A DNA stretch of 63,722 bases, filler included, from Candidatus Rokuibacteriota bacterium (GTDB lineage Bacteria; JAUVQV01; DATDCY01): NCBI GenBank assembly GCA_031406795.1. It is 5 parts of 5 records of this genome, joined end to end, with 100 filler letters (N's around TTAATTAATTAA, not from the genome) between each part and the next. Parts side by side here need not be neighbours in the genome. Positions count along the whole stretch, not along the records: positions 27,594 to 43,381 come from JANOHV010000066.1; 4 more parts are not named here. One strand, written 5' to 3'. How positions within the stretch are numbered: position 1 is the first letter of the stretch; every line of letters starts with the position of its first letter. A model generated the notes under the pieces. That model saw only the letters and a list, made by a program, of their open reading frames with translations. It ran no database searches and had not been told where the DNA came from. Below are positions 1 through 63,722 of this stretch, piece after piece. A program made the position numbers and the translations under genes.

Positions 1-19
1 AGGGCGTCAACCGGCCGAG

Positions 20-1174
20 GTGACCCGCTCCCTGGAGCGGTACTGCCTGGTGTACCGCGACCCCGCATTCCCCATCCTGGCTGACCCGGCGTTCCGGGCC
101 GGGCGCACCTACGGTGTGGAGCAGATCCCCGTGGCTTTCGTCATGGAGTCGCACGGGGTGATTCTCGACCGGATCGAAGGGTACGACTTCGACGATGCCG
201 TCGTGATCGCGCGGAGGGTCGAGCAACTTCTGCGGCGGGAGCGGGGGTTCTTCTCCCCGGTGTTGCGCGAGTCGGGCATCACCGCGGCCGAGGAGCAGGA
301 GGCTGAGGCCCGGCTCGCCGCCGCCGTCGCTGCCCGCGCGAACCCTCCGGCGCCGCGGGCGCTCGGGGTGGGGGATCGCGCTCCGGAGGTCGAGTTCACC
401 GACCTCGCCGGCCGCGCGGGCCGCTGGGGCTGGTCCGGCGAGTCGGCGCCCCCCATGCGCATCGTGGCCTTCTTCGGCGGGCTCACGCTCGACTCCGTCG
501 CGGAGCTGAGCTGGCTCGACGCGCTCGCGCGTCGCGGGCGCGAGGCCGGGCTGGAGGTTCTGGCAGTGGAAGCCGGCGGCATGGAGGCGGCCGAATTGCA
601 GGCGGCCATGCAGAAGTACCGACGCTACAATCCGGATCCCGTCTTTCCGGTGTTCCCCGACCCCGGCGGGAATCTCGCTCGGGCGTTCGGTCCCTGGGAA
701 AAGCTGCCGCAGACCTACCTGCTGGGGGCGAACGGCACGGTCGTCTACCACGCCGAAGGCTACAGTGTCGGCGAGTCCGAAATCATGGCCGGCAAGGTCG
801 AGCGGGCCTTTCTGCTCGCGAGACGCCCGCTCCCCCTCGTGCGTTCGGACGGTCCCGCCGCGGCGCCGGTGGCCGTCGAGGAGGAGGCCCCGAGCATCCG
901 CAAGCGGCAGGACCTGGACGATCGCTACCGCTCGGCCATCGTGCAGGGGGATGCGGCGTTCATGGCCTGGGAGTTCGACCGCGCGCTGTCGCAGTACCAG
1001 GCGGCCCTCGGGGTGCAGCCGAAGGACTTGCACGCCCTGGTGCGCGCGGCCCAGATCTGCGAGCGCCGCGGCGAGCCCGCCCCGGCCCTCGAGTACTGGC
1101 AGCGCGTGCTCGCGGTGCGGCCGGATCACGCCGAGGCGACGAGCCGGGTCAGGGAGTTGCGGCAATCGCGCTGA
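20..1174 (+). CDS. Redoxin/AhpC-TSA-fold protein with C-terminal TPR repeats (probably 5'-partial)
   Basis: VGDRAPEVEFTDL...FPVFPDPGGNLARAFG...PQTYLLG thioredoxin-like scaffold; C-terminal TPR-like helices (ALSQYQAAL, ALEYWQRVLAVRPDHAEA). Confidence 0.6.
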   Translation: MTRSLERYCLVYRDPAFPILADPAFRAGRTYGVEQIPVAFVMESHGVILDRIEGYDFDDAVVIARRVEQLLRRERGFFSPVLRESGITAAEEQEAEARLAAAVAARANPPAPRALGVGDRAPEVEFTDLAGRAGRWGWSGESAPPMRIVAFFGGLTLDSVAELSWLDALARRGREAGLEVLAVEAGGMEAAELQAAMQKYRRYNPDPVFPVFPDPGGNLARAFGPWEKLPQTYLLGANGTVVYHAEGYSVGESEIMAGKVERAFLLARRPLPLVRSDGPAAAPVAVEEEAPSIRKRQDLDDRYRSAIVQGDAAFMAWEFDRALSQYQAALGVQPKDLHALVRAAQICERRGEPAPALEYWQRVLAVRPDHAEATSRVRELRQSR

Positions 1175-1231
1175 TGCCTGCTGTTCTGCTGGATCCGCGC
1201 GTACGCGCGGATCCAGGCCGACGTTGGCCGA

Positions 1232-1260
1232 TTGACAGCCCTTTGCGCTTGGAGTATTAC
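1232..1260 (+). promoter_or_regulatory. Putative sigma70 promoter
   Basis: TTGACA-17 bp-TATTAC upstream of GGAGG RBS and ATG at 1302. Confidence 0.5.
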
Positions 1261-1301
1261 CAAATCGTCAGGGTGGTCGAGCCAAACCAAAGGAGGTCTG
1301 C

Positions 1302-2078
1302 ATGAAGCTGTCCAAGTGCTCTGCGGTGTTGCTCCTCCCGGTGCTCATTGCCGGAGTTCTGCCGGCGTTTGCCGACGCGCCGGCGGTGAATGCGCCGCCG
1401 AAGTTCTTCGGAGAATTTTCCACGACGGTCGGCGGCTGGTCGGAGTACGCGGTGACCGAGACCGAGGGCGGCAAGAAATCGACGATGCGCAATTCCGTCG
1501 TCGGCAAGGAGGGCGACTCCTTCTGGTACGAGGTCGCCATTACCGAGGGGGGAGTTCGCAACATCATCAAGATGTCTCTCAAGGGTGACCCGAACAACCC
1601 CGAGAACATTCAGCGGCTCATCATGAAGAACGGCGACCAGCCCGCGCAGGAGATGCCGCGAGAGTTCGTCGTGATGGGCCGGCGCATGGCGACGAACATG
1701 TTTCAGACCCGCAGCGGCTCGACCGTGGTGAACCAGCCGAATCTCAATACCGAGGTGATGGGTAACGAGCAGGTGACCGTTCCGGCGGGAACGTACAGCG
1801 TGACGCGCAACCGCATTGTCGACGCCACGGGAAAAGTGCTCGCCAGGTACGATTTCAACAAGGATGTCCATCCGTTCGGCGTGGTGCGCTCGACAACCGA
1901 CAATGTCTCGATGGAGTTGCTGGCTTCAGGTACCGACGCTGTTTCCCTGATCACCGAGAAGCCGGAGATGATGAAGCGGCCGCCGGGGATGCCTGATGCG
2001 AATCCGCGCGGCACTCCCCCCGGCATGGAAGCGCCCGGGAGCGTTCCGCCCCCCGCGAGCGGCGGATACGGCCAGTAG
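1302..2078 (+). CDS. Exported hypothetical protein
   Basis: Strong RBS (AAGGAGG), N-terminal signal peptide (AFA-DA), Pro-rich tail, followed by terminator. Confidence 0.75.
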   Translation: MKLSKCSAVLLLPVLIAGVLPAFADAPAVNAPPKFFGEFSTTVGGWSEYAVTETEGGKKSTMRNSVVGKEGDSFWYEVAITEGGVRNIIKMSLKGDPNNPENIQRLIMKNGDQPAQEMPREFVVMGRRMATNMFQTRSGSTVVNQPNLNTEVMGNEQVTVPAGTYSVTRNRIVDATGKVLARYDFNKDVHPFGVVRSTTDNVSMELLASGTDAVSLITEKPEMMKRPPGMPDANPRGTPPGMEAPGSVPPPASGGYGQ

Positions 2079-2099
2079 GCACCCCCTGGAATTCGGACG

Positions 2100-2139
2100 A
2101 AGAGACCCTCCCGGCTGACTGCCGGGAGGGTCTCTTGTT
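2100..2139 (+). terminator. Rho-independent terminator hairpin
   Basis: AAGAGACCCTCCCGGC-TGACT-GCCGGGAGGGTCTCTT perfect stem followed by GTT. Confidence 0.75.
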
Positions 2140-2164
2140 AATGCCTAGGCGGGATGCTTGCACG

Positions 2165-2289
2165 GCCGGTCGCCGAGAAGGGTCCAGGTGCAAGGCGGGC
2201 GAGTCCTGAGGAGTGAGGCGTGCTCGTGCACGCCGCAGCGACGAAGGGCGAAGCCCAACGCCGCAGATGGGCCCTTCTCGGCGACCGGC
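2165..2289. repeat. Palindromic repeat family A, copy 1
   Basis: Terminal inverted repeats GCCGGTCGCCGAGAAGGG/CCCTTCTCGGCGACCGGC; core GCAAGGC...GAGGCGTGCTCGTGCACGCC...CAACGCCG shared with 11398, 11539, 53997, 55408. Confidence 0.85.
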
Positions 2290-4037
2290 TACGGGAGGAT
2301 CACCCGGTCGCCGGGATGCAGGTCGTGTCCCGCCCCAAATCCATTCAGACGCCGGAGTTCCTCCACCGGGGCGTCGAACTTGCGCGAGATCTGCCAGAGA
2401 TTGTCGCCCCGGCGCACCTCATAGGTCCGTCCGCCGCGCGCCGCGCGCGCGGTGCCGACCCCGGCGTTGGCCGACTCGCGCAGCGCAACGGTCTGGCCGA
2501 CATTCAGCACGGCGTCGGAGTTGAAATCATTCCACGCCAGCAGGTCCTGCAACGGAATGTTGAAGCGGCGGGCAATCGACCACGGGTTGTCGCCGGGGCG
2601 CACCCGGTAGGACTGCGGCAGCGTCGAGGAGACCATCACCCGCCCCGGGGCCCGTGGGATCGGGGCCTCCGCGAGACGCAATCCGGGGATGATCAATTCC
2701 TGTCCGGTCTTGAGGTCGCTGCCTTTCAGGCGGCTGGCCTCCCGGATGGCTTCCGAAGACGTCCCGAACCGCTGGGCGATCGAGAAAAGCGTGTCGCCCG
2801 GCGTGACGCGGTAGGTGCTCAGGCCCGCAGTGGTCCTTCCCGCCGGAACCTTTGCGAGACCCGCCACCAGCGCCTCCGTCTTCCCCGCCGGGATCTTCAA
2901 AGCGTACTTCCCCCCGGGGGGCACGGAGGTCTTGCGCAGCTCCGGATTGAGGTCCTGGATGGTGTCGACGCTGGTGCGACAGAGCGCGGCAACCAGGGAG
3001 AGCCGCGTCCCGCCGCCGACCTCCATGATCTCGGTCGGATCGAGCTGCTCATACTCCAGCTGGAAGCCGTAGCGTTCGGGGTCCTTCGCGATGATCAGCG
3101 CCGCGAAGTAGGCCGGCACGTAGTTGCGGGTCTCCCCCGGCAATTCGAGCGACCAGAAGTCGTTGGTCCCGGCTTTGGCTATCGCCCTCTGGACCCTGCC
3201 TCTGCCGGCGTTGTAGGCGGCGAATGCGAGGGGCCAGGAGCCGAACTCGTCGAAGAGGTCCCTGAGGTGACGCGCGGCGGCGCGCGTGGACTTCTCGGGG
3301 TCGCGGCGTTCGTCCAGCCAGTCCGTCCGGCGCAGTCCGTAGAGCTTGCCGGTCGAGGAGATAAACTGCCAGACCCCCATGGCCTTGGCGCTCGAATAGG
3401 CCTTCGGGTTGAAGCCGCTCTCGATCAGCGCGAGATAGTAGAGATCGGTCGGAATGCCGAGCTCCGCGAAGATCGGCTTCATCAGCGCCTCGAACTTGCG
3501 CGCGCGGATCAGGCCGGCCTCGAAGCCGCGGCGGCGGGTAGTCTGGAAGATCTCTACATAATCAAGCACTTTTGTGTTGAGATCCAGCGGGATGTCGTAC
3601 GCCGGCTCGGCGATCTTGATGGCTGGCTCCGCGGGGACGATGACGACGTGCTTTTCGACCTCCTTCAGGAGCTTGTCGTCGTCCGGACCGACGAGCACCG
3701 GGGCGGTCTCGACGCGCTCGGGGATAGCTTCGGTGGCAGCCGCCCCAGCATCCGGCGAAGCCGCGTTCGTCGGGACGGCGACCGGCCGTGTTGCCTCGGG
3801 CTGGGACTCAACCGCCGAATTCGACGGCGCAACCGGGATGTCGGGCTGGCCCTCGGCGGCGGCTGCCGCCGTGGCGGCGGTGTCGACCCCCTCGGAACGG
3901 GCGGGCACCGCATTGGCGAAAGTCTGCGCGGGCGCCTCCTCGGCCCCCCGGGCAGGCACGCCGACCAACACCAGCGCCACCACCATACCCGCGAGCAAGA
4001 GAGAGGTGCTGCCTCTCCGTCTTTTCGCATGCTTCAT
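2289..4037 (-). CDS. mltD: Membrane-bound lytic murein transglycosylase D-like protein (SLT + LysM repeats)
   Basis: [33 protein letters not shown] motifs; LysM repeats ([26 protein letters not shown]). Confidence 0.85.
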
Positions 4038-4225
4038 GTTCGTTCCTCCTCGCTTCTGTCGGGAGCCGGGTCCTGCCGTCGGCCCTGCTCCCGTGCGTCG
4101 TCTGGTACAGGAAGATGAGGTCGAGGTGATACGGGATGAAGTTGTGGTCCTGGAATATCTGTCATGCTAACCTTCGTTGTCGGTGATGGCAAGCGTTTTT
4201 TCATTCTCCGGCTGAGGTGATTATA

Positions 4226-5128
4226 ATGACTGGCGGAAGGTCGGCGGACCTGGTCGGGGCCCACATCAGCACGGCCGGCGGCGTATCGCTGGCGTTCGAG
4301 CGTGGCGTCGATACCGGCTGCACGGTGATGCAGATCTTCACGAAGAACGCGACCCGGTGGAAGAGCGCCCCGCTCGCCCCCGAGGAGGTGGCCCGCTTTC
4401 GCTCGGAACAGGTCAGGACGGGGATCGCGCCGGTGGTCTCCCACGGCTCCTACCTGATCAATCTCGCCTCACCGGACCCGACGCTTCTGGAACGCTCGCG
4501 CCAGGCGTTCCTCGATGAACTTCGCCGGGCCGGCGCGCTGGGCCTGGCCTGCGTCATCATCCACCCCGGGGCGCACATGGGCGCCGGGGTCGAGGCCGGG
4601 CTGGCACGCGTCGCGGAGTCGCTCGACTGGATCGAGGAGCGGGTCGAGGACGGGGCGCCCAAGGTCTGCCTCGAGAATACCGCCGGCGCGGGGACGGTCC
4701 TGGCGGGGGACTTCGCGCACCTCGGCGCCATCTTCGGGCAGGTTCGAAACCGCGGCCGCCTCGGCGTCTGCCTCGACACCTGTCACGCCTCTGCAGCCGG
4801 GTACGATCTCGCGACGCCGGCCGCGTACCGCCGTTCGCTGTCGGAACTCGAGGCGGCGGTCGGGCCCGGCCGGGTCCTGGCGATCCATCTCAACGACGCC
4901 AAGGGCGAGCGGGGCAGCCGCCTCGACCGTCACGAACAGCTCGGGCAAGGCCGGATCGGCCTGGAGTGCTTTCGCCTCTTCATGAACGACCCGCGTTTCG
5001 CCAGGGTCCCGAAGATCATCGAAACCCCGAAGGAGCAGAACGGGCGTCAGATGGATCCGGTCAACCTCGAACTGCTCCGCAGACTTGTCGGCCGGAAGCG
5101 GGTCCCGCCCGCACTGGTTTCCCGCTAG
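4226..5128 (+). CDS. nfo: Endonuclease IV (AP endonuclease 2)
   Basis: GAHISTAGG, HGSYLINLAS, HPG, CLENTAG, CLDTCH, HLND, DRHE, IIETP metal-binding motifs. Confidence 0.95.
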   Translation: MTGGRSADLVGAHISTAGGVSLAFERGVDTGCTVMQIFTKNATRWKSAPLAPEEVARFRSEQVRTGIAPVVSHGSYLINLASPDPTLLERSRQAFLDELRRAGALGLACVIIHPGAHMGAGVEAGLARVAESLDWIEERVEDGAPKVCLENTAGAGTVLAGDFAHLGAIFGQVRNRGRLGVCLDTCHASAAGYDLATPAAYRRSLSELEAAVGPGRVLAIHLNDAKGERGSRLDRHEQLGQGRIGLECFRLFMNDPRFARVPKIIETPKEQNGRQMDPVNLELLRRLVGRKRVPPALVSR

Positions 5129-6114
5129 GTTCCTTCCGCCGCCGGGCGTTTCCTGCTGCGCGGGTGAGCGCTTTCGTAGACGCGGGTCAGCTGCTCGGTG
5201 TCCAGCCGCGTGTAGCGCGTCGTCGTCGAGAGGCTGCGGTGTCCGAGCATCTCCTGGATGGCGCGCAGATCGGCCCCTCCCGCCAGCAGGTGCGTGGCGA
5301 AACTGTGGCGCAACGCGTGCGGCGAGATCCGCCTCGGCCACCCCTGCCGCAAGGCGCGGGCGCCGAGCAGACGGTGGACGCTGCGCGAGGTCAGACGGCC
5401 GCCGTCGCGCACATTGAGGAAGATGGCCGCCTCCTCGCCGGCGTTGCCGCGACGCTCCCGCGCGAGGTAAGCCTGCACCGCCTCGACGGCCTTGCGGCCG
5501 ACCGGCACGATCCGCTCCTTGCGCCCCTTGCCGCGCACCCGCACCGAGCCCCCCGGCAGATCGAGGTCCTCGAGGTTGAGCCCGCTCAACTCGCTGACGC
5601 GCAGGCCGCTCGAATAGAGAAGTTCGAGCAGGGCGCGATCGCGCAGCGGGCTGCGCGGCGGGCCGCCCGGGGTTTCGAGCAGCCGCGCGGCCTCGTCGAC
5701 CGTGAGCACCGGCGGCAGCGACTTCGACTTCGCGGGCGCGCGGATCGGCCGCGCCGGGTTGCCCTGCAGCAGACCCTCCCGATTGAGGAAGCGGAAGAAG
5801 CTGCGCAGCGCGGCGAGCTTGCGGCCGAGCGAGGAGGTCTTGAGCCCCTGGGTGCTCAGCGCGCCAAGGAAGCCGCGGACGGTGCGCAGGGTGATCAGCG
5901 CCGGGTCGATCGTGGGAGGCGGTCTTCGGGCGGCCTCCGGGGCGGCCGGTTCCACACCGGCGCAGAACCGGGCGAACTGACCCAGGTCGGCGGTGTACGC
6001 CCTGATGGTCGCGGGAGAGAAGTTCTTCTCGACGCGCAGCCAGCTCAGGAAGGCGGCGACCGGGTCGGCGGCGGCGCCGGCCGCCGCCGCGCTGTCACTT
6101 GAGGATCCGTTCAA
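5125..6114 (-). CDS. xerC: Tyrosine recombinase XerC
   Basis: LYSSGLRVSEL, GKGRKERIVP, HALRHSFATHLL, LGH, TTTRY catalytic residues; start uncertain. Confidence 0.85.
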   Translation of the reverse strand: MNGSSSDSAAAAGAAADPVAAFLSWLRVEKNFSPATIRAYTADLGQFARFCAGVEPAAPEAARRPPPTIDPALITLRTVRGFLGALSTQGLKTSSLGRKLAALRSFFRFLNREGLLQGNPARPIRAPAKSKSLPPVLTVDEAARLLETPGGPPRSPLRDRALLELLYSSGLRVSELSGLNLEDLDLPGGSVRVRGKGRKERIVPVGRKAVEAVQAYLARERRGNAGEEAAIFLNVRDGGRLTSRSVHRLLGARALRQGWPRRISPHALRHSFATHLLAGGADLRAIQEMLGHRSLSTTTRYTRLDTEQLTRVYESAHPRSRKRPAAEGT

Positions 6115-6583
6115 TGTCGGCGAGGACTTTCGCGTTGTCCGGCATCCCCTCGATGACCAGCCGGATCACCCCCCGGGTGTCGATGAAGAACGCGATCCGC
6201 CCCGTTCCATACAGGGCCTGGATCTTGCCGCCCGGGTCGCTCACGAGCGGGAAGCTCAGCTTGAGGGATTCGGCGAAACGCTGGTGGGTCGCGACGTCGT
6301 CGGGGCTCACACCCAGGACCTGGGTGTTGAGGCGTTCGAAGGCTTGGATGTCCGCCTGGAACGCCGTCATCTCGGCCGTTCAGCCGCTGGTGAAGTCCTT
6401 GAAGTAGAACGCCAGCAGGACGTTCTTCTTCCCCCGGAAGTCCGCGAGCGCGATCTTTCCGGTCGAGGAGTCGGCCTCGAAGAGCGGGGCTGCCGCGCTG
6501 ACCTGCGCGGCCCGGGTGGGCAGCGCGGCGGCGCAGCCGACGATGAAGACTGCGGTGATCAGGAGTGCTGTCGGATAGATCAT
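6095..6583 (-). CDS. Peroxiredoxin (Bcp/AhpC-TSA), probable selenoprotein (in-frame TGA at 6380-6382)
   Basis: ORFs 6380..6583 and 6095..6370 share a frame; read-through gives AFYFKDFTSG-U-TAEM at the peroxidatic Cys position. Confidence 0.8.
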
Positions 6584-6740
6584 GGATTACCTCCCTGCGC
6601 TGTTGGGGCGCACCCCAGTTTGTAGTGCCGGCGAGCGGGCAAGTCAAGACGCGCGCGGCGGGTGGCACTCGGGGGACGAGCTCTGCGGTCGGGCTCTGGT
6701 AGAATCGCCCGCGGCTGTCCGGATCAGCAGGGGAGGGGAG

Positions 6741-7385
6741 ATGACTGCATTGAAACTCGTCGTCCTGGATTGCGACGGCGTCATGTTCGACTCGCGCGAG
6801 GCCAATCGGGCGTACTACGGTCACTTGCGCGAACGCTTCGGCCGCCCGCCGCTGACCGAGGACGAGGTGGCGTTCGTCCACGCGCACCCGGCGCCGGAAT
6901 CGGTGCCGTTTCTGTTCCGGGCGTGGCCGCAGGATGTCGACGGTGTCAACGACTACCGCCACACGCTCGACTACACGCCGTTCCTGCGGCAGATGGCAAT
7001 CGAGCCGGACCTGCGGGAGTTCCTCGAGACGGTGCGCCCGCCGCTGTTGACGGCGATCAGCACGAACCGCACGTCGACGATGGCGGCGGTGCTCGACACC
7101 TTCGACCTGCGCCGCCATTTCGACCTGGTGGTGACGGCGCTCGACGTGGAGCGTCCGAAGCCGCACCCCGAGGCGTTGCTTCGGATCATCTCCCGTTTCG
7201 GCGTGCTCCCTGAAGAGGGTGTCTTCGTCGGCGATACGCAGGTCGATGTCGATCACGCCGCGGCGGTCGGGATGCCGCTGATCGCGTTTCGCAGCCCAGA
7301 GCTGAAGGCCGCGTACCACGTCGCGAGCTTCGGCGAGGTGCTGAAGCTGCCGCCGTTCGCCGCGGTCCGCGGTCAGGCCGGGTAG
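6741..7385 (+). CDS. HAD-family phosphatase
   Basis: LDCDG motif I, KPHPE, VGDT..D motifs; RBS GGAGGGGAG. Confidence 0.85.
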   Translation: MTALKLVVLDCDGVMFDSREANRAYYGHLRERFGRPPLTEDEVAFVHAHPAPESVPFLFRAWPQDVDGVNDYRHTLDYTPFLRQMAIEPDLREFLETVRPPLLTAISTNRTSTMAAVLDTFDLRRHFDLVVTALDVERPKPHPEALLRIISRFGVLPEEGVFVGDTQVDVDHAAAVGMPLIAFRSPELKAAYHVASFGEVLKLPPFAAVRGQAG

Positions 7386-7888
7386 GTGCCGCTGATGTAG
7401 GCTTCGATCCGCCCGAGGCGCTCCTCCTGGTCCGCGAGCAGGGCCTTCACGAGGTCGCCGATGGAGACCATCCCGACCAGCAGTCCCTCGTCGACCACCG
7501 GCAGGTGCCGCAGGAAGCGTTCGGTCATCAGCGCCAGGCACTCGCCGACGGTCGTCGTGGTGGTCACGGTCACCGGCGGCGTCCCCATGATCTCCGCGAC
7601 GGTAGTCTCGTGGGAGTTCTTGCCGATCAGGATCACTTTGCGGGCGTAGTCACGTTCGCTGACGACCCCGACCACCCGCCCGCCCTCCATGACGATCAGG
7701 GCGCCGATGTTCCGTCTGGCCATCTCGCTGAGCGCGTCGTACACCGAACTCTTGGGCTCGATCGTGGAGACCTCGCGGGAGGCCTTTTGCTGGAGCACGA
7801 CTCGGATCGGGGTTACCCCCTTACCGGATTTCGGGAGGATCTCCGCGATATTGTCGAAATGCCCATTCTGCTTCCCTGCCTGTCCCAT
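7373..7888 (-). CDS. CBS-domain protein
   Basis: IGALIV..GVVSERDY and RHLPVVD..GMVSIGDLVK CBS pair. Confidence 0.85.
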   Translation of the reverse strand: MGQAGKQNGHFDNIAEILPKSGKGVTPIRVVLQQKASREVSTIEPKSSVYDALSEMARRNIGALIVMEGGRVVGVVSERDYARKVILIGKNSHETTVAEIMGTPPVTVTTTTTVGECLALMTERFLRHLPVVDEGLLVGMVSIGDLVKALLADQEERLGRIEAYISGTYPA

Positions 7889-8133
7889 GATCCACCTCCC
7901 CGCTTCCCTGGTTTCCCGACCCGATCTTTAAGGTAAAGATAACTCAAGGGGAAAAATGGGCAAGTGAAAAATTCACATGCCACCGGCACAGCATGTCGAA
8001 ATATTCATCTTCACCCCGGATTGCGCTGCAAGCCGAAAGAGACCGGTTGAATCGGGGATCATCATACCATGCAGTCACAAACATGCATGGTAATCTCCTT
8101 GACGGCGCCACCTGCCGACATTACCATACAGAC

Positions 8134-9177
8134 ATGGATCCGCATGGTAAGAATGTTCCCGCCCTTTTTCCCTTGCAGGTACGTACTGCCTATGCCCAGG
8201 TTCTGGAAAGGCTCCTGGACCTGGAAACGGGGGATCGGTTCGCCGCCCTGTCGTCCTTCAGCCTCCTGATAAAGGAGATCGGCGCGCGGAAGTATGCCTA
8301 CGCCCAGGGGCGGACTTCTGACGGCGTCAACCGGCAGATCTACCTCGGTCCCTTTGACCAGCACATGCAGGGGGTGATGGAGCGCTTCAGCCGGTCAAAG
8401 AAGGAGACCGCCTCCCAGCGGGAAGACATCGACGCCACTGCCATGATGCTGCGCGGCACCGAACTGCCCCGGCTTGACCCCGTGGAATGGCGGGTTCTCG
8501 CAGCCCTGGTAGCCGACGGGATCTTCCGCGTGGGTGGCGTGCTGGTGGGTACCGTCGCCTACCGCTGCATCGCCGGGCTGCTGGGAGTGAAACTGCCGTC
8601 GGCTTCGGCCATCACCGCCGATCTCGACATTGCGGGCCAAACCCTGCCCATAGCCGTTGTCCCCGAGGTGGTCCGCCCCGAAACCGCCCTCGGACGTCTG
8701 GAGATGGGATTCTCTCCGATGGCCGAGGCCGATCCCGCCTTGCACGGTTCGCGCTTCCAATCTCGCCGTGGGGAGTTCAAGGTCGAGTTTCTCACCCCGC
8801 TCGTCGGCCGGGACTACAGCAAGCGTGTGATGCTGCGGCAATTCGCTGTCCCCGCCATCCCCTTGCGGTTCCTCGACTACCTGATTGAAGGCCCGCAACC
8901 AGCACTGGCACTGGGCAGAAAAGCGTTGCTCGTGCGCGTACCGGCACCGGCTCGATTTGCTGTACACAAACTGATCGTCTCTCAGGAGCGCCGGGGCGTC
9001 CCCCTGAAGACGCAGAAGGACTTGGAACAATCGTACGATCTCCAAAGGGCACTCGCTGCTCTCGATCCCGAGGGGCTGGAAGAAGCGTTCAAGGATGCCC
9101 GGAACCGAGGCCCGGGCTGGGCGCGGCGGGTGGATGCCGGCATGCGGGCGATGACCAGAATCTTCGGTTCGCCATAA
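8134..9177 (+). CDS. GSU2403-like nucleotidyltransferase-fold protein
   Basis: LVGTVAY, TADLDI, LRFLDYLI, VPAPARFAVHKLIVSQER; start supported by TTGACG-17-TACCAT promoter 6 nt upstream. Confidence 0.65.
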   Translation: MDPHGKNVPALFPLQVRTAYAQVLERLLDLETGDRFAALSSFSLLIKEIGARKYAYAQGRTSDGVNRQIYLGPFDQHMQGVMERFSRSKKETASQREDIDATAMMLRGTELPRLDPVEWRVLAALVADGIFRVGGVLVGTVAYRCIAGLLGVKLPSASAITADLDIAGQTLPIAVVPEVVRPETALGRLEMGFSPMAEADPALHGSRFQSRRGEFKVEFLTPLVGRDYSKRVMLRQFAVPAIPLRFLDYLIEGPQPALALGRKALLVRVPAPARFAVHKLIVSQERRGVPLKTQKDLEQSYDLQRALAALDPEGLEEAFKDARNRGPGWARRVDAGMRAMTRIFGSP

Positions 9178-9188
9178 CAGAAGAACCG

Positions 9189-9410
9189 TCAGATTCCAGA
9201 GAGACCCTGACTGCGGCATGCGCGATTGGTGCGTCCTGCCGGGTCTTGGCGGTAGTAGGCGCTGAGAACGCGATAGAGCTCGGAGCTGTGCTTCTGCAGC
9301 GCCAGGGGGCGGTCGAAGAACTCCTCGGTCGCCACCGCGAAGAACTCGGCCTCGCTTGTCGCCCCGTAGGCGTCGAGGAAGGTCTTGTGCCCTTTCTCGG
9401 CGAGGCGGTG
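9189..9410 (-). pseudogene. C-terminal fragment of MtfA/M90 zinc peptidase
   Basis: LDAYGATSEAEFFAVATEEFFDRP...YYRQDP; N-terminal part incl. HExxH absent. Confidence 0.7.
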
Positions 9411-9593
9411 GTCGCGGAACCAGTGCAACATGGGATGGTAGTGTACGTCCCGATCGCAGGCATCACAACAACGCCGGGATGCGGGCGATGGGCAGGGTCT
9501 TCGGCCTACCACAACAGGAGTATCAGATTTATTGCGAAGACGGATCTGGAATATATCTCCAACACGCCACTGCCCATGCCGAAATATGTGTCT

Positions 9594-10058
9594 TCACCTT
9601 TGGGGTAAAGACGCAGTGGCGTCCTGGATGTCGGCCCCGGGAAGAGTAATGAAACCCGACTCACGCGCCGCGCTCCGGATGCGCTCGTCGAGCGACAGGA
9701 GAGCGACCCCGGGGACCGCGGCGCGTGCCGCAATCGCCGTCGCAAGGTGGATCGCGTCAAGGGACCGTATGGGCTCCTTCGGAAAGGGGTGGCGTGCCCG
9801 CTCGACTATCTCTTCGTCGACGTGGAACACGATCCAATGCTCCGCCAGTTGTCGTAGCGTGGCCCTGCGATCGGCAGCGACGGCCTCGGTCAGCAGACCG
9901 AGCGTCGTCGCCCGGATGATGACACGATCGCATTCGATCAAGGTGAGATCGGAGGTGAAGATGAGCTCTGCGCCGGCGAGCGCATCCCGGGAATCCGCTG
10001 AGCCATTCTCGCCAAGCAACCAGGCGAGGATGGCGCTCGATTCCGCGTAAAGGATCAA
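9594..10058 (-). CDS. PIN-domain (VapC) toxin
   Basis: ILYAESSA, IRSLDAIHLATA, LSLDERI. Confidence 0.85.
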   Translation of the reverse strand: MILYAESSAILAWLLGENGSADSRDALAGAELIFTSDLTLIECDRVIIRATTLGLLTEAVAADRRATLRQLAEHWIVFHVDEEIVERARHPFPKEPIRSLDAIHLATAIAARAAVPGVALLSLDERIRSAARESGFITLPGADIQDATASLPQR

Positions 10059-10345
10059 CGCGGGCCCCGCTCCTCATCAAGCAGCTTGAGTACTTCGCCC
10101 TTCGGCATGAAGGGGACGTACCGTGGATACAAGTCCGGGCGGTTTTCCGAACCCTGCCGCACCCGTCCCTGACGGACAAGTATCATTAAGCCGGGATAGG
10201 GAGATTCCAACGTGGACGGACCCGGCTCACGAAGCGTGGCGACGACGGCACCTCGGTCGGTGACGAGAATCTCCTCGCCCTGTCGTACAAGACGTAGGTA
10301 CTCACTCAGTCGGTTCTTGAGTTCCCGGACGCCAACAACTTTCAT
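10055..10345 (-). CDS. Phd/YefM-family antitoxin
   Basis: MKVVGVRELKNRLSEYLRLV..GEEILVTDRG; overlaps toxin start. Confidence 0.85.
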   Translation of the reverse strand: MKVVGVRELKNRLSEYLRLVRQGEEILVTDRGAVVATLREPGPSTLESPYPGLMILVRQGRVRQGSENRPDLYPRYVPFMPKGEVLKLLDEERGPR

Positions 10346-10351
10346 AACACC

Positions 10352-10380
10352 AATGTAGCTACGCGAGGCTACATAGTCAA
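10352..10380 (-). promoter_or_regulatory. TA promoter with overlapping palindromic operator
   Basis: TTGACT-17-TACATT 6 nt before ATG; ATGTAGC-N8-GCTACAT inverted repeat. Confidence 0.65.
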
Positions 10381-10414
10381 TACTTGTTGTCGTTGTGGAG
10401 GGCCCCGGCAGCAA

Positions 10415-10654
10415 TCATGACTGCTCGTAGGCCTTCAAGAAATCATCCCTGCTGATACCGGCCGGGGTGCAGATCGTTCGCAGAGTGGAACTTCTTAACG
10501 TGAGATGGTTGGGCAAGGTCAGGGGAGTCCGACTTCAATCGGCGTTGGCACGAACCAGAGAGATATGCGACCCCTCCCTCACGGGATTGAACCTAAGTGC
10601 CGCCAGCGCCCTCAATACCCTTGCCTTCGGGGCATCGACCGGGAACTTGGTCAT
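10415..10654 (-). pseudogene. hicA: HicA toxin with in-frame TGA at codon 40
   Basis: MTKFPVDAPKARVLRAL..REGSHISL..D*SRTPLTLPNH..STLRTIC..GISRDDFL; stop at 10535-10537. Confidence 0.75.
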
Positions 10655-10881
10655 CAAACCGCTACCTGGGTCTCCGCGACGAAAGCTTCGAGAACCGGCA
10701 TGTCGGCATCAAAGGCGTCGGCCCCAAACGATTCGATGTGGAAGCGTATGGCCGATTCCACGTCCGAAACCGCCGTCTCATAGGTATCGCCTTCGCCCAC
10801 AACGACGCCCTTCATGCCGATGGGATAGGCGACATAGCCATCCGCATGCTTTTCGACGATGATCTTGAACTGGTGGGTCAT
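10654..10881 (-). CDS. hicB: HicB-family antitoxin
   Basis: FKIIVEKHADGYVAY..GEGDTYETAVSDVESAI; TGATG coupling to hicA. Confidence 0.8.
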   Translation of the reverse strand: MTHQFKIIVEKHADGYVAYPIGMKGVVVGEGDTYETAVSDVESAIRFHIESFGADAFDADMPVLEAFVAETQVAV

Positions 10882-10974
10882 TTCTAATCCCCCTTCAGGA
10901 CAAACTGTAGCAGCGTGATCAGTCTCTTTCCACCAGCTCACAGCACCATGCAGAAGTTCTTGTCCGTCGCCCTG

Positions 10975-11169
10975 CCCCGGTTGTGGAAGCCGCGCGTGAA
11001 ACGCTTGCTCTGCGGTCGCCGCACCGCGTTGACGGTTTGCCACGCGATGATCATCGCCATCACCGTAGTCTTGCCGGCGCCGGTGGCTAGTTTCAGTGCC
11101 AGCCGCATCAGCTGCGGGTTGGCATCGTGGAGAGTTCAGGATGGGGTGATCGAAGAACGGATTTGCCAT
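10975..11169 (-). pseudogene. Internally deleted type III restriction (Res) helicase relic
   Basis: N-terminus MANPFFDHPILNSP joined out of frame to LMRLALKLATGAGKTTVMAMIIAWQTVNAVRRP (Walker A region). Confidence 0.65.
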
Positions 11170-11397
11170 CCTCACGGAATCCTTTGCTTCATCGCGCGAC
11201 TCCCCATCCGATGGGTAACCACAACAGAATGGAATTTCAGCATTTTCTGCTGATAGCGGAGTGAAAGTCAATTGCAGGCGGGGACCGAAAGGCACGGAGT
11301 ATCCGGGCTCACGTCCAGTGGGTCGTCTTGTTGAACTCTCCTCAGGGAAGCCGGCAGATTCTCTGAGTGCGAATTGTTATCGGAACGCTCCGCGCCG

Positions 11398-11677
11398 GAA
11401 CGGTTTAGTGTTTGGTGCGGGCGCGATTTTTCGTCCTGGCAAGGCGCGCGACGAAGCGCATGCCGAGACGTACGAGTTGTACGTCGCAGGCAGGCGCGAG
11501 GAGCGCAACGCCGCCAGGGCGGCAAAGCGCCCCGCGCAGAATGGTTTGGTGTTTGGTGCGGGCGCGATTTGTCGTCCTGGCAAGGCGTCCGAGGAATCCC
11601 CCGCGGAGGCGTACGAGTTGTACGCCGCACAAGGGGGTGACGAGGCAACGCCGCCAGGGCGGCAAAGCGCCCCGCGC
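11398..11677. repeat. Tandem dimer (~141-bp period) of palindromic repeat family A (copies 2 and 3)
   Basis: Units 11398-11538 and 11539-11677 share GTGTTTGGTGCGGGCGCGATTT..CCTGGCAAGGCG...CAACGCCGCCAGGGCGGCAAAGCGCCCCGCGC. Confidence 0.9.
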
Positions 11678-13012
11678 CTACAGCCGGACCAGGTGCGTGG
11701 AGCAGGAGATGCAGGGGTCGTAGGAGCGCACCAGCATCTCCAGCCCGAGCGTGACCTCCGCGTCGCTCTTGTGCAGGATGCCGGGCACGAAGGCGCGCAT
11801 GTCCTGCTCGATGCTCGCGAGATTCTGGTTCGTCGGGATCACGCAGTCGGCATCCGTGATGATTCCCGCCGCGTCGATCCGGTAGCGGTGGAAGAGGATC
11901 CCGCGCGGCGCCTCGATCGCGCCGACGCCCTCGCCGGCGTGCACCGGGATCCGGTTGGACTCGTTGATGCCGACGACCAGCGCCTCGCCGGCGTCGATCC
12001 CATGCTCGAGCAGGCCGCCGACCAGCCCGATCGCCTCCTCGAGGCAGTGCGCCGCCTCGACCGTCTGCGCCACGGTGTTCAAGAAGGGGTTGTGGCAGGG
12101 GGCCTTGAGCCCGAGCACCCGCGCCGCCTCCTTGCCGCGCGGCAGCAACTTGTCGTGGTTCAGGTTAAAGCGCGCCAGCGCGCCGACCGTGTAGGACTCG
12201 CGCGAGAGGTGCGTGTGCTTGGCGCTCGAGTGCGGCACGACCTTCTCGTTGGTCGCGCGCCGGTACTCCTTCTTCGCGAGGCGCACGCCGTCGGTCGAGC
12301 CGATGTCCCCCGAGAGCAGCGGGTAGGTGCCGTCGTCGGTGGTCAGCGCGACGTACTCGGTCGGGCGCTCGAAATCCGGGAAGCTCAGCGAGGCGATCAG
12401 CGCCACCGTCGCCTCCATGTCGGGGCGCAGCGCGATCAGCGACTCGTGCATCTGCTCGAGATCGCGCTCGGAGGGGATCTTCGTGAAACCGCCGATGATC
12501 GCCGAGATCGGGTGGACGTGGCGCCCGACCAGCACGTCGGAGAGCTGGTTGACGGTCTTCTTCATCCGCAGCGCGCGGCGGACGACCTTCTCGTGGGAGG
12601 CGACCAGCGGCAGGAAACTCTTCGCGCCGACGAGATCGGGCAACGCGAGCAGGTAGATGTGCAGCACGTGCGAGTCGATGAATTCCAGATCCAGCAGCAG
12701 GCGGCGCAGCGCGATCGTCTGCGCCGACGGGATGACGCCGAGCGCCTCCTCGGCGCCCTGGATCGAGGTCAGCGAGTGCGCGCAGGCGCAGATGCCGCAG
12801 ATGCGGCTGGTGATGTGCTGCGCCTCGAAGATCGAGCGGCCGCGCAGCAGCGCCTCGAAGAAGCGCGGGGACTCCACGATGTCGAAGCGGCAGGCCGCGA
12901 GCACGCCGTCCTTGACCTCGACCACGATGTTCCCGTGGCCCTCGACGCGCGTGAGGTACTCGACCTTCACGCCGAGGTTCCGGGGCGGGGTTGATTCGCC
13001 GCTCGCGTTCAT
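11678..13012 (-). CDS. hydA: [NiFe]-hydrogenase group 3b (sulfhydrogenase) large subunit alpha
   Basis: TRVEGHG, SRICGIC (L1), DPCISCSTH (L2) with short C-terminal extension. Confidence 0.9.
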   Translation of the reverse strand: MNASGESTPPRNLGVKVEYLTRVEGHGNIVVEVKDGVLAACRFDIVESPRFFEALLRGRSIFEAQHITSRICGICACAHSLTSIQGAEEALGVIPSAQTIALRRLLLDLEFIDSHVLHIYLLALPDLVGAKSFLPLVASHEKVVRRALRMKKTVNQLSDVLVGRHVHPISAIIGGFTKIPSERDLEQMHESLIALRPDMEATVALIASLSFPDFERPTEYVALTTDDGTYPLLSGDIGSTDGVRLAKKEYRRATNEKVVPHSSAKHTHLSRESYTVGALARFNLNHDKLLPRGKEAARVLGLKAPCHNPFLNTVAQTVEAAHCLEEAIGLVGGLLEHGIDAGEALVVGINESNRIPVHAGEGVGAIEAPRGILFHRYRIDAAGIITDADCVIPTNQNLASIEQDMRAFVPGILHKSDAEVTLGLEMLVRSYDPCISCSTHLVRL

Positions 13013-13755
13013 GACCGGCCCTCCTCCCGGCAGCGGTTGTACATCTCCATCTTCTTGACGACGTGCTCCAGGCTGATGCCGTGCGCAGTGAGCACCTTGA
13101 GCATCCCCTTCTCGTTCGGGTTGCTGACCAGGCCCCGGCAGCCGTAACAGATGTTGCCGTTGTTGACGCACCAGGAGTTGCAGCCGGCGCGGGTCACCGG
13201 GCCGAGGCAGGTCACCCCCCGGTCGTAGAGGCAGACGTTCTCGTTGCGCTTGCACTCGGTGCAGACCGCCTGGTCGGGCACCGTGTACGGGATCCCCGAG
13301 AGGATGCACTTGAGCACGGTGAGAAACTCGGGGAGGTAGAGCGGACAGCCGTGGATCGAGTATTCCACCGGCACCACCTGGTGCAGCGCGCGGGTCGCCG
13401 TCGTCGGGAAGAGGCGCCGGTCCTCGCCGTAGACGATGCGGCCGACCTCCGTCAGGTCGAGCGCGTTCTTCATGCCGTTGACGCCGCCGGTCGTCGCGCA
13501 CGACCCGAGGGCGACGAGGGTCTTCGTGCGGGCGCGGATCGCCTTGAGCCGCGTGGCCGCGTGCTCGTCGGTGACGCTGCCCTCGACGAAGGCGACATCG
13601 AGAGCGCCGTCCCACTTCTCGGAGATCGCCTCGCGGAACTCGACGATGTCGACCAGGTTCACGATCTCCAGCAGCAGTTCGCCGGCGTTGACCACCTGCA
13701 GCTGGCACCCTTCGCAGCACGACAGATCGAAAAACGCCGTCTTCGGTCGTCTCAT
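13009..13755 (-). CDS. hydD: [NiFe]-hydrogenase group 3b small subunit delta
   Basis: SCCEGC, GSCATTGG, GCP, CTECK, CLGPVTRAGC, CYGCRG. Confidence 0.9.
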   Translation of the reverse strand: MRRPKTAFFDLSCCEGCQLQVVNAGELLLEIVNLVDIVEFREAISEKWDGALDVAFVEGSVTDEHAATRLKAIRARTKTLVALGSCATTGGVNGMKNALDLTEVGRIVYGEDRRLFPTTATRALHQVVPVEYSIHGCPLYLPEFLTVLKCILSGIPYTVPDQAVCTECKRNENVCLYDRGVTCLGPVTRAGCNSWCVNNGNICYGCRGLVSNPNEKGMLKVLTAHGISLEHVVKKMEMYNRCREEGRS

Positions 13756-13792
13756 GCGATTCCTTCCTCCACCATGGAGCGCGTCCGTGAGA

Positions 13793-13989
13793 GAGCGGTG
13801 GCGGGGCGGTGCCGGGCGGCCGCTAGCTGCGCCCTCGACCGGAGCCTGTCCGCCCCTGCGCTCGAAGCGTGCAACTCGCCCTGCGGGCTCAAACAGCACG
13901 CTTCGCCCCTGCGGGGACGCTCCGGTGCGGACGCTCCGGGTCCCTCGGGCTCCGCCATGCGACCACCCAGCACCGCCCCGTCACCGCTC
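13793..13989. repeat. ~197-bp element with 20-bp terminal inverted repeats (family C, MITE-like)
   Basis: GAGCGGTGGCGGGGCGGTGC ... GCACCGCCCCGTCACCGCTC (1 mismatch); internal nested hairpins GAAGCGTG..CACGCTTC. Confidence 0.7.
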
Positions 13990-14007
13990 CTTCCAAAGAC
14001 GGTGATA

Positions 14008-14101
14008 GCGGAGGGGTGACGCGGAGGGGAGGTCTCCATCGGCGGAACGAAGTGAGCACGATGGAGGTCCGCAGCGGCAGGACCCCGAAGCCTGGACGGG
14101 A
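14008..14101. repeat. Repeat family B, copy 1 (~95 bp)
   Basis: GCGGAGGGGT..GGGGAGGTCTCCATCGGCGGA..CGATGGAGGTCCGCAGCG.CAGGACCCCG.AGCC; also at 45396 and 51116. Confidence 0.9.
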
Positions 14102-14113
14102 TACGGGTGCTGT

Positions 14114-14950
14114 TCAAAAGGCCTCCGGCATCCATCTGACGTCGGCGTAGTTGAACACCGGACCATCCTGGCAGCAGTAGAAATTGTGAATCTGGCAGCG
14201 CCCGCACTTGCCCATCCCGCACTTCATATGCCGCTCCAGCGACAGCAGGATCTGCTGCTCCGGGATGTTCTTGGCCAGCAGTTCGCGGATCACGAACTTG
14301 TACATGACCGGCGGGCCGACGACCACCGCGAACGTGCGGTCGGCCTCCATGTCGACGCCGGGGATCAGCGTCGTGATGCGGCCGATCTGGCCGGTCCACT
14401 CCGGGGCGGCCCGGTCGACGGTGCACTCGTAGTGCACGTCCATGCGCCGGCGCCAGCCGTCGATCTCGTCGGCGAACAGGATGTCCTCCGGGGTGCGGCA
14501 GCCGAGCAGGATGTGCGTCTTGCCGAAGTCGCGCCGGTTGTCGAGCACGTAGCGGATCAGGGATCGCAGCGGCGCGATGCCCAGCCCCCCCGCGATGATC
14601 ACCAGGTCGTTGCCCTCGAGGATGCGGATCGGGAAGCCGTGGCCGTAGGGGCCGCGCACGCCGATTTCGTCGCCCGCCTCCAGCCGGTGCAGCGCGCGCG
14701 TGACCTTGCCGACGGCGCGCACGCAGATTTCGAAGGAGGAGCGCACGGTCGGCGAGGAAGCGATCGAGATCGGGATTTCGCCGACCCCGAAAAGCGAGAT
14801 CATGATGAACTGCCCGGGCTCGTAGTCGAGGGTGCGGCCGCCGCCGAGGGCGATCTCGAAGAGTTTCTCGTGCTCGGTCATCTGGCGCGTGCGCAGGATG
14901 CGCGCCGGGCGCGTCTGCCAGTTCGACTCGGGGAGGTGCACGCGATTCAT
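14114..14950 (-). CDS. hydG: Sulfhydrogenase gamma subunit (FAD/NAD(P)-binding, 2Fe-2S)
   Basis: PGQF, RGPYGHGF, AGGLGIAP, ERHMKCGMGKCGRC, CQDGPVF. Confidence 0.9.
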   Translation of the reverse strand: MNRVHLPESNWQTRPARILRTRQMTEHEKLFEIALGGGRTLDYEPGQFIMISLFGVGEIPISIASSPTVRSSFEICVRAVGKVTRALHRLEAGDEIGVRGPYGHGFPIRILEGNDLVIIAGGLGIAPLRSLIRYVLDNRRDFGKTHILLGCRTPEDILFADEIDGWRRRMDVHYECTVDRAAPEWTGQIGRITTLIPGVDMEADRTFAVVVGPPVMYKFVIRELLAKNIPEQQILLSLERHMKCGMGKCGRCQIHNFYCCQDGPVFNYADVRWMPEAF

Positions 14951-16005
14951 GGCCGCTCGCCCTCCTGGCCCCAGGCGAGGGTGTTGAGGGTCTCTTTGAG
15001 CTTGATCCCCGCCATGCAGGTGCGGCTGCAGCGCCCGCAGCCGGTGCAGAAGAAGCGGTGGTACTTCTCGACCGGGTAGGCGAGCTTGCGATAGTAGCGG
15101 TGGCGCTGGCGCGAGCCGCGGCTCTTGCGGAAGTTCTCGCCGCCGGCGACCAGCGCGAACGGCTCGCTCTGGCAGGACTCCCAGGAGCGGATGCGCCGGC
15201 CCGTGGCCAGATCGATGCGGAACTCGTCGCGCACGTCGAAACAGTAGCAGGTCGGGCAGACCATCGTGCAGTTGCCGCAGGCCAGGCAGCGGGCTTCCAG
15301 GTCCTGCCAGACGGGGTGTTCGAGCGCCCGCGCGAAGAGCGCCGGCAGCTTGCGCGGGTCGACGGCGACCTCGTTGCGGAAGATGCCGCGTTTCTTCTCG
15401 CGCAGCGCCCGCAGGGCCTCGAGGTGGCCGGGCGTCGCCGGGGAGAAGTACTTCACGGCGTCGACGATGTCGTCGCCGGCCTGCGTGTTCACGTGCACGA
15501 CGAAGTGGTCCCCGAGGTCGGTCAGGAACAGGTCGTACCCGCCGTTGGGCAGGCTCGCCCCCACGAGCGCGCAGTTGGCGAACTCGTCGCAGTAGCGGTT
15601 GCACTCCAGGCCGATCACCGTGATCCGGCGCTTGCGCAGCAGGTAGTTGTAGTCGCGCGGCCGCTCGGAGAAGACCATGTTCAGGCACTGGATGCCGGCG
15701 ATGTCGCAGGTGTGAACGCCGAAGAGGGTCAGCGGTTCGTCGTTGCCGACGGTCTCGATGTGCATCCCGCGGCGCACGTCGAAGTTCAGCAGCGTCTCGC
15801 GCGCCGGGAGGAAGTACTTCTTCGGCGGCAGGATGGTCGGCACGTACTCCAGCGCGATCTCCCGCGCGGCGTGCACGTGCGCGAAGGCGAAGGTTCCGCT
15901 GCCCTTGGCCACCGGCGCCGCCAGCGGCTGGAGCTTGGCCAGACGGGTGATCAGGCCGTCGAGGTCGTCTTTCCTCAGGACGTGATACTGGAGCATCTCC
16001 TGCAC
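14947..16005 (-). CDS. hydB: Sulfhydrogenase beta subunit (4Fe-4S ferredoxin-like)
   Basis: CLACGNCTMVCPTCYCF and CTGCGRCSRTC motifs. Confidence 0.9.
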   Translation of the reverse strand: MQEMLQYHVLRKDDLDGLITRLAKLQPLAAPVAKGSGTFAFAHVHAAREIALEYVPTILPPKKYFLPARETLLNFDVRRGMHIETVGNDEPLTLFGVHTCDIAGIQCLNMVFSERPRDYNYLLRKRRITVIGLECNRYCDEFANCALVGASLPNGGYDLFLTDLGDHFVVHVNTQAGDDIVDAVKYFSPATPGHLEALRALREKKRGIFRNEVAVDPRKLPALFARALEHPVWQDLEARCLACGNCTMVCPTCYCFDVRDEFRIDLATGRRIRSWESCQSEPFALVAGGENFRKSRGSRQRHRYYRKLAYPVEKYHRFFCTGCGRCSRTCMAGIKLKETLNTLAWGQEGERP

Positions 16006-16129
16006 GCTGCCCTCCCTGCATTCGGCCGCCCCGGGTGTTTAACCGCCGAATTCAGTCTGTATTTACCGTCATCCGCGCTGAAACTTACCGCGGCGTCCCG
16101 GAAAGATCAACGGAGCGGAGCGGTCAGGT

Positions 16130-17956
16130 TTAGGCGGGTTTCGACCCGACCGCGAGCGCCTCGTGCACGATCCTGGCGAGCTGGTCGATTCGGTAGGGCT
16201 TCTTGACGTAGGGGCCGGCCCCCAGCGCCAGCGCCTCCCGCACGCGGTGCGTTTCGGAGAAGCCGCTCGTGATGATCACCCGCAGCTGCGGGCGCAGCGC
16301 CCGGACGAGGCGGTACGTGTCCAGCCCGTCCAGGCCCGGGTCCATGATCATGTCCAGGATCATCAGGTCGGCCGCGCCGGTTTTCAGGTACTCGACCGCG
16401 GCCTCCCCGCTCTGCACCGCGTGGACGCAGTAGCCGAGGCGCTCGAGCATGCGCGCGAGCAGCGTCGTCTGCTCGGGCAGGTCGTCGACGACCAGTATCG
16501 ACTCGCCGTGGCCGCCGGGGTACCCCCCGCCCGGGGCCGGCTCGCGCGCGGCGGACTCCCGTCGGCTCGCGGGGAAATAGAGCACCATCGAACTGCCCTT
16601 GCCGAGCTGACTCTCGACGAGGATGTAGCCCTGGTGGTCCTTCACCGTGCCCCAGACGACGGCAATGCCCAGCCCCGTGCCGCTGCGCCCCATGACTTTC
16701 TTGGTGTAGAACGGTTCGAAGATCCGCTCGCGGTCCTCCGGGGAAATCCCGGCGCCGGTGTCGGCGACCGTGAGGGTGACGTATTCCCCGGGTTTCACGT
16801 GGTCGTAGCCGCGCAGCGGCAGGTCCAGGTACCGGTTTTCGGTCGTCAGGGAAACCGCCCCCGGGGGGGTGATCGCCTCGAACGAGTTGAGCACGAGGTT
16901 CATGACCGACTTGTACAGCGGGAGCGCCCCCCCCTCGATGTTCAGCAGGTCCGGGTCGAAGGCCGTCGTGACCGCGATGCCGGGAAAGCTCAGGTTGAGC
17001 TGGGCGAATTCCGGGCTCCGCAGGTACTCGGCGACGATGTCGTTCAGATTCACCACGTCGGTCACCAGGACGCCCCGGCGGGAGAGGGTCAGCAGGTCCT
17101 GGACGACGGTCGCCGCTTTTTCGCCGGACTTCTTGATCTCCAGCAGCGAGGTCCTGAGGACGCCCTCCTCGGCGCAGTCGAGCAGCAGCAGGTCCGGGTA
17201 CATCACGATGCCGCACAGGATGTTGTTCAGGTCGTGCGCCACGCCGCCCGCCAGGATGCCGAGCGACTCCATCCGCCGCGCCCGCGCCAGCTGGTTCTCG
17301 ATCGCCCGCTTTTCACGCTCCGCGACGATCTTCTCCGTGACGTCGAACAGCACGGCGTGGAAGCCGCACCACCGGTTCTGCTCGTCGTGCAACTGGGAGA
17401 ACGAAATGTCCAGGTGGCGGGTCGCGCCGTCCCTGGCGGTGATCGGGAAATCGTAGACGGTACCGATCGCTTCCTCGCTGGTCGTCCGCCCGGCGCGGAC
17501 GACCAGCTTTCGGAAGTCGCGGCTTCCGGTGAACTCCGCGATTCGTCGCCGCTCCAACTCGTCGCGGCTGTAGCCGGAAATCCGGCACAACGAGTCGTTG
17601 AAGAAGGTCAGCGCGCCGCCCCGGTCGACCTCGACGTAGGCTTCATTCATCTTTTCGAGGATGGAGCGGTACTTCCCCTCGCTCTTGCGCAGCAGGATTT
17701 CCGTGGCGGAGAGCTGCTCGGAGACGCGGGAGAAGGGGTACCAGTGCAGCGGGACCAGGACCAGCGGAATGGCGCCTGAGATGAAGACCCCCATCCATGA
17801 CAGCCGATGAAAGGCCAGCATGATGACGACGGCGAAACCCAGCGAAATAAGTCCCATGGCGAGGGTGGCCACCATCGTGCTCTTGATCGCGCCAAGCCCG
17901 ATGATCCGGCGGAAGATGTCGGAATGACGCCTGGTGGTTCCCGGTGCATGTTGCAT
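16130..17956 (-). CDS. Membrane PAS hybrid sensor histidine kinase with receiver domain
   Basis: Two TM helices, PAS, H-box AHDLNNIL, EPFYTKK..GTGLG, receiver LDMIM. Confidence 0.9.
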   Translation of the reverse strand: MQHAPGTTRRHSDIFRRIIGLGAIKSTMVATLAMGLISLGFAVVIMLAFHRLSWMGVFISGAIPLVLVPLHWYPFSRVSEQLSATEILLRKSEGKYRSILEKMNEAYVEVDRGGALTFFNDSLCRISGYSRDELERRRIAEFTGSRDFRKLVVRAGRTTSEEAIGTVYDFPITARDGATRHLDISFSQLHDEQNRWCGFHAVLFDVTEKIVAEREKRAIENQLARARRMESLGILAGGVAHDLNNILCGIVMYPDLLLLDCAEEGVLRTSLLEIKKSGEKAATVVQDLLTLSRRGVLVTDVVNLNDIVAEYLRSPEFAQLNLSFPGIAVTTAFDPDLLNIEGGALPLYKSVMNLVLNSFEAITPPGAVSLTTENRYLDLPLRGYDHVKPGEYVTLTVADTGAGISPEDRERIFEPFYTKKVMGRSGTGLGIAVVWGTVKDHQGYILVESQLGKGSSMVLYFPASRRESAAREPAPGGGYPGGHGESILVVDDLPEQTTLLARMLERLGYCVHAVQSGEAAVEYLKTGAADLMILDMIMDPGLDGLDTYRLVRALRPQLRVIITSGFSETHRVREALALGAGPYVKKPYRIDQLARIVHEALAVGSKPA

Positions 17957-18153
17957 GGTTTCGAGTATGCCCGCTCTCGGACGCCGCGACAATCGATCTT
18001 TCCGGCCCGAGCCCGAGCCTGATCGCGAAGCTCCGGCTGGAATTGACACGATGCCTCAAGGTCGGGAGAATACGCCACCGCTACGCCACCCGGGCACGGT
18101 TGGACAATCAGGATTTCAAGAGGGGGCACGGCTGCTTGGACAGGAACGAAGCG

Positions 18154-20304
18154 ATGAACCCGGCACCCGCCGCCGCCGCGAAGCGCCACCTGGCCCGCCT
18201 GGCCCGGGAGCTGAGCCTGCGTCCGGACCAGGTGGCGGCGACGGCCGCCTTGCTCGACGAGGGAGCGACGGTGCCGTTCATCGCCCGCTACCGCAAGGAG
18301 GCCACCGGCACGCTCGATGAAGTCGCCGTGGAGGCGATCCGCGAGGGACTCGAGCGGCTGCGCGAACTCGACAAGCGCCGCGAGGCGATCCGGGCCTCGC
18401 TCGAGGAGCGCGGGCTGCTGAGCGATGAGTTGCGCGCGCAGATCGACGCCGCGGAGACCCTCGGGTTGCTCGAGGACATCTATCTGCCGCATCGCCCCAA
18501 GCGGCGCACGCGGGCCACTATCGCGCGGGAGCGGGGGCTCGAACCGCTGGCGGACCTGCTGTTCGCCCAGGGATCGATCGACCCCGCCCGTGAGGCCGCG
18601 GCCTTCATCGACGCCGAAAAGGGCGTGACTTCGGCCGCGGAGGCCCTCGCCGGCGCCCGCGACATCATTGCCGAGCGCATCAGCGAGGACCCGGCGGCCC
18701 GGGCGCGGATGCGCGAGCTTTACGCCCGCGGCGGCGTGCTGCGGGCCCGGGTGACGGCCGGCAAGGAGGAGGAGGGCGCCAAGTTTCGCGACTACTTCGC
18801 GTGGCAGGAGCCGGCCCCGAGCGCGCCGTCGCACCGCATTCTCGCGATCCGGCGCGGCGAAAAAGCGGGTTTTCTGACGCTGCGGATCGTCGCCCCCGAG
18901 GAGGAGGCGCTCGCGCTGCTGCACGGACTCTTCGTGAAGGGGGAGGGCGCCGCGGCGCAGCAGGTGCGGCTCGCCGCCGAGGACGGCTACAAGCGGCTGC
19001 TCTCGCTGGCGATGGAGACCGAAAGCCGCCTGGCCCTCAAGGAGCGCGCGGACCGCGAGGCGATCCGGGTTTTCGCCGCGAACCTGCGCGAGCTGCTGCT
19101 GGCCGCGCCGCTGGGCGGCCGGGCCGTGCTGGCGATCGACCCGGGTTTTCGCACCGGCTGCAAGGTCGTCTGCCTCGACCGCCAGGGCAAGCTGCTGGAG
19201 ACCGGCGTCGTCTACCCGCACTTCGAGACGGCGCGCGCCGCGGAGGAGGCGGCCGCGAAGATCCGCGGCTGGTGCGAACGCCACAACGTCGAGGCGATCG
19301 CGATCGGCAACGGCACGGCCGGGCGCGAGACCGAAGCGTTCGTGCGCGGGCTCGGGCTGCCCGCCGCCGTGCCGGTGGTGATGGTCAACGAAAGCGGCGC
19401 CTCGATCTATTCCGCCTCCGAGATCGCCCGCGAGGAGTTCCCCGATCAGGACCTCACGGTGCGCGGCGCGGTCTCGATCGGCCGGCGCCTGATGGACCCG
19501 CTCGCCGAGCTGGTCAAGATCGACCCCAAGTCCATCGGCGTCGGGCAGTACCAGCACGACGTCGAACAGCACGCGCTCAAGCAGACGCTGGACACCGTGG
19601 TCGCCAGTTGCGTGAACCAGGTCGGCGTGGAACTCAACACCGCGAGCGCGCGGCTGCTCTCCTTCGTCTCCGGTCTCGGCCCGTCGCTCGCCCGGAGCAT
19701 CGTGGCCCATCGGGACGCGCACGGCCCGTTCACCGCGCGCGCCGACCTGCTGGGCGTGCCGCGTCTCGGGCCCAAGGCCTTCGAGCAGGCGGCGGGGTTC
19801 CTGCGGCTGCGCGAGGGGGCGAACCCGCTGGATGCCAGCGCCGTGCACCCCGAGAGCTACCCGGTGGTGGAGCGGATGGCGGCAGACCTCGGGTGCGCGG
19901 TGGCCGATCTGCTGCGCGACGACGGGCTGCGCAAGCGGATAACCCCGGCCCGGTACGTCGACGAACGGGTCGGCCTGCCGACGCTCACCGATATCCTCGC
20001 CGAGCTGGAGCGCCCCGGCCGCGACCCGCGCGAGCGGTTCGAGGTCTTCTCCTTCACGGAGGGCATCGACAAGATCGAGGACCTGGCCCCGGGCATGAAA
20101 CTTCCCGGGATCGTCACCAACGTCACGGCGTTCGGCGCCTTCGTGGACATCGGCGTGCACCAGGACGGGCTGGTCCACGTCAGCCAGCTGGCGAACCGGT
20201 TCGTGAAGGATCCGGCGCAGGTGGTCAAAGTGCAGCAGCGGGTGCAGGTGACGGTGCTGCAGGTCGACCTGCAGCGCAGGCGCATATCGCTGTCGATGCG
20301 CTGA
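18154..20304 (+). CDS. tex: Tex-family RNA-binding transcription accessory protein
   Basis: ATVPFIARYRKEATG, DPGFRTGCK, ESGASIYSAS, IGVGQYQHD, C-terminal S1 domain. Confidence 0.95.
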   Translation: MNPAPAAAAKRHLARLARELSLRPDQVAATAALLDEGATVPFIARYRKEATGTLDEVAVEAIREGLERLRELDKRREAIRASLEERGLLSDELRAQIDAAETLGLLEDIYLPHRPKRRTRATIARERGLEPLADLLFAQGSIDPAREAAAFIDAEKGVTSAAEALAGARDIIAERISEDPAARARMRELYARGGVLRARVTAGKEEEGAKFRDYFAWQEPAPSAPSHRILAIRRGEKAGFLTLRIVAPEEEALALLHGLFVKGEGAAAQQVRLAAEDGYKRLLSLAMETESRLALKERADREAIRVFAANLRELLLAAPLGGRAVLAIDPGFRTGCKVVCLDRQGKLLETGVVYPHFETARAAEEAAAKIRGWCERHNVEAIAIGNGTAGRETEAFVRGLGLPAAVPVVMVNESGASIYSASEIAREEFPDQDLTVRGAVSIGRRLMDPLAELVKIDPKSIGVGQYQHDVEQHALKQTLDTVVASCVNQVGVELNTASARLLSFVSGLGPSLARSIVAHRDAHGPFTARADLLGVPRLGPKAFEQAAGFLRLREGANPLDASAVHPESYPVVERMAADLGCAVADLLRDDGLRKRITPARYVDERVGLPTLTDILAELERPGRDPRERFEVFSFTEGIDKIEDLAPGMKLPGIVTNVTAFGAFVDIGVHQDGLVHVSQLANRFVKDPAQVVKVQQRVQVTVLQVDLQRRRISLSMR

Positions 20305-20431
20305 GGCGCCGCGCCGCAGGCTTGCGTTTTCCGACCGGTCGGCGTTTACTAGGCCGAACCGGCGCACCGGGATTCAGGCCGTGGAAGAACCTTTTTCAGC
20401 AGCCTGCCGGTGGCAACAGGAGAGGGCGATC

Positions 20432-21619
20432 ATGACGACGACGGCATCCGAAGCCACGATCATGGTGGTCGACGATGTCCCGGCCAACGTGCGGCTGCTG
20501 GTGGGGATCCTGCGGGGACAGGGGTACCGGGTGCGGGAGTTTCCCGGCGGCCCGGAGGCCCTCGCGGGGGCGGCCGAGCAGCCCCCCGACCTGATCCTGC
20601 TCGACATCATGATGCCGGATCTGAACGGTTATGCGGTCTGCGAGCGCCTGAAGGCCGACGAAACGCTCGCCAAGATCCCCGTCATCTTCCTGAGCTCCCT
20701 GAGCGACGCGGCGGACAAGGTTCAGGCTTTCCGCGCCGGGGGCGTCGACTACATCACCAAGCCCTTTCAGATCGACGAAGTGCTGGCGCGGGTCGCGACT
20801 CACCTCGAGATCCGGCGGCTGCAGGTTGAACTGGAAGCGAGGAACCGGACCCTGCTCGAGAGCAACGAGCGGCTGCGGGAGCTCGAAGCGCTCCGCGACA
20901 ACCTGGTGCACATGATCGTGCACGACCTGCGGAATCCGCTGACGGCGATCTCGTCGTTCGCCATCCTGCTCGAACGCTCCGAGAAGAACACCCTTTCCGA
21001 CAAAGGCCGGGATTACGTCGGGCTCATCATCAAATCCACCGATCTGCTGGTCGAGATGAGCAGCGCGGTGCTCGACGTCAGCAAGATGGAATCCGGACAG
21101 ATGCAGCTGAACATCGCGCCGTGCGATCTCGGCACGATCGCCCGCGAGGTGGTCTCCCGGCTCGAAGCGCTGCGGGGCGAGCGACAGATCGCGCTCGCCC
21201 TGCCCGGGCAGCCGGCTGCCGTCAGGGGCGACGCGCAGTTGCTGACGCGGCTGGTGCAGAATCTGGTTGGGAACGCGCTCAAGTTCGTGCCCGCCGCCAC
21301 CGGGAAGGTCGATATCACGCTGACGGTGCGCGAGGGCTGGGTCCGCTGCAGCGTCCGTGACAACGGCTTCGGCATCCTGCCCGAACACCGGGGAAAGGTC
21401 TTCGACAAATTCTGGCAGGGGACGGCCCGGCAGCAGGGGATCGTGTACTCCAGCGGCCTGGGACTGACCTTCTGCAAGATGGTCGTGGAGGCCCACGGCG
21501 GCAAGATCGGCGTCGAGAGCGAGGTCGGCGTGGGAAGCGATTTCTGGTTCGAACTGCCGCAGGACGGCCCGCCGCAGCCGGCGGGACCGAGCGCCGGGAA
21601 CGATGGAAAACCCGCCTGA
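20432..21619 (+). CDS. Hybrid response regulator/histidine kinase (REC-HisKA-HATPase)
   Basis: VVDD, LLDIMMP, HDLRNPL, SGLGL. Confidence 0.9.
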   Translation: MTTTASEATIMVVDDVPANVRLLVGILRGQGYRVREFPGGPEALAGAAEQPPDLILLDIMMPDLNGYAVCERLKADETLAKIPVIFLSSLSDAADKVQAFRAGGVDYITKPFQIDEVLARVATHLEIRRLQVELEARNRTLLESNERLRELEALRDNLVHMIVHDLRNPLTAISSFAILLERSEKNTLSDKGRDYVGLIIKSTDLLVEMSSAVLDVSKMESGQMQLNIAPCDLGTIAREVVSRLEALRGERQIALALPGQPAAVRGDAQLLTRLVQNLVGNALKFVPAATGKVDITLTVREGWVRCSVRDNGFGILPEHRGKVFDKFWQGTARQQGIVYSSGLGLTFCKMVVEAHGGKIGVESEVGVGSDFWFELPQDGPPQPAGPSAGNDGKPA

Positions 21620-24600
21620 GAACGCCCTGAACACGGCCGGCCCGCCACGGCAGACCGTCCTGATCATCGACGACGACCGCGGGTATTCCGGCGTGGTCGC
21701 CGAGATCCTGGGGATGCAGGGCCTGGCCGCGCTGACCGCCCATTCGGGCGAGGAGGGCCTGGCAACCGCCCGGCTTGTCCGGCCGGATCTGATCCTGCTC
21801 GACGTGCAGATGCCGGGGATCGACGGGTACGAGACCTGCCGCCGCCTGAAAGCCGAGGGTGCCACCCGCGAGATCCCGGTGCTGTTCATGAGCGGTCAGG
21901 CGGAGATCGAGGACAAGATCCAGGGATTCAACGCCGGGGGCCTGGATTATATCCCGAAGCCGTTCCAGAGCCGGGAGTTGCTGGCGCGGGTCAAGACCCA
22001 GCTGAGGATTCAGGAGCAGGCCCGGCTGCTGCAGGAGCAGACGCTCGAATTGAGCCGGGCGCACGATCAGCTGGAGCAACGGGTCGAGGAGCGCACTGCC
22101 GCGCTGCAGGAGAGCCAGTCGGAACTGACGGCCAGGATCCAGGAGTTGAGCACGCTCAACGCGATTGCGCACATCATCGCGAACACGGCCGACCCGGGCG
22201 AGATGCTGCAGCGGGTGCTCGAAACGACGCTCTCGCTGGGTTTTCTCGAGTTCAAGAAGATCGGGGTCATCTTCCTGAGAGACGAGAAGGACCCCGCAAT
22301 ACTGAACCGGGCGGCGTACATCGGCATCTCGCCGACGCTCGTGGACTCGGAGCAACAGATCGGCCTCGGCCATTGTCTGTGCGGCAGATGCGCCGAAACC
22401 GGCAGGGTCATCGTGACCACCGGGTGCAGCGGCGTGGAGCACACGGTCCAATACCCGGGCATGGTCAGCCATGGCCACGTGGTGATCCCCATCAAGAGCC
22501 ACGAAGACGTCCTCGGCGTGATGACCATGTACCTGGAGCCCGGCGTGCACCCGGGCGAATCGGAAGTGCGCCTGCTCGAGGCCATCGCCAGCCAGGTCGG
22601 GCTGGCCTTGGAAAACCGCAGGCTCTTCCGGGGGGTCGCCGCGGGCAAGAAGGAGTGGGAAGAGACGTTCGACGCGATCACCGACCTAGTCACCATCAAC
22701 GCGTTCGACCACACGGTGCTGCGCCTGAACAGCGCGGCCGCCCGGGCTTTCGGGGGCTATCGGGCGAGCATCGGGCGGAAATTCTACGAATTGCCGAACG
22801 ACGAAGGATTTGCGCGGCGCGCCGGGGCAGTTGGCGATATCAGCGCCATGCCCGGAACGGCGACCTTCCAGGGACGGCAGTACGATACGAGCGTCTACCC
22901 GCTCGACGATCAGGGCGTGCGCCGGGGCTCCGTGTTCGTCGCAAAGGACGTGACCGAACGAAATCTGGCGGAAAAATCGTTGTTGGAACAAAGAACCTTC
23001 ACCGACAATCTGATCCAAAGTACCAGCGTCGCCATGTTCGTCATCGATACCCGGCACGAGGTCATCGTCTGGAACAAGGCCTGCGAAGAACTGACGGGCT
23101 TTCCCGCGGCGGCGATGATCGGCACCACCGGGCAGTGGCGGCCGTTTTATCCGCAGCAGCGCCCGGCTCTTGCCGACATCGTCCTCGACCAGGGCAAAGT
23201 CCCTTTCGCCGGGCTCTATGCCAAGGTCTCCAAGTCCGTGCTGACGCCCGAAGGGCTCCAAGGCGAGGGGTGGTACGGCAACCTCAACGGCAGGGACCGC
23301 TATATCGTCTTTGATGCGGCACCCATCCGCGGGAGCGATGGTGCGGTCATCGCCGCGATCGAAACCATCCAGGACATCACCGGCCGCAAGCACGCGGAAG
23401 AGGAGTTGGTTGAACGCGAGGCGCGCTACAGCGGCCAATTGACTGCGCTCAATGCTGCGTCCAACACGCTGCTGCTCGCCGCGAACACCCGGCAGGTCTA
23501 TCAGGAGATCTGCGACATCGCGATCGCCGTTTTCGACCTCAGGATGTGCTGGCTCGGCCTGGTCGAAGCAGACTCGTTCGAGATCAGGCCGGCCGCGCAT
23601 GCCGGCTTCGAGGACGGCTTTCTGACGGGCATCCGGGTGACGTGGGACGATTCGCCTTTCGGCCAGGGGCCGACCGGGATCGCGATCCGGAGCCACGCCC
23701 CCGTCCAGGCGAGCCTTGTCGACCCTCTCGTCGGTCCGTGGCGTGAGGAAGCCGAGAAACGCGGGTATGCCGCGGTTCTCTCGGTGCCGCTGATCTCCGG
23801 TCGCGACCGGTGCATCGGGGTCTTGAATTTCTATGGCGGCCAGGATGACCATTTCACCGAGGACCGGGTGAAGCTCTGCCAGATCTTCGCCAACCAGGCG
23901 GCCGGCGCCATCGAAAATGCCCGGCTCATCGAGGGGCTCGAGGAGAGTGTTCTCGAAAGAACCCGGAAACTGAAGGACGCCAACCGGGAACTGCGCCACC
24001 TGAACCAGGAGCTTGAACTGCGCCGGCAGGAAGCCGAGGCCGCGAACCGGACGAAGTCCGACTTTCTGGCGAACATGTCCCACGAGTTGCGCACCCCGTT
24101 GAACGCGATCATCGGCTTCTCCGACCTGATGGCGCGGGGCATGGCCGGGCCGTTGGCGGGGGACCAGAAGGAGTACGTCGGCGATATCCTGAGCAGCGGG
24201 CAGCACCTGCTGAGCCTGATCAACGACATCCTCGATCTCTCCAAGGTCGAGGCCGGGCAGATGGAGTTCGAGCCCGCCGAGTTCGACCTGTCGGATCTCG
24301 TCGTCGGCAGCCTTTCCCTGTTCCGCGAAAAGGCGCTCAAACACGGAATCCGGCTCGAGGCGCAATCGGCGGCGGGCTCGATCCGGGTGTACGGGGATGA
24401 GCGGAAGATCAAGCAGGTCGTCTTCAATCTGCTGTCGAACGCGATGAAGTTCACCCCGGACGGGGGGGCGGTCAGCATCCGGACCGCGGAGCTCCGGGGC
24501 GCCGGCGACGATCATGTCGAAATGGCGGTTTCCGACACCGGCATCGGCATGACGCCCGAGGAGCAGCAGCAACTCTTCCAGCCTTTCAAGCAGCTGGGCC

Positions 24601-24809
24601 ACCACCTGACGAAGCGGCACGAGGGCACCGGGCTCGGGTTGGCGCTCTGCAAGAAGTTCGTGGAGTTGCACAAAGGCAGCATCACCGTGCAGAGCGCGCC
24701 CGGGCAGGGGAGCACGTTCACCCTCAGAGTGCCCCTGCGTCCGCCGGGGGCCGAATTCGGCTCCGGCGGGAATCAGCCGGGGGCGGATCCCGCAGCCGTC
24801 CCCGCGTGA
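21603..24809 (+). CDS. Multidomain hybrid kinase (REC-GAF-PAS-PAS-GAF-HisKA-HATPase)
   Basis: LLDVQMP, GAF with CLCGRC, FLANMSHELRTPLNAIIG, GTGLGL. Confidence 0.9.
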   Translation: MENPPENALNTAGPPRQTVLIIDDDRGYSGVVAEILGMQGLAALTAHSGEEGLATARLVRPDLILLDVQMPGIDGYETCRRLKAEGATREIPVLFMSGQAEIEDKIQGFNAGGLDYIPKPFQSRELLARVKTQLRIQEQARLLQEQTLELSRAHDQLEQRVEERTAALQESQSELTARIQELSTLNAIAHIIANTADPGEMLQRVLETTLSLGFLEFKKIGVIFLRDEKDPAILNRAAYIGISPTLVDSEQQIGLGHCLCGRCAETGRVIVTTGCSGVEHTVQYPGMVSHGHVVIPIKSHEDVLGVMTMYLEPGVHPGESEVRLLEAIASQVGLALENRRLFRGVAAGKKEWEETFDAITDLVTINAFDHTVLRLNSAAARAFGGYRASIGRKFYELPNDEGFARRAGAVGDISAMPGTATFQGRQYDTSVYPLDDQGVRRGSVFVAKDVTERNLAEKSLLEQRTFTDNLIQSTSVAMFVIDTRHEVIVWNKACEELTGFPAAAMIGTTGQWRPFYPQQRPALADIVLDQGKVPFAGLYAKVSKSVLTPEGLQGEGWYGNLNGRDRYIVFDAAPIRGSDGAVIAAIETIQDITGRKHAEEELVEREARYSGQLTALNAASNTLLLAANTRQVYQEICDIAIAVFDLRMCWLGLVEADSFEIRPAAHAGFEDGFLTGIRVTWDDSPFGQGPTGIAIRSHAPVQASLVDPLVGPWREEAEKRGYAAVLSVPLISGRDRCIGVLNFYGGQDDHFTEDRVKLCQIFANQAAGAIENARLIEGLEESVLERTRKLKDANRELRHLNQELELRRQEAEAANRTKSDFLANMSHELRTPLNAIIGFSDLMARGMAGPLAGDQKEYVGDILSSGQHLLSLINDILDLSKVEAGQMEFEPAEFDLSDLVVGSLSLFREKALKHGIRLEAQSAAGSIRVYGDERKIKQVVFNLLSNAMKFTPDGGAVSIRTAELRGAGDDHVEMAVSDTGIGMTPEEQQQLFQPFKQLGHHLTKRHEGTGLGLALCKKFVELHKGSITVQSAPGQGSTFTLRVPLRPPGAEFGSGGNQPGADPAAVPA

Positions 24810-24816
24810 GCGACCG

Positions 24817-25218
24817 ATGAGAATCCTGATCGTCGACGACAACGCCACCAACAGAAGGGTCTGCCGCGCCATACTCGCGGGGGAGGGCTGCCAGGTCGAG
24901 GAGGCGGCGAACGGGGCGGAAGGCCTGGAGGCGGCCCGCCGGGGATTGCCGGCGCTGATCCTGATGGACGTCCAGATGCCGGTGATGGACGGTCTGGAGG
25001 CGCTGAAGCATCTTCAGGCCGACCCCGCCACCCGCGGGATTCCGGTGGTGGCCCTGACCGCCTACGCGATGGTCGGGGACCGGGAGCGGCTGCTGAGGGC
25101 CGGATTCGTGGAGTACGTCTCAAAGCCGTTGGACATCGACACGTTTCTGGGGGTGGTGCGGCGGCTGCTTGCCGGCGGGGCGGGGGAACGCCTGGGGGGG
25201 GAGAGCGGTCATGTCTGA
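24817..25218 (+). CDS. Single-domain response regulator (DivK-like)
   Basis: ILIVDD, LMDVQMP, VALTAYAM, SKP. Confidence 0.9.
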   Translation: MRILIVDDNATNRRVCRAILAGEGCQVEEAANGAEGLEAARRGLPALILMDVQMPVMDGLEALKHLQADPATRGIPVVALTAYAMVGDRERLLRAGFVEYVSKPLDIDTFLGVVRRLLAGGAGERLGGESGHV

Positions 25219-25594
25219 TGCGGTCATCCTGGTGGTCGACGACGATCCGAAAAACGCGAGGATCGTCGGGGCATATCTCAAGGCCGGCGGCTACACCGTG
25301 GAATTCGCGGCCGATGGTGAGGAAGCGCTGGAGAGTGTGCGGGATTTTCTCCCTGAACTGATCCTGATGGACGTTTTCATGCCGGCGATGAGCGGGCTCG
25401 AACTCAGCGAGGCGTTGAAGAGCGATGCCCGAACGCGCGGCATCCCGATCCTGGCGATGAGTGCCTATCACGAGTACGCTGCCGGTGCGCCGCGCCGGGA
25501 TCTGGCAGCCGACGATTTCATTAAAAAACCGGTCCGGATGGAGCAGTTGCTCGAGAAGGTGGCGCTCCTGCTCAAATCGCGGCAACAGGGTTGA
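25211..25594 (+). CDS. Single-domain response regulator
   Basis: ILVVDDD, LMDVFMP, KKP. Confidence 0.85.
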   Translation: MSDAVILVVDDDPKNARIVGAYLKAGGYTVEFAADGEEALESVRDFLPELILMDVFMPAMSGLELSEALKSDARTRGIPILAMSAYHEYAAGAPRRDLAADDFIKKPVRMEQLLEKVALLLKSRQQG

Positions 25595-25777
25595 AGCCGT
25601 CGGGCGTTTCGCATCGCCGCACCCCGCGGGGTGGCCGCGTTCACGGTAGCAGTTTCTGGACGCTCCTCAGGATCGAGGACAGGGGAGCACGTTCACGGTC
25701 AGACTGCCTCCGGGGACAAATGTTAAGACTCCCGGGGACAGAATATAATTCAGTCCCTTTTGTGTCCGGTACGCCGC

Positions 25778-26146
25778 TCAACGTCTTCGCAGGGGCGCCA
25801 GACGCCGCACCACTTCGAGGAAGATATCGATGTCGAGCGGTTTGGAGATGTAACCCGAAAACCCCTCTGCCAGAAATCGCTCCCGGTCGCCTTTCATAGC
25901 ATAGGAAGTCAGTGCCACGACGGGGATGCCCCGGGTGGCCGGGTCGGCCTTGAGGCGTTTCAGGGTCTCCACCCCGTCCATCACGGGCATCTGCAGATCG
26001 AGCAGAATCAGTTCCGGCAGCTCCATCCGAACCGACTGCAGTCCTTCTATTCCGTTGTCGGCTTCCCGGGTCTGGTAGCCGATCTGTTCAAGAATGGCGC
26101 GACAAAGCCTGCGATTCGTGTCGTTGTCGTCGACGATCAAGATCAT
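25778..26146 (-). CDS. Single-domain response regulator (paralog of 24817..25218)
   Basis: MILIVDDNDTNRR..LQMPVMDG..ADPATRGIPVVALT..SKPLDID. Confidence 0.9.
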   Translation of the reverse strand: MILIVDDNDTNRRLCRAILEQIGYQTREADNGIEGLQSVRMELPELILLDLQMPVMDGVETLKRLKADPATRGIPVVALTSYAMKGDRERFLAEGFSGYISKPLDIDIFLEVVRRLAPLRRR

Positions 26147-26148
26147 CG

Positions 26149-27493
26149 TCAGCTGCCCTTCTCGTAGCGGACCGGAATTCTGAAGGTGAAGGTGCTCCCC
26201 CGCCCCGGCGAGCTCTCCACCCGGATGTGACCGCCGTGCATCTCCACGAAGCTCTTGCACAGCGTCAGACCGAGTCCGGTCCCCTCGTGTTCCTTGGTCA
26301 GGTGGTGGCTCAGCTGGCCGAAAGGCTGAAAAAGCCGCTTCTGGTCTGCGGACGAAATGCCGATACCGGTGTCGGAGACAGAGATCTCCGCGTAATCCCG
26401 GTTATCCTCGCGCACCGTTCTCGCACGGACGATGACGGAGCCCCCATCCGGGGTGAACTTCACCGCGTTCGAGATGAGGTTGTACAACACCTGCCGGATC
26501 TTCCGCTCGTCCCCGAAAATGGGCTCGCTCGCGCCATCGATCTCCGCCCGGAGATCGAGCCGGTGTTTCAGGGCCTTTTCACGGAACAAGACCAGGCTGC
26601 GGTCGATGAGTTCCGCCGGGTCGTACTCGGCCGGGTCGATATCCATCTTGCCGGCCTCGACCTTGGAGAGATCGAGGATGTCGTTGATCAGGCTCAACAG
26701 GTGCTTGCCGCTGGCGAGGATGTCGCCCAGGTACTCTTTCGGCGCGTCCGCCAGCGGCCCCGCCATGCCGCGGACCATGAGATCGGAGAAGCCGATGATC
26801 GCGTTCAAGGGGGTTCTCAGCTCGTGGGACATGTTGGCGAGGAAATCGGACTTCGTCCGGCTGGCGGACTCGGCCTCGAGCCGGCGCTGATCCAGCTCCT
26901 TGTTGAGGTGTTGGAGCTCGACATTGGCGGATTCAACCTCGAACGTCCGCGCGAAGATCTTTTCTTCAAGCCCGGCGATGAGCAGGACATTCTCAACGGC
27001 GATCGCGGACTGATTCGCGAAGATCCGGCAGAGCCGCTCTTTGTCCGGGGTGAAATAATCGGGGTCGTCGCTGTAGAAAGTCAACACCCCGACGCATTCG
27101 CCGTGCGTCTGGATCAACGGTACCGCCATGACTGCGACGTAGCCGCGCTTTTTGGCTGCCTCCCGCCACGGCGCGAAGGAAGGATCGCCGCTATTCGCCT
27201 TGACGGTAGTCTTGGTTCTGACGGCCATTCCCGTCGGGCCCATCCCGAGTGGGGAATCGTCCCGCCGGACCTGGATTGCCCTGAGGTAGCCGTCGTCGCG
27301 GCCGGCGTGAGCCACCGGCCGGACGGCGCAATCTTTCTCTTCGACGGCGCCGAACCAGACCAGCTTCAGATCGAACACGGAGAAGATGATGTTGCAGATC
27401 TCCTGATAGATGCCGTCGAGGCTCGTGATGAGCATCAGGGTGTTGGATGCCGTGTTCAGCGCCGCGAGATCACGGTCGTACCGCTCGAGCGTT
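26149..27493 (-). CDS. GAF-histidine kinase, 5'-truncated by contig end (paralog of C-half of 21603..24809)
   Basis: FLANMSHELRTPLNAIIGFSDLM, HEGTGLGL. Confidence 0.9.
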
Positions 27494-27593
27494 NNNNNNN
27501 NNNNNNNNNNNNNNNNNNNNNNNNNNNNNNNNNNNNNTTAATTAATTAANNNNNNNNNNNNNNNNNNNNNNNNNNNNNNNNNNNNNNNNNNNN
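27494..27593. other. Artificial contig linker
   Basis: N-run-TTAATTAATTAA-N-run (six-frame stop spacer). Confidence 0.98.
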
Positions 27594-28755
27594 CCTCGGC
27601 CGGGGCCTCTCGGCGGCGCTCGTGCGCGGCGGCCAGACCGAGAGCGCCCGCGACGCCGGCGCCGGCCTGCTCGAGGAGACGGTGGACACCGCCGCCGAGG
27701 CGCTGATGATCGTCAACGCCGGCGCCGCCGCGGCGCCCTGGTCGATCGAGATGCTGCCGCTCGGGCCGGGCGAACGCTCCGCGGCGATCACTCCCGCCGC
27801 GCCGCGCATCGGCACCTTCGCCGCCGCCGGGACCGCGAGAATCGCGATCGCCCCCGATGCCGGCGGCACTGCCCCGCTGCGCCTGCGGGCCGTGGGCGCC
27901 GAAGGGGTTCCCGCCTTCCTCGGCAACGACGGCCGGATCGTCGCCGGCGACGCCATCGTGGTCGGTTCCGGGGGAGAACTGCTGCTGCCCCACGGGCGCG
28001 GCCTGGCCGCCGTCTGGGTCGAGCGCGCCGGTGAGAACGTCTCCGGCCTCTGGGGCGCTGCCCCGCCCCCGCGCGAGCAGCCGATCGGCGCCGCCGGGAT
28101 CCTGCCCCTCACCGGGCCCTCGGCCGGTCTCGCTGCGAAGGTCGACCTCCCCTCCGTCCTGCACCTGAGCGCAGCCGACCCGCTCGTCGTCGTGATCCGC
28201 CGCCCCGCGGGGCCGCTCGAGGACTTCGTCCATCTCCCGGGAGCCCCCCTCGATGTCTACCTCGCCCCGGGCACCACCGCGCTCTGGCTGCGCACCGCCG
28301 CGGGCGGCGAGCTGCGCGGCAGCGCCGAAGTCCTGCTCTCCCCGGTCACCCCGATCGGCGAGGGCCCCGGCCCCGAAGTGCTGCTCGCGCCCGGGGCGGC
28401 CCGCTACTTCTCGTTCAACATCGAGCGCAAGGGCCCGCTCGGCATCGGAGTGCGCGCCGCCCCCGACACCGTCTCCTGCCGTCTCCTCGACGCCGCCGGA
28501 CGGACGATCGGCGAGGGGATCGTCCAGATGCCGAACCTCGCTCCCGGCTCCTATCTGCTCGCGGTGCGCGCGCCAGCAGACGGCGGCCCCGTCTCGGTGC
28601 GTCCGGCCCTCGCGGGGCTCGTCCCGCCGGGATCCGACCCACCAGCAGACATCGTGCGCCGCTATCTGGGCCTGAGCCGGGACGAACCCGAGAACGGAGG
28701 TCTAGCCGCGCCGGCATCCGCGCCGCAATGGCCCGGGACCGAAGAAGGGGATTGA
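27594..28755 (+). CDS. C-terminal part of a large hypothetical protein (beta-rich)
   Basis: Open frame from contig edge to stop at 28755 with coding-like codon usage; no recognised motif. Confidence 0.6.
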
Positions 28756-28764
28756 ACGGAAACC

Positions 28765-31023
28765 TCAATTCCCTCCGAAGAGCACGGGCGACTTGGCCGT
28801 CGATCGGTAGCGGCCAATCACCTCGCGCACCTCGTCGAGTCCCGCTCGGCCCGCCCCGCCCTTGATAACCGACTGGATCGATGCCTGCCTCGCGACGAAA
28901 TCAATCTCCTCAACGTGCATCGGCCAGCGCTCGACAAGCGTGACGAGTTCATCTTCGCGGATCCCATCGTTCCCCAGGCGCTCCTCCCAGCGACGAATTT
29001 GCACGTGCTCCGGCGGGTGCTCGAGCTTGAAGTGCAGGTTGAATTCGACGGGAAGCGGCTGCGGCTTGAGGGGATGCGTCACCATGCAGAAGAGCCCGGT
29101 GTGCGTGCGCAGTCTGGCTTTCAGGTCGTCGAGTTCAAAGTTCTTTTTGCCGTCGGATTCACCTTCGAGAAAGCGCCCGAGGTCGCCGCTGAAATCCATG
29201 AGCAGGGTCATGGCGTTCGCGCCGAGCGTCCTGGAGAACGCGTACTCCATCGGGGAGAGCTTCCGCTGTGTCAGCGGGTCAATCAGCCGGTCCGCCTCGG
29301 TTGACGACTGGAGCCGAGCGTAGATGAACGAGCGCACCTCGAGGCCGCACTCCCGTGCCAAAGCCTTTGCCGCAAGTTGTCCGGTGCCGAAGAACGGGGT
29401 GCTGATCAGAACGGTGAGGCCGAATCCTTCCCCCTTGAGTTGCTTCCAGGCGCGCGCTGCGCCCTGGAGGCCGTCCCGCTCCCGGTTACGAAGAAATAGA
29501 TCCGCGATGGTTCCTTGCGGTGCCGCGTATCGTTCGCAGATTCTCTCTTCGTCCGACGGCACGGGTTGCTGCAGGTCGACCGCCCGCACGAGTTGCTCCC
29601 GCGTAACACAGATTTTCCCATCCTCCCGCCTTGGCGACCGCGTCATCGCGAGCAGCATGCAGTTCTTGATCAGGCCGCCGGAGAGCTGGTAGCGGTCGGC
29701 GATCTTCGCGAGGTCGAGATCCGGGGCCAGTTCGAGCCTCTCAGGGAGAAGCGACTGCCACATGCGCAGCCGCGTGTCTGCATCCGGGATCGGGAATGCG
29801 ACCTTCATCGCGAAGCGCCGCTCCATCGCCGGGTCCAGGTCGACGGGCTTGTTGGTGGCCATGATGACGACGCATCGTGACTTCTCCAGCTCAATCAGCA
29901 GCGCCCTCCCCAGTCGCGAGTCGTTCGTGAACAGGTCGTCGCACTCGTCGAAGAGCACGATACCGCCCAGGGACTCCGCCTCGCGGAAGACCCTTGCCAG
30001 GACATCCTCCGGGTTGCCCCACTTGTCGAAGACGCTCACGGCGAGAGAGACGATCCGCCGGTCGAAGCGCAAGGCGAGCGCGCGAGCCATCATCGTCTTG
30101 CCGGTCCCCGGCGGCCCGTGGAAGAGCAGCGCCAGCCCGGTGCCGTAGCCGAAGAAGTCGTCCAGCTCGACGAGCCGCCCTGCGGCGCGATCCTCGAGAA
30201 AATTGCCAACGCAGGCGGCAACCTCCTCTTTCAGCCCATCCGGCAGGACGACCTGATCAAGGCTCACGGAACTGCGCTCCCACCGGATGAACCGCATCGA
30301 CGAACGATAGAGGTACCGGTCCCCGAGGATCTGGCGCACGAACCGCTCCTGCAATCTGATCTTCGTCCCCAGCAGATTCGTCGACTCCCCCACCCCGTCG
30401 ATCTGGAGGATCTCCTCCCCGATCAACGGCCTTTCCGTGCTGAAGTGGCGACGCGCCTCGACTTGTTCAAGGAAATCACGGCAGGCGAGCGACAGGATCG
30501 TCCCGATCAGCATGCCGTTGTGCAGGTCGTTCGTGTGCACGCCGACCTGCTCTGGCTCGAGGCGGCACCGCCTGAACGTCTCCATGAACCGCGGCGACGT
30601 GAACTGCATGAGCAGAAGCAGGAGCACCGCGCGCTCGACGGGACCGAGCCGCCGTTGTTGGCAAAATGCCTGAAAGAGCAGGTCGACGCCGTCCCGCTCT
30701 GAAGCCGCTTCCCGCAGGCGGTTCACGGCGGCCGTTTCCTCGAGCAGGACCTGCACACGTGCGACATCATTTCCGGCCGCCAGGAACGGAAAGAGCGCAC
30801 GAAATTCCGGCGACGACTCGTGACCGCCCGCAACCTCCCGCGGCAGATTCCGCAAATACCCGACGGCGAGCATCAGCGTGGCCTCTCGTTCCAGCGCCTC
30901 AAGGTGGTCGAGATTGTCGCGGAATGGTGCGTTTGACTCGCTACCCACCCACTCCAGATGTCCGAGCACGCCTTCGTCCTCGACACCTACTGCAACCCGC
31001 TGTTGCGCTGGCGCGGCGCTCAT
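28765..31023 (-). CDS. Tandem AAA+ ATPase (one intact, one degenerate module)
   Basis: GPPGTGKT, LFDECD, IMATN, AMERRF; second module lacks Walker A Lys; ATGA overlap with clpP stop. Confidence 0.85.
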   Translation of the reverse strand: MSAAPAQQRVAVGVEDEGVLGHLEWVGSESNAPFRDNLDHLEALEREATLMLAVGYLRNLPREVAGGHESSPEFRALFPFLAAGNDVARVQVLLEETAAVNRLREAASERDGVDLLFQAFCQQRRLGPVERAVLLLLLMQFTSPRFMETFRRCRLEPEQVGVHTNDLHNGMLIGTILSLACRDFLEQVEARRHFSTERPLIGEEILQIDGVGESTNLLGTKIRLQERFVRQILGDRYLYRSSMRFIRWERSSVSLDQVVLPDGLKEEVAACVGNFLEDRAAGRLVELDDFFGYGTGLALLFHGPPGTGKTMMARALALRFDRRIVSLAVSVFDKWGNPEDVLARVFREAESLGGIVLFDECDDLFTNDSRLGRALLIELEKSRCVVIMATNKPVDLDPAMERRFAMKVAFPIPDADTRLRMWQSLLPERLELAPDLDLAKIADRYQLSGGLIKNCMLLAMTRSPRREDGKICVTREQLVRAVDLQQPVPSDEERICERYAAPQGTIADLFLRNRERDGLQGAARAWKQLKGEGFGLTVLISTPFFGTGQLAAKALARECGLEVRSFIYARLQSSTEADRLIDPLTQRKLSPMEYAFSRTLGANAMTLLMDFSGDLGRFLEGESDGKKNFELDDLKARLRTHTGLFCMVTHPLKPQPLPVEFNLHFKLEHPPEHVQIRRWEERLGNDGIREDELVTLVERWPMHVEEIDFVARQASIQSVIKGGAGRAGLDEVREVIGRYRSTAKSPVLFGGN

Positions 31024-31598
31024 GCCCCACCCCGCTTCCGCACCGGCTCAACGCGGTCCGCGATGCCATGCTGGATCGCCTCCTCGGGCGTCAGCCAGGT
31101 GTCCACGTCGCGCAGCAGATACTTCTCCAGTTCGGCCTTGTCCTTGATGTTCGAGTACGCCAGGTAGTGCTGCAGGATGCGCTCGTGCTCCATATCCTCC
31201 GCCTTGCGGCCGGCAATCAACTGGCTGTGACTGCCGACGCTGAACGCCGAGAAACGGTGCGACAGGATCGAGGTGCGCGGCGTGATCACCCGACGGCCTT
31301 TCTCGCCGGTCATGAAGACCAGCAGCGCCATCGACGCAATCATTCCGATGCCGGTGGTGTATATCGGGATCCGCGACCACTCCATGATGTCGATGATCGA
31401 AAACCCCGCCGGGCAGGAACCGCCCGGGGAGTTGATCACCATCTGGATCTGGTTGACCTCCGCCTTGATGTTGTACTCGATGATCTCCTTGCAGACACTC
31501 TCCGCCATCCCGCCGTCGATCGCGCCGGAGATGTAGATGATCCCGAAGTCCTTCAGCCCCTGCTCTTTGCCCTTCTCCCGCTTCTCGCTCTCTGCCAT
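31020..31598 (-). CDS. clpP: ClpP-family serine protease paralog
   Basis: INSPGG, IASMA (Ser), SHRF (His), DTWLTPEEAIQHGIAD (Asp). Confidence 0.85.
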   Translation of the reverse strand: MAESEKREKGKEQGLKDFGIIYISGAIDGGMAESVCKEIIEYNIKAEVNQIQMVINSPGGSCPAGFSIIDIMEWSRIPIYTTGIGMIASMALLVFMTGEKGRRVITPRTSILSHRFSAFSVGSHSQLIAGRKAEDMEHERILQHYLAYSNIKDKAELEKYLLRDVDTWLTPEEAIQHGIADRVEPVRKRGGA

Positions 31599-31626
31599 GG
31601 CCCCTCCCTGGGTTGGTGAGTGACGC

Positions 31627-31660
31627 ATCATTCACTGGAGGGGTGACAAAACTGGACAAA
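31627..31660 (-). promoter_or_regulatory. Island promoter motif 1 (clpP-AAA)
   Basis: TGTCCAGTTTTGTCAC-N10-AATGAT. Confidence 0.65.
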
Positions 31661-31705
31661 GAAAGATCACCTGGATCATCGGCGATCCCGGGATCGGAAA
31701 CGGCC

Positions 31706-31800
31706 TTAGTCCTCGGCCCGTGCAAAGAAAGCAGACAGCCTGCGGTTCATTTCTGCCTTCATCTGCCGGATCGTCCCCTCCCTGGTTTGGTTCCTGGCAA
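31706..31800 (-). pseudogene. Deleted relic of the 34768..35370 gene
   Basis: Leader CCAAACCAGGGGAGG fused to GTIRQMKAEMNRRL.. C-terminus. Confidence 0.8.
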
Positions 31801-31801
31801 C

Positions 31802-31835
31802 CAGATACCGCGGAGGTGTGACAGATTTGGACAAA
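31802..31835 (-). promoter_or_regulatory. Island promoter motif 2
   Basis: TGTCCAAATCTGTCAC-N10-TATCTG. Confidence 0.65.
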
Positions 31836-31869
31836 GTTAGGCCATGGTTCGCGGCAAAATTTGCATTCA

Positions 31870-31894
31870 TATTATGACCATAGTATTATGACCA
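31870..31894 (+). promoter_or_regulatory. TA operator, direct repeat
   Basis: TATTATGACCA twice upstream of the antitoxin. Confidence 0.55.
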
Positions 31895-31915
31895 CAGACA
31901 GAACAGGAGGAAGCA

Positions 31916-32146
31916 ATGGTTCAGACGGTATCTAAATCCAAATTCAAGCCCCGTGCGCTGGAGTATTTCCGGAAGATCCAGGAAACCGGCGAGGAACTCG
32001 TCCTTACCGACCATGGCAAGCCGGTGTTGAAGATCACCGCCTTCAAGCCCGACCCCGCCGCATCGCTGAAATCGCTCAGGAACACCGTGGTGAAGTTCAC
32101 AGATCCCCTGCGGCCGACCGGTGAAGACTGGGATGCGTTGAAATGA
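31916..32146 (+). CDS. Phd/YefM-family antitoxin
   Basis: VSKSKFKPRALEYFR..GEELVLTDHGKPV. Confidence 0.85.
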   Translation: MVQTVSKSKFKPRALEYFRKIQETGEELVLTDHGKPVLKITAFKPDPAASLKSLRNTVVKFTDPLRPTGEDWDALK

Positions 32147-32538
32147 TCGTTCTGGATACGCACGTCTGGCTCTGGTGGGTCAGCAACCCGGAGCTTCTCT
32201 CCGCCGCGGCGCGGAAGACGATCGACCACGAGATGGTGGACGGAGAGATCGGTATTTCGTCCATCAGCGCCTGGGAAGTTGCGATCCTGGTGAAGAAGGG
32301 GCGTCTCGACCTCACGATGTCCGCCGGGGATTGGATCGCACGGTCCGAGGCGCTCCCCTTCCTCCGGTTCATCCCCGTGGATAACCGGATCGCCCTCAAG
32401 TCCGCGAACCTCCCCGGCCAGCTGCACGACGACCCCGCCGATCGCATCATCATCGCGACGACGATCACGCTCGGCGGCATTCTGGTCACGAAGGACGATA
32501 AGATCAGGAAATACCCTCACGTGCGTACGACCTGGTAG
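32143..32538 (+). CDS. PIN-domain (VapC) toxin
   Basis: IVLDTHVWLW, SAWEV, HDDPADRIIIATT, LVTKD. Confidence 0.9.
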   Translation: MIVLDTHVWLWWVSNPELLSAAARKTIDHEMVDGEIGISSISAWEVAILVKKGRLDLTMSAGDWIARSEALPFLRFIPVDNRIALKSANLPGQLHDDPADRIIIATTITLGGILVTKDDKIRKYPHVRTTW

Positions 32539-32609
32539 CTGCAGGTAGCTGATACCTGAGTTGGATGATACGTCCAGACACAACCGGCAAGAACAAATGG
32601 TCGTGATAG

Positions 32610-32641
32610 TGTCCGGAATTGTCACGACCTGGAATTACCTT
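32610..32641 (+). promoter_or_regulatory. Island promoter motif 3
   Basis: TGTCCGGAATTGTCAC-N10-TACCTT. Confidence 0.7.
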
Positions 32642-32754
32642 CCTTACCACACGCGGTTGGAATGCAGGGTGCGGCCTGGGGTAGCAGGGGCAATCTTGGC
32701 AACGATGATCTCGGGGCGAGAGCGGATAATCGACTTTTCGGAGGGGCACGGAAG

Positions 32755-33813
32755 ATGCTATACCAACTCGACCTCACCAGCGCAGCCGCAAGCAAAAAGG
32801 TCAAGCTAGAGCAACCTGCAGACTTGGGAATCCTTGAGAAGTATGTCGAGGATTTCTTTGCCACGCACATCCACGAGTTGATTCCCGAGGATCAGCTCAT
32901 GATAATCGCTCAAGAACGCAGCAGACAGGAAGAAGCCGACCTGCTTGCTCTCGACCGTAAAGGCGTGCTTTTCATTTTCGAACTCAAGCGATGGCAATCC
33001 AATCCAGAGAATCTCCTTCAGGTTATGCGATATGGACAGATCTTTGGCCGTTATAGCTATGAGGACCTTCAGGACCTGGCGCAGCGTCATAATAGACTGG
33101 AAGGCAGTTTGGCCAAAAAACACCGGGAGTATTTTGAATTAGACGAAGTTTTGCCGCAAACAGCATTCAATGCTGACCAAGTCTTTGTCGTAGTCACAAA
33201 CGGCGTCGACAAGGATACCTTAGGGGCGATTCAGTATTGGAAGAAGAAGAACGTCCGTATCGACTTCCTCACGTACAAGCTCTATTCCCTGGCTGGGAAA
33301 CCTCATTTGTACTACGACACCTATAACCCTGAGTTTGATGTCATCCAGGAGACAAATCCTGGCGTCTGCGTCGTCAATACGAACGTGAGTTATATGGAAG
33401 ATGCATGGCGGGATATGATGACTGCGCAGAAGGCGGCAGCCTATTACGACCGAAAGTATGCCGTTACCGGCATTCAGAAGGGCTTTACGGTGTATCTTTA
33501 TCACACGGGCGTCGGGGTCATAGCCAAAGGGAAGGCCAAAGGCCCCTATCGCAAAACAGATTTCGATGGCGACAAGGACGCTGAGTATTTCGTCCCGCTT
33601 ACTCTCGATTGGGCACTGAGCGATCCAGATAATTGGAAATACGCCATCACCGCGCGCGAAATCAACAAGAGAATGAATAGCGGTTACCGATTCAGGCAAA
33701 CTGTTTTCGGCATCGCGCCAGAAATGGCTGAAGCTATTGACTCTCTTTGGGAGCAGCACCAGAAGGAACTGGAATCCGCCTCTCACTCGAAGGCCATCCT
33801 CACTGAAATCTAA
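32755..33813 (+). CDS. NucS/Mrr-like PD-(D/E)xK endonuclease with PUA/EVE-like C-terminal domain
   Basis: LEKYVED, ADLLALD..IFELKR, QVMRY; C-terminal IQKGFTVYLYHTGVGVIAKG; AT-richer than flanks. Confidence 0.65.
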   Translation: MLYQLDLTSAAASKKVKLEQPADLGILEKYVEDFFATHIHELIPEDQLMIIAQERSRQEEADLLALDRKGVLFIFELKRWQSNPENLLQVMRYGQIFGRYSYEDLQDLAQRHNRLEGSLAKKHREYFELDEVLPQTAFNADQVFVVVTNGVDKDTLGAIQYWKKKNVRIDFLTYKLYSLAGKPHLYYDTYNPEFDVIQETNPGVCVVNTNVSYMEDAWRDMMTAQKAAAYYDRKYAVTGIQKGFTVYLYHTGVGVIAKGKAKGPYRKTDFDGDKDAEYFVPLTLDWALSDPDNWKYAITAREINKRMNSGYRFRQTVFGIAPEMAEAIDSLWEQHQKELESASHSKAILTEI

Positions 33814-33863
33814 TTGCCCTGCTGATGCGAATCCCAGCAGAGCGGTGCGCTATCGAGGGCAGA

Positions 33864-34107
33864 TCACCAGGTCGTGGAAACGGGGTAGCGCGAGATCTCC
33901 GGATCGGGTATCAGAATGGTGAGACCGTGCGCCGCCGCCTGACAGACCAGCATGCGGCCGAACGGATCCCGGTGGTAGTCCGGCAGCTTCGAGAGCTGAA
34001 GCACCGCCACTCTCCGCCATCCCGCCGTCGATGGCGCCGGAGATGTAGAGGATCCCGAAGTTCTTCAGCCCCTGCTCTTTGCCCTTCTGCTTCTCGCTCT
34101 CTGCCAT
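33864..34107 (-). pseudogene. Chimeric relic: clpP 5' end (34008-34107) fused to PIN toxin 3' end (33864-34007)
   Basis: Near-identical to 31496-31598 and 38082-38226 respectively. Confidence 0.85.
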
Positions 34108-34135
34108 GGCCCCGCCCTGGGTTGTTGTGTGCCTC

Positions 34136-34169
34136 ATCATTCACCCGGGACATGACAGAATCGGACAAA
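34136..34169 (-). promoter_or_regulatory. Island promoter motif 4
   Basis: TGTCCGATTCTGTCAT-N10-AATGAT. Confidence 0.6.
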
Positions 34170-34207
34170 CGAAGATCCCGCAGCCCTTCGTTCCCGTGGC
34201 GGTGACG

Positions 34208-34759
34208 TCAGTCTTCTTCGGGGAATACAAGATACCGCGGCGGGACCATTCGAGTGAGCCAGACACCGTTTTCGGATCTACAGAACATGTGCCCATCCTT
34301 ATTCATGGCCAACGCATCGATGGCAAGAACTACCGGCTTCCCGTGACGCTTGCCGACTTCGACCGCGGTTGATTCCGACGTAGAAAGATGGACGTACTGA
34401 CGAGAACCAGGAATCAGCCCCTTGGATCGAATCGAGCGAACGAAGCGCGTGGCCGTCCCGTGGAACAGAACTGCGGGCGGATCAGCCGGTGGTAGATGCA
34501 GATCCACCTCGATGGAGTGACCCTGATTCGCCCGGATGAAGCTGCCATCACCCTTCAATGCAAATCGCTGCTTTTCGCTCGTGCGTGCCACTTCAGCGAT
34601 GAGTCCCCTTGAAAGTGATCGGCCGTGGGCAGCCGCGAGGCGCACCAAATCATCAATATTCGCCCATCCTTCGTTGTCGAGCTGCAGGCCGATGACATCC
34701 GGGCGGTGCCGCAGAACGTGGCTCAGAAACTTGCTGATCGACTTGAGACGACTTGGCAT
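34208..34759 (-). CDS. kptA: RNA 2'-phosphotransferase (Tpt1/KptA)
   Basis: SKFLSHVLRHRP, KQRF, IRANQGHS, LFHGT, RQYVHLS, SENGVWL. Confidence 0.92.
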   Translation of the reverse strand: MPSRLKSISKFLSHVLRHRPDVIGLQLDNEGWANIDDLVRLAAAHGRSLSRGLIAEVARTSEKQRFALKGDGSFIRANQGHSIEVDLHLPPADPPAVLFHGTATRFVRSIRSKGLIPGSRQYVHLSTSESTAVEVGKRHGKPVVLAIDALAMNKDGHMFCRSENGVWLTRMVPPRYLVFPEED

Positions 34760-34767
34760 TACTTTGA

Positions 34768-35370
34768 CTATTTCTGCCCTGCCTGGACGAAGTAGGCCGG
34801 CAGTCTGCGGTTCATCTCTGCTTTCATCTGCCGAATCGTCCCCACGATCGCGGTGACCGCTGACGGCTCGCGCATGTCGATCTGCCTGGCGAATTTCCAA
34901 CTCGGCAGCGGAAGGTCCGTGCGGTCGTCGATGATGAAGCACGGCGTGATGTCGCCGGCATCCTTGTAGGCGGCCGCATAGTCCCGCCACATCTCCTCCC
35001 CGACCGAGTTCCGATCGAGAATCTGGATGAAGCACCCGTAAGCAAAGATGTCCGGATCGCCATCCGCACCCAAAATGATCTCGCAGTCGGTCTCCCGGCC
35101 GCACGCCGCCAGGGCTGCAAAGAGACCGCGGTACTTCTCCTCGCCATCGAACTGGCAGAAGATCGTCCGCCGCCACGGCAACTCGGAGATCGGCAGCGGA
35201 ACCCCATTCCCGGATGGGACGGCTGGATGCGCTTCAGCGGGTCCCGCTGCTGCGAGCGTTGCCATCCCGGCGGCCGCCACCGCCAGGTTCTTGATGAACG
35301 TTCGTCTCAGCTCTGTTCCCGATTCATCCCTGCCGCCTTTTCCATCAAGATGTTTCACTCTCACTGTCAT
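34768..35370 (-). CDS. Hypothetical protein with twin-arginine-like signal
   Basis: LRRTFIKNLAVAAAGMATLAAAGPAEA; RBS GGAGGAG. Confidence 0.7.
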   Translation of the reverse strand: MTVRVKHLDGKGGRDESGTELRRTFIKNLAVAAAGMATLAAAGPAEAHPAVPSGNGVPLPISELPWRRTIFCQFDGEEKYRGLFAALAACGRETDCEIILGADGDPDIFAYGCFIQILDRNSVGEEMWRDYAAAYKDAGDITPCFIIDDRTDLPLPSWKFARQIDMREPSAVTAIVGTIRQMKAEMNRRLPAYFVQAGQK

Positions 35371-35399
35371 AGCTCCTCCCTGGTTTGGTGCCTGGCATC

Positions 35400-35433
35400 C
35401 TGATACCGCTGATGTGTGACAGATTCAGACAAA
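35400..35433 (-). promoter_or_regulatory. Island promoter motif 5
   Basis: TGTCTGAATCTGTCAC-N10-TATCAG. Confidence 0.65.
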
Positions 35434-35469
35434 GTGGAGATCACAGCGAAGCCGATGCAGGTTCCCGAT

Positions 35470-35501
35470 TGTCTAAATATGTCACAGGTCGCCGCTACCC
35501 T
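35470..35501 (+). promoter_or_regulatory. Island promoter motif 6 (ftsZ-like)
   Basis: TGTCTAAATATGTCAC-N10-TACCCT. Confidence 0.7.
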
Positions 35502-35529
35502 CCATCGCAACTCCTTGGGAGGGGAAAGC

Positions 35530-36603
35530 ATGGATAACCTTCTGGACCGAAGGAAGTTCCTTCACCGTTCACTAACATATTGTTCGGGGCTGGCTGTTCT
35601 CATGGCCATGCCGTCCTTGGCAGGGGGACGAAAGATCTCTGCCTTTGGAGAAGTTCCAGTCGCAGTCAACGAATTCGAGATTACCGGCGCAGACATACGG
35701 GTCATCGGAGTCGGTTGCGGCGGATGCATTGCCCTGAATTCGATGATCGGCACCGGGATACCTGGGGTGAAGTACATCGCCGTCAACAGAGATGAGCAGG
35801 CGCTCGGTTCTTGCCTGGCAACAAACAAGCTCAATATCGGTTCAATCGCCAACGATGCCACCAACGCCGCTACCCAGCACGAATTCGGGCGTAAGGCAGC
35901 CGAAGCTCACTCCACGGTTATCGCCAAGGCAATACATGGGACTGACCTCCTCTTCATCGTCGCTGGGCTTGGTGGAAGCACCGGGACAGGGGCTGCACCG
36001 GTAATAGCCAAGATCGCCAAGGATCAGGGCATCCTCACCGCAGGCGTCGTGACGACGCCATTTCCTTTCGAAGGCGGTCGCCGGGCGAAGCAAGCGGCAG
36101 ATAGTCTTCGTATACTTGAAGATACCGCGAATTCGACAATCGTTGTGCCCAACACGGATCTTCTCACGATGATTGACCGCAAAGCGACGCTTCTTGATGC
36201 GTTCCGAATGGCGGATGACTCATTGTGCCAGGCGGTTGCCGGCATCTCCACGCTCTACACAATACCTGGTCTTTCCGATCCTGATTTCTACGACGTTCGA
36301 GCGGTGATAAATTTAATGCGGAGCGCCAGAGTGCGCCACGGCGTCGGCCAAGGCGTGAACCGTGCTGTGGCGGCCATGCAGCAGGCCATTAACTCTCCCC
36401 TCCTTGGCGCTGAAACCGTCGAAAGCGCAGCCGGTGTGATCCTCAATATCTCGTGCGGGCCGGATATCGGCCAGAACGAGGCCTTGAACGGAATTAGGCA
36501 CATCCAAGAGTTTGTCAGGGACTTTCTTCCGATTGTGTATGGGTTCAAGATATTTCCCGAACAGGCTGGCACAGTTGTGGCAACCATTATCGCTGGCCGA
36601 TAA
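35530..36603 (+). CDS. ftsZ: Divergent FtsZ paralog with Tat-like leader and no C-terminal tail
   Basis: IRVIGVGCGG, AGLGGSTGTGAAPVIA, TTPFPFEGGRR, DAFRMAD, PGLSDPDFYDV; leader DRRKFLH. Confidence 0.85.
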   Translation: MDNLLDRRKFLHRSLTYCSGLAVLMAMPSLAGGRKISAFGEVPVAVNEFEITGADIRVIGVGCGGCIALNSMIGTGIPGVKYIAVNRDEQALGSCLATNKLNIGSIANDATNAATQHEFGRKAAEAHSTVIAKAIHGTDLLFIVAGLGGSTGTGAAPVIAKIAKDQGILTAGVVTTPFPFEGGRRAKQAADSLRILEDTANSTIVVPNTDLLTMIDRKATLLDAFRMADDSLCQAVAGISTLYTIPGLSDPDFYDVRAVINLMRSARVRHGVGQGVNRAVAAMQQAINSPLLGAETVESAAGVILNISCGPDIGQNEALNGIRHIQEFVRDFLPIVYGFKIFPEQAGTVVATIIAGR

Positions 36604-36694
36604 TGGAGCATCGAGGTGTGGCACGGCAGGAATTTATCCTTTCACCTGAGACCGCTGGGGCGGCCGTCCTCAGCAACGGATGGAGGTGCTTTGC

Positions 36695-36985
36695 GTGGCG
36701 AGGTTCGAAAACCACTGCGCCGAGAGTTCGAGGATGTTCGGCAGCCCTTTTGCCGAAGTCCATCGCTGGCTCGACGAGTTCGCCGGATCGCCCGAACACG
36801 GCATGCGCCACCGCAGGAAGCGCCACCACCTGGCGGGCATCGAGGAAGTGGCAAAGCGCTTCGGTGAAGATGCGCGCGCCGCAGCGAGGCAGCACGTGAT
36901 CACGGATCTGCAGGAAGAGGGTTGGACGGAGCGAGACCGGTTCCCGGTCGACGAGCGCGACTACGTGAAGATGGGGTTCTTTTAG
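36695..36985 (+). CDS. Small His-rich hypothetical protein (DUF6915-like)
   Basis: VHRWLDE..HRRKRHHLAGIEE..QHVITDL; GGAGG before GTG at 36695. Confidence 0.6.
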   Translation: MARFENHCAESSRMFGSPFAEVHRWLDEFAGSPEHGMRHRRKRHHLAGIEEVAKRFGEDARAAARQHVITDLQEEGWTERDRFPVDERDYVKMGFF

Positions 36986-37014
36986 AAACACGGGAAATGA
37001 CGGCCGAGGCCTCG

Positions 37015-37046
37015 TGTCAGGAAATGTCACAGGTCGGCGCTATTCT
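37015..37046 (+). promoter_or_regulatory. Island promoter motif 7 (dnaA-like)
   Basis: TGTCAGGAAATGTCAC-N10-TATTCT. Confidence 0.7.
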
Positions 37047-37074
37047 TGTCGCTCCAATTAGGGAGGGTTAGAGC

Positions 37075-37974
37075 ATGAGCTGCACCTTTGATCGGCGGAT
37101 GTTCCTGAAGAGGTTCGGGGCGCTTGGGGCCGGACTCGGCGCTTTCATTGCCGAGCCATCCCACGCGTGGAGTCGAATTACTGGCTTGGCGCAGAGTGCA
37201 CCGGACACCTGCGATACCGCGCGCATCTCAACATCGGCGGGAGGCAGTATCCGATCGTCGAATTTGATGAGGAACATGACATTCGACAGCTTCGTTCCTG
37301 GCGAGAGTAATCGACTCGCATTTGAGGCAGCAATGGCCGTTGCCGACCGCCCGGCGCCCCGCTGGAACCCGTTGGTCATCTATGGTGGAGTTGGGCTCGG
37401 CAAGACGCACCTGCTTCATGCCATTGGAAACCGCTTCCTCGAGCGCAATCCCGGTTCGGGAGTCATGTACTTCTCCTCTGAAACCTTTATTAACGATTTG
37501 ATCAACTCGATCCGCTATGATCGCATGGGCTCGTTCCGAAGCCGGTACCGGCAATTAGACCTGCTCCTCGTCGACGACATCCAGTTCATCGCGGGTAAAG
37601 AGAAGACCCAGGAGGAGTTCTTCCACACCTTCAACTCAGTCCACGAGTTGCACAAGCAACTCGTGCTCACCAGCAGCAAGATGCCGCGTAAGATCCCCGA
37701 TCTCGACGAATGCCTTCGCTCCCGGTTTCATGGCGGCCTCACCGTTTCAATCAACGCTCCTGAAAATGATCTACGGCTGGCCATCGTCCACCAAAAGGCA
37801 GAATATTGTGGCGCCAGATTTCCAGAGAATGTTAAGCGCTATATTGCGGCGCGGCCGAAAGCACAATGCATTAGGTCCTTGGAAGGGGATGTCATACGTC
37901 TAAACGCATATTCATGTCTGGACGAGAAGAAAATCGACCTGGCATATGCGCGAGAAATCCTCGAGAGAATGTAA
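37075..37974 (+). CDS. DnaA domain-III-only paralog with Tat-like leader
   Basis: TFDSFVPGESN, NPLVIYGGVGLGKTHLLHAIGN, LLVDDIQFIAGKEKTQEEFFHTFN, LRSRF, IRSLEG; no domain I or IV; leader DRRMFLK. Confidence 0.85.
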   Translation: MSCTFDRRMFLKRFGALGAGLGAFIAEPSHAWSRITGLAQSAPDTCDTARISTSAGGSIRSSNLMRNMTFDSFVPGESNRLAFEAAMAVADRPAPRWNPLVIYGGVGLGKTHLLHAIGNRFLERNPGSGVMYFSSETFINDLINSIRYDRMGSFRSRYRQLDLLLVDDIQFIAGKEKTQEEFFHTFNSVHELHKQLVLTSSKMPRKIPDLDECLRSRFHGGLTVSINAPENDLRLAIVHQKAEYCGARFPENVKRYIAARPKAQCIRSLEGDVIRLNAYSCLDEKKIDLAYAREILERM

Positions 37975-38081
37975 CACCCGGCGGGTCACGAACCCGAGGG
38001 GAGGAGCAAAGAAAATGCTTTATCAACTCGACCCACAGTTGACGCGAATCCCCAGCAGGACGGAACTCTATCTGGGTCAGC

Positions 38082-38468
38082 TCACCAGGCCGTGGCAACG
38101 GGGTAGCGAGAGATCTCCGGGTCGGGTGTCAGAATGGTGAGACCGTGGGCCGCCGCCTGGCAGACCAGCATGCGGTCGAACGGGTCCCGGTGGTAGTCCG
38201 GCAACTTCGAGAGCTGAAGCACCGCGGTCTCGTCGAGGGCGAGCGCCTCGATGCGGTGCCGCCGGCGCTGCTCCGGCACGAACTCATGCGGAGGCCGGGG
38301 AAGCGGCAGGCGCCCGAGCGCGTGCTTGACGATGATCTCCCAGGTGGAGACGGAACTCAGAAAGACCTCGTTCGACGCATCGGAGAACAGATCTCTCGCA
38401 ACCCCCGAGAGCGCCGCATCCCCGGAGGCGATCCAGAGGAAGGCGCAGGTGTCGAGCAGCAGCCTCAC
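38082..38468 (-). CDS. PIN-domain (VapC) toxin
   Basis: LLLDTCAFLW, STWEI, HRDPFDRMLVCQA. Confidence 0.9.
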   Translation of the reverse strand: MRLLLDTCAFLWIASGDAALSGVARDLFSDASNEVFLSSVSTWEIIVKHALGRLPLPRPPHEFVPEQRRRHRIEALALDETAVLQLSKLPDYHRDPFDRMLVCQAAAHGLTILTPDPEISRYPVATAW

Positions 38469-38710
38469 CCGCGCTCCCCGCGGAAACCGGCGAGCGTCTC
38501 TTCCGGCAACGGCTCGAAGAAACTCGCCGGAACCGTGAAGGTGCCCGCGGCAAGCCCGATCGGGCGCCGCTTGGCGTTATGCCGGGGAAGCAGCCGTATC
38601 TCGGCGATCGGCGCATTGCGTTTGCACAGGATGATGCGCTCGTCGCCCTTCAATCGCGCAAGGTACGCGGAGAGGTGCGTCTTTGCGTCGTGCATATTTA
38701 CCTTAATCAT
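38465..38710 (-). CDS. Phd/YefM-family antitoxin
   Basis: MIKVNMHDAKTHLS..RPIGLA..FFEPLP; TTGACA-17-CACTAT promoter just upstream. Confidence 0.85.
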   Translation of the reverse strand: MIKVNMHDAKTHLSAYLARLKGDERIILCKRNAPIAEIRLLPRHNAKRRPIGLAAGTFTVPASFFEPLPEETLAGFRGERG

Positions 38711-38813
38711 GGTTCGATAGTGAACTAACAACATGGTCGTGTCAACCACCAGTGACGGGTTTCTGCCTGACGGCCCGGCAGCGTGAGATGCTTGACCGGG
38801 TATAATCCCGGCG

Positions 38814-39527
38814 ATGCTCACCCTGCAGAAACCGACAATCAGCACTCCGCGCGACTGCGAGTACCTTCCCGGCCGCCTAGCGCGCACGGAATACTTTCTC
38901 GCGCAGGAAGTGCTCCCAGCGGAACTCGACATGCTGCTGGAGTCGGGATGGCGCAAGTTCGGGTATCTCTTCTTCAGGCCGGCGTGCGGCGACTGCAGGG
39001 CGTGCGTGCCGCTGCGCATACCAGTCGCGAATTTCTTGCCCTCCAAGAGCCAGCGCCGCACCATCCGCAAGGGCGCCGCCATGGCAGTGACCTTCAAACG
39101 ACTCGAATTGAACGCGGAGGTCTTCGCTGTCTTCAGCGACCACGCGAAATCACGATTCAACCAGACCCTCGCGGCGAACGAATTCGTCCAGAGTTTTTAC
39201 CTCACCGCCTGCCCGGGTCTCCAGTCGGAGTATCGGCTCGACGATGCGTTGGTGGCGGCCGGATTCCTCGACCGATCGGAACGCGGGCTGAGCAGCGTCT
39301 ATTTCGCCTTCCGAGCCACTGCAGCCAGCTACCGCCCAGGCGTGCTCAGTGTGCTTGCCGAGATCGAATACGCCGGCAGCTGGGGACTGGAATACTGCTA
39401 CCTGGGTTATTGGATAGCCGCGAACCCGCGCATGGCCTACAAGGCCGCGTTCCGCCCGCACCAGCTGTACGACTGGGAGAGCAGGGTCTGGCGCGATGCG
39501 GCTTCCTGCTGCGGCCCGCCGGCTTGA
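38814..39527 (+). CDS. Arginyl-tRNA-protein transferase family (Ate/Bpt)
   Basis: CEYLP, GWRKFG, RPACGDCRAC, SKSQRR, LSSVY, YLGYWI, MAYK. Confidence 0.85.
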   Translation: MLTLQKPTISTPRDCEYLPGRLARTEYFLAQEVLPAELDMLLESGWRKFGYLFFRPACGDCRACVPLRIPVANFLPSKSQRRTIRKGAAMAVTFKRLELNAEVFAVFSDHAKSRFNQTLAANEFVQSFYLTACPGLQSEYRLDDALVAAGFLDRSERGLSSVYFAFRATAASYRPGVLSVLAEIEYAGSWGLEYCYLGYWIAANPRMAYKAAFRPHQLYDWESRVWRDAASCCGPPA

Positions 39528-39617
39528 CGGCCCGCTTCGATCAGGGGCGCCCGCGGTGTGACGGATCCTGAGGATGGGGTTCTTCCGGCGCTACGGATGG
39601 TGGCGGCCCCAACCGAG

Positions 39618-39649
39618 TGACAGGAAATGTCACGATGCTGCGTTAGCCT
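39618..39649 (+). promoter_or_regulatory. Island promoter motif 8 (upstream of Mre11/Rad50-like genes)
   Basis: TGACAGGAAATGTCAC-N10-TAGCCT. Confidence 0.65.
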
Positions 39650-39779
39650 CTCCTCGATTAGCTCACGCCATCGGACCTGGACTCCCGCGACGACGCGGAG
39701 CTTTCCCACGACTTGCCGCGCAATTCGTTGTATCGTCTTGGTTGGCGACACTGCATGAGTCACCCGAAATGAGGGAACC

Positions 39780-40916
39780 ATGAACAAAGTCCGCTTCCTG
39801 CACACCTCCGACTGGCAGCTCGGCATGCGCCGTCACTTCCTGGGCGACGAGGCGCTCCCGCGGTACATGCAGGCGCGCGTCGACGCGGTCCGCGCACTGG
39901 CCCGCATCGCCGCCGAGGAGCGCTGCGAGCTGGTCGTCGTGGCCGGCGACGGGTTCGAGTCGAATCATGTCGACCGGCTGACGGTCGGCCGCGCTCTCGG
40001 TGCGCTCAAGGAGATCCCCTGTCCCGTCTACGTGCTCCCCGGGAACCACGACGCGTTCGACGCCGCCGGAGTCTACCGCTCCCCGGAGTTTCGCCACGGG
40101 AGGGCGGGGCACATCCACATCCTGGAGTCGAACACTCCCGTGCCAGTACGTCCCGGTCTCGAGATCGTCGGGGTGCCGTGGATGACCAAGCACCCGCGTC
40201 GCGACCTCGTGGCGGAGGCCCTGAAGAACTTGGAGCCCTTCCCGGGGGGCCACCGACTCTGCGTGGCGCACGGGATCATCGAGGGGCTCTCCCCCGACCA
40301 GACTGACCCCGCCGTCATCTCCCGGCGGCAGGCCGAGGCGGCGCTGGCCGACGGGAGGATCCACTTCCTCGCCCTCGGCGACCGCCACTCGACGACCGAA
40401 GTCGCGCCGCGCATCTGGTACTCGGGCACGCCGGAGACCACCGACTTCGGCGAACTCGATCCCGGGAACGTTCTCGTCGTCGAACTCGACGGCGACACGT
40501 GCCGAGTCGAGCGGCGCCGCACCGGCACCTGGCGCTTCCTGGACATCGCCCACGACGTGACGTCGGCCGAGGAGGTCCAGGCGCTGGCAGCGAAGCTGGA
40601 CGCTCTCCCCGACAAGGACCGCACCATCGTCAAGCTCAGCCTGCGCGGCACGCTGAATCTGCGCGCGAAGGGGATGCTCGACGATAGCCTCGAGCGATTC
40701 CGGCACCTCTTCGCCGCGGTCGAGCTCTGGGAGCGGCACACCGACATCCGCGTCCTTCCCGACGGCTTCGATTTTGGCGACCTCGGGCTCTCGGGGTTCG
40801 CGAAGCAGGCCCTGGACACCCTCTCCGTCGAAGCCGGCGGCTCCAGCCCCGACACCGGCACGGCACGCGACGCCCTCGCGCTCCTCTACCGGCTCTCCGG
40901 GGGAGGCCGCCAATGA
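39780..40916 (+). CDS. Mre11/SbcD-like metallophosphoesterase nuclease
   Basis: HTSDWQLG, AGDGFE, PGNHD, AHG, ALGDRH, YSGTPE. Confidence 0.9.
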   Translation: MNKVRFLHTSDWQLGMRRHFLGDEALPRYMQARVDAVRALARIAAEERCELVVVAGDGFESNHVDRLTVGRALGALKEIPCPVYVLPGNHDAFDAAGVYRSPEFRHGRAGHIHILESNTPVPVRPGLEIVGVPWMTKHPRRDLVAEALKNLEPFPGGHRLCVAHGIIEGLSPDQTDPAVISRRQAEAALADGRIHFLALGDRHSTTEVAPRIWYSGTPETTDFGELDPGNVLVVELDGDTCRVERRRTGTWRFLDIAHDVTSAEEVQALAAKLDALPDKDRTIVKLSLRGTLNLRAKGMLDDSLERFRHLFAAVELWERHTDIRVLPDGFDFGDLGLSGFAKQALDTLSVEAGGSSPDTGTARDALALLYRLSGGGRQ

Positions 40917-43381
40917 GAATCCTCCGGCTCCGGATCAAGGATTACCGCGGAGTCGCCGACCGCACGCTCGATTTCGATCCCGCCGGGGTCACCGTCGTTG
41001 AGGGGCCGAACGAGAGCGGGAAGTCCTCCCTCGCCGAGGCGATCGACCTGCTCTTCGAGCACCCCGACTCCAGCCGCAAGCAGGCGGTGCTGCAGACCAA
41101 GCCCGTCGACAGGGACGCGGGGCCTGAAATCGAGGCCGAGATCACCGCCGGCCCCTACCATTTCGTCTATCGGAAGCGCTTCATCCGCAAGCCGGAGACG
41201 ATCCTCGAGGTGAAGTCTCCACGAAAGGAGCACGCCACGGGCCGGGAAGCGCACGACCGCGTGCGCGCCATCCTCGCGGAGACGGTCGACGGCGACCTCT
41301 GGAAGGCGCTGCGCGTCAACCAGGGCGACCTCCTGGGCCGGGTTCCCGTCGGCAAGATCGCCTCCCTGGGTAACGCCCTGGACCGCGCCGCCGGCAAGGA
41401 GACTGCCGGGGAGCGGGAGCAGACGCTCTTCGAGGCGGTGGTGGCGGAGTACCGCAGGTATTTCACCGAGAGCGGGCTGGAAAACAAGGAGCTGCGGGCG
41501 TCCGCCGAGCGGATCGCTGAACTCGAAGACCTCGTCGCGAAGACCAGCGCCGATCTCAAGACCATGCAGCAGGACGTGGACAGGAGCGAAGCCATCGCCA
41601 TTGCGATTCCCGAGCTGAAGCGCGTGTCCGCCGAGGCGGGCGAGCTCGCCGTCCGACGCGAAGCGGAGCGCCTCGAGGTCGACAAGCGGGAGGCCGAGGT
41701 CCAGCGGCTGGAACTCGCGGAACAGAATGCCCGCATGGCCGAAACCGCCGCCGTCCAGCACGCGGCCGACCGTGAGTCGCTCGTCCGAAAGGTGGAGGAG
41801 GTACAGCAGCAGCGGCGCCGGCTCGAGGCGGAAGCCGCCACGGAGCAACCCGCGCTAGTTGATGCGAAAGCGCGATGCGAAGCTGCCACCGGGAGCCTGG
41901 CGACAGGCGAAGCGGCGGTCGGCGAGGCCGAGGCCGCGCTTGCGCTGCGCGAGCGGGACTTCGAGTACCAGCGTGCCAGGCTCGATCTCGAACAGCTCCG
42001 CGAACGGCGGGCACGGATCGAGGAGGCCCGGCAGCGCGCCGCGTCGGCCAGGGAGTTCCTCGATCGCACCCGGATCACGGACGAGATCGTGCGGCGCATC
42101 CGCGAGTGCCACCTCGACCTGGAGAAGGCCCAGGCGCTCCTGGATGCCGGCGGCCCCCGCCTGCGCGTGACGGCTCTCTCGCCCTTCGCGGCCGAGATCG
42201 ACGGGGTCCCCGAGAGCCTGGAGGAGCACCAGGTCCTCGAGCGCACCGTGCCCGGCCAGACGGTCCTGCGGATACCCGGCACGGCCGAGATCGTCGTGTC
42301 GGCGGGCACGAGCGTCGAGAACCTCCTCGCCGCGCGAGACAAGGCCGGCCGCGCGCAGGAGGAAGCGCTCGGCCGCGCCGGCGTGAGGGACATGGAGGCC
42401 GCCGAGCGCGAGAACGAGCGCCGCCGGGAGTCCGAGCGGGTGGCCGAGGCGAGCGAAGTCTCCGTCAGGGTGGACCTCCGCGACCTCACCCTGGACGCGA
42501 TGACGGAGAAGATCATCAGCCTCGCCTGGGCGGAAGACTACCCAGCCCAGCGCCCGGCATCCCCCCCACTCATGCCGGACCTCGACTCGGCGGAAGTTGC
42601 GCGCAGGGAGGCCAAGGAGACCCTCGGCCGAACCCAGGCGGACCGTGACTGCGCGCGGGAGGAAGTCCTGGCCGCCGAGAAGCGGGGCAACCACCTGGCG
42701 AGCCGCCTGCAGGAGAAGACGCTCGAACTTCGGCTCTCCGCGCTATCGGAGAAGCAGGCGACCGCCGAACTCGCTGCGACGCGGGAACAGAAGCCCGACG
42801 ATGATCTCGCGACGGCCTTGAACCTGGCCCGGGAGCGCGCACGGACCTCGGCAACCAGCCTCCAGGAGGCCAGGGCCGCGTTGAAGTCCGCGAACCCGGA
42901 GCTGGTGCGCCAGCTGGCGTCCAACGCGAAGAAGGCGGAGCAGGCGGCCGCGCAGCGCCTGCGCGCAGCCGAGGACGAGTTGCGCGACGTCGCCGCCCGC
43001 CTCGAGCTGCAAGGTGAACGCGGCCTTTTCGATGCCCTCGAGGACGCGCAGTCGCGCCTGGAGCACGCTCGACGGGACCACCGCAGCCTCACGGCGCGCG
43101 CGGCAGCGGCGCGTCTGCTCTTCGTGAGCTTTCGGGATGCGCGGGATGCATCCCGCCGCGCCTACCAGGCGCCGCTGCGAGACAAGATCGTCTCCCTGGG
43201 GCGTTTTGTCTTCGACGAAACGTTCGGGGTCGAACTCGACGAGGACCTCGCCATCGGCACACGGACCCTGCAGGGGGTGACCCTTCCCTTCGACAGCCTC
43301 AGCGTCGGTGCCCAAGAGCAGCTCTCCCTCATCGCCCGCCTCGCCTGCGCCCTCCTCGTCAGTCAGGACGACGGCGTCCCC
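40913..43381 (+). CDS. Rad50/SbcC-like coiled-coil ATPase (3'-truncated by contig end)
   Basis: GPNESGKSS Walker A, long coiled coil, LSVGAQEQL signature. Confidence 0.88.
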
Positions 43382-43481
43382 NNNNNNNNNNNNNNNNNNN
43401 NNNNNNNNNNNNNNNNNNNNNNNNNTTAATTAATTAANNNNNNNNNNNNNNNNNNNNNNNNNNNNNNNNNNNNNNNNNNNN
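43382..43481. other. Artificial contig linker
   Basis: N-run-TTAATTAATTAA-N-run. Confidence 0.98.
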
Positions 43482-43851
43482 AGTTGCCCGCTATCTGGCG
43501 CCGCCGGGGGTGACTGTCTCGTCGGCTGGATCGTCCCCGGCCTTTGTGCGGCCGCAGGCGATCCAGGTGCTCAAAGAAATAGGCATCGACATCTCAGGGC
43601 ATCGTTCGAAGTCGATCGAGGAGATCGATGCCGCCTCGGTGGACGCCGTCGTCACCCTGTGCGCCGAGGAGGTCTGCCCCGTCTTCCTCGGCAATGCGGT
43701 AAGACTGCTTTGGGGGTTGTCCGATCCGGCGAAGGCGCCGGGGGACGAGGATGCGCGTTTGAACGCCTTTCGAGGGACGCGTGACGAGCTCTTCCGTCGC
43801 ATGAAGCTGCTCTTCGATGGCTGGGCGCCCGAAGAGAAAGAGAGAGCCTGA
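43482..43851 (+). CDS. arsC: Arsenate reductase (LMW-PTP family), 5'-partial
   Basis: SAGS, EIGIDISGHRSKSI, VTLC..CP, WGLSDP. Confidence 0.85.
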
Positions 43852-43869
43852 GCCGAAAGGGAGGATGAC

Positions 43870-44103
43870 GTGAAGATCACGGTCTACGGTCCGGGGTGCA
43901 AGAAGTGCCACGAGGCGGAGGATCTGGTGAAGAAGGTGGTCGCCGAGAGCGGCTCCGACGCGGTCGTCGAGAAGGTCAGCGACCTGCAGGCGATGATGAA
44001 GATGGGCATCATCAGCACGCCGGGCGTCGCCGTGGATGGCGTGCTCAAGGTCGCCGGGCGCGTCCCGAAGCCGGAAGAGATCAAGGGCTGGCTCGGGAAG
44101 TAG
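43870..44103 (+). CDS. Small redox-active disulfide protein (thioredoxin-like)
   Basis: GPGCKKC, STPGVAVDG. Confidence 0.9.
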   Translation: MKITVYGPGCKKCHEAEDLVKKVVAESGSDAVVEKVSDLQAMMKMGIISTPGVAVDGVLKVAGRVPKPEEIKGWLGK

Positions 44104-44119
44104 GCGGTAAGGTGCTGTC

Positions 44120-44656
44120 ATGAAGAATGGAGCGAAGATCGCGATCGTCGCCCTCCTCGCGGTGGCGGTGGCTGCCACGTTTGCCCTGCGGGGAGGCAAG
44201 CGGGCCGAGTATGTAGCGCCGCCTGAACCACCCGCAGCGGTAGCACCAGCGGCCCAAGTAGCCTCGGACTCTGTAAGACAGACGGCTGCTCCAGCGGTCC
44301 CGGGCGCGGCAAAGCCGGCGCCCACACCGGCGGCGGGACTGGAAGCCGCGGCGAGGCCCGCAGCCTATCCCGCGTCCGCAAAGCCCCGTCTCCTCGAACT
44401 CGGTTCGATGCGCTGCCAGGCCTGCCTGGAGATGGCGAAGGTGCTCGATGCCCTGCGCGCCAGCCAGGGAGAAAGACTACAGGTCGATTTTATTGATGTC
44501 TTCGAGCAACCCGAGGCCGCCGACCGCTACAAGGTCTCTCTGATCCCGACACAGATCCTTTTCGACGCCGCCGGGAAGGAGATCTTCCGGCACACCGGGT
44601 ACTTCGCCCACAACGACATCCTCGCCAAGTTTCGCGATCTGGGTGTGAGAATCTAG
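44120..44656 (+). CDS. Membrane-anchored thioredoxin-family protein
   Basis: N-terminal TM, CQAC, IPTQILFD. Confidence 0.85.
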   Translation: MKNGAKIAIVALLAVAVAATFALRGGKRAEYVAPPEPPAAVAPAAQVASDSVRQTAAPAVPGAAKPAPTPAAGLEAAARPAAYPASAKPRLLELGSMRCQACLEMAKVLDALRASQGERLQVDFIDVFEQPEAADRYKVSLIPTQILFDAAGKEIFRHTGYFAHNDILAKFRDLGVRI

Positions 44657-44664
44657 GGCTGCTG

Positions 44665-45363
44665 ATGGAAACCCTATTCGCAGCACTCAATAGAGCCGTC
44701 GAGGGCGCGCCGTTCATCGCGCTCAGCGCCGCCTTTGCCTGGGGTCTCATTAGCGTGCTGCTCTCCCCTTGCCACCTCGCGAGCATCCCGCTCATCGTCG
44801 GCATCATCGGCGAGCAGAAAGGAATGACAGTCGGTCGCGCCTTCCGCACCGCGCTGCTGTTCTCCCTCGGGGTGCTGGCCTCGATTGCGCTGATCGGCGC
44901 GATCACGGCGGCGCTCGGGCAGATGCTCGGCAATGTGGGCGGCTGGGTCAACTATCTCGTGGCGGCGGTTTTCTTCATGATGGGGTTGCACCTGCTCGAT
45001 GTGATTCCGCTGCCGATGGGCGGCCCCGCCGGGATGCCGACGGCCCGCCGCGGCTATCTCGCCGCACTCATTATCGGATTCGTCTACGGAGTCGCTCTCG
45101 GCCCCTGCACCTTCGCCTACATGGCACCGGTGCTCGCCGTGGCATTTAAGGCTGGAGCGAGTGCGCCATTTTTCGCAGCTGGGCTTTTCACGGCGTTCGG
45201 ACTCGGACACTGTACGGTGATCACCGCGGCCGGAACCTCGGTCCGGCGGGTGCAGGAGTACCTGCGGTGGAGCGAAGACTCACGGGCGATGCTGATTGGG
45301 CGACGCGTCTGTGGCGTGCTCGTGCTCGCCGGCGGGCTCTATTTCCTGTACACGGCCCGGTGA
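44665..45363 (+). CDS. CcdA/DsbD-family membrane protein
   Basis: LLSPCHL and LGPCT motifs, multi-TM. Confidence 0.85.
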   Translation: METLFAALNRAVEGAPFIALSAAFAWGLISVLLSPCHLASIPLIVGIIGEQKGMTVGRAFRTALLFSLGVLASIALIGAITAALGQMLGNVGGWVNYLVAAVFFMMGLHLLDVIPLPMGGPAGMPTARRGYLAALIIGFVYGVALGPCTFAYMAPVLAVAFKAGASAPFFAAGLFTAFGLGHCTVITAAGTSVRRVQEYLRWSEDSRAMLIGRRVCGVLVLAGGLYFLYTAR

Positions 45364-45395
45364 TAATGGAACAAACTGCTATGAGGACGCGCTGG

Positions 45396-45492
45396 GCGGA
45401 GGGGTGGCGCGAAGGGGAGGTCTCCAGCGGCGGAACGAAGTGAGGCCGATGGAGGTCCGCAGCGACAGGACCCCGCAGCCCGCACGGGAACG
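45396..45492. repeat. Repeat family B, copy 2
   Basis: Highly similar to 14008-14101 and 51116-51212. Confidence 0.9.
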
Positions 45493-45524
45493 AAAGCGTT
45501 CATTCAAGGAGGCATGATCTATCC

Positions 45525-46580
45525 ATGACCCCCCACGTCTCGAAGAAACTCTCGTTCCTCGACCGTTACCTGACGCTCTGGATCTTCGTCGCCATGGCGG
45601 CCGGTATCTGCGCCGGCTGGCTGATCCCCGGAACGAAGGCTTTCGTCAATTATTTCACCGTCGGGACGACCAACGTTCCCATTGCGATCGGCCTGATCCT
45701 GATGATGTATCCCCCGTTCGCCAAGGTGAAGTACGAGGAGCTGGGGGACGTCTTTCGCAACAAGAAGATCCTCGCGCTCTCACTGGTGCAGAACTGGGTC
45801 ATCGGCCCGGTGCTGATGTTCGTCATCGCCGTGGTCTTCTTGCACGGTTACCCGGAGTACATGGCGGGACTGATCATGATCGGGCTGGCGCGCTGCATTG
45901 CGATGGTCATCGTCTGGAACGAGTTGGCCAAGGGCGACAGCGAGTACGCCGCCGGATTGGTCGCCTTCAACAGCATCTTCCAGGTGCTGTTCTACAGCGT
46001 GTTCGCCTGGTTCTTCCTGACTGTCCTGCCGCCCCTATTCGGGCTGCAGGCCACGGTGGTCGATATCACCATCGGTCAGATCGCAGAGAGCGTTTTCATT
46101 TATCTCGGCATCCCCTTCATCGCCGGGGCGCTGACCCGCTTCGTGGGGATCAGGCTGATGGGCCGCGACCGCTATCAGTCCGTGGTGGTGCCCCGGATCA
46201 GCCCCCTGACGCTGATCGCGCTGCTGTTCACCATCGTCGTCATGTTCAGCCTCAAGGGCGATCTCATCGTTTCGATACCGATGGACGTGGTGCGCATCGC
46301 CATCCCGCTGCTGGTCTACTTCGTGGTGATGTTCCTGGTATCCTTCTGGATGGGCCGGAAAATTGGCGCTGACTATTCAAAGACCACCACGCTGGCCTTC
46401 ACCGCCGCGAGTAACAACTTCGAACTGGCAATCGCCGTGGCGGTGGCGGTCTTCGGCATCAACTCCGGGGCCGCATTCGCCGCAGTCATCGGACCGCTCG
46501 TCGAGGTGCCGGTGATGATCGGGTTGGTCAACGTGGCCTTTTGGTTCCAGCGGCGGTGGTTCGTGCCGGCGCGCGGTTGA
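45525..46580 (+). CDS. acr3: ACR3 arsenite efflux transporter
   Basis: [40 protein letters not shown]. Confidence 0.95.
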
Positions 46581-46638
46581 GCTGAGTGCCTTTCGGTGCT
46601 GACACAGGAGAATTCGAGTGAGACACAGGAGGCCATGA

Positions 46639-47232
46639 GTGGAAGACATCTTCGTTCTCCCTGACGCAGTTGTGGCCGGTCCCGGACAGGTCTCCGTCAA
46701 GTTTCTGGAGCTGGGAGTGACTTCCTTCCGGATGGCGTGCACGTTTGTCCACGAACTCCCCTATGGATACAACTCCGACCGCGAGGACCTGATGGTTCTC
46801 TTCCGGGAGAAGAGGGGGAGCTGTACAACAAAGCATGCGGTGATCGCCACATTGGCTGAGGAATTGGGTCTGTCCGTGAGGAAGAACGTCGGAATCTACA
46901 AAATGACGGAGACCCTGGTAACCGGCACCGACAAGATTCTGGAACGACACCGCCTGCCCTATCTGCCGATGATTCACTGCTTCCTTGCTTCGGGGCCACA
47001 TCGGGTTGACCTGACAGAAGGGAATCGCAACGGGAAGAACGGGCCGGTCAACACCTTCCTATTCACGAAGGAAGTCGCGCCGACGTTCAGCGAGAAGGAG
47101 GAGTACCTGCTCTATCGTCGCGTGCTGACTGATCAAATCCTTCTTCAGGAGGAGTTCCGCGGCGTCGATCTCAAGACCGTCCTGCTCGCGAGGGGTGAGG
47201 GCCTTTCACTGCTCCGAGACCACATCTCCTGA
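46639..47232 (+). CDS. Hypothetical protein, possible transglutaminase-like fold
   Basis: LPYGYNS, GSCTTKH, HCFL, DLT pattern (Cys-His-Asp). Confidence 0.55.
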   Translation: MEDIFVLPDAVVAGPGQVSVKFLELGVTSFRMACTFVHELPYGYNSDREDLMVLFREKRGSCTTKHAVIATLAEELGLSVRKNVGIYKMTETLVTGTDKILERHRLPYLPMIHCFLASGPHRVDLTEGNRNGKNGPVNTFLFTKEVAPTFSEKEEYLLYRRVLTDQILLQEEFRGVDLKTVLLARGEGLSLLRDHIS

Positions 47233-47570
47233 CCTCGGCACTGAAAAGGGGGCTGGACCCGATCTACACCTCCCGGCCATATCCCGCCTGCATCGACGCT
47301 TCGAGGCGATCAGCGAGGGCAGAGCCGACGATGCGGCTGCCGGCCGGCCGCCGGAGGCGGGGGCATCCCCGTCGCTGGAGGATATCCGGGATCGCTTCAG
47401 GGCCTCGTATGTCCTGGTGCTGAACGACCACCCGGGCCTGTACCGGCAGCTCATGCGCCGCGGGGATCTGTTCACCCTGATCTACCCCGCATGGCGGGGG
47501 ACGGGCCTCGCCGATCGGAAGCAGCCCGCCGTCGCGCTTTTCGGGGTAACGGGCCAGGACTGAGCCGGCG

Positions 47571-48080
47571 CTACAGATCGCCGGCGCCGCGCATCAGCGA
47601 CTGCACGCGCACGGCATCGGCGGCGTCGGGAGCGAAGGGCATTGCCGAGCCCAGCAGCAGGTGCGCGATCAGGTCAATGACCGCGGTCTCGGCGGCGGCA
47701 TCCAGTCCACAGAACTCGATCCCGATCTGGACCGGCGCGTCCGGCTTGACGGGGCAGCGCAGCCATTCGACGCGGCCCTGGATCGACGAGAGGACCGTTC
47801 TTCCCTGGCTGTCCGCGGCGGTGCGCGGAATGTCGATGAGGATGTTCAGCAGCGGCCGGCGGGCGAGCCTCTCGGCGAGCTGCTCGGGGCAGTCGGCGAC
47901 CGCGAGGCACGCCCCACCGTGGCTGATATCGTGAGTGACGGCGCCGGTGAGCGTTCCTGGCTCCTCGCCGGCGATCGAGAAGCCGACCTCGAGCCGCACC
48001 TCGACGCGGACGTGCCGGCGTCGATCCGCGAGGGATTTCCCCCCCTCGCCCGGGGCGCCGACGTGCAACGCGGCGGCCAT
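47571..48080 (-). CDS. PilZ-domain protein
   Basis: DRRRHVR and DISHGG c-di-GMP motifs; start uncertain. Confidence 0.75.
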   Translation of the reverse strand: MAAALHVGAPGEGGKSLADRRRHVRVEVRLEVGFSIAGEEPGTLTGAVTHDISHGGACLAVADCPEQLAERLARRPLLNILIDIPRTAADSQGRTVLSSIQGRVEWLRCPVKPDAPVQIGIEFCGLDAAAETAVIDLIAHLLLGSAMPFAPDAADAVRVQSLMRGAGDL

Positions 48081-48205
48081 CGCGCGGGTCCTCTGCAGCA
48101 TCACGGTAGGGATTCTCGTGGCGGGGCCGGACTTTGTCAAGGCGGCCCGGGCCCGGCCCCCGTCGGGCGTGGCGCAATGATATAGTTGCCCGGGAGAACC
48201 GGGCG

Positions 48206-51200
48206 ATGCGCAGACCAGGAAAGGCCATTCTCGTCGAGGGGGCGCGGCAGAACACCCTCAAGAACGTCACGGTGCGTTTGCCGATCGGGGAGTTCACCGT
48301 CGTCACCGGGGTGAGCGGGTCGGGCAAGTCCTCATTCGCATTCGACACCGTCTATGCCGAAGGGCAGCGGCGGTATGTCGAGACATTCTCCCCCTACGCC
48401 CGCCAGTTCCTCGAGCGCATGGACCGCCCGCGGGTCGACCGCGTCGACGGCATCCCCCCGGCGATCGCGATCGACCAGACCAACCCGGTGCGTACCTCCC
48501 GCTCGACGGTCGGGACGATGACCGAACTCGCTGATCACCTCAAGCTGCTCTATGCGCGCGCCGCCCGGCTCTTCTGCGGGGGATGCGGGCGCGAGGTGCA
48601 CCGGGACTCGCCGGAGTCGATCGCGGACGCCGTCCTGGCGGCGCGGGCGCCGGGCACGCTGCGGGGTTCCGCCGCTCCACAGCCCGCTCCGTCCGCACCG
48701 GCGAGCGGCGCGGGGGCCGCGTCGCTCGCCGCCCGTTCGCTGACCCTCGTGACTTTTCCCGTGCCGATCCCCGCCAACTTCACCCGCGAGGAGATCGAAG
48801 GGCACCTGGCGCGCCAGGGCTACACGCGGGTGCGGCCGGTGGGGGAGGGCGCGCTCGAAGTCGTCCAGGACCGGGTGCCGCTGACCCCGGAGAATCGCGG
48901 TCGCCTCGTCGATGCGCTCGAGGCCGCGCTGCGCGTCGGCGGCGGGCGGGTGGCGCTCGTCCCGGTGGACGGCGACGGCCGCGAGGGCGCGCCGCGGCGT
49001 TTCTCGGCGGATTTGCATTGCCCGGATTGCGACCGGCACTACGCGGACCCGGCGCCGCACGTCTTCTCCTTCAACTCGCCGGTCGGCGCCTGTCCGGTCT
49101 GCCGGGGCTTCGGCCGGACGATCGGCATCGACGCACGACTGGTGGTGCCCGACGAGTCGCTGACGCTGCGCGGCGGCGCGATCCGGCCCTGGCAGAGCGG
49201 CATCTCGCGCGAGTGCCAGGCCGACCTCGTGCGCCTCGGCAAGAAGCGCGGCGTCCCGCTCGACGTTCCGTGGCGCGACCTCACGGCCGCGCAGCGCGGC
49301 TGGGTGCTGGAGGGCGAGGGCGAGTGGGCGAAGGATGTCTGGTACGGGGTGCGCCGCTACTTCGCGTGGCTCGAGTCCAAGGCCTACAAGATGCACATCC
49401 GCGTTCTGCTCTCGAAGTACCGCTCGTACAGCACCTGCGCGAGCTGCGGCGGCGCGCGCTTGAAGCCGGAGGCCCTGAACTGGCGCCTCGGCGACGGGAA
49501 GCTCAACTTGCACGAGCTGACGTTGCTGCCGATCTCGGGCTGCCTGGCGTTCTTCGGCGCGCTCTCGCTGCCCAGGCCCCTCGACGAGGCTGCGGACCTG
49601 CTGCTGCGCGAGATCCGCACCCGACTCGGGTATCTGGTCGACGTCGGCCTCGGCTACCTGACGCTCGATCGGCAGTCGCGCACGCTCTCGGGCGGGGAGG
49701 TCCAGCGCATCAACCTGACGACGGCGCTCGGCACTTCGCTCGTGAATACCCTCTTCGTCCTCGACGAGCCGAGCGTGGGGCTCCACGCCCGCGACATCCG
49801 GCGCGTGATCGGGGTCCTGCAGCGCCTGCGCGACGCGGGGAACACGCTGCTGGTGGTGGAGCACGACGCCGGGATCATGCGCGCGGCGGACCGCATCCTC
49901 GATTTCGGCCCGGGACCCGGCGAGCGTGGCGGCGAAGTGGTCTTCTTCGGGCCGCCCGCGGATCTGCGCAAGGCGCGCCGCTCGCTGACGGCGGACTACC
50001 TGCTGGGTAGACGCCGGGTCGGCGCCGGCGGGGTCCCGCGCCCGCCGGATGCCGCGACCTCCTGGCTGGAGGTGATCGGCGCCGCCGAGCACAATCTCAA
50101 GGGGATCGACGTCCGGGTGCCGCTCAACCGCCTCGTCTGCGTGACCGGGGTTAGCGGCTCGGGCAAATCGACACTCGTCGAGGACATCCTGCACCGCGGG
50201 CTCAGGGCGGCACGCGGGCTTCCCGTCGATGCCCCGGGCCGGCATGCGGGGCTGCGCGGCCACGAGCATCTCGGCGAAGTGATGCTGGTCGATCAGTCGG
50301 CGATCGGCAAGACGACGCGCTCGAACCCCGCCAGCTACGTTGGCGCCCTCGACGGCGTGCGGGCGCTCTTCGCCGCCGAGCCGCTGTCGAAGGAGCGCGG
50401 CTACACGGCCGGGACCTTCAGCTTCAATGCGGGAACCGGTCGCTGCCCGACCTGCAGCGGCACCGGCTTCGAGCACGTCGAGATGCAGTTCCTCTCCGAC
50501 GTCTACCTGCGCTGTCCCGATTGCGACGGGCGCCGCTACCGGCCCGAGGTCCTCGAGGTGAAGCTGCGCGGGACGACTTCGGTCGCGGACGTCCTCGACC
50601 TGAGCGTCACCGAGGCCATGGCGTTCTTTGCCGACAGGGCCGACATCACGGCGGCGCTCGAGCCGTTGCTGGGCGTCGGGCTCGGCTATCTGAAGCTCGG
50701 TCAGCCGGTCCCGACGCTCAGCGGCGGGGAGGCGCAGCGCCTCAAGCTCGCCGGCCACCTCGCCTGGGCGCGCAGGAAGAAAGGCGGCGCGGGACGGCTC
50801 CTGCTCTTCGACGAGCCGACGACAGGACTGCATTTCGAGGACATCGCGGTGCTGCTCGGCGCCTTCAGACGGCTGATCGCCGAAGGGCACTCGCTCGTGG
50901 TCATCGAGCATAATCTCGACGTGATCCGCGCCGCCGACTGGGTGATCGACCTCGGCCCCGAGGGAGGCGACGAGGGCGGGCACCTGGTCTGCGCCGGCAC
51001 CCCGGCGGACGTGACGGCCTGCGAGGAGAGCCGCACGGGAGCCGCGTTACGAGAAACCGGCACTTTCCCAACGGATCCTCCGCACTCGGACGGCGAAACG
51101 GATTTCATGCGCACAGCGGAGGGGTGGCGCGGAGGGGAGGTCTCCATCGGCGGACCGGAGGGAGCACGATGGAGGTCCGCAGCGTCAGGACCCCGCAGCC

Positions 51201-53893
51201 TGCACGGGAACGTCGCGCAACGTCAGGACCCCGCAGCCCGAACGGGAACGATGGGTCCCCTCGTCCCGCCCCGGAACGAGATCGTGATCCGCCACGCGAG
51301 AGAGCACAACCTCAAGGGCATCGACGTCACCATTCCCCGCGACCGCTTCACCGTCATCACCGGCGTCAGCGGCAGCGGCAAGAGCACCGTCGCGTTCGAC
51401 ATCCTCTTCAACGAAGGGCAGCGGCGCTACCTCGAATCCCTCAACGCCTACGCGCGGCAGTTCGTGCAGCCCGCCGCGCGCGCCGAGGTCGACGCCGTCT
51501 CGGGGGTGCCGCCGACCGTCGCCATCGAGCAGCGCACCAGCCGCGGCGGACGCAAGAGCACCGTCGCCACGCAGACCGAGATCGCCCACTTCCTGCGCCT
51601 GCTCTATGCGCGCCTCGGCACGCAGTACTGCCCGGACTGTGACATGCCGATCACCCCGCAGAGTCTCGACGCGATCGCCGCCGCCGTGCTGAAACGCCAC
51701 CGCGGACGCCGTGTGGCGCTGCTCGCGCCTCTGGTGACCGCGCGCAAGGGCTATTACACCGACCTGGCGGCCTGGGCGGCCAAGCAGGGGTTCGCGCATC
51801 TGCGCGTCGACGGCGCGCCGACGCCGGTTGTCCCCTGGCCGCGCCTGGACCGATTCCGGGAGCACACGATCGAGTTGCCGGTCGCCGAGATTGCGGTTTC
51901 GCCGCGAGGGGAGGGAGATCTGCGAGCCGGTCTTTCATCCGCGCTCGGGTACGGCAAGGGGGTGGTTCACGTCCTTTCCGCCGGCACGGAGACACCGGAA
52001 ATATTCTCGTCGATCCGGGCCTGCCCCAGTTGCGGCCGGGGTTTCCCCGAACCGGACCCCCGGCTGTTTTCGCACAGCACCAAGCACGGCTGGTGCCCCG
52101 CCTGCTACGGGACGGGACTCGCGATCGAGGGCTTCGACGCCGACCAGTCCGGCGAGGAGATCTGGTGGAACGAGTGGTACGAGGGCTCCGAGCGCGCGTG
52201 CACGGTCTGTGCCGGCCGGAGGCTGCGCCCGGAGGCGCTGGCGGTGCGCTTCGCCGGGCGTTCCATCGCGGCGGTCCTCGGTCTCCCGGTCGAAGCGGTC
52301 GAAGCGTTCGTCGGCTCGCTGAAGCTCGATGCGCGTGAGGCCGCGATCGCCCGCGACCTGCTGGCAGAGGTCGGCTCCCGCCTCGCCTTCCTGCGCCGCG
52401 TCGGACTCGGGTACCTCCAGCTCGACCGCGCCGCCCCGACCCTCAGCGGCGGCGAGGCCCAGCGCATTCGACTCGCCGCTCAGCTCGGATCGAGCCTGCG
52501 TGGCGTCTGCTACATCCTCGACGAGCCGACGATCGGCCTGCATGCGCGGGACAACCGCCTGCTCCTCTCGACCCTCAAGGAACTCGGGAAGGCCGGGAAC
52601 ACCGTGGTCGTGGTCGAGCACGACGAGGAGACGATCCGCGCCGCCGAGCACCTCATCGACCTGGGTCCGGGAGCCGGCGTCAACGGCGGCCGCGTCGTCG
52701 CCGCCGGGTCGCTGCGGGACCTGCTGCGCTCGAAGGAGTCGGTGACTGCGAGATTTCTGCGCCAACCGCTGGTTCACCCGCTGCTACCGCCGCGGACCGG
52801 CGAGCCGCCGGGGGCGATCGAGGTCCGCGGCGCGCGCCTGCACAACCTGCGCGATCTCACGGTGGCGGTCCCGCTCGGGCGGCTGGTCTGCGTCACCGGC
52901 GTCAGCGGCAGCGGCAAGAGCACGCTGGTCGGCGATGTGCTCCACGGGAACCTGCGGCGTCTGGTCATCGAGCGCCGCCGCCCGGCGGTCCGGCGCGACG
53001 CCCGTCCCCCCGCGAAACCGGCGCGAACCCGCCGTGAGAGCGCAGACGCGCTGCGCGGGTGCGATGCGATCACCGGTTGGGAGTCGCTCCGGCGGGTGCT
53101 CGAAGTCGACCAGACGCCGATCGGCAAGACGCCGCGCTCCTGCCCGGCAACCTACGTCGGCTTCTGGGACGCCGTTCGCCGCCTCTTCGCGGCCACCCCG
53201 GAGGCCAAGATGCGAGGTTGGGGGCCGGGCCGTTTCTCCTTCAACGTCGCGGGCGGGCGCTGCGAGGCCTGCGAGGGGCAGGGAGTGCGGCGGATCGAGA
53301 TGAGTTTCCTCCCCGACGTGACCGTGCCCTGCGACGCCTGCCGCGGCGCGCGCTTCGCCCCCGAGACGCTGGCGGCGCGCTACCGCGGGCGCACGGTGGC
53401 CGAGGTGCTGGCGATGAGCGTCGACGAGGCGGTGGGTTTCTTCGAAGTCCACCCGCCGGTCTACAACGCGCTGCGCCTGCTCCAGGACGTCGGTCTCGGC
53501 TACCTGACCCTCGGCCAGCGCTCGCCATCGCTGAGCGGAGGCGAGGCCCAGCGCATCAAGCTCGTGACCGAACTGGCGCAGGCCTCCGGCGCCGTTCTCT
53601 ACCTCCTCGACGAGCCGACGGTCGGGCTGCACATGGCCGACGTGGAAAAGCTCATTCGCGTGCTGCACCGTCTCGTGGACGCGGGCAACACCGTCGTCGT
53701 CATCGAACACAATCTCGACGTCATCGCGGAAGCGGACTGGATCATCGACCTCGGCCCGGAAGGGGGGGCGGCGGGCGGGCGGGTCGTCGCGTCAGGAACG
53801 CCGGCCGCCGTGGCCCGCAAGACGAGACGCTCGCACACCGCGGCGTACCTCGCCCCGTTCCTCAAGGCCAGGAAAGGCGGCAGCAAGAAGTGA
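48206..53893 (+). CDS. uvrA: Double-length excinuclease ABC subunit A (two fused UvrA units)
   Basis: Four GVSGSGKS Walker A, four LSGGE signatures, zinc fingers. Confidence 0.92.
51116..51250. repeat. Repeat family B, copy 3, in frame inside the uvrA linker, with partial 3' duplication
   Basis: Matches 14008 and 45396; CGTCAGGACCCCGCAGCC..ACGGGAACG repeated at 51221-51250. Confidence 0.9.
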
Positions 53894-53996
53894 TCAACCG
53901 GACTTCTGCCGCACGCTTTTGAGACATCATTTTCCGTAGCCCAGCGAGGTGAGGGCAACGTACACGTAACGCGCTTCGTCTTTCCGTGCACGTGCC

Positions 53997-54138
53997 GCCC
54001 GAGTCGATCGGGAGCGGATTTTTTCGTCTCGGCAAGGCAGCGGGGGAGGGTGCGCGGAGGCGGGCTCGTGCCCGCCGCACAAGCAGCCCGACCCGCAACG
54101 CAGCCGGGGCGAAAAAAGCCCTCCCCAGCGACCCGGGC
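53997..54138. repeat. Palindromic repeat family A, copy 4
   Basis: Imperfect TIR GCCCGAGTCGATCGGGAG/CTCCCCAGCGACCCGGGC; core GCAAGGC..GAGGCGGGCTCGTGCCCGCCGCA..CAACGCAG. Confidence 0.8.
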
Positions 54139-55395
54139 CTATTCTCTTGTCTGGCCGTCGCCGAAAACGACGAACTTGCTGCAGGTCAATTCCTCGAGTC
54201 CCATCGGACCCCGGGCGTGGAGTTTCTGCGTGGAGATCCCCATTTCGGCGCCGAGGCCGTACTGGAATCCGTCGGAGAACCGCGTCGAGGCGTTGACGAT
54301 GACCGACGAGGAGTCGACTTCGGCGACGAAGCGCAGCGCCCGGGCGTAGTCCCTGGTGACGATGGCGTCGGTGTGCATCGAGCCGTAACGCGCGATGTGC
54401 TCCATCGCTTCCTCCAGCGAGCCGACGACCTTCACGGCGAGGATCAGCTCGAGGAACTCCTTGCCGAAATCCTCGGGTATTGCGGCTTTCACCCACGGGG
54501 CAAGTTTCTTCGTCCGCGCGCAGCCGCGGATCTCGACGCCGGCCTTGCGGTACGCCGGGAGCATCTTCTTGAAGAACGCCGGGGCGATCTTCTCGTGCAC
54601 GAGCAGCGTCTCCATCGCGTTGCAGACCCCCGGGCGCTGCACCTTGGCGTTGAAGCAGACCTTGACCGCCATCGGGATGTCGGCCGCCTCGTCGACAAAG
54701 GTGTGGCAGACCCCCTCGTAGTGGAAGATCACCGGGATCGTCGAGCCCTCGACGACGGCGCGGATCAGCTCCTTGCCGCCGCGCGGGATGACCAGGTCGA
54801 TCACGGAGTCGAGCTTGAGCAGCTGGGCCACCGCTTTTCTGTCGGTGGTCGGCAGCATCGTCACGGCGGCCGCCGGCAGACCCGCCTCCTCCAGCGAGTG
54901 GGCGGCGAGGCGGGCGAGCGCCATGCTCGAGTGGAAGGCCTCCGAGCCGCCGCGCAGAATTACGGCGTTGCCGGACTTGATGCACAGCCCCGCCGCGTCG
55001 CACGTCACGTTCGGGCGCGCCTCGTAGATGATTGCGATGACGCCGAGCGGCACGCGCATCCGGCCGACGCGCAGTCCGTTCGGACGCACGGTCATCCGGG
55101 TGATCTCGCCGACGGGGTCGGGCAGCGCGGCGATCTCGCGCAGGCCCTGGGCGATGGCCGCGAGTCGTTTCGCGTCGAGCAGCAGCCGATCCTGCATGGC
55201 CGGCGGGAGTCCGCGCCGCCTGGCCTCGGCGAGGTCCCGGGCGTTCGCTTCGAGCACCGGGCCGCCTTCGTTTTCCAGCCGGCGCGCGTAGGCGAGCAGC
55301 GCCGCGTTCTTCTCGCCGGTCGACGCCCCGGCAATGCGCCGGGCGGCCGCCTTTGCGGTTGATGCCAGTTCGAGCACGCTCTGCGCCTTCGCCAT
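54139..55395 (-). CDS. proA: Gamma-glutamyl phosphate reductase
   Basis: PLGVIAIIYEARPNVT, CNAMETLL, HTDAI, ISTQKLHARGP. Confidence 0.97.
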   Translation of the reverse strand: MAKAQSVLELASTAKAAARRIAGASTGEKNAALLAYARRLENEGGPVLEANARDLAEARRRGLPPAMQDRLLLDAKRLAAIAQGLREIAALPDPVGEITRMTVRPNGLRVGRMRVPLGVIAIIYEARPNVTCDAAGLCIKSGNAVILRGGSEAFHSSMALARLAAHSLEEAGLPAAAVTMLPTTDRKAVAQLLKLDSVIDLVIPRGGKELIRAVVEGSTIPVIFHYEGVCHTFVDEAADIPMAVKVCFNAKVQRPGVCNAMETLLVHEKIAPAFFKKMLPAYRKAGVEIRGCARTKKLAPWVKAAIPEDFGKEFLELILAVKVVGSLEEAMEHIARYGSMHTDAIVTRDYARALRFVAEVDSSSVIVNASTRFSDGFQYGLGAEMGISTQKLHARGPMGLEELTCSKFVVFGDGQTRE

Positions 55396-55407
55396 GTCCG
55401 CCTCCCT

Positions 55408-55534
55408 GGCAGGGCGCTGAAAAAGGCCCATCTGTTGCGTTGCGCTCACCCCGGCTCACTGCGGCGTGCACGAGCACGCCTCATTCGCCGGGTTTTCGCC
55501 CGCCTTGCAGCTGGACCTTTCTGAGCACCCTGCC
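55408..55534. repeat. Palindromic repeat family A, copy 5 (reverse orientation)
   Basis: TIR GGCAGGGCGCTGAAAAAGG/CCTTTCTGAGCACCCTGCC; core is the reverse complement of copy 1. Confidence 0.85.
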
Positions 55535-55559
55535 CATCGTATGGGTTTCCAGCAACCTG

Positions 55560-56726
55560 TTATTGATGTTCGTCGGCACCGATCGTCTCCGTCACGACCA
55601 GCTCGTTTCGGTGTACCACCTCGTCCTCGCGGTGACAACCGAGGCAGCGCACGCGCTCGGTCGTCAGACCCTTGATGCCGCCGATTTCGGCCGCGCTGTA
55701 GCGCGTCAGGCCGCGCGCGATCTCCCGTCCGTCGGCGCCGACGATCCGCACCGGGTCGCCGGCCGCGAACTCGCCGCGCGTGCCGGTCACGCCGGCGGGC
55801 AACAGGCTCTTGCCGCCGCGCAGCAGCGCCTTGGCCGCACCCGCATCGACGAGGATGTCGCCGGCGGCGGCGAGGGTGTGCCGGATCCAGTGCTTCTTGC
55901 CCGCGAGTCGTCGCCCCGCCGGGAGGAAGACGGTGCCGAGCGCCTCGCCGGCGAGCAGACGCCCGATGTTCCCCGCGTCCTGCCCCGAAGCGATCGCCAT
56001 CGGAATGCCGTAGTCGTTCACGCGGCGCGCGGCGATGAGCTTGGTGCGCATGCCGCCGGTGCCGACGCTCGAGGAGGTGCCGCCGGCGCTCGCCAGCAAC
56101 GCGGCGGTCACGCCGCGCACCGTCGGGATGAGCTCGGAGTCCGGGTCGTTGCGCGGGTCCCCGGTGTAGAGGCCCTCGACGTCCGAGAGGAGCACCAGCA
56201 GGTCCGCGCCGACGAGCACGGCAACGGTCGCCGAGAGCGTGTCGTTGTCGCCCACGCGCAGTTCATCGACCGCGACCGTGTCGTTCTCGTTGATCACCGG
56301 GACCACCCGGTACTCCAGCAGGGTAGCCAGCGTATTCTGAGCGTTGATGAAGCGCCGCCGGTCGGCGAGGTCGCCGCCGGTGAGCAGTACCTGGGCGACC
56401 TGCAGCCCGTGGCGGCGGAAAGCCTGTTCCCAGGCGGCCATCAGGTAACCCTGGCCGACGGCGGCCGCGGCCTGCTTCTCGGGTATGGAGCGGGGGCGCC
56501 GCGGCAGCTTCAGCCGCGCCGACCCGGCCGCGACGGCCCCGGAGGTGACGACGACCGGCTGGCCGCCTCGCGCCGCGAAGCCCGCGATCCCGTCGGCGAG
56601 CGCGTCGATCTTGCCGAGGCTGAGGGTTCGCTCCTCGGTGACCAGGCTCGAACCGACCTTGAAGACGACCCGGCCGACGGGCCCGACTTCGCGGACACGG
56701 GAACGGGCCACGGTCGATCGCTTCAC
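55560..56726 (-). CDS. proB: Glutamate 5-kinase
   Basis: KVGSS, TSGAVAAG, INENDTV, GDNDTL, GTGGMRTK, PUA domain. Confidence 0.97.
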   Translation of the reverse strand: MKRSTVARSRVREVGPVGRVVFKVGSSLVTEERTLSLGKIDALADGIAGFAARGGQPVVVTSGAVAAGSARLKLPRRPRSIPEKQAAAAVGQGYLMAAWEQAFRRHGLQVAQVLLTGGDLADRRRFINAQNTLATLLEYRVVPVINENDTVAVDELRVGDNDTLSATVAVLVGADLLVLLSDVEGLYTGDPRNDPDSELIPTVRGVTAALLASAGGTSSSVGTGGMRTKLIAARRVNDYGIPMAIASGQDAGNIGRLLAGEALGTVFLPAGRRLAGKKHWIRHTLAAAGDILVDAGAAKALLRGGKSLLPAGVTGTRGEFAAGDPVRIVGADGREIARGLTRYSAAEIGGIKGLTTERVRCLGCHREDEVVHRNELVVTETIGADEHQ

Positions 56727-57784
56727 GCCTTCTTCGGCCCGCGTCGGACCGGACGCGCGGCCGCCTCCTTTTCGCGCTCGGCGCGCTCGATCGCGTCGAG
56801 TGTCTGCTTCGTGGTGTAGACCAGTTCCTTGAGCCCCTGGCGCGTCGCCGCCGAAATGACGTGGCAGGGGATGCGCCGGCGTTTCGCGAAGGCCAGCAGT
56901 TTCTTGAGGTTTTGCGCCGCCTCGGGGATGTCCGCCTTGTTCGCCACCAGCAGCTGCGGCTTCTTTTCGAGTCCTCCCCCGAAGCCGGCGAGTTCGGCGT
57001 TGATCGCGCGATACTCCTCGACCGGGTCGCGGCCGGTGTCCGGCGAGAGGTCCACGAGGTGCAGCAGCAGCTTCGTGCGCGCCAGGTGGCGGAGAAAGCG
57101 GGTACCGAGCCCGGCGCCGTGCGAAGCCCCCGGGATCAGGCCGGGAACGTCGGCGACGACGAAGCTCTCCCCCTCCTCGAGGCGCACGACGCCCAGGTGC
57201 GGCGTCAGGGTTGTGAAGGGATAGTCGGCGATCTTCGGTTTGGCCGAGGAGATCGTCGAGATCAGCGTGCTCTTGCCCGCATTGGGGAAGCCGACGATGC
57301 CGACATCCGCGAGCAGTTTGAGCTCGAAGACGAGTTCGAACTCCTCCCCTTCCTCCCCCGGCTGCGTCTTGCGCGGCGCCTGGTTGGTCGCCGAGACGAA
57401 GTGCGCGTTGCCCAGGCCGCCGCGGCCGCCCTTCGCGACGATCACCCGCTGGCCGGGCTCGACGAGGTCGGCGATCACCTCCCCGGTGGCCTTGATGCGC
57501 ACCAGGGTGCCTTGCGGGACCGGCAGGACAATGTCCTCCTCAGCCGCGCCGGAGGACCTGCTGCCGCGGCCGTGCCCGCCGTGCTTGGCGAAGGCGTGAG
57601 GCCGGAAGCGATAATCCACCAGCGTCCTGATGTGGGGATTGGCTTCGACGATGATGTCCGCTCCCTTGCCGCCGTTGCCGCCGTCGGGTCCCCCCAGCGG
57701 GATGTACTTCTCCCGGCGGAAGCTGCAGCAGCCTTTGCCGCCATGGCCGGCCCGGACGTGTATGGTGACCTCATCGACAAACAT
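56723..57784 (-). CDS. obgE: GTPase ObgE/CgtA
   Basis: SFRREKYIPLGGPDGGNGG, GFPNAGKST, YPFTT, NKAD. Confidence 0.97.
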   Translation of the reverse strand: MFVDEVTIHVRAGHGGKGCCSFRREKYIPLGGPDGGNGGKGADIIVEANPHIRTLVDYRFRPHAFAKHGGHGRGSRSSGAAEEDIVLPVPQGTLVRIKATGEVIADLVEPGQRVIVAKGGRGGLGNAHFVSATNQAPRKTQPGEEGEEFELVFELKLLADVGIVGFPNAGKSTLISTISSAKPKIADYPFTTLTPHLGVVRLEEGESFVVADVPGLIPGASHGAGLGTRFLRHLARTKLLLHLVDLSPDTGRDPVEEYRAINAELAGFGGGLEKKPQLLVANKADIPEAAQNLKKLLAFAKRRRIPCHVISAATRQGLKELVYTTKQTLDAIERAEREKEAAARPVRRGPKKA

Positions 57785-57794
57785 CGTTCTCCTT

Positions 57795-57831
57795 AAAAAC
57801 GAACGAGGCGTGCCCTGGTGGACACGCCTCG
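57795..57831 (-). terminator. Terminator-like hairpin between rpmA and obgE
   Basis: CGAGGCGTG-loop-CACGCCTCG followed by TTCGTTTTT on the minus strand. Confidence 0.5.
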
Positions 57832-57868
57832 GTGCGTTCTGTCGGCGGTTGAGCCGCCGGGGCCGGTA

Positions 57869-58123
57869 CTAGACCGCCTCGATACCGATGAGCTTGCGGC
57901 CGCCCGCGATGACGCGGAAGACCACCTTGCCCTGAATCTTGGCGAAAAGCGTGCAGTCACGCCCCATGCCGACATTCGGCCCGGGGTGGTAGACGGTGCC
58001 GTGCTGGCGCACCAGAATGCTCCCCGCGGTGACCGTCTGTCCGCCGTAGCGCTTGATGCCGAGCCGCTGGCCTTCGCTGTCGCGGCCATTGCGGGAGGCG
58101 CCTTGTCCTTTTTTATGAGCCAT
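57869..58123 (-). CDS. rpmA: 50S ribosomal protein L27
   Basis: [21 protein letters not shown]. Confidence 0.97.
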
Positions 58124-58135
58124 GGTCCTCTCCCC

Positions 58136-58257
58136 TTACGCGACGGTGATCCCGCTGATCTTCACGCGGGTGTAGTGCTGACGGTGGCCGGTCTTGCGCC
58201 GCATGTTCTTGCGCTTCTTGAACTTGAAGACGATGATCTTCGGCCCCTTCACCGGGT
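58136..58257 (-). CDS. rplU: 50S ribosomal protein L21 (3' part)
   Basis: [34 protein letters not shown]. Confidence 0.95.
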
Positions 58258-58357
58258 NNNNNNNNNNNNNNNNNNNNNNNNNNNNNNNNNNNNNNNNNNN
58301 NTTAATTAATTAANNNNNNNNNNNNNNNNNNNNNNNNNNNNNNNNNNNNNNNNNNNN
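58258..58357. other. Artificial contig linker
   Basis: N-run-TTAATTAATTAA-N-run. Confidence 0.98.
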
Positions 58358-59014
58358 CAGGTACGGGAGGGCTGTCTCACCCCGGCCGACAACCAGTCGG
58401 GAGAGCAGCCCTTCCCCGAGCAGGTAGTTGAGCAGGACATAGAGGGGGGCGTATTCGCACCAATCGCTGAAGAGCGCCGCCAGGCGGACGATCGTGCAGG
58501 GGAATTGCGCGGAGAAGTCCCGCACCAGTTCCTCGGCCTGCCGCTTGCTGCGCGCGTAGGGGTAGTCGGCGTCGGCAGGCGTCTGTTCGGTGATGACCCG
58601 GCGCGGGTCGTCGAACGCCGACACGGCGAGTGAACTCGAGAAGACAAAGCGTTTGATGCCGAGACGCGCCGCGCCCGCCAGGAGGTGCCGGGTGCCATCG
58701 ACGTTCGTGCGCCGGTACTCTTTGTTGTCCCGGTACGTGAAGTCGTAGTAGCCGGCGAAGTGGAACAGGAAGTCGATCCGCGCGTCGGCCCCGATGAAGT
58801 CGATGAGCCGCGAAACCTGATGCTCGTCCCCGATGTCGCAGCGGTGCCAACGCACGTTTTCGTGTGGCGGCACGTCCGTGTCCGCCTGCCCGCGCCGCGC
58901 AACCGCGTGTACGTTGAAGTGGTCTCTGGCGGCATTGACGAAAGCACCGCCCACGAGCCCCGAGGCCCCGGTTACGATCACGTTCGGTTTGCTCAGGCTC
59001 TCCGCAAGTCCCAT
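58358..59014 (-). CDS. NAD-dependent epimerase/dehydratase (3'-truncated)
   Basis: VTGASGLVG, YARSK SDR motif. Confidence 0.85.
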
Positions 59015-59054
59015 CAGCGCACCTGCCTCGCGATGTACATCCCCTTGGCCATTC

Positions 59055-59273
59055 CTATGCTGCTGGAATCCACTTGACCGCAAGCTTTCGACGCGAAGCG
59101 GCGCAGTCGCGGAGGTACATATTGATCAGCGTCTGATACGGAACGCTAAGGTCCTCCGCGAGCTTCTTGAAGTACGCAATGGTAGTTTCGTCCAGTCTGA
59201 TCGTGACCTGCTTCTTCACGCGCTTGGCATATGGATTCTTGATTGCTTTAGAGAAGTCGTAGCTCTTTCTCAT
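59055..59273 (-). CDS. BrnA-family antitoxin
   Basis: MRKSYDFSKAIKNPY..VTIRLD..PYQTLINMYL. Confidence 0.85.
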   Translation of the reverse strand: MRKSYDFSKAIKNPYAKRVKKQVTIRLDETTIAYFKKLAEDLSVPYQTLINMYLRDCAASRRKLAVKWIPAA

Positions 59274-59566
59274 GACCGTCTCCTGCGAACATATTGGTTT
59301 GTCTCTGATTTGGTAGCTTTCCACGCGGAGAATATGCGAACAGTGTCCGTGCCTTCTCGATAGCAGTGGCACACGACGAGCATTCTTGGGGCAGCACTGA
59401 AACCAAGGAGTAGAAATCGATCCTCGATATCTGAATGGTCTGGATCGTGGATGAGAAGAGCATGCTCATCAGCGAAGACTGTCTGGCTTTCTTCGAACGA
59501 CACCCGGTGCTTCTGTTTGTTTATGGTGTTTTTGCGTTCGTCCCATACGATTCGCAACGGCTTCAT
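59270..59566 (-). CDS. BrnT-family toxin
   Basis: WDERKNTINKQKHRVSFEE..EDRFLLLG..RIFSA. Confidence 0.88.
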   Translation of the reverse strand: MKPLRIVWDERKNTINKQKHRVSFEESQTVFADEHALLIHDPDHSDIEDRFLLLGFSAAPRMLVVCHCYREGTDTVRIFSAWKATKSETNQYVRRRRS

Positions 59567-59572
59567 GCTGAC

Positions 59573-59601
59573 AATGTAGTTATGCTGTAATTATCTGTCA
59601 A
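59573..59601 (-). promoter_or_regulatory. sigma70 promoter of brnTA
   Basis: TTGACA-17-TACATT, 6 nt before ATG. Confidence 0.7.
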
Positions 59602-59618
59602 TCTTTTCTTTCTGGCGA

Positions 59619-60490
59619 GTAGAGTAGAACCTCAGTGCCGGACTGCAGGCGCGGGGAGTAGCTGTTGCCGGCGACTTTAGCGCTTTGCCGGTGCCTCAAT
59701 CCTCGCCATGCCCGTTCCCTTGGCCCCCTCGTCGAACCGGACATCGGGTTTTCCCCGGTACGGCTCTCCGACGACCTTCTCCGCGAGCTTATCAGCAATC
59801 GTTGTCATTGAAGCACCCGATCCGCCGAGCTGGTACAGACCCAGACGGACAAGCACATTGCCGTGGACTCTCCTCGCGCCCCTCGCTTGATCGTTGTACT
59901 TCCGCTTCAGGAATCTCCGGACCCGCTCGCGGATAGAGCTGTTGAGTTTCAAGAAGCGCTTGCGCTCCGGCTGCACCGTCGTGTGGTAGTTGTTCCAGCC
60001 GCGCAGGACGGGGTTCAACTCCTGGATCAACTCTTCCAGCGAGGTGCCATACCGACGCCCAATCTTCTCTTTGACCTTCTGCTTGATCCGCTGCACCGAA
60101 CGGTCGGACGGCCAGATCCGGCATGAGAACTTCACTCGCGGGTTCTGCTTGCGCACCGGTTGCAGTCGGAAATGTACCCCCAGAAAGTCGAACCCCTCCG
60201 CGGCAGCCACTATCCGGGTCTTCTCCGGATGCATCGTCAGCCCGAGGCGGTTCAACATCCAGCGCACCTTCTCCAGCACCTGTTCGCCGTTGCGCCACAG
60301 CATGATCGCGATATCGTCCGCAAACCTCACCAGCGTCCCGGGAATCTTGGCGATCTGGAACATCTTGTCGAATGAGTGCAGGTAGATGTTCGCCAGTAGC
60401 GGCGAGATCACCCCACCTTGCGGCGTCCCCAACTCGCCCGACGGAACAGCTACGCCACCGTCCATCACCCCGGCCTTGAGCCAGCCTTTG
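59619..60490 (-). mobile_element. Group II intron, 3' portion (5' part lost at contig end)
   Basis: Domain V GAGCCGTACCGGGGAAAACCCGATGTCCGGTTC, long domain VI, 3' end CTACTCTAC at 59619. Confidence 0.9.
59677..60490 (-). CDS. ltrA: Group II intron reverse transcriptase/maturase (5'-partial)
   Basis: GTPQGGVISPLLANIYL, RFADD, GFDFLG, LNPVLRGWNNY. Confidence 0.9.
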
Positions 60491-60590
60491 NNNNNNNNNN
60501 NNNNNNNNNNNNNNNNNNNNNNNNNNNNNNNNNNTTAATTAATTAANNNNNNNNNNNNNNNNNNNNNNNNNNNNNNNNNNNNNNNNNNNN
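60491..60590. other. Artificial contig linker
   Basis: N-run-TTAATTAATTAA-N-run. Confidence 0.98.
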
Positions 60591-60777
60591 GCCTGCCGTA
60601 GCGGATGCTCGCGCCGATCACGAGGGTGTCGAACGCCTGCAGGTTCGTCTGGCCCGCCTCGTCGATCGAAACCAGCGTGACCCGGTTCCCCCGCTGCTCG
60701 ATCACGTGCTGCAGATGCTGGCTAATCCGGAGGGTGTGGCCGTCGGTGGTGGAATAGAGAATCAGGATGCTGGCCAT
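60591..60777 (-). CDS. hemG: Flavodoxin-type protoporphyrinogen oxidase (3'-truncated)
   Basis: ILYSTTDGHT..VIGASIRYG. Confidence 0.8.
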
Positions 60778-60791
60778 GGCTTGGCGCCGCT

Positions 60792-61271
60792 TCAGTCGAG
60801 CGGAGAGAGCTCACCCGATGCGTCGATCATCACCCTGAAACTGTAACCGTGCCGCTCGAAACCGAGTGATTCGTAGAAGGCATGTGCGCGCTCGCGCGTG
60901 AGATTGGACGACAGCGCGACCTTGTAGCAGCCTTTCTCGCCGCACAGCCGAAGCGCGTGCTGCATCATCGCCCGGCCGATGCCCTGCCTCTGCCAGTGCG
61001 GGTCGACGGCCACATCCTCGACCACGCCGGAAGGCGTACCCCGGTGTCCGAGGTTGTCCATGATCAGTAGCGACAAGGTGCCCACGATCGTGCCATCGCA
61101 CATCGCGACATAAGTCCGGTAGTCGGGATAGCGCGCCATGCGGTCGAACATGCGTTCGGCTTCAGCCAGCGCCAGCACCTGGCCATCGTCCAGATCAGGC
61201 TGCGCATAGAGGCGGAGAATTTCTGGCAGGTCCGCCCTGGACGCTTCACGGAAAAGGATAGGTGTGCTCAT
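60792..61271 (-). CDS. GNAT acetyltransferase
   Basis: VEDVAVDPHWQRQGIG, CYKVALSS, AHAFYESLGF. Confidence 0.9.
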   Translation of the reverse strand: MSTPILFREASRADLPEILRLYAQPDLDDGQVLALAEAERMFDRMARYPDYRTYVAMCDGTIVGTLSLLIMDNLGHRGTPSGVVEDVAVDPHWQRQGIGRAMMQHALRLCGEKGCYKVALSSNLTRERAHAFYESLGFERHGYSFRVMIDASGELSPLD

Positions 61272-61357
61272 CTGACGTGTGGCCTGGGTTCAAGATGGAT
61301 TGAATCAGCCGGATAACGGTGTCTGACCCCATATATATATCTTAAGAGTTAGGTTGT

Positions 61358-61630
61358 TCAGTCCGCAATTGGCACCAACCCCTGAAAGGCCATTGCGGCT
61401 CGGAAGTTGTCTGCCACACGTTGCTGCTCAGCAGGGTTTGTGTCCCAACCATTAAAAGCAGAACGCGAATAACAAATTGCAGGCTGGGTACCGACTATCC
61501 CGTCCTCAACCTCCACTACGAGGGCGCGACCGCCCTCGCGATACTCTGCAGTGAAACGTCCAGTGAATTGCACAACAAAGCCGGATGCATTCTCAACGCC
61601 TTGCTTGTTTAGCCAGTGAAAGTCAGACAT
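61358..61630 (-). CDS. Small hypothetical cassette gene (possibly immunity-protein-like)
   Basis: Bracketed on the minus strand by GTTAGGT (61646-61640) 9 nt before ATG and ACCTAAC (61354-61348) 3 nt after the stop. Confidence 0.6.
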   Translation of the reverse strand: MSDFHWLNKQGVENASGFVVQFTGRFTAEYREGGRALVVEVEDGIVGTQPAICYSRSAFNGWDTNPAEQQRVADNFRAAMAFQGLVPIAD

Positions 61631-61639
61631 ATCAAAGCG

Positions 61640-61704
61640 ACCTAACGTAGAGCTAACCGGCGGCGCTTTAGCGCCGTCCAGCGACCGAAGGGAGCGAGGT
61701 TGAA
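61640..61704 (-). other. Integron attC site (main part; remainder at 63158-63171 beyond the IS)
   Basis: Reconstituted minus strand AAATAACAATGACG|TTCAACCTCGCTCCCTTCGGTCGCTGGACGGCGCTAAAGCGCCGCCGGTTAGCTCTACGTTAGGT. Confidence 0.75.
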
Positions 61705-63157
61705 TGATGGGATGGACTCCCCCCGCTTTTTATCGCCATAGTTGGCGTCACTGGTCTTCATGGGATGGGGATCAGATGTCTTCAACGAAAGGAGTCCGAC
61801 ATGAAGTCTACTACCGTAGCCGTTGACCTTGCCAAGTCCGTTTTCCAGCTGGCCGTTGCCGATGCTTCCTGGAAAGTCATCGAAACTCACCGTCTCACCC
61901 GCAGCCAGTTCGAGCGCTGGTTTCACAACCGCGACGTCTCGCTCGTCGTCATGGAATCCTGCGGCTCCGCCCACCACTGGGCACGCTGGCTTTCCGGCCT
62001 CGGCATCGAAGTGAAACTGCTGCCGGCCAAATACGTTCGAGCCTACGTCAAGCGCAACAAGACCGATGCCGCCGACGCAGCGGCGCTGCTCGAAGCGCTG
62101 CGCGCATCCGATATCGAGCCCGTCCGGATCAAGTCGCTTGAACAGCAGGCCCTGCAAGGCCTGCACCGCACCCGCTCGCTGTGGATGTCCACCCGCACCA
62201 GCCGCATCAATGCGCTGCGCGGCTTCTGCCGGGAATTCGGCCTCGTTATTCCGCAGGGCGCGCGCACCGGTGTCGAAACGATGGCCCGGGCACTGGCCGA
62301 TCCCCGCAGCGCCATCCCCGAGTTGATCCGGGGTTCGATGAAGCTCTTGATCGAGGAGATCCGTCTTCTGGAACAGCGCATTGCACAGCTGGAGCAGGAA
62401 CTGGCCGCGCTAGTCAAACAAAACCCGGCCTGCCAGGAATTGCTGACTGTGCCCGGCATCGGTCTGTTGACCGCCACCGCCATGGTCGCGGCGACCTCGG
62501 GCGAGGTGAGCCACTACCGCGACGCCCGTCATTTCGCCAGCTGGTTCGGCCTCACGCCCAAGGAATACTCCTCGGGCAGCACGCGCCGTCTGGGGCGCAT
62601 CTCCAAACGTGGAGACCGGTATCTGAGAATGCTGCTCACCCACGGTGCGCGCGCCGTGCTGCGATCGGCCGTCGTAGCGAAACAGGCAGGCCGGCAGGTT
62701 GACGGCCTGAAAGACTGGGCACTCAGGGTGCAGGGCAGAACCAACCACAACAAGGCCGCCTGCGCGCTGGCCAACAAGCTGGCGCGCATCTGCTATGCCG
62801 TGCTGCGGGATCACGAGCCTTACGGCAAGCTCAGTGTCCGGGAGGAAAACAAGAAAACGAACCGCACGGCGTACGCCGTGGCGGGCTGAGGCAAGCTTGA
62901 AATTTGAATGACCACCCTGCGTTTGCGAAGAGACTGATCGCCCATCATGGCTCGAACGATTGCATCATCACGGACTGACGCCGGTAACACTGCCGGCACC
63001 CAAGCTGCCGCTTGTAACGATTGGCGCGCCGTGAGCAGATTCCATGTCGGCACGGGTCACACAGAACCCACTTCAGATGCCGGATATACGACTGCACGCA
63101 ATTCCGAACAGCCACAACTATCGATCTGGTTTCTTGCTATTGGGGGGAGTCCATATA
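61705..63157 (+). mobile_element. IS110-family (IS1111 subgroup) insertion sequence
   Basis: 13-bp subterminal IR ATGGACTCCCCCC (61712-61724)/GGGGGGAGTCCAT (63142-63154); no target duplication; ~250-bp non-coding end downstream of tnp. Confidence 0.88.
61801..62889 (+). CDS. IS110-family transposase
   Basis: VAVDLAK, VMES, KTDAADA (DEDD), GLTPKEYSSG, ISKRGDRYLR, ALANKLAR. Confidence 0.95.
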   Translation: MKSTTVAVDLAKSVFQLAVADASWKVIETHRLTRSQFERWFHNRDVSLVVMESCGSAHHWARWLSGLGIEVKLLPAKYVRAYVKRNKTDAADAAALLEALRASDIEPVRIKSLEQQALQGLHRTRSLWMSTRTSRINALRGFCREFGLVIPQGARTGVETMARALADPRSAIPELIRGSMKLLIEEIRLLEQRIAQLEQELAALVKQNPACQELLTVPGIGLLTATAMVAATSGEVSHYRDARHFASWFGLTPKEYSSGSTRRLGRISKRGDRYLRMLLTHGARAVLRSAVVAKQAGRQVDGLKDWALRVQGRTNHNKAACALANKLARICYAVLRDHEPYGKLSVREENKKTNRTAYAVAG

Positions 63158-63185
63158 CGTCATTGTTATTTTTGCGGAATCCGTC

Positions 63186-63722
63186 ATGCGCGCCTTGTTC
63201 CTCCTGTTGATCGTTCCTGCACTCGCTTTTGCCCAGGCGGGGGGTCCGCCCTTCATTCCGGTCAACATGATGAAAGTCGCTCCCACCCCGGTGTCGAATA
63301 CGGTCAACGCGGTGGGCGCGCTGATTGCCGAAGACAGCGTGATGATGCGCCCGGAAATCGATGGCCGCATCGACAGACTGCTGTTCAAGGAAGGCCAGCC
63401 GGTAAAAAAAGGCGCGGTCCTGGTGGTGCTCGATTCCGCCGAGCAGCGCGCGCGCCTGGCCGCAGCCCAGGCGGAGATGAAGCTGGCGCAAAGCCGTTTC
63501 CGGCGCAGCGAGGAGCTGGTCGCACAGAACTTCATTTCCCGACAGGCACTCGACGAAGCCCGCGCCAACCTCGACATCCTGCGCGCGCGCCTGCGGCAGG
63601 AGCAGGTTGCGCTCGACAAGACCGTGATCCGTGCGCCGTTTGCCGCGGTGGCCGGTTTGCGCCAGGTCAGCCCCGGCGCCTACGTCAACAAGGGCGACGA
63701 CCTGGTGCGGCTGGACGCGCTC
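63186..63722 (+). CDS. RND efflux periplasmic adaptor (MFP), 3'-truncated
   Basis: Signal peptide, PEIDGRI..FKEGQPVKKG, IRAPF. Confidence 0.85.
   Translation, partial: MRALFLLLIVPALAFAQAGGPPFIPVNMMKVAPTPVSNTVNAVGALIAEDSVMMRPEIDGRIDRLLFKEGQPVKKGAVLVVLDSAEQRARLAAAQAEMKLAQSRFRRSEELVAQNFISRQALDEARANLDILRARLRQEQVALDKTVIRAPFAAVAGLRQVSPGAYVNKGDDLVRLDAL

Follow-up and report, generated by a model that had tools for sequence, protein, structure and literature searches.

The mycobacterial activator PafBC is a PafB/PafC heterodimer of HTH-WYL-WCX architecture that reads a non-palindromic site through one DNA-reading HTH. Its promoters follow the consensus tGTCgg(N10)tA(N3)T, with a −26 element at −23 to −28, and the cited portion of that paper describes them as having no −35 (PMC8635444). 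DriD of Caulobacter crescentus is a homodimer that binds the box CGAC-N7-GTCG, where Arg37 and Arg41 of the recognition helix read guanines and Glu40 contacts the outer C (PMC10853764). In the cited parts of the DriD papers, a box lies near the regulator's own start codon (PMC9186387), and the targets, which include a cell-division inhibitor and a nuclease, are without a −35 and have the −10 at a constant distance (PMC10853764, PMC9186387, PMC13004042). DdaA, a homodimer from Moraxellaceae, recognizes CGWCA-N5-TGWCG some 50 bp ahead of the TSS and controls DNA-repair genes and anti-phage systems (RM, CRISPR-Cas; PMC12392091). SiwR of Mycobacterium smegmatis is a homodimeric activator of a divergent neighbouring operon, controlling only adjacent DinB-like genes from an imperfect 19-bp palindrome between the −35 and −10 regions (PMC10693628). 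The repressors BrxR and CapW, WYL regulators found beside defence-like genes, are reported to fall in a clade separate from DriD, DdaA and PafB/C (PMC12392091).

Box and promoter architecture

The DNA analysed here (the window, 63,722 nucleotides) is a string of contigs from a Candidatus Rokuibacteriota MAG with 3% contamination. A cluster of eight promoter-like sites lies wholly within one contig, C194 (window 27594-43381), and all eight read where the original prediction had placed them (scores are from a 38-nt matrix built from the sites).

31627-31658 (-): site 1, box TGTC-CAGTTTT-GTCA, C and N10, hexamer AATGAT; 39.4 bits
31802-31833 (-): site 2, box and hexamer TATCTG; 49.4 bits
32610-32641 (+): site 3, box TGTC-CGGAATT-GTCA, hexamer TACCTT; 39.2 bits
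34136-34167 (-): site 4, box with TGTCAT, hexamer AATGAT; 39.5 bits
35400-35431 (-): site 5, box TGTC-TGAATCT-GTCA, hexamer TATCAG; 48.8 bits
35470-35501 (+): site 6, box TGTC-TAAATAT-GTCA, hexamer TACCCT; 43.2 bits
37015-37046 (+): site 7, box TGTC-AGGAAAT-GTCA, hexamer TATTCT; 40.9 bits
39618-39649 (+): site 8, fully palindromic box TGAC-AGGAAAT-GTCA, hexamer TAGCCT; 34.3 bits

By our own gene calls every site is intergenic and points at a gene or a relic, and the spacer after TGTCAC is 10 nt in 8/8; both had been claimed from the sequence and both hold. The exact pattern TGTC-N6-TGTCAC, from which site 4 (TGTCAT) and site 8 (upstream half TGAC) depart, occurs six times in the window against 0.05 expected, and none of 100 window shuffles gave six or more matches. 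The aligned sites are better read as a pseudo-palindrome, TGWC-N7-GWCA, with an AT-rich spacer, than as a direct repeat. This 15-bp box is followed 11 nt downstream by a −10-like hexamer starting [T/A]A, with A at position 2 in all eight copies and T at positions 1 and 6 in six each. The hexamers are weak, two being without the final T and two starting AA. An additional weaker copy that had been proposed at 36619-36640 (TGGCAC-N10-TATCCT) is present as written, lacks the upstream half-site and scores below 12 bits, so we do not count it.

Over 9 kb, four sigma-70-type −35/−10 pairs were predicted where 2.9 would be expected, and no site coincides with one. By reading, TTGTCC is separated from the hexamer by 21 nt and TTGTCA by 11 nt, and there is no usable −35. 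With the register set so that the hexamer occupies −12 to −7, the box spans about −38 to −24 with its centre near −31, closer than the roughly 50 bp described for DdaA (PMC12392091), and its promoter-proximal GTC coincides with the position of the PafBC −26 element. The predicted PafBC-like register (GTC, 2 nt, N10, tA(N3)T) is indeed identical to the published consensus, although the bases after GTC are AC here and GG in PafBC (PMC8635444). A box and hexamer with no −35 is the design of WYL-activator promoters (PafBC, DriD, DdaA).

We scanned the 4.1-Mb genome with the matrix and kept hits above 12 bits. The 18 hits include the eight source sites (34-49 bits) and two further strong ones, at 32.8 and 24.3 bits, both on contig C147; beyond these ten, nothing scored above 14.3 bits. 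The 16-mer TGTC-N6-TGTCAC has eight matches genome-wide, six of them on C194, and its reversed control has none. Eight other boxes with AT-rich spacers were inspected elsewhere in the genome: seven lie inside open frames of at least 148 codons, and a TA-start hexamer at the required distance is absent from all eight. The motif is real and confined to two loci, and the proposed regulon reaches a second contig. No box was found at recA, which argues against a general DNA-damage regulon in this genome.

Genes and relics behind the sites

Six of the sites precede live transcription units, listed here with their best family matches.

28765..31598 (-): operon of site 1, ClpP-like protease and winged-helix/AAA+ ATPase
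31020-31598 (-): ClpP-like protease; Pfam CLP_protease 3e-30
28765-31023 (-): 752-aa winged-helix and AAA+ ATPase; WHD 6e-23, AAA 9e-21
32755..33813 (+): 352-aa protein with NucS-like nuclease N-terminus; PDC-S11 1.1e-21, NucS 6.8e-5
34208..35370 (-): operon of site 5, 200-aa protein and Tpt1/KptA-family RNA 2'-phosphotransferase
34768-35370 (-): 200-aa protein of no known family; twin-arginine-type N-terminus (by reading)
34208-34759 (-): RNA 2'-phosphotransferase, Tpt1/KptA family; PTS_2-RNA 2.6e-47, NF002014 249 bits, above cut-off
35530..36985 (+): unit of site 6, FtsZ-like core, then DUF6915 gene
35530-36603 (+): FtsZ-like core; Tubulin 1.4e-32, FtsZ_C 1.2e-13
36680-36985 (+): DUF6915 gene; DUF6915 7.6e-9
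37075..37974 (+): DnaA ATPase-domain paralogue, 299 aa; Bac_DnaA 4.6e-63
39780..43381 (+): unit of site 8, SbcD-like and SbcC/Rad50-like genes
39780-40916 (+): SbcD-like phosphoesterase; Metallophos 9e-9, TIGR00619 1.2e-11
40913 to contig end (+): SbcC/Rad50-like ATPase; AAA_15/AAA_27/AAA_23

The distance from hexamer to ATG is 28-29 nt in five of the eight sites, among them sites 1, 6 and 7 (28 nt each) and site 5 (29 nt), which stands back-to-back with site 6; from site 3 it is 113 nt to the ATG at 32755, and from site 8 it is 130 nt to the ATG at 39780. The 752-aa ATPase has weak IetA/IteA-like similarity (PADLOC IetA 1.7e-16), and the 352-aa protein, for which no Pfam family matched, has a profile match to the PADLOC candidate defence family PDC-S11. 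Twin-arginine-type N-termini recur on the FtsZ-like core, which is without a C-terminal tail, and on the DnaA paralogue. The latter scores 307 bits against TIGR00362, under the cut-off of 344, and covers model positions 99-337 of 437, so it lacks both the N-terminal and the DNA-binding domain.

Sites 2 and 4 precede relics only, which qualifies the proposed regulon of eight copies.

31706..31790 (-): site-2 relic, the site-5 gene 5'UTR fused to its last codons; repeats D4, D5
34008..34107 (-): site-4 relic, ClpP-like gene, roughly its first 33 codons; repeats D1, D2, D3
33833-34007: relic of a PIN-toxin 3' end, abutting the ClpP-like relic

The first of these is an internally deleted copy of the site-5 gene, site 2 being a duplicate of site 5 together with the 5'UTR (repeat D4; 89% identical including flanks). 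Site 4 likewise duplicates site 1 (repeats D2/D3; 81-96% identical including flanks), and sites 6 and 7 have most of the spacer in common. The independent island sites thus number about five or six, and the likeness among sites is due in part to descent. Outside the duplicates, the information profile limits this likeness to the box and hexamer.

A candidate WYL regulator and its relatives

The original prediction had placed a WYL-type activator outside the window, and the same bin does hold WYL genes: three in the genome, on C147, C188 and C27, none inside the window. The C147 gene (C147:12297-13310) encodes an HTH-WYL-WCX protein (WYL 5e-10, WCX 2.4e-22), and one of the two C147 boxes lies about 33 nt from its start, facing a divergent DUF2779 gene. 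Regulator and island are on different contigs of one MAG; their placement in one cell follows from binning, the common motif and the low GC of both segments within high-GC flanks. For the host's RecA, the closest proteins (~72-73%) bear the names Polyangia or Desulfuromonadales.

We then examined 65 homologue loci of this regulator, mostly from Desulfobacterota, 56 of which have a usable upstream region. These loci are related, which overstates the independence of the counts that follow. A match to TGTC-N6-TGTCAC with at most one mismatch lies upstream on the divergent strand in 17/56 loci, against 13/1120 control windows. As in our genome, the box sits about 30-35 nt upstream of the regulator start codon, and this divergent arrangement of box and −10 recurs beside homologues in other phyla. 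A "TA" 11 nt past an exact box was found in 23 of 92 strand-instances across the 65 loci (other offsets, 2-11), and in two regulator-bearing genomes a TIGR03916 DNA-repair radical-SAM gene has its ATG 7 nt past the end of box and hexamer, which would be a leaderless start. The hexamer thus appears to behave as a −10. The ClpP-like gene (65-83% identical) recurs in 17/65 loci and the WHD-AAA ATPase in 16/65, and 12 of those 17 have a box scoring at least 11/12 no more than 110 nt from the start of the ClpP-like gene. Other neighbours among the 65 loci are DUF2779 (six), DnaA-like (two), FtsZ-like (one) and DUF6915 (two), the DUF6915 homologue of locus L030 being preceded by its own box and −10. 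Linkage of the motif to the C147-type regulator family and to the ClpP-like operon is conserved, which supports the predicted WYL activator; its homologues often neighbour the same ClpP-like/AAA+ operon that site 1 precedes in the island.

The nearest solved relatives of the C147 regulator at E≤0.01 are DriD over its full length (6.5e-9) and PafC (5e-5), with no BrxR or CapW. Its helix R-T-A-Y-R aligns with R-T-A-E-R of DriD, and R37, Y40 and R41 are invariant across 19 members of the family; the two arginines four residues apart are shared with DriD (PMC10853764), which has Glu where Tyr stands here. A homodimer model scored 0.54 against 0.00 for the best control, a mark attained by 20/30 solved pairs and 1/23 single chains, and the runs have at least 59% of contacts in common with pLDDT of at least 68. 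The modelled interface passes through the helical bundle and WCX, so the good score may stem from resemblance to WYL dimers already solved. About half of the ssDNA-contact residues named in the cited part of PMC9186387 are kept in the alignment, and the second Arg of the DriD R-x-x-R pair is an invariant Ala in the family; the ligand may therefore not be ssDNA.

The predicted homodimer is shared with DriD (PMC10853764, PMC9186387, PMC13004042), DdaA (PMC12392091) and SiwR (PMC10693628). As far as the cited portions describe them, DriD also matches in its pseudo-palindrome, whose GWC cores are spaced 10 bp apart around AT-rich DNA (PMC10853764), its box near its own start codon (PMC9186387), its fixed −10 distance with no −35, and a regulon with division and nuclease functions (PMC10853764, PMC9186387, PMC13004042). 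It differs in its outer box bases (C...G, T...A here; PMC10853764), in its remote sequence similarity and in the conserved partner operon, which here is the ClpP-like/AAA+ pair. The DdaA box has the layout of TGWCN-N5-TGWCA here, with matching half-site spacing and AT-rich gap, and we count its control of DNA-repair and anti-phage genes as a likeness, while outer bases, lineage and regulon differ (PMC12392091). SiwR resembles the C147 regulator in its divergent target and in the place of its palindrome, which is of other sequence (PMC10693628). PafBC shares the HTH-WYL-WCX build and the promoter without −35 (PMC8635444), whereas here there is a single regulator gene, a two-half-site box, a host that is not an actinobacterium, and a recA outside the regulon. 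The PafBC/WYL-like label thus stands for the WYL-type design, and gives way to a DriD/DdaA-type homodimer look in place of the PafB/PafC heterodimer.

Alternative readings and a proposed regulon

We consider it likely that a WYL homodimer activates the box promoters of the island as one regulon. The same protein might instead bind the box as a repressor until a signal releases it, like BrxR/CapW at defence operons. The box close to the regulator's own start suits autorepression, a role suggested for DriD too (PMC9186387), and several box-linked genes are defence-like, in keeping with the description of defence-linked WYL proteins as immunity regulators (PMC12392091). With no usable −35 at any site, however, there would be little activity for a repressor to block; the box-to-−10 distance, fixed across phyla, is the signature reported for the DriD and PafBC activators (PMC8635444, PMC10853764, PMC9186387, PMC13004042), and among solved relatives DriD and PafC turned up, not BrxR or CapW. 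Repression is not our favoured reading, and we regard it as unlikely. A different factor is a still slimmer prospect, be it the C188 or C27 WYL protein or an OmpR/PhoB-type response regulator reading the site as a direct repeat with helical-turn period. Six of the eight sites can be read as TGTC-N6-TGTC, and boxes of class II response regulators likewise stand in for a −35. The repeat period here is 10 nt, against 11 nt in Pho boxes, and TGAC upstream in site 8 and many homologue loci indicates a true palindrome. The C188 helix reads R-T-I-Y-R, similar to that of C147, and this protein may be a second binder of the box, yet the C188 and C27 genes have no strong copy of the motif nearby, and across the 56 loci it is the C147-type regulator that the box accompanies.

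Shared descent with no shared regulation, the copies being leftovers of promoter-cassette duplication in a scrambled island, would account for the duplicated flanks of sites 1/4 and 2/5, the abundant relics and the hexamer-to-ATG distance of 28-29 nt at five of the eight sites. We find it very improbable, since non-duplicate sites are alike only in box and hexamer and the same box and spacing precede unrelated genes on another contig and in other phyla. Least credible of all is an alternative sigma factor promoter made of TGTCAC and the hexamer: there are two conserved blocks at a fixed distance, but the 10-nt gap is far from known −35/−10 or −24/−12 spacings, and the upstream half-site, its palindromic symmetry and the conserved link to a WYL regulator are left unexplained.

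Under activation by the WYL homodimer, each site would be a promoter that does not work with the housekeeping sigma factor alone, the box standing in place of the −35. The C147 regulator would bind it as a homodimer, one recognition helix (K-R-T-A-Y-R) per half-site, and, in the manner of DriD, DdaA and PafBC, assist RNA polymerase in engaging the promoter. Once its WYL domain senses a signal, by analogy a nucleic acid arising from DNA damage or phage attack, the regulator would switch on six live units: the ClpP-like/AAA+ operon, the NucS-like nuclease, the Tat-signal protein with Tpt1/KptA, the FtsZ-like unit (perhaps including DUF6915), the DnaA-like gene and the SbcCD-like genes. Two units beside the regulator gene, encoding nucleases of GmrSD-like and DUF2779/Cas4-like type, would be induced as well. 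That the regulator binds and activates, what signal it answers and where transcription begins are inferred. The system looks closer to the DriD/DdaA-type homodimer than to PafBC itself. The island is low-GC, foreign DNA, and its protease, nuclease and cell-cycle-like genes probably respond as a group, in a regulon that would extend to the second contig.

The C194 box and its -10-like hexamer

The original prediction placed eight copies of TGTC-N6-TGTCAC on contig C194 (window 27594-43381), and all eight were found in place by direct reading of the sequence. The sites, the -10-like hexamer downstream of each and the genes that follow are listed below.

Box-bearing sites on C194, with hexamer and downstream content
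31627-31658 (-), site 1, AATGAT: ClpP-like protease and 752-aa winged-helix AAA+ ATPase, weakly IetA-like
31802-31833 (-), site 2, TATCTG: copy of the site 5 gene with an internal deletion
32610-32641 (+), site 3, TACCTT: 352-aa protein with a NucS-like N-terminus, matching PADLOC candidate PDC-S11
34136-34167 (-), site 4, AATGAT: only a ClpP-like gene relic of ~33 codons from its start
35400-35431 (-), site 5, TATCAG: 200-aa protein of no known family (34768-35370, -), then Tpt1/KptA RNA 2'-phosphotransferase
35470-35501 (+), site 6, TACCCT: FtsZ-like core (35530-36603, +), then DUF6915
37015-37046 (+), site 7, TATTCT: DnaA ATPase-domain paralogue (37075-37974, +)
39618-39649 (+), site 8, TAGCCT: SbcD/SbcC-like pair

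The exact 16-mer TGTC-N6-TGTCAC occurs at six of the eight sites (0.05 expected; six reached in 0 of 100 shuffles), with TGTCAT in place of TGTCAC at site 4 and TGAC as the upstream half-site at site 8. The five contigs of the window, joined by runs of N, belong to one 4.1-Mb, 67% GC metagenome-assembled genome, in which the 16-mer occurs 8 times and its reversed control 0 times. When the genome was scanned with a 38-nt matrix of these sites, 18 matches exceeded 12 bits: the eight sites themselves, a pair on contig C147 scoring 32.8 and 24.3 bits, and others of at most 14.3 bits. The shuffle, control and matrix counts therefore show that the motif is real and far beyond the random frequency against which the prediction was to be judged, and that it is limited to two loci instead of being spread genome-wide. 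The bare box TGWC-N7-GWCA has 255 plus-strand matches in the genome and is thus unspecific alone.

Some further matches were set aside. Eight boxes with AT-rich spacers outside C194 and C147 were checked as candidates and dropped, and a match on contig C141 scores below 12 bits. The weaker copy proposed at 36619-36640 lacks an upstream half-site, falls below 12 bits and was left uncounted; its pattern, TGGCAC-N10-TANNNT, occurs twice in the genome. A degenerate copy at ~32549-32580 (-; 14.3 bits, right half ATCA, hexamer TATCAG) faces the end of a PIN-toxin gene and probably descends from site 5 as one more decayed duplicate.

The predicted 10-nt gap between TGTCAC and the hexamer is the same at all eight sites. 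Hexamer position 2 is A in 8/8, the outer T's are each kept in 6/8, and at five sites the start codon lies 28-29 nt from the hexamer, with a GGAGG-type ribosome site between. While the PafBC/WYL-like register of the original prediction stood, its direct repeat did not: site 8 and many related loci carry TGAC instead of the upstream TGTC, and the motif is better described as the pseudo-palindrome TGWC-N7-GWCA, in which the middle base is free and the T before the second GTC is part of an AT-rich 7-nt gap. This box is present at 8/8 window sites, where 4-7 of the 7 spacer bases are A or T against a genomic GC of 67%, and at one of the two C147 sites, the other having CGTC upstream. Pho-box direct repeats have an 11-bp period; a PhoB-type Pho box is not matched here, where the period is 10 bp and TGTC-N7-TGTC occurs 0 times on C194.

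The layout is shared with two known WYL boxes, that of DriD, CGAC-N7-GTCG, of which CGXC(X)7GXCG is conserved around an AT-rich gap (PMC10853764), and that of DdaA, CGWCA-N5-TGWCG (PMC12392091). The PafBC consensus is tGTCgg(N10)tA(N3)T, with a '-26 element' at -23 to -28 and promoters that lack a -35 (PMC8635444). Its register of GTC, 2 nt, N10 and -10 is kept at 8/8 window and 2/2 C147 sites, whereas the 'gg' after GTC is absent, being AC in 7 of the eight sites and AT in 1. TGTCGG-N10-TANNNT itself occurs four times in the genome and 0 times on C194. As in PafBC promoters, there is no -35 element: a consensus scan predicted no sigma-70-type -35/-10 pair at any of the eight sites, where hexamers resembling a -35 were read 21 or 11 nt from the -10.

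A candidate WYL regulator on C147 and its homologue loci

The search for a WYL regulator in the same bin recovered three WYL-domain genes, all beyond the window on three separate contigs, and one of them lies near a C147 motif copy. This candidate box binder (C147:12297-13310) carries WYL and WCX domains. A box lies ~33 nt from its start and faces a divergent DUF2779/Cas4-like nuclease gene; the second C147 copy is upstream of a GmrSD-like gene. PafB and PafC form a heterodimer encoded by tandem genes, whereas no WYL gene adjoins the C147 regulator gene. On the regulator side of the C147 box, too, a -10-like AATGTT lies at a distance of 11 nt; no such element is repeated on that side in the homologue loci.

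The best solved relatives of the regulator are DriD over its full length (E 6.5e-9) and PafC (5e-5). No BrxR/CapW chain is among its seven solved relatives at E<=0.01 and, judged from this search of solved structures, the regulator is not placed in the BrxR/CapW repressor clade. Its recognition helix reads R-T-A-Y-R where DriD has R-T-A-E-R. In DriD, Arg37 and Arg41 read guanines and Glu40 reads the outer C (PMC10853764). Both base-reading arginines are kept in the C147 regulator family, in which R37, R41 and the Tyr between them are invariant in 19/19 members, whereas Tyr stands in place of Glu40 and the outer box base is T rather than C. The two substitutions would fit a changed specificity at one position.

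A homodimer model scored 0.54 against 0.00 for the best control; of 30 solved pairs 20 reach the mark, and so does 1 of 23 single chains. The runs agree in 59% or more of their contacts, with pLDDT of 68 or above, and the predicted interface is formed by the helical bundle and WCX. The score may do no more than mirror the resemblance to WYL dimers of known structure. Of the DriD ssDNA-contact residues named in PMC9186387, about half are kept by our reading of the alignment with DriD; the second Arg of the DriD R-x-x-R pair is an invariant Ala in the C147 regulator family. Because about half of these contacts are gone, the ligand may be other than ssDNA.

The regulator family comprises 636 database proteins at E<=1e-10, mostly from Desulfobacterota. 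The 65 loci taken from reference genomes belong chiefly to Geobacteraceae and other Desulfobacterota, and the box test used the 56 with an N-terminus and at least 150 nt upstream, leaving out the 9 without these. Within 320 nt around the start, on the divergent strand, at most one mismatch to TGTC-N6-TGTCAC was found at 17/56 loci against 13 of 1120 random control windows from the same loci, and at most two mismatches at 32/56 against 104/1120. That a box lies upstream of the regulator gene itself, at C147 and in part of the homologue loci, is a further likeness to the DriD/DdaA type. In the 65 loci, 'TA' follows an exact box at exactly 11 nt in 23 of 92 strand-instances, and at each other offset from 0 to 21 in 2-11.

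The neighbourhood recurs as well. A ClpP-like gene 65-83% identical to that of the window is present in 17/65 loci, 12 of which have a box scoring at least 11/12 within 110 nt of its start, and a WHD-AAA ATPase is present in 16/65 (14 full length, 2 cut by contig ends). DUF2779 recurs in 6 of the 65 loci, DnaA-like genes in 2, DUF6915 in 2 and an FtsZ-like gene in 1; at L030, a separate box with TAGCAT precedes the DUF6915 gene. Because the loci are kin, these counts overstate independence. Two peptide patterns found no relatives of the regulator in viral contigs.

A degenerate full pattern was also run on five homologue-bearing genomes (12 of 30 loci inspected). In three of these, matches were about as frequent as with the reversed control, and the scan was rejected as too noisy for defining regulons. 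One case was kept: in two Geobacteraceae-type genomes with the regulator (L093, G042:C31; L106, G045:C77), only 7 nt separate the end of a box with TATCCT or TACCCT from the ATG of a TIGR03916 gene, for a putative DNA modification/repair radical-SAM protein. This arrangement points to a leaderless, box-dependent transcript. Candidate boxes also occur in unrelated genomes, with 14 16-mer matches against 1 control in G027 and 8 against 1 in G039, each of which encodes a protein distantly homologous to the regulator (27-29% identity). In a third, G024, a 16-mer matches site 2 letter for letter.

Gene content and origin of the island

The low-GC island (28.8-38.1 kb) has been scrambled by segmental duplication and deletion (33833-34177, 31706-31837, 38000-38033). 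Two pairs of sites, 1/4 and 2/5, are segmental duplicates including their flanks, and most of the spacer is common to sites 6 and 7. Given these duplicates, the relics at sites 2 and 4 and the 6/7 likeness, only some five or six of the island sites are independent and six transcription units are live. At 33833-34177 a PIN-toxin 3' relic is fused to the ClpP-like 5' relic, and a 34-nt relic of the NucS-like gene start (38000-38033) lies directly past the DnaA-like gene. DUF6915 may be transcribed as read-through from the FtsZ-like gene.

Genes without a box lie between the box-driven units: two PIN/Phd toxin-antitoxin pairs and one arginyl-tRNA-protein-transferase-family gene. An ordinary sigma-70-type promoter, TTTGCA-18-TATTAT, is predicted in 31860-31915 (+) for the Phd/PIN pair at 31916-32538, and across it runs a tandem repeat of TATTATGACCA, likely the pair's own operator. 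The transferase-family gene (ATE_N and ATE_C; 38814-39527, +) lies between the island and site 8, and the matrix scan found no box upstream of it. Arginyl-tRNA-protein transferases mark proteins for Clp-type degradation, and its presence near the ClpP-like/AAA+ operon is notable.

Three products share an unusual start. In the island FtsZ paralogue the N-terminus is of twin-arginine type (…DRRKFL…, then a hydrophobic stretch) and the protein ends directly past the globular core, whereas the genome's own FtsZ-like protein (P0242, 397 aa, 54% identical) has a long tail. Two metagenomic proteins with ~50% overall identity, P0243 and P0257, repeat the N-terminus nearly letter for letter, so that the island paralogue belongs to a small conserved family. 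The DnaA ATPase core lacks a DNA-binding domain and begins with …DRRMFLK…, and the 200-aa site 5 protein with …LRRTFIK…; in the Protein Atlas the latter's best score, 0.78, was against short Tat-signal fragments only and is a lead at most. The FtsZ-like gene adjoining the regulator at L030 and the DnaA-like homologues adjoining it at L042 and L050 are without such N-termini.

The RecA of this genome is ~72-73% identical to its nearest named proteins (Polyangia, Desulfuromonadales, Thermodesulfobacteriota); judged by these relatives, the host is neither an actinobacterium nor an alphaproteobacterium. The regulator was not found at E<=1e-20 in three same-genus genomes (78, 88 and 95% complete), one same-order and one same-class genome, the reference set holding only five genomes of the host's class. 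DNA matches of the SbcCD-like island end to same-genus genomes are PIN-toxin fragments only. The island has 58.5% GC against 68-77% in its flanks, and both box-bearing segments are low-GC inserts beside host-like high-GC DNA. The segment housing the regulator (C147:1-13500, 55-68% GC) adjoins an alpha-2-macroglobulin gene of 70-74% GC and carries GmrSD-like, type I restriction R-subunit, YgjP-like, PIN and DUF2779/Cas4-like genes. The window ClpP-like protein is ~80% identical to Geobacteraceae proteins, and the simplest reading of the sequence data is that switch and cargo were acquired horizontally. That C147 and C194 sit in one cell rests on binning, the shared motif and similar flanks. Among sequencing runs searched for this DNA, it turned up in six DNA runs from three studies and in no RNA run.

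Proposed activation and its meaning

We propose that a homodimer of the C147-type WYL protein would bind TGWC-N7-GWCA, centred near -31, and would help RNA polymerase with the housekeeping sigma factor onto -10-only promoters; binding, activation and start points are all inferred. Help to RNA polymerase at such promoters is described for DriD (PMC13004042) and for PafBC (PMC8635444). The inducing signal is the least certain part of the mechanism. The genome's recA has no box; the regulon here is therefore a programme of the island rather than a general response to damage.

The position of the box close to the regulator's own start would also suit repression by the same protein, a reading we hold to be unlikely, as neither the missing -35 nor the fixed register between box and -10 fits it. 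That some other protein, or a reader of direct repeats, occupies the box is decidedly improbable given its palindromic variants and its conserved linkage to the regulator. Duplication, plain within the island, could have left the sites as mere debris; with conservation limited to box and hexamer and the box recurring in other phyla, we allow this very little weight. A promoter of an alternative sigma factor would leave the symmetry unexplained and has next to no probability.

Activators of the WYL type that take the place of a -35 element are known in actinobacteria (PafBC), alphaproteobacteria (DriD) and Moraxellaceae (DdaA). To these three lineages the C147 family apparently adds a fourth, undescribed subfamily; a full-text search of a limited paper collection returned no description of it or its box. 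The WYL-activator promoter design was already known, and what is new is the box, the host range and the conserved partner operon of ClpP-like protease and AAA+ ATPase. Two predictions follow: the Tyr/Glu residue of the recognition helix should pair with the outer box base, and the proximal half-site should occupy the PafBC -26 position. The regulon ties the switch to cargo of an unusual kind, FtsZ and DnaA cores with export-type N-termini, and the box offers a cheap handle for regulon prediction in uncultured bacteria.

It is possible, if doubtful, that box and regulator form the switch of a mobile 'self-arrest' module, whose co-induced products would together bring division and replication to a stop. 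The trigger would be phage attack or DNA damage, and the products would be a dedicated ClpP-like/AAA+ protease, several nucleases, the tail-less FtsZ core and the DnaA ATPase core without its DNA-binding domain, the latter two with conserved twin-arginine-type N-termini. Such decoy copies of the cell-cycle machinery would amount to an abortive infection or checkpoint programme.

Follow-up and report, generated by a model that had tools for sequence, protein, structure and literature searches.

Shortened FtsZ-like and DnaA-like copies with predicted twin-arginine leaders share a promoter motif in an accessory island of a Candidatus Rokuibacteriota genome

Introduction

Substrates of twin-arginine translocation (Tat) fold in the cytoplasm before export, and their export is driven by the proton-motive force. 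What would copies of the division protein FtsZ and of the replication initiator DnaA do with leaders of this type? The question is raised by a cluster of three genes at positions 34768-37974 of a stretch of 63,722 nucleotides, which is called the window here in its whole length. The host of these Tat-tagged FtsZ and DnaA copies is a sediment bacterium.

Results

ORF calls, Pfam matches and leader anatomy agree with the claim of an earlier note on this DNA that 34768-37974 holds three real open reading frames with twin-arginine leaders. The first, on the minus strand at 34768-35370, encodes a 200-aa protein in which the leader (about residues 20-47, nt 35230-35370) is combined with a 145-aa flavodoxin/receiver-like domain. 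The second open reading frame (35416-36603, plus strand) likely starts at the ATG at 35530, with the Shine-Dalgarno site GGGAGGGG in front, which gives an FtsZ-like protein of 357 aa (35530..36603) composed of a leader (residues 1-33, nt 35530-35628) and the GTPase and C-terminal subdomains. The third (37075-37974, plus strand) encodes a DnaA-like protein of 299 aa in which a leader (residues 1-33, nt 37075-37173) is followed by a linker and, of the DnaA domains, by AAA+ domain III alone. Upstream of it lies a DUF6915 gene (36680..36985, plus strand, 101 aa; PF21866, 36.1 bits) with no promoter motif of its own; its relatives adjoin the DnaA-like gene in the related locus L002 and the 200-aa gene in L001, there with the motif in front. 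A 14,667-nt contig of run X1 matches 31000-37397 with 0 differences, the runs concerned being possibly the window's own sample, and another contig matches 37608-39000; the gap between the two is the conserved dnaA Walker B stretch.

The Tat consensus is (S/T)-R-R-x-F-L-K near the N-terminus, and on inspection all three leaders agree with it through RR-x-F-(L/I) cores (RRTFIK, RRKFLH and RRMFLK in the 200-aa, FtsZ-like and DnaA-like proteins, respectively). Each has the complete anatomy of a signal peptide: a positive N-flank, an h-region with 12 or more uncharged residues in a row and, as cleavage motif, a small-x-small triplet (AEA, SLA and SHA). A loose RR-leader rule flagged five of the 55 window ORFs, three of them being the cluster genes. 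The curated Tat model TIGR01409 (cut-off 16.7 bits) was run on 60-aa N-termini and gave 21.4 bits for the 200-aa protein, 16.8 for the DnaA-like protein and 17.6 for its L002 relative, with no match for the FtsZ-like leader; the leaders of the FtsZ-like proteins P0003, P0017 and P0323 likewise had no score. At full length the 200-aa protein reached 17.8 bits, and a score was obtained for 8 of the 49 RR-bearing family members, none of the four FtsZ-like and neither of the two DnaA-like proteins, the model being insensitive on long proteins.

The homolog check proposed by the earlier note came out in favor of the leaders, which recur in P0003, P0017 and P0122, relatives from other metagenomes. 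The FtsZ-like P0003 and P0017 are 50-51% identical overall to the window copy and share about 23 of 33 leader residues by hand count, and the DnaA-like P0122, with 76% identity, keeps the leader. The cores of the relatives' leaders read RRKFLQ, RRRFLQ and, in P0323, SRRNFLK, and their sites AMA and SLA. With dN/dS values of 0.28-0.51 where computable, the leaders are under purifying selection. The same data bear on the possibility that the leaders are not working export signals at all but membrane tethers, regulatory or degron-like peptides or decayed signals, the proteins staying cytoplasmic. The failure of the FtsZ-like leaders in TIGR01409 would agree with this, as would the absence of an in-frame leader in 4 of the 20 close relatives of the 200-aa protein and the common occurrence of leaderless and fused forms. 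However, conservation under purifying selection extends to the RR-x-F-L core, to the h-region and to the AxA-type site, and by the positive-inside rule a leader segment that inserts in the membrane would leave the domain outside, so that we consider this explanation improbable. No tat genes were found among the window ORFs scanned. Export of the three proteins by Tat is predicted from their leaders.

The FtsZ-like protein matches both the GTPase domain (PF00091, 113.6 bits) and the C-terminal subdomain (PF12327, 51.3 bits) and scores 256.2 bits against the FtsZ equivalog TIGR00065, below the cut-off of 295.2. In the alignment its chain stops directly after the C-terminal subdomain, with neither linker nor C-terminal peptide; canonical FtsZ relatives run on to a DIPTFLRRQ-type end. 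In the window copy, two Cys stand in loop T1, from which the Asn is missing, the GAGANP-type motif of T3 is lost and one Gly of T4 has become Ser. This copy still has the T7 Asp pair, which P0003 and P0017 have lost, and T1, T3 and T4 are degenerate in the FtsZ-like fusions P0311, P0323 and P0324. Decay at different places in each relative is unlike what one conserved capping face would leave. The window copy, P0003 and P0017 form a clade of their own (support 100/100), whose stem of about 1.05 arises from within Methylomirabilia-like FtsZ (95/98 and 96/99).

The DnaA-like protein matches PF00308 (212.7 bits), and PF11638 (domain I) and PF08299 (domain IV) are absent; canonical DnaA relatives carry all three. 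It scores 307.5 bits against TIGR00362, below the cut-off of 343.9. An identity as Hda was considered and rejected (TIGR03420, 102.3 bits, cut-off 194.8). In the alignment it retains both Walker motifs (A and B) as well as the arginines of SRF and sensor II. Replacements are seen at the Asp of sensor I and at the leading Arg of the ERL-SRF box, two residues which we take to be important for nucleotide affinity and oligomer stability. A stem of 1.45 carries the DnaA-like pair, which falls within a group of 11 canonical DnaAs (support 96), and both paralogs are, as the trees place them, fast-evolving offshoots of Methylomirabilia-like housekeeping genes. Mature-part dN/dS is 0.10-0.42. Both are cut exactly at domain borders in the alignments, which bears out the statement that they lack their effector ends: the FtsZ-like protein is without linker and C-terminal tail, and the DnaA-like protein without domains I and IV. 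The companion statement that they keep their oligomerisation core holds in part, as several interface and nucleotide loops are altered.

These features raise the question of whether the proteins have acquired a new function outside, the FtsZ-like, DnaA-like and 145-aa proteins working in the periplasm or at the membrane's outer face. There they might form scaffolds or polymers independently of nucleotide, or might block incoming DNA; Tat would be used because such domains must fold before export. The signal-peptide anatomy, complete in all three proteins, is consistent with this, and the degenerate T1 and T3 of the window copy, together with T1, T3 and T4 of P0311, P0323 and P0324, fit a GTP-free compartment. 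The long stems of both paralogs, the recurrence of the Tat leader on the very distant fusion P0323 and the RR leaders of many family representatives (see below) point the same way, and periplasmic polymers exist, as CrvA of Vibrio. Redeployment of FtsZ as a periplasmic polymer is a sister reading to the "export brake" discussed below. Nevertheless, the DnaA-like protein keeps all its ATP-binding motifs despite much divergence, the 145-aa domain is also fused to cytoplasmic DNA nucleases and frequently lacks a leader, and there is no evident periplasmic partner or substrate. We hold this explanation to be tentative, and nearly as likely as the one preferred below, in which the copies are stress-induced decoys.

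No Pfam family matches the 200-aa protein. With its AlphaFold2 model (pLDDT 69), VIA ranks receiver-like domains first, at Z 9.8 with 117 residues aligned and an rmsd of 2.8; many receiver domains score between this value and Z 8.3, which points to a generic fold. Foldseek with the 145-aa domain gave no match at E <= 0.001, a PDB profile search with it found nothing, and its TIR rows in the atlas (0.76-0.78) are leads only; from the model the domain looks flavodoxin-like. The family comprises 20 close relatives of the 200-aa protein and, for the 145-aa domain, at least 181 cluster representatives, among the best 150 of which 47 (about a third) have RR leaders and 58 have no leader. P0311, P0323 and P0324 join the domain to FtsZ-like domains, and elsewhere it is fused to nucleases (Endonuclease VII, DUF2779, REase/PD-(D/E)XK) and, in L002, to the DnaE finger PF17657 (28.1 bits, cut-off 22); a second DnaE-finger match, in L003, remains below that cut-off (19.4 bits) and has a poor fold model. 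Neighbors of family members include WYL regulators, nucleases, KptA and toxin-antitoxin pairs, and HTH-WYL-WCX regulators adjoin distant members in L090, L091 and L108. Three Desulfobacterota-like genomes have the 145-aa gene, and no extra FtsZ or DnaA was found in them.

Around the cluster extends an accessory island of low GC content, at about 28.7-38.7 kb, and a single type of promoter is common to the island's genes. On the minus strand, a gene for an AAA+ ATPase with a winged-helix domain (28765..31023; PF22977, 82 bits; PF00004, 75.2 bits) lies 3' of a ClpP-like protease gene (31020..31631; PF00574, 105.6 bits; motif 31644-31658) with a 4-nt overlap, so that they probably form one operon. 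The ClpP-like protein is below all NCBIfam ClpP cut-offs, and for the ATPase the candidates IetA/IteA were discarded, the likeness being weak and core-only (58.6 and 61.8 bits, cut-off 510). Next is what is left of another copy of the 200-aa gene (31716..31837, minus strand), its last 20 or so codons joined to its own promoter (motif 31819-31833); its repeats D5 and D6 are 81-89% identical to 34781-34843 and 35375-35435. There follow a Phd/YefM antitoxin and PIN toxin pair (31916..32538, plus strand; PF02604, PF01850) and a nuclease-like gene of 352-383 aa with the motif at 32610-32624 (32610..33813, plus strand), which matches the PADLOC candidate PDC-S11 (75.3 bits, E 1.1e-21) and has a weak NucS-like stretch; its L004 homolog has the same motif in front. 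Gene fragments at 33833..34177 (minus strand), namely a PIN piece and a ClpP-like 5' end with the motif at 34153-34167, carry repeats D1-D4. A KptA/Tpt1 RNA 2'-phosphotransferase gene (34208..34753, minus strand; PF01885, 161.6 bits; NF002014, 248.6 bits with the cut-off at 239) lies 14 nt downstream of the 200-aa gene, and KptA also occurs near a family member in L090. Beyond the cluster, a stretch with repeats D1 and D8 holds a 5' remnant of the 383-aa gene (38000-38033) and a PIN toxin gene with an upstream antitoxin-like ORF (38082..38722, minus strand; PF01850), a pair also present in L004. PADLOC had no model match for the 200-aa and FtsZ-like proteins and only a weak P-loop match for the DnaA-like protein (mad8, 26.6 bits).

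Such a mosaic of gene fragments and repeats, of which a contig of run X4 is a deletion variant (31334 joined to 34135, 2800 nt skipped), could mean that the paralogs are non-functional leftovers of an often-recombining island, and in the L002 DnaA-like copy the frame is indeed lost from about residue 203 onwards, close to the end of the contig. But in the window the reading frames are unbroken and have Shine-Dalgarno sites and promoters, the mature parts are constrained and the same architecture is found in relatives at 50-76% identity; this explanation is already unlikely and we give it very little weight. The defence-island-like context (the PDC-S11-like gene, two PIN pairs and the AAA+/protease pair) agrees with decoys for foreign inhibitors, the FtsZ and DnaA copies and, in relatives, the DnaE-finger copies mimicking hubs hit by phages or mobile elements and soaking up their inhibitors, with the complex expelled via Tat or serving as an alarm for nucleases, toxins and protease. 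The nuclease fusions and the third housekeeping fragment, the DnaE finger of L002, argue for this, as does the description of cell-division homologs, predicted inactive, as conflict-system effectors in the accessible part of PMC7159879. Against it, no phage, plasmid or viral relatives were found, none of the PADLOC models represents the three proteins, neither an inhibitor nor an alarm link was found, and the L003 match is below cut-off, all of which makes it unlikely. For the earlier alternative of secreted effectors we found no support, the island showing no secretion machinery or delivery domain.

The motif TGTC-N6-TGTCA has seven matches in the window, all at 31.6-37.0 kb, compared with 0.23 expected, and 0 of 100 shuffles reach seven; nine further matches lie in five of six related loci. 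Each of the three genes has its own copy, as had been claimed, about 46 nt in front of the start codon: two in the divergent promoter region 35417..35484, at 35417-35431 (minus strand, 200-aa gene) and 35470-35484 (plus strand, FtsZ-like gene), and one at 37015..37029 (plus strand, DnaA-like gene). Both copies of the divergent region have TA at N10 after GTCAn, and the DnaA-like promoter has a hexamer of the TA-N3-T type there; among all 16 sites, TA at N10 is found in 13 and TA-N3-T in 6. PafBC is a WYL-family activator that senses single-stranded DNA. Its consensus, tGTCgg(N10)tA(N3)T in the accessible part of the source (PMC8635444), has the same layout of a GTC element, N10 and a tA(N3)T -10 element at equal spacing with no -35, although it is mycobacterial and the host is not an actinobacterium. 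The island motif differs in a second TGTC half-site 10-11 nt upstream and in AC, not gg, after GTC. Two tblastn queries gave no PafBC or WYL homolog in the window. The promoter layout and the WYL regulators beside distant family members lend indirect support to a possible link of the cluster to stress or cell-cycle control.

Discussion

Our preferred reading, to which we assign a probability of roughly 0.35, is that the FtsZ and DnaA copies of the cluster are made under stress, act as decoys or in a dominant-negative way, and are subject to clearance or gating through Tat. DNA damage or phage attack would turn on the island promoters, and with them the nuclease-like gene, the toxin-antitoxin genes, the ClpP-like/AAA+ pair, KptA and the three Tat-signal proteins. 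Before export, the folded copies, FtsZ without its membrane-tether tail and DnaA without helicase-loading or DNA-binding domains, may engage native FtsZ and DnaA or their partners in the cytoplasm, and division and replication initiation would pause. Tat export would then remove the decoys, possibly with bound cargo, and, as it runs on the proton-motive force, the block would be self-ending, and deeper with a de-energised membrane. The 145-aa domain protein may be an adaptor or sensor common to this family of systems.

Several observations argue for these decoys: three RR leaders within 3.2 kb out of five RR-like ORFs in the window, conserved in relatives and with two of the three passing TIGR01409; truncations at domain borders in paralogs nested in canonical clades on long stems; the nucleotide-binding motifs and arginines retained in the DnaA-like protein; the motif enrichment with its PafBC layout and the WYL regulators of L090, L091 and L108; and the 145-aa/FtsZ-like fusions. 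In Caulobacter, moreover, the WYL activator DriD drives a division inhibitor (DidA), according to the accessible part of the source. Other observations argue against them. The FtsZ-like leaders have no TIGR01409 score, simple co-polymerisation is difficult with T1 and T3 degenerate in the window copy and T7 in P0003 and P0017, the two DnaA-like replacements weigh in the same direction, 58 of the best 150 family members are leaderless, no WYL regulator was found in the window by tblastn, and the Desulfobacterota-like genomes have the 145-aa gene and no extra FtsZ or DnaA. Besides, decoys of this kind give no reason for export over proteolysis as the off-switch.

The view that no system with this architecture has been described holds after a full-text literature search, in which no equivalent was found. 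SulA of E. coli, SidA and DidA of Caulobacter and YneA of Bacillus, the latter exported, are alike in stress-regulated division pausing, but to our knowledge none is a paralog of its own target, Tat-tagged or paired with a replication-initiator copy. Hda/HdaA are also DnaA-type AAA+ proteins without domains I and IV, and Hda acts on DnaA; the window protein, however, scores far better as DnaA than as Hda and has a Tat-type leader, whereas the Hda N-terminus is clamp-binding. Extra tubulin/FtsZ-family genes are found as FtsZm of magnetotactic bacteria, which has no C-terminal tail, FtsZ-like 1, CetZ and TubZ/PhuZ, and we know of none with a signal peptide. The co-export idea is based on Tat "hitch-hikers" (hydrogenase small/large subunits, DmsAB), in which a signal-bearing partner carries a folded signal-less one; the known cases are redox enzymes assembling with cofactors. 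MoxR-vWA and GTPase conflict systems, as described in the accessible part of Kaur, Burroughs, Iyer and Aravind (2020, PMC7159879), use MinD/ParA, FtsK and, rarely, FtsZ/tubulin homologs, predicted inactive, as effectors; that part mentions neither Tat leaders nor the 145-aa domain, and our island has no MoxR, vWA or GTPase core.

What was not found in print is the combination of Tat-tagged, shortened FtsZ and DnaA copies under a common stress-type promoter. A doubtful but possible further reading is an "export brake" or "bait and eject" device, in which Tat-tagged copies of hub proteins (FtsZ and DnaA, and a DnaE fragment in relatives) attach to the native proteins, or to phage inhibitors directed against these, and carry the bound protein out via the Tat pore. 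If this were true, export gated by the proton-motive force would serve to arrest division and replication, or to shield them, under a WYL-type single-stranded DNA alarm.

Results

Three genes at 34768-37974 encode a 200-aa protein (34768-35370, minus strand; an ORF without a Pfam family), an FtsZ-like protein (ORF 35416-36603, plus strand) and a DnaA-like protein (37075-37974, plus strand). The second is identified as FtsZ-like because it matches PF00091 (113.6 bits) and PF12327 (51.3 bits), and the third as DnaA-like because it matches PF00308 (212.7 bits); a DUF6915 protein, called from its ORF and Pfam, lies at 36680-36985 on the plus strand. The likely start codon of the FtsZ-like gene, an ATG at 35530, is preceded by a GGGAGGGG site and yields a product of 357 aa, an identical copy of which is present in the protein database. 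The G+C content is 0.55-0.59 in 32-38 kb vs 0.61-0.72 in the surrounding window. A 14,667-nt contig from sequencing run X1 covers 31000-37397 with 0 differences and a second contig covers 37608-39000, the covering runs possibly being those of the window's own sample; the assembly break between both contigs is the conserved Walker B stretch, with a depth of up to 178-277. We favor, with a probability of about 0.35, the reading that stress induces the FtsZ- and DnaA-like products, which would act as dominant-negative or decoy copies, their time in the cytoplasm being ended or gated by Tat export.

All three proteins begin with RR-x-F-(L/I), followed by at least 12 uncharged residues and a small-x-small site, and this anatomy, seen in three of three, bears out the RR-hydrophobic leaders that the earlier note had read on three genes within 3.2 kb. 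A loose RR-leader rule flagged 5 of the 55 ORFs in the window: these three, a LysM/SLT murein enzyme and a doubtful 112-aa ORF. Scored on 60-aa N-termini against the curated Tat signal model TIGR01409 (cut-off 16.7 bits), the 200-aa protein reached 21.4 bits, the DnaA-like protein 16.8 and its relative in the related locus L002 17.6. The 60-aa N-terminus of the FtsZ-like protein did not match this model, and its Tat call is therefore based solely on motif anatomy and conservation. With full-length sequences, for which the model is insensitive, scores were obtained for 8/49 RR-bearing family members, 0/4 FtsZ-likes and 0/2 DnaA-likes. A lipobox in the FtsZ-like leader was rejected, as a Tyr precedes the Cys. 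The homolog search for leader-bearing FtsZ and DnaA that had been suggested found the leader kept in the database proteins P0003, P0017 and P0122; P0003 and P0017 have the FtsZ-like leader in common (about 23/33 residues by manual count) and the same ...AGR end. The three island products bear conserved leaders of predicted Tat type. The dN/dS ratios, from small codon numbers, were 0.28-0.51 for leaders where computable, 0.10-0.42 for mature parts and around 1 for some linkers. Alongside these ratios we considered that the leaders might have no export function, which seems quite unlikely, and that the genes might be decaying duplicates, which we hold to be highly improbable.

By alignment, the FtsZ-like protein has neither linker nor C-terminal peptide, and the DnaA-like protein spans from the domain II/III border to the end of domain III, in agreement with the claim that both paralogs lack their effector ends. 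Among the best 120 FtsZ matches only P0003 (51% identity) and P0017 (50%) cover the full query; the closest canonical FtsZs show 53-55% identity across 87-89% of its length, and those with a name come from Methylomirabilia. The DnaA-like protein has a single close relative, P0122 (76% identity, leader conserved), and is about 57-62% identical to canonical DnaAs, in which domains I and IV are present; the L002 copy runs out of frame past about residue 203, close to the contig end. Phylogenetically, the three Tat-FtsZ-likes are monophyletic (100/100) within Methylomirabilia-like FtsZ (95/98, 96/99), with a stem length of about 1.05 and a concordant quick tree; 11 canonical DnaAs make up a set (96) that encloses the two DnaA-likes, whose stem measures 1.45. 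Given these nested positions and stems, both paralogs are therefore fast-evolving offshoots of the lineage's own genes. These two leader-bearing products correspond to the lineage's FtsZ and DnaA cut exactly at domain borders.

The further supposition of the earlier note, an intact oligomerisation core, held only in part. The DnaA-like protein retains both Walker motifs (A and B) and the arginines of SRF and sensor II; its TSD box is substituted at the Asp and its ERL...SRF box at the first Arg, two residues that serve tight nucleotide binding and oligomer stability in E. coli. The loops of the FtsZ-like protein are altered too: T1 has two Cys and has lost its Asn, T3 is without a GAGANP-type motif and T4 carries one Gly to Ser change. 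The T7 Asp pair is kept; T7 is lost in P0003 and P0017, whose T1, T3 and T4 are closer to canonical than those of the window copy. Such uneven decay argues for exported proteins with a new periplasmic function, a reading we consider nearly as likely as the favored one; the intact ATP motifs of the DnaA-like protein count against it.

Close relatives of the 200-aa protein number 20 including itself, 12 with an RR leader and 4 N-terminally incomplete. Four of the family, P0245-P0248, have their own N-terminus but lack the leader in frame, with the initial residues and the mature domain preserved; set against P0242-P0244, the signal peptide looks like a module that can be taken out. No relative was found in viral contigs, phage or plasmid collections, nor did a profile search of genome contigs with the close-family alignment give a match. 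For the leader-excluded 145-aa domain, AlphaFold2 (pLDDT 69) predicts a flavodoxin/receiver-like fold, with a best VIA match at Z 9.8 (rmsd 2.8, 117 residues aligned) and many receiver domains down to Z 8.3. Foldseek returned no match at E <= 0.001, PDB sequence searches with the 145-aa profile and with DUF6915 returned none, and the ESM Atlas gave weak hits only (<=0.82).

At E <= 0.001 the leaderless-part profile detected at least 181 cluster representatives in a set of 1.84 billion; 97 of them pass E <= 1e-10. When the best 150 were classified by our own rule, 47 had an RR leader, 58 were leaderless, 25 were fragments and 20 carried another N-terminal extension or fusion. In P0323 a consensus leader (SRRNFLK) precedes an FtsZ-like part (PF00091 63.6, PF12327 60.4 bits) and the 145-aa domain; P0311 has the same two domains without leader, and P0324, N-terminally incomplete, has them as well. 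Other fusions join the domain to Endonuclease VII (P0262), DUF2779 (P0394), REase-ARP/PD-(D/E)XK (P0406) and TPR repeats (P0297). The three fused FtsZ-likes sit on a separate, very long branch, and constraining all six FtsZ-likes to one clade costs 14.7 lnL (AU p 0.074), so that a single origin stays unrejected. An alignment scan of the collections with the FtsZ fusions yielded 80 loci with the 145-aa domain in 0/80, and all are thus ordinary ftsZ loci. Taken together, the domain assignments establish that the predicted link of Tat leader, FtsZ-like part and 145-aa domain is found again in a distant lineage.

Among sampled genomes the domain is rare (3/401 in one phylum, 4/401 in another), and the first three of these genomes have one FtsZ and one DnaA each. 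Its genome neighbors include HTH-WYL-WCX regulators (loci L090, L091 and L108), KptA (L090), DUF2779, PDDEXK_4, PDDEXK_1/Cas4-like and UDG-like genes, Phd/PIN pairs, AIG2-like genes and an AAA ATPase. L108 (1221-3945 and 9535-10050), from one Nitrospirota-like genome, has a 145-aa gene with a Tat-type leader at a distance of 5.6 kb from recA-recX, and a WYL regulator and a Cas4-like nuclease are within 8 kb of that gene. In the window, KptA/Tpt1, an NAD-dependent RNA 2'-phosphotransferase (34208-34753, minus strand), follows 14 nt behind the 200-aa gene in an apparent operon, and in L090, from a distant genome, KptA (3525-4103) lies about 5.7 kb from a 145-aa family member. This recurrent proximity gives a hint that the domain may act in connection with NAD or ADP-ribose.

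The motif TGTC-N6-TGTCA occurs 7 times in the window, always within 31644-37029 (expected 0.23; 0/100 shuffles reach 7). It precedes the ClpP-like gene, the remnant of a second 200-aa gene, a 383-aa nuclease-like gene, a ClpP-like fragment and, as had been noticed, each of the three leader genes, in 3/3 about 46 nt before the ATG; this distance recurs at the ClpP-like gene and is longer at the 383-aa gene. Nine further copies were found in 5/6 related metagenome loci, and the double motif is absent from L090-L092. Ten bases past GTCAn, TA is present in 13/16 sites and TA-N3-T in 6/16. PafBC, as described in PMC8635444 and PMC6789036, is a mycobacterial WYL-family activator of the DNA-damage response that substitutes for the -35 contact, and the consensus quoted there, tGTCgg(N10)tA(N3)T (PMC8635444), has the GTC-N10-TA layout of these sites. 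Given a PafBC-type promoter, transcripts would start about 25-30 nt 5' of the ATG, so that the RR codons fall within the reading frame. No WYL gene was detected in the window by tblastn with two queries. Two other candidates were rejected. An anti-Shine-Dalgarno hairpin in the 46-nt spacer was dropped since, in the PafBC-type layout, the sequence it pairs with would fall 5' of the point where transcription begins; the TGGCA-like strings near 35390 and 36620 have the wrong spacing to be read as sigma-54 elements. These predicted promoters mark the island genes as co-regulated.

Further members of the island are two PIN pairs, a gene with a match to PADLOC candidate PDC-S11 (75.3 bits) and, behind the ClpP-like gene, an AAA+/winged-helix ATPase; no tRNA genes were found in it. 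The ClpP-like and 752-aa ATPase genes (28765-31631) overlap by 4 nt behind the common motif. The ClpP-like protein scores under every ClpP equivalog cut-off; a motif-preceded ClpP-like gene recurs in L004 and L005, L004 also having PIN pairs and the 383-aa gene, and the ClpP-like/ATPase pair may be a dedicated unfoldase-protease of the regulon. In this setting the paralogs could alternatively be decoys against foreign inhibitors, which we consider unlikely. Mosaic pieces at 31496-31837, 33833-34177 and 38000-38225, 81-96% identical to intact copies, comprise a ClpP-like 5' fragment, a PIN fragment, a 5' remnant of the 383-aa gene and the 3' remnant of the second 200-aa gene, fused to the promoter of that gene. 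The island differs between samples: in run X4 one contig connects 31334 with 34135, from which cassettes behind the common motif seem to recombine.

In L002, DUF6915 and DnaA-like genes adjoin a gene (1371-2444) fusing the 145-aa domain to a DnaE-finger-type domain of about 210 aa, which in L003 (1117-1740) is encoded divergently from it. PF17657 (DnaE finger, cut-off 22) scores 28.1 bits in L002 and only 19.4 in L003; a pairwise PDB sequence search against DnaE gave E 0.14, and the AlphaFold2 model, from an alignment of 2 sequences, has a pLDDT of 54.9, a quality too low for fold comparison. The window contains no such copy. The domain may be a third truncated housekeeping paralog of related islands.

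The island is bordered by an arginyl/leucyl-tRNA protein transferase of the N-end rule (38814-39527) and an SbcD/SbcC-like pair (39780-43429) whose large ATPase enters a masked N stretch. A 1919-aa ORF (48134-53893), about twice the usual UvrA length, carries UvrA_inter, UvrA DNA-binding and several ABC ATPase sites. A second low-GC stretch (0.56) contains a group II intron reverse transcriptase/maturase fragment (59677-60468) and an IS110-family transposase (61765-62889). Eight masked 44-nt N runs are paired at 27494, 43382, 58258 and 60491.

Discussion

FtsZ and DnaA are cytoplasmic proteins. In the favored reading, of stress-induced copies gated by Tat, the trigger would be ssDNA, damage or phage acting via a WYL activator; export of the leader-bearing paralogs, and their targets, would be the further parts of the scheme. 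Stress or conflict islands employing copies of cell-cycle proteins are already known in kind, with a real if minor chance that the mechanism itself is an altogether new one. Full-text literature searches turned up neither an FtsZ nor a DnaA paralog bearing a Tat signal, nor any account of DUF6915, supplementary domain lists being a place that may bear on this; the earlier note's view that no system of this architecture has been described is in line with it. The nearest described idea, in PMC7159879, is that of conflict systems using predicted inactive homologs of division proteins as effectors (MinD/ParA, FtsK and, rarely, FtsZ/tubulin), although the core machinery described there differs from that of the island. 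YpsA, a SLOG-fold protein, is likewise described as blocking Bacillus division.

If the paralogs act as a brake or shield, they would represent a new cell-cycle control by decoys, with Tat export determining how long these last; alternatively, they would include the first FtsZ-family protein working outside the cytoplasm. Either meaning draws on natural export-signal copies, in several lineages, and on a gene fusion to a widespread uncharacterised domain. In addition, the promoter layout of PafBC type would extend beyond actinobacteria, and the 145-aa family, linked to nucleases, KptA and WYL regulators, emerges as a candidate module of damage/defence islands.

Follow-up and report, generated by a model that had tools for sequence, protein, structure and literature searches.

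FtsZ and DnaA are textbook nucleotide-driven machines of the cytoplasm. Outside the cytoplasm there is no supply of GTP or ATP, and we know of no role there for the core of FtsZ or of DnaA. FtsZ filaments can be capped or poisoned by subunits mutated in T7 or the bottom face, and by MciZ. Extra or tail-less FtsZ paralogs are exemplified by FtsZm of magnetotactic bacteria, FtsZl1/FtsZl2 and TubZ/PhuZ, and to our knowledge none of them carries a signal peptide. Twin-arginine translocation (Tat) represents the one export route for folded proteins, including those with a bound nucleotide or partner, and its substrates include some members of the divisome whose folds are borrowed (SufI/FtsP, AmiA/AmiC). 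Growth of E. coli was reported to be inhibited, in a dominant-negative manner, by pieces of FtsZ that stem from the filament interface (PMC9245647). Tat hitchhiker complexes such as PaoABC are exported folded and partner-bound (PMC4273604), and inactive cell-division domains, including rare FtsZ/tubulin domains, were proposed to be decoy effectors of conflict systems that depend on NTP (PMC7159879; Kaur et al. 2020).

Here we describe an ftsZ-like gene with an unusual leader, which was found in a window of 63,722 nt (the whole stretch of DNA analysed) from a Candidatus Rokuibacteriota bacterium. The ORF spans positions 35416 to 36603 of the plus strand and, when started at the ATG at 35530, encodes a protein of 357 amino acids. 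The Shine-Dalgarno sequence GGGAGGGG is located 5 bases before this ATG, and in the alignment the start residue is the same as in both relatives described below. Both FtsZ domains were detected by Pfam (Tubulin, PF00091, 1.8e-32; FtsZ_C, PF12327, 1.5e-13), and the closest solved structure in a sequence search of the PDB was S. aureus FtsZ (1.1e-65, residues 54-355). In the same search the protein was far nearer to FtsZ (approximately 1e-65) than to TubZ-type RepX (9.2e-4); PHROGs gave no match to the protein, and 0 defence families of PADLOC-DB 2.0 matched it at E up to 0.01. Judged by its sequence, the protein is a true FtsZ homolog, although its score with the NCBIfam ftsZ equivalog TIGR00065 (256.7 bits) is under the cut-off of 295.2. 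It ends with ...TIIAGR and a stop codon at the end of the core, without linker or C-terminal peptide, while in housekeeping relatives ...VIATGF at the same point of the alignment is followed by a linker and a DLDIPTFLRRQ-type tail, 40-60 residues more.

The nearest matches (P0002-P0026) are Methylomirabilia-like housekeeping FtsZ with 53-55% identity over the core, one of them named 'Candidatus Methylomirabilia bacterium' by NCBI. The combination of the leader described below with an FtsZ core was found in only two other proteins (P0003 and P0017) among 1.84 billion cluster representatives. In a tree which took in 34 of the 120 matches listed, the ftsZ-like family forms one clade (SH-aLRT 99) and is grouped with Methylomirabilia-like FtsZ (support 99); its branch lengths are 0.66-1.98 vs 0.02-0.17 in ordinary FtsZ, approximately ten times longer. 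The paralog branches from Methylomirabilia-like FtsZ. The assembly is sound at this gene: contigs of two samples cover it with 0 differences, and near-identical pieces of it are present in two further studies. The related locus L003 can be aligned with the window over the dnaA-like gene and the DUF6915 gene, after which the alignment jumps from 36682 to 35525, which means that exactly the ftsZ-like ORF is absent; L002 likewise lacks the gene. Its clean absence from related cassettes suggests that it is accessory.

The original prediction for this locus had described a diverged FtsZ paralog which stops at the globular core without linker or tail and is not part of a dcw cluster. The alignment with housekeeping relatives agrees with the missing tail, a Pfam scan of 39 larger ORFs of the window revealed no dcw-type family, and the divergence is borne out by the score below the equivalog cut-off, the long branch, the lack of a tail and the absence from related cassettes. 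A phylogeny against housekeeping FtsZ had been suggested as a check, and it placed the protein on a long branch inside the normal-FtsZ clade. As far as such comparisons can tell, the gene is real, selected and accessory, and is other than the division ftsZ of the cell.

For the scoring of single positions, 117 FtsZ matches with 96 columns conserved to at least 95% served as a reference. The window protein keeps 69 of the 96 near-invariant columns and is changed in 27. The motifs VGCGGCIA (residues 61-68), GLGGSTGTG and SDPDFYD, which were quoted in the original prediction, were all found in the alignment; the canonical strings given there are consensus forms, and the changes listed in Table 1 were scored against the 117 FtsZ. 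The GTP-binding loops (T1 GGGG-NA, T3, T4 GGGTGTG) are not intact in the window protein, and in T3 as many as 6/7 near-invariant columns are changed, compared to 3/7 in both relatives. The T7 synergy loop N-x-D-x-x-D is not intact either. Here 2/4 conserved columns are changed in the window protein, which has N250D and keeps both Asp, while 4/4 are changed in the relatives, which also lack D252. The window protein is thus degenerate at T1/T3/T4, and the two relatives are degenerate at T7 instead. The family is rich in cysteine (1.1-1.7 per 100 aa vs a mean of 0.25 in the 117 FtsZ). Two Cys in the mature part are invariant, and the one at residue 66 in the T1 region is invariant in the family, but the Cys counts are odd and the positions mostly not conserved.

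The N-terminal 33 residues look like a Tat export signal, from which export of the protein is predicted. Residues 6-11 read D-R-R-K-F-L in all three family members and were classed by the RR consensus, which we take to be of the S/T-R-R-x-F-L-K type. They are followed by a hydrophobic stretch (residues 14-33) which ends with S-L-A, and with A-M-A-W-G in the relatives, the AxA-type end being judged by inspection only. Across the three proteins, only approximately 51% identical overall, 17 of the residues 4-22 are invariant. A soil variant from another study's run keeps the RR part of the leader. Its contig shows 15 base differences; among the 10 of these that were listed, 3 of the resulting codon changes are synonymous and 4 are replacements, and one replacement restores the AW-G end found in the relatives. 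In the whole window, RRxF with a hydrophobic stretch occurs in only three ORFs, and these are mutually adjacent. The Tat signal model TIGR01409 (cut-off 16.7 bits) gave no match to the window ftsZ-like leader and 12.9 bits for P0003; the cut-off was passed by the leaders of the DnaA-like protein (18.3) and the 200-aa protein (21.8) described below, and by P0122 (19.1). With Pfam TAT_signal, nothing came near the cut-off in six leaders tried. A scan of a genome collection with the leader alignment yielded 15 pattern matches and no real relative; the single match that passed tblastn is due to chance and covers 10 residues of a contig from Bacteroidales. No signal-bearing FtsZ or DnaA paralog was found in the literature, as judged from titles and abstracts.

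Together with the 5'UTR, the leader constitutes one module, which is fused to the FtsZ core and also to the DnaA AAA+ core encoded two genes downstream. The corresponding regions (35470-35628 and 37015-37173) can be aligned without gaps over 159 bases with 52% identity, while 7613 other offsets gave 25.6 +/- 3.4% and a maximum of 42%. The likeness ends where the leader ends, and the two leaders are homologous in register. The box ATGTCACAGGTCGCCGCTA has just two occurrences in the window (35479 and 37024), in both cases 51 bases before the start codon, and 0.04 matches would be expected by chance. At locus L003, a homologous UTR is located directly 5' of the DUF6915 gene. Folding of both shared 5'UTRs was no better than that of shuffles, a sigma-70 and terminator scan revealed nothing at the shared box, and Rfam over positions 28000-40000 gave just one sub-threshold chance match.

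The dnaA-like gene encodes domain III of DnaA without domains I, II and IV. TIGR00362 covers it with model positions 99-337 of 437 (307.5 bits, under the cut-off of 343.9), and the match to domain III of B. subtilis DnaA is strong (5.9e-73). The protein keeps 88/111 near-invariant DnaA columns. It has also retained both Walker motifs (A and B) as well as the arginines of SRF and of sensor II, and contains 2.0 Cys per 100 aa, compared to 0.37 in DnaA. The dN/dS of 0.245 for the gene and 0.166 for the core indicates purifying selection. The same holds for the intervening DUF6915 gene (0.146 against L003), which adjoins the dnaA-like gene in L003 and a gene of the 200-aa family in L002; no literature was found under the name DUF6915. 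Divergently upstream of the ftsZ-like gene lies the third Tat-leader gene of the cassette, encoding 200 aa. Its family comprises 20 sequences, 4 of which lack the leader through an in-frame gap, and at one locus the domain is fused to a cytoplasmic-type N-domain, so that the leader is dispensable for this partner. An AF2 model of the 200-aa protein had a mean pLDDT of 70.1. Foldseek matched it to generic alpha/beta folds (uS2, decarboxylase wing and receiver domains) with weak TM scores of 0.32-0.44, and no assignment was made; in the ESM Atlas the best scores, 0.77-0.78, were to Tat-signal-type clusters and serve as a lead only.

All three Tat-leader genes are located in a rearranged island of low GC content (0.55-0.59 vs 0.61-0.72 in the flanks), which also harbours toxin-antitoxin and defence-type genes as well as gene fragments. 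Among its genes are those for PDC-S11-like, IetA-like AAA+, ClpP-like and PIN proteins, and the neighbour matches in PADLOC-DB 2.0 were to the PDC-S11 and IetA models. The ClpP paralog and the IetA-like AAA+ gene adjoin the cassette. Two ORFs at 31048-31725 and 31921-32625, both on the minus strand, were rejected as spurious; the ClpP-like and PIN genes occupy that stretch. In L003 and L004 a DnaE finger-like domain was detected by Pfam (26.9 bits, with a cut-off of 22, and 19.1 bits, respectively). A profile made of these two sequences had only 2 matches in the PDB at E up to 1, both of them Pol III alpha and weak (E 0.19), and the PDB search with one of the sequences gave no DnaE match. The original prediction had mentioned neither the twin-arginine leader nor the neighbouring DnaA core, which bears this leader module as well, nor the island context.

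Table 1. Features of the ftsZ-like cassette and its surroundings (positions refer to the window).
Feature	Position	Strand	Details
ClpP-like gene	31020-31631	-	
PIN gene	32143-32538	+	
200-aa gene, divergent; Tat signal and Cys-bearing alpha/beta domain	34768-35370	-	TIGR01409 21.8 vs 16.7
5'UTR of ftsZ-like gene	35470-35529	+	box ATGTCACAGGTCGCCGCTA 35479-35497; Shine-Dalgarno GGGAGGGG 35517-35524
Leader of ftsZ-like gene, codons 1-33, twin-arginine signal-like	35530-35628	+	DRRKFL, hydrophobic stretch, SLA-GG
Short linker and globular core of FtsZ with its GTPase and FtsZ_C domains	35629-36603	+	Pfam, PDB sequence search, alignment
T1 loop region GVGCGGCIA, residues 60-68	35707-35733	+	G63C, N67I; alignment and column count
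T3 loop region, residues 108-117	35851-35880	+	column count, alignment
T4 signature GLGGSTGTG, residues 146-154	35965-35991	+	G150S; alignment and column count
T7 loop SDPDFYD, residues 249-255	36274-36294	+	N250D, A254Y; alignment and column count
DUF6915 gene, 101 aa, between both leader-bearing genes	36680-36985	+	PF21866 36.1 bits, cut-off 27
5'UTR of dnaA-like gene, homologous to 35470-35529	37015-37074	+	repeat D7, offset comparison, box match
dnaA-like gene, DnaA AAA+ (domain III) core with twin-arginine leader	37075-37974	+	Pfam Bac_DnaA 4.6e-63
Leader of dnaA-like gene, codons 1-33	37075-37173	+	TIGR01409 18.3 vs cut-off 16.7

As the best explanation we tentatively propose, with a probability of roughly 0.4, that the ftsZ-like protein is a Tat-routed, non-treadmilling, "one-faced" FtsZ core which belongs to a conflict or cell-cycle-brake cassette. 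Tat-dependent export, any binding to native FtsZ and the role in the cell are what we infer in this proposal. The protein would fold in the cytoplasm and then pass to the Tat translocase. Since the pocket loops T1, T3 and T4 at the top face are degenerate and the T7 face has both Asp, we suggest that it would neither build filaments nor treadmill. At most, such a core could cap native FtsZ by attaching to one end of a subunit or of a filament. In this way the cassette would provide one-faced copies, fit for export, of one protein of division and one of replication initiation, most likely as a conflict or cell-cycle-brake module in a defence and toxin-antitoxin island. Several points speak against this proposal: the ftsZ-like leader stays below the cut-off of the Tat model, neither core is known to act outside the cytoplasm, the leader is dispensable for the 200-aa partner, and no defence or phage family model matched the ftsZ-like protein. 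In addition, for the DnaA-like core a cytoplasmic ATP-using job would fit better than a periplasmic one, considering its kept catalytic motifs and the 88/111 conserved columns.

It is tempting to speculate on a hitchhiking brake, in which a portable module of 5'UTR and twin-arginine leader was grafted onto one-faced FtsZ and DnaA cores, these bind their native counterparts and the pairs are exported by Tat, so that division and initiation stop together. Alternatively, the cores could be poisons which are harmless only as long as export, which depends on the proton motive force, proceeds. The cores may bind through the normal subunit interface, and the stop may occur when the cassette is on or the membrane is compromised. 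We regard this elaboration as a long shot.

An unlikely but serious alternative is the idea of the original prediction, namely a cytoplasmic capper or poison subunit which blocks Z-ring assembly. The leader would then be vestigial, a docking tag for the membrane or TatBC, or a gate; in the last case export may keep the poison low, and it would build up when Tat or the proton motive force fails. The lack of the tail for FtsA/ZipA, the degeneration of hydrolysis and contact loops on one face only, the ATPase and arginine-finger motifs kept in the partner DnaA core, the toxin-antitoxin genes of the island and the dominant-negative effect of FtsZ pieces from the interface in E. coli (PMC9245647) are in line with a capper. 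By the positive-inside rule, however, the RRK on the N-terminal side would place the core outside the cytoplasm if the leader acted as a signal anchor. In addition, a vestigial leader would not stay invariant over approximately 50% divergence, nor would it serve two cargoes as a module. A purely cytoplasmic capper would leave the conserved Tat-type signal unexplained.

Rather more doubtful is a periplasmic job unrelated to native FtsZ. Here the exported core, together with the exported DnaA core, would be an envelope scaffold or a gatekeeper against incoming DNA or proteins, and perhaps it is nucleotide-locked and stabilised by disulfides. The invariant RR leader and the shared module would be explained, and Tat-exported divisome proteins exist with SufI/FtsP and AmiA/AmiC. 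Both exported-type cores are enriched in Cys, two of which are invariant in the mature FtsZ-like part, but the counts are odd and the positions mostly not conserved. Such a core would also lack a nucleotide supply outside the cytoplasm, the intact catalytic motifs of the DnaA core would be left unexplained, and no peptidoglycan-, membrane- or DNA-binding addition was found. A precedent in favour of such a job is the HXS system, in which entry of DNA is blocked by an anti-phage effector of the periplasm (PMC13128918).

We consider it improbable that the cassette provides decoys. According to this explanation, inactive FtsZ and DnaA (and the DnaE fragment in related loci) would bind invader proteins aimed at the real ones, and either sequester them or signal the attack to the AAA+ and ClpP-like genes nearby. 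Fragments of three different essential proteins are indeed found across variants of one cassette, the ClpP paralog and the IetA-like AAA+ gene are next to it, and a decoy function was proposed for inactive division domains (PMC7159879). However, a decoy should keep the surfaces bound by the invader, and yet the ftsZ-like protein evolves approximately ten times faster than FtsZ. Moreover, the Tat leader would be unexplained, the DnaE match is weak, and no defence model matches the ftsZ-like protein.

A functionless, decaying duplicate or an assembly artefact is very improbable. The long branches, the loss of invariant glycines, the rearranged island with gene fragments and the extreme rarity could be taken as signs of decay, which had also been considered in the original prediction. 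Against it stand three full-length ORFs which are intact at approximately 50% divergence, the invariant leader, the strong ribosome-binding site and 69/96 conserved columns kept vs approximately 52% overall identity; an artefact is made unlikely by the identical contigs which two samples contain and by the pieces present in two further studies. Finally, that the protein is the organism's only, unusual division FtsZ is highly improbable, given the clean absence of the gene from related cassettes, its location in an island of low GC content with no dcw genes nearby in the window, the signal peptide, missing tail and degenerate GTP loops of its product, and the existence of normal FtsZ of the nearest lineage at 53-55% identity.

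The preferred reading, a Tat-routed, one-faced FtsZ core, is of interest for several reasons. FtsZ and DnaA are both trimmed to their self-association cores, share one export-type leader and are encoded next to each other in an accessory island, which points to novelty. The arrangement suggests natural interference with the cell cycle or reuse of the folds outside the cytoplasm, neither of which was described in the literature searched. Export, if real, would extend the spectrum of cargo known for Tat. Binding of the cores to their native counterparts would, if it occurs, be a natural case of the dominant-negative fragment principle shown for FtsZ and possibly a new type of conflict or dormancy module. 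Considering the extreme rarity (2 clusters in 1.84 billion representatives), the general importance is limited, except if other cargo turns out to follow the same principle.

In comparison to Methylomirabilia-like housekeeping FtsZ, the ftsZ-like protein has the fold and both domains in common, but the short N-terminus is replaced by a Tat-type leader, and the gene is tail-less, altered in 27/96 columns, on an approximately ten times longer branch and located in an accessory island. It would resemble cappers and interface poisons of FtsZ if it meets native FtsZ, having one usable face and no tail, and it differs from them in being a natural paralog that comprises the full core and bears an export-type leader. 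Like FtsZm, FtsZl1/FtsZl2 and TubZ/PhuZ, it is encoded by what is probably an extra gene of the tubulin superfamily outside dcw and lacks the C-terminal peptide; unlike TubZ/PhuZ, it is close to true FtsZ. With Tat substrates it shares an RR leader on a cargo for which folding, and perhaps the binding of a nucleotide or partner, has to precede export. In contrast to known Tat substrates the cargo is a cytoskeletal GTPase core, its export is predicted, and the Tat model stays below the cut-off. A degenerate division-protein domain amid conflict-type genes is reminiscent of the systems of PMC7159879, from which it differs as a stand-alone gene with a signal peptide and with no vWA-MoxR or other core seen. 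The DnaA-like protein is an AAA+ core without the DNA-binding domain IV, similarly to Hda and other domain-III-only proteins, but DnaA is by far the better match (307.5 bits, compared to 102.3 for Hda with a cut-off of 194.8), and it also bears a Tat leader.

The ftsZ-like gene lies in an ORF listed as 35416..36603 on the plus strand, and when read from the ATG at 35530 it encodes a protein of 357 aa. This ATG is the real start, since GGGAGGGG is located five bases upstream of it and both full-length relatives of the protein begin at the same residue. The altered motifs described in the original prediction were all found: VGCGGCIA at residues 61-68, GLGGSTGTG at residues 146-154 and SDPDFYD at residues 249-255. 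The absence of a C-terminal tail was borne out by alignment; the protein ends with ...TIIAGR, where normal FtsZ proteins run on into a linker and a DIPTFLRRQ-type tail. As judged from its sequence matches, it is a genuine FtsZ homolog: the Pfam families Tubulin (1.8e-32) and FtsZ_C (1.5e-13) were detected, and 52 distinct PDB sequences match it at E<=0.001, the best one being S. aureus FtsZ (1.1e-65, residues 54-355). A TubZ-like identity was ruled out by the PDB sequence search, and none of the defence and phage family models matches the protein. The NCBIfam ftsZ equivalog model gave 256.7 bits, which is below its cut-off of 295.2.

Residues 1-33 read as a twin-arginine (Tat) signal peptide: D-R-R-K-F-L is followed by a moderately hydrophobic stretch, which ends in S-L-A. 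The closest relatives, P0003 (357 aa) and P0017 (361 aa), originate from short contigs of Logan assemblies and also stop at the end of the core. The leader is common to the three proteins, with 17 of the residues 4-22 invariant at an overall identity of only ~51%. An exhaustive HMMER search with the three-sequence profile against 1.84 billion cluster representatives retrieved 25,977 FtsZ-type proteins at E<=0.001. Among the matches listed, alignments starting at profile position 1 are confined to P0003 and the window protein itself, and all others begin at position 28 or later with far lower scores. Scanning the leader alignment over one genome per prokaryote species yielded no real relative. 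The curated Tat model TIGR01409 (cut-off 16.7 bits) gave no hit on the leader from the window and 12.9 bits on that of P0003, and this shortfall speaks against calling the protein simply a "Tat substrate". A six-frame scan of the 63.7-kb window for RRxF plus a hydrophobic stretch returned exactly three ORFs, namely the ftsZ-like gene, the dnaA-like gene and the gene of a 200-aa protein (see the table). Further, a soil run contributed a contig of 159 bases with 15 base differences in the ftsZ-like leader. The ten of these that were listed, corresponding to three synonymous and four replacement codon changes, spare the RR region and bring back the A-W-G end found in the relatives.

Coordinates of genes and other features accompanying the ftsZ-like gene in the window (L005 is a related metagenome locus)
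Feature	Position	Strand	Remarks
IetA-like (PADLOC) winged-helix and AAA+ ATPase	28765-31023	-	752 aa
ClpP paralog	31020-31631	-	PF00574, 3.6e-30
PIN gene	32143-32538	+	also in L005
PDC-S11-like protein	32755-33813	+	PADLOC candidate defence family PDC-S11, 1.1e-21; same gene in L005
KptA/Tpt1 RNA 2'-phosphotransferase	34208-34756	-	PHROG 5470, 3.5e-65
200-aa Tat-leader gene	34768-35370	-	divergent, upstream of ftsZ-like gene; TIGR01409 21.8 bits, passes
DnaA-like gene	37075-37974	+	299 aa; two genes downstream of ftsZ-like gene
Second PIN gene	38082-38468	-	also in L005
Phd/YefM-like antitoxin gene	38465-38713	-	overlaps second PIN gene; below Pfam cut-off
Arginyl/leucyl-tRNA-protein transferase (ATE_N/ATE_C)	38814-39527	+	directly borders island
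AAA_15-type ATPase	40913-43429		family match
UvrA-type ORF	48134-53893	+	1919 aa, ~2x usual UvrA length; several ABC/P-loop matches
Group II intron reverse transcriptase/maturase fragment	59677-60468	-	low-GC stretch (0.56)
IS110-family transposase	61765-62889	+	same low-GC stretch, the second in the window
Paired 44-base N runs (masked stretches), 12 bases between	27494-27593, 43382-43481, 58258-58357, 60491-60590		

As a reference for conservation we used the alignment of the best 120 FtsZ matches listed (117 after leaving out family members), in which conservation reaches at least 95% in 96 columns. The window protein retains 69 of them. Its losses cluster in T1 (G63C, N67I), T2 (T87R), T3 (six of seven columns), T4 (G150S) and T7 (N250D and A254Y, two of four columns, with both Asp kept), and at two positions past T7, G264 and M268; the T-loop names, like any E. 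coli numbering, follow common usage for FtsZ. In P0003 and P0017 the pattern is reversed, with three of seven columns changed in T3 and all four in T7, including the first Asp, and the T6 Asn is also gone. To judge from the sequences, one longitudinal face of the FtsZ subunit appears to be retained in each version. This would fit the needs of a filament cap and would make self-polymerisation with GTP turnover unlikely.

The dnaA-like gene encodes a leader of the same length, which ends with S-H-A-W-S and passes TIGR01409 with 18.3 bits. It is followed by a short low-complexity linker and by DnaA domain III alone, without domains I, II and IV. The core matches Pfam Bac_DnaA (4.6e-63) and domain III of B. 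subtilis DnaA (5.9e-73), and TIGR00362 covers model positions 99-337 of 437 with 307.5 bits against a cut-off of 343.9. Walker A and B, the S-R-F arginine and the sensor-II arginine are retained, as are 88 of 111 near-invariant DnaA columns. P0122, a relative also found as metagenome locus L003, shares this leader and shows 76% identity. Both cores are rich in cysteine: the FtsZ-like proteins contain four to six (mean 0.97, maximum 4, in the 117 FtsZ) and the DnaA-like protein six in 299 aa (mean 1.64 in 118 DnaA of ~450 aa). This would suit an oxidising compartment but is only suggestive, because cysteines occur in odd numbers and at mostly variable positions; the mature FtsZ-like part has two invariant ones.

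The likeness of the two genes starts upstream of the coding regions. Positions 35470-35628 and 37015-37173, comprising 5'-UTR and leader, are 52% identical over 159 ungapped bases, compared to 25.6 +/- 3.4% (maximum 42%) at 7613 other offsets, and the likeness stops at the leader end. The 19-base box ATGTCACAGGTCGSCGCTA occurs only in these two 5'-UTRs, each time 51 bases before the start codon. Thus, one and the same unit of UTR and leader has been combined with two cargo cores that are unrelated to each other. No RNA family and no stable fold was found for the shared UTR. In the family of the 200-aa protein, the RR leader is present in 12 of 20 members; four, all from Logan assemblies, have an in-frame gap in its place, and four are N-terminally incomplete. 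Its domain is predicted to adopt a generic alpha/beta fold with four well-conserved cysteines, and the fold search gave no assignable relative.

These genes belong to an island with a GC content of 0.55-0.59, flanked by DNA of 0.61-0.72. The ClpP paralog gene overlaps the start of the AAA+ gene by four bases; such a pair is also adjacent in L006, where it follows a gene of the 200-aa family. The weak N-terminal match of the PDC-S11-like protein is of the NucS/PD-(D/E)xK type. The ATE_N/ATE_C gene, near the ClpP paralog, encodes an N-degron pathway enzyme. Six direct-repeat families (31500-31837, 33833-34177, 34781-34843, 35375-35435, 38000-38225) show that segments of the island were duplicated and reshuffled. 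Leftovers comprise fragments of the PIN gene 3' end, the ClpP-like 5' end, the PDC-S11-like start and the 200-aa gene 3' end, and the KptA/Tpt1 gene is inserted between the 200-aa gene and the ClpP-like fragment.

The comparison covered seven metagenome loci of 1.2-3.8 kb that harbour the 200-aa family. L003 contains the dnaA-like and DUF6915 genes; beyond these, the aligned window position skips from 36682 to 35525, which leaves out exactly the ftsZ-like ORF. In L002 the DUF6915 gene is directly divergent from the 200-aa gene, and the island genes recur in L005 in a different order, without ftsZ-like and dnaA-like genes. The contigs of P0017 and of a 200-aa family member (P0396) are both 2381 bases long and thus probably one contig. 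This presence and absence shows that the ftsZ-like gene is optional cargo of a variable cassette. A domain resembling the fingers of DNA polymerase III alpha was detected in L003 and L004 (Pfam 26.9 and 19.1 bits, cut-off 22). In L003 (1338-2447, plus strand) it takes the place of the Tat leader, as an in-frame fusion with the 200-aa family domain, whereas in L004 (1114-1815, minus strand) it is a separate divergent gene. The two-sequence profile had only two PDB hits at E<=1, both Pol III alpha (E 0.19). This is a weak lead to a possible third fragment of an essential protein in such cassettes.

In a tree including 34 of the 120 FtsZ matches listed, the three proteins with the leader fall into a single clade (SH-aLRT 99). 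The comparison with housekeeping FtsZ called for originally thus places the protein in a long-branch clade beside Methylomirabilia-type FtsZ: the clade groups with the nine nearest FtsZ (support 99), one of which is NCBI-named Candidatus Methylomirabilia bacterium, with branches of 0.66-1.98 substitutions per site versus 0.02-0.17. In the DnaA tree (28 rows; P0122 cut to its first 200 residues, its tail being aberrant), the two DnaA-like proteins nest within the nearest DnaA set on a long stem (support 96). Both paralogs thus arose from housekeeping genes of that lineage and are fast-evolving. The assembly at the ftsZ-like gene is sound. Contigs from two sediment samples of one study, one of which may be the window's own source, span the gene with no differences (14,667 bases over 34010-37397; 1,770 bases over 35392-37161), and two other studies contain near-identical short pieces of the region.

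Tat is the single pathway known to accept folded proteins, including those with a ligand or partner bound. Both proteins would be meant for this route, as the conservation and modularity of the RR leader argue. Pruning of the tethering domains (the FtsZ tail; DnaA domains I, II and IV), one-faced degeneration and the intact DnaA arginine finger suggest that the cores were kept for homotypic contact and not for normal work. We therefore favour, with a probability of roughly 40%, a Tat-routed capping core in a conflict or cell-cycle-brake cassette. A capper staying in the cytoplasm, its leader being a gate or a relic, appears unlikely. A truly periplasmic job is a still poorer candidate, for which a periplasmic anti-phage effector offers a published precedent (PMC13128918). 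Doubtful to a slightly greater degree is a decoy, an idea put forward in work on conflict systems for division-protein domains that are inactive (PMC7159879).

A decaying gene is very improbable. Neutral decay, which would have spoken against the original prediction, is not what we found: there are intact ORFs and an invariant leader, and the conserved columns are kept above the expectation from ~52% overall identity. Together with the low dN/dS of the neighbours, this indicates that both paralogs are not decaying. Among genes with a relative's DNA, dN/dS was 0.245 over 195 codons for the dnaA-like gene (core 0.166; leader 0.43 on 33 codons), 0.146 for the DUF6915 gene and 0.36 for the 200-aa gene. 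That we deal with the organism's only ftsZ is hardly credible. The protein is of the FtsZ family by sequence, yet falls short of the equivalog cut-off and departs from division FtsZ in its signature loops and tail; Pfam detected no dcw-type family in the 39 larger ORFs of the window that were scanned.

To our knowledge, a signal peptide has not been described for any paralog of FtsZ or DnaA, and our literature search at the level of titles and abstracts retrieved no such case. The unexpected architecture and the DnaA twin are what makes the ftsZ-like protein notable, tempered by its extreme rarity. Among known systems, FtsZ interface fragments are reported to be dominant-negative in E. coli (PMC9245647).
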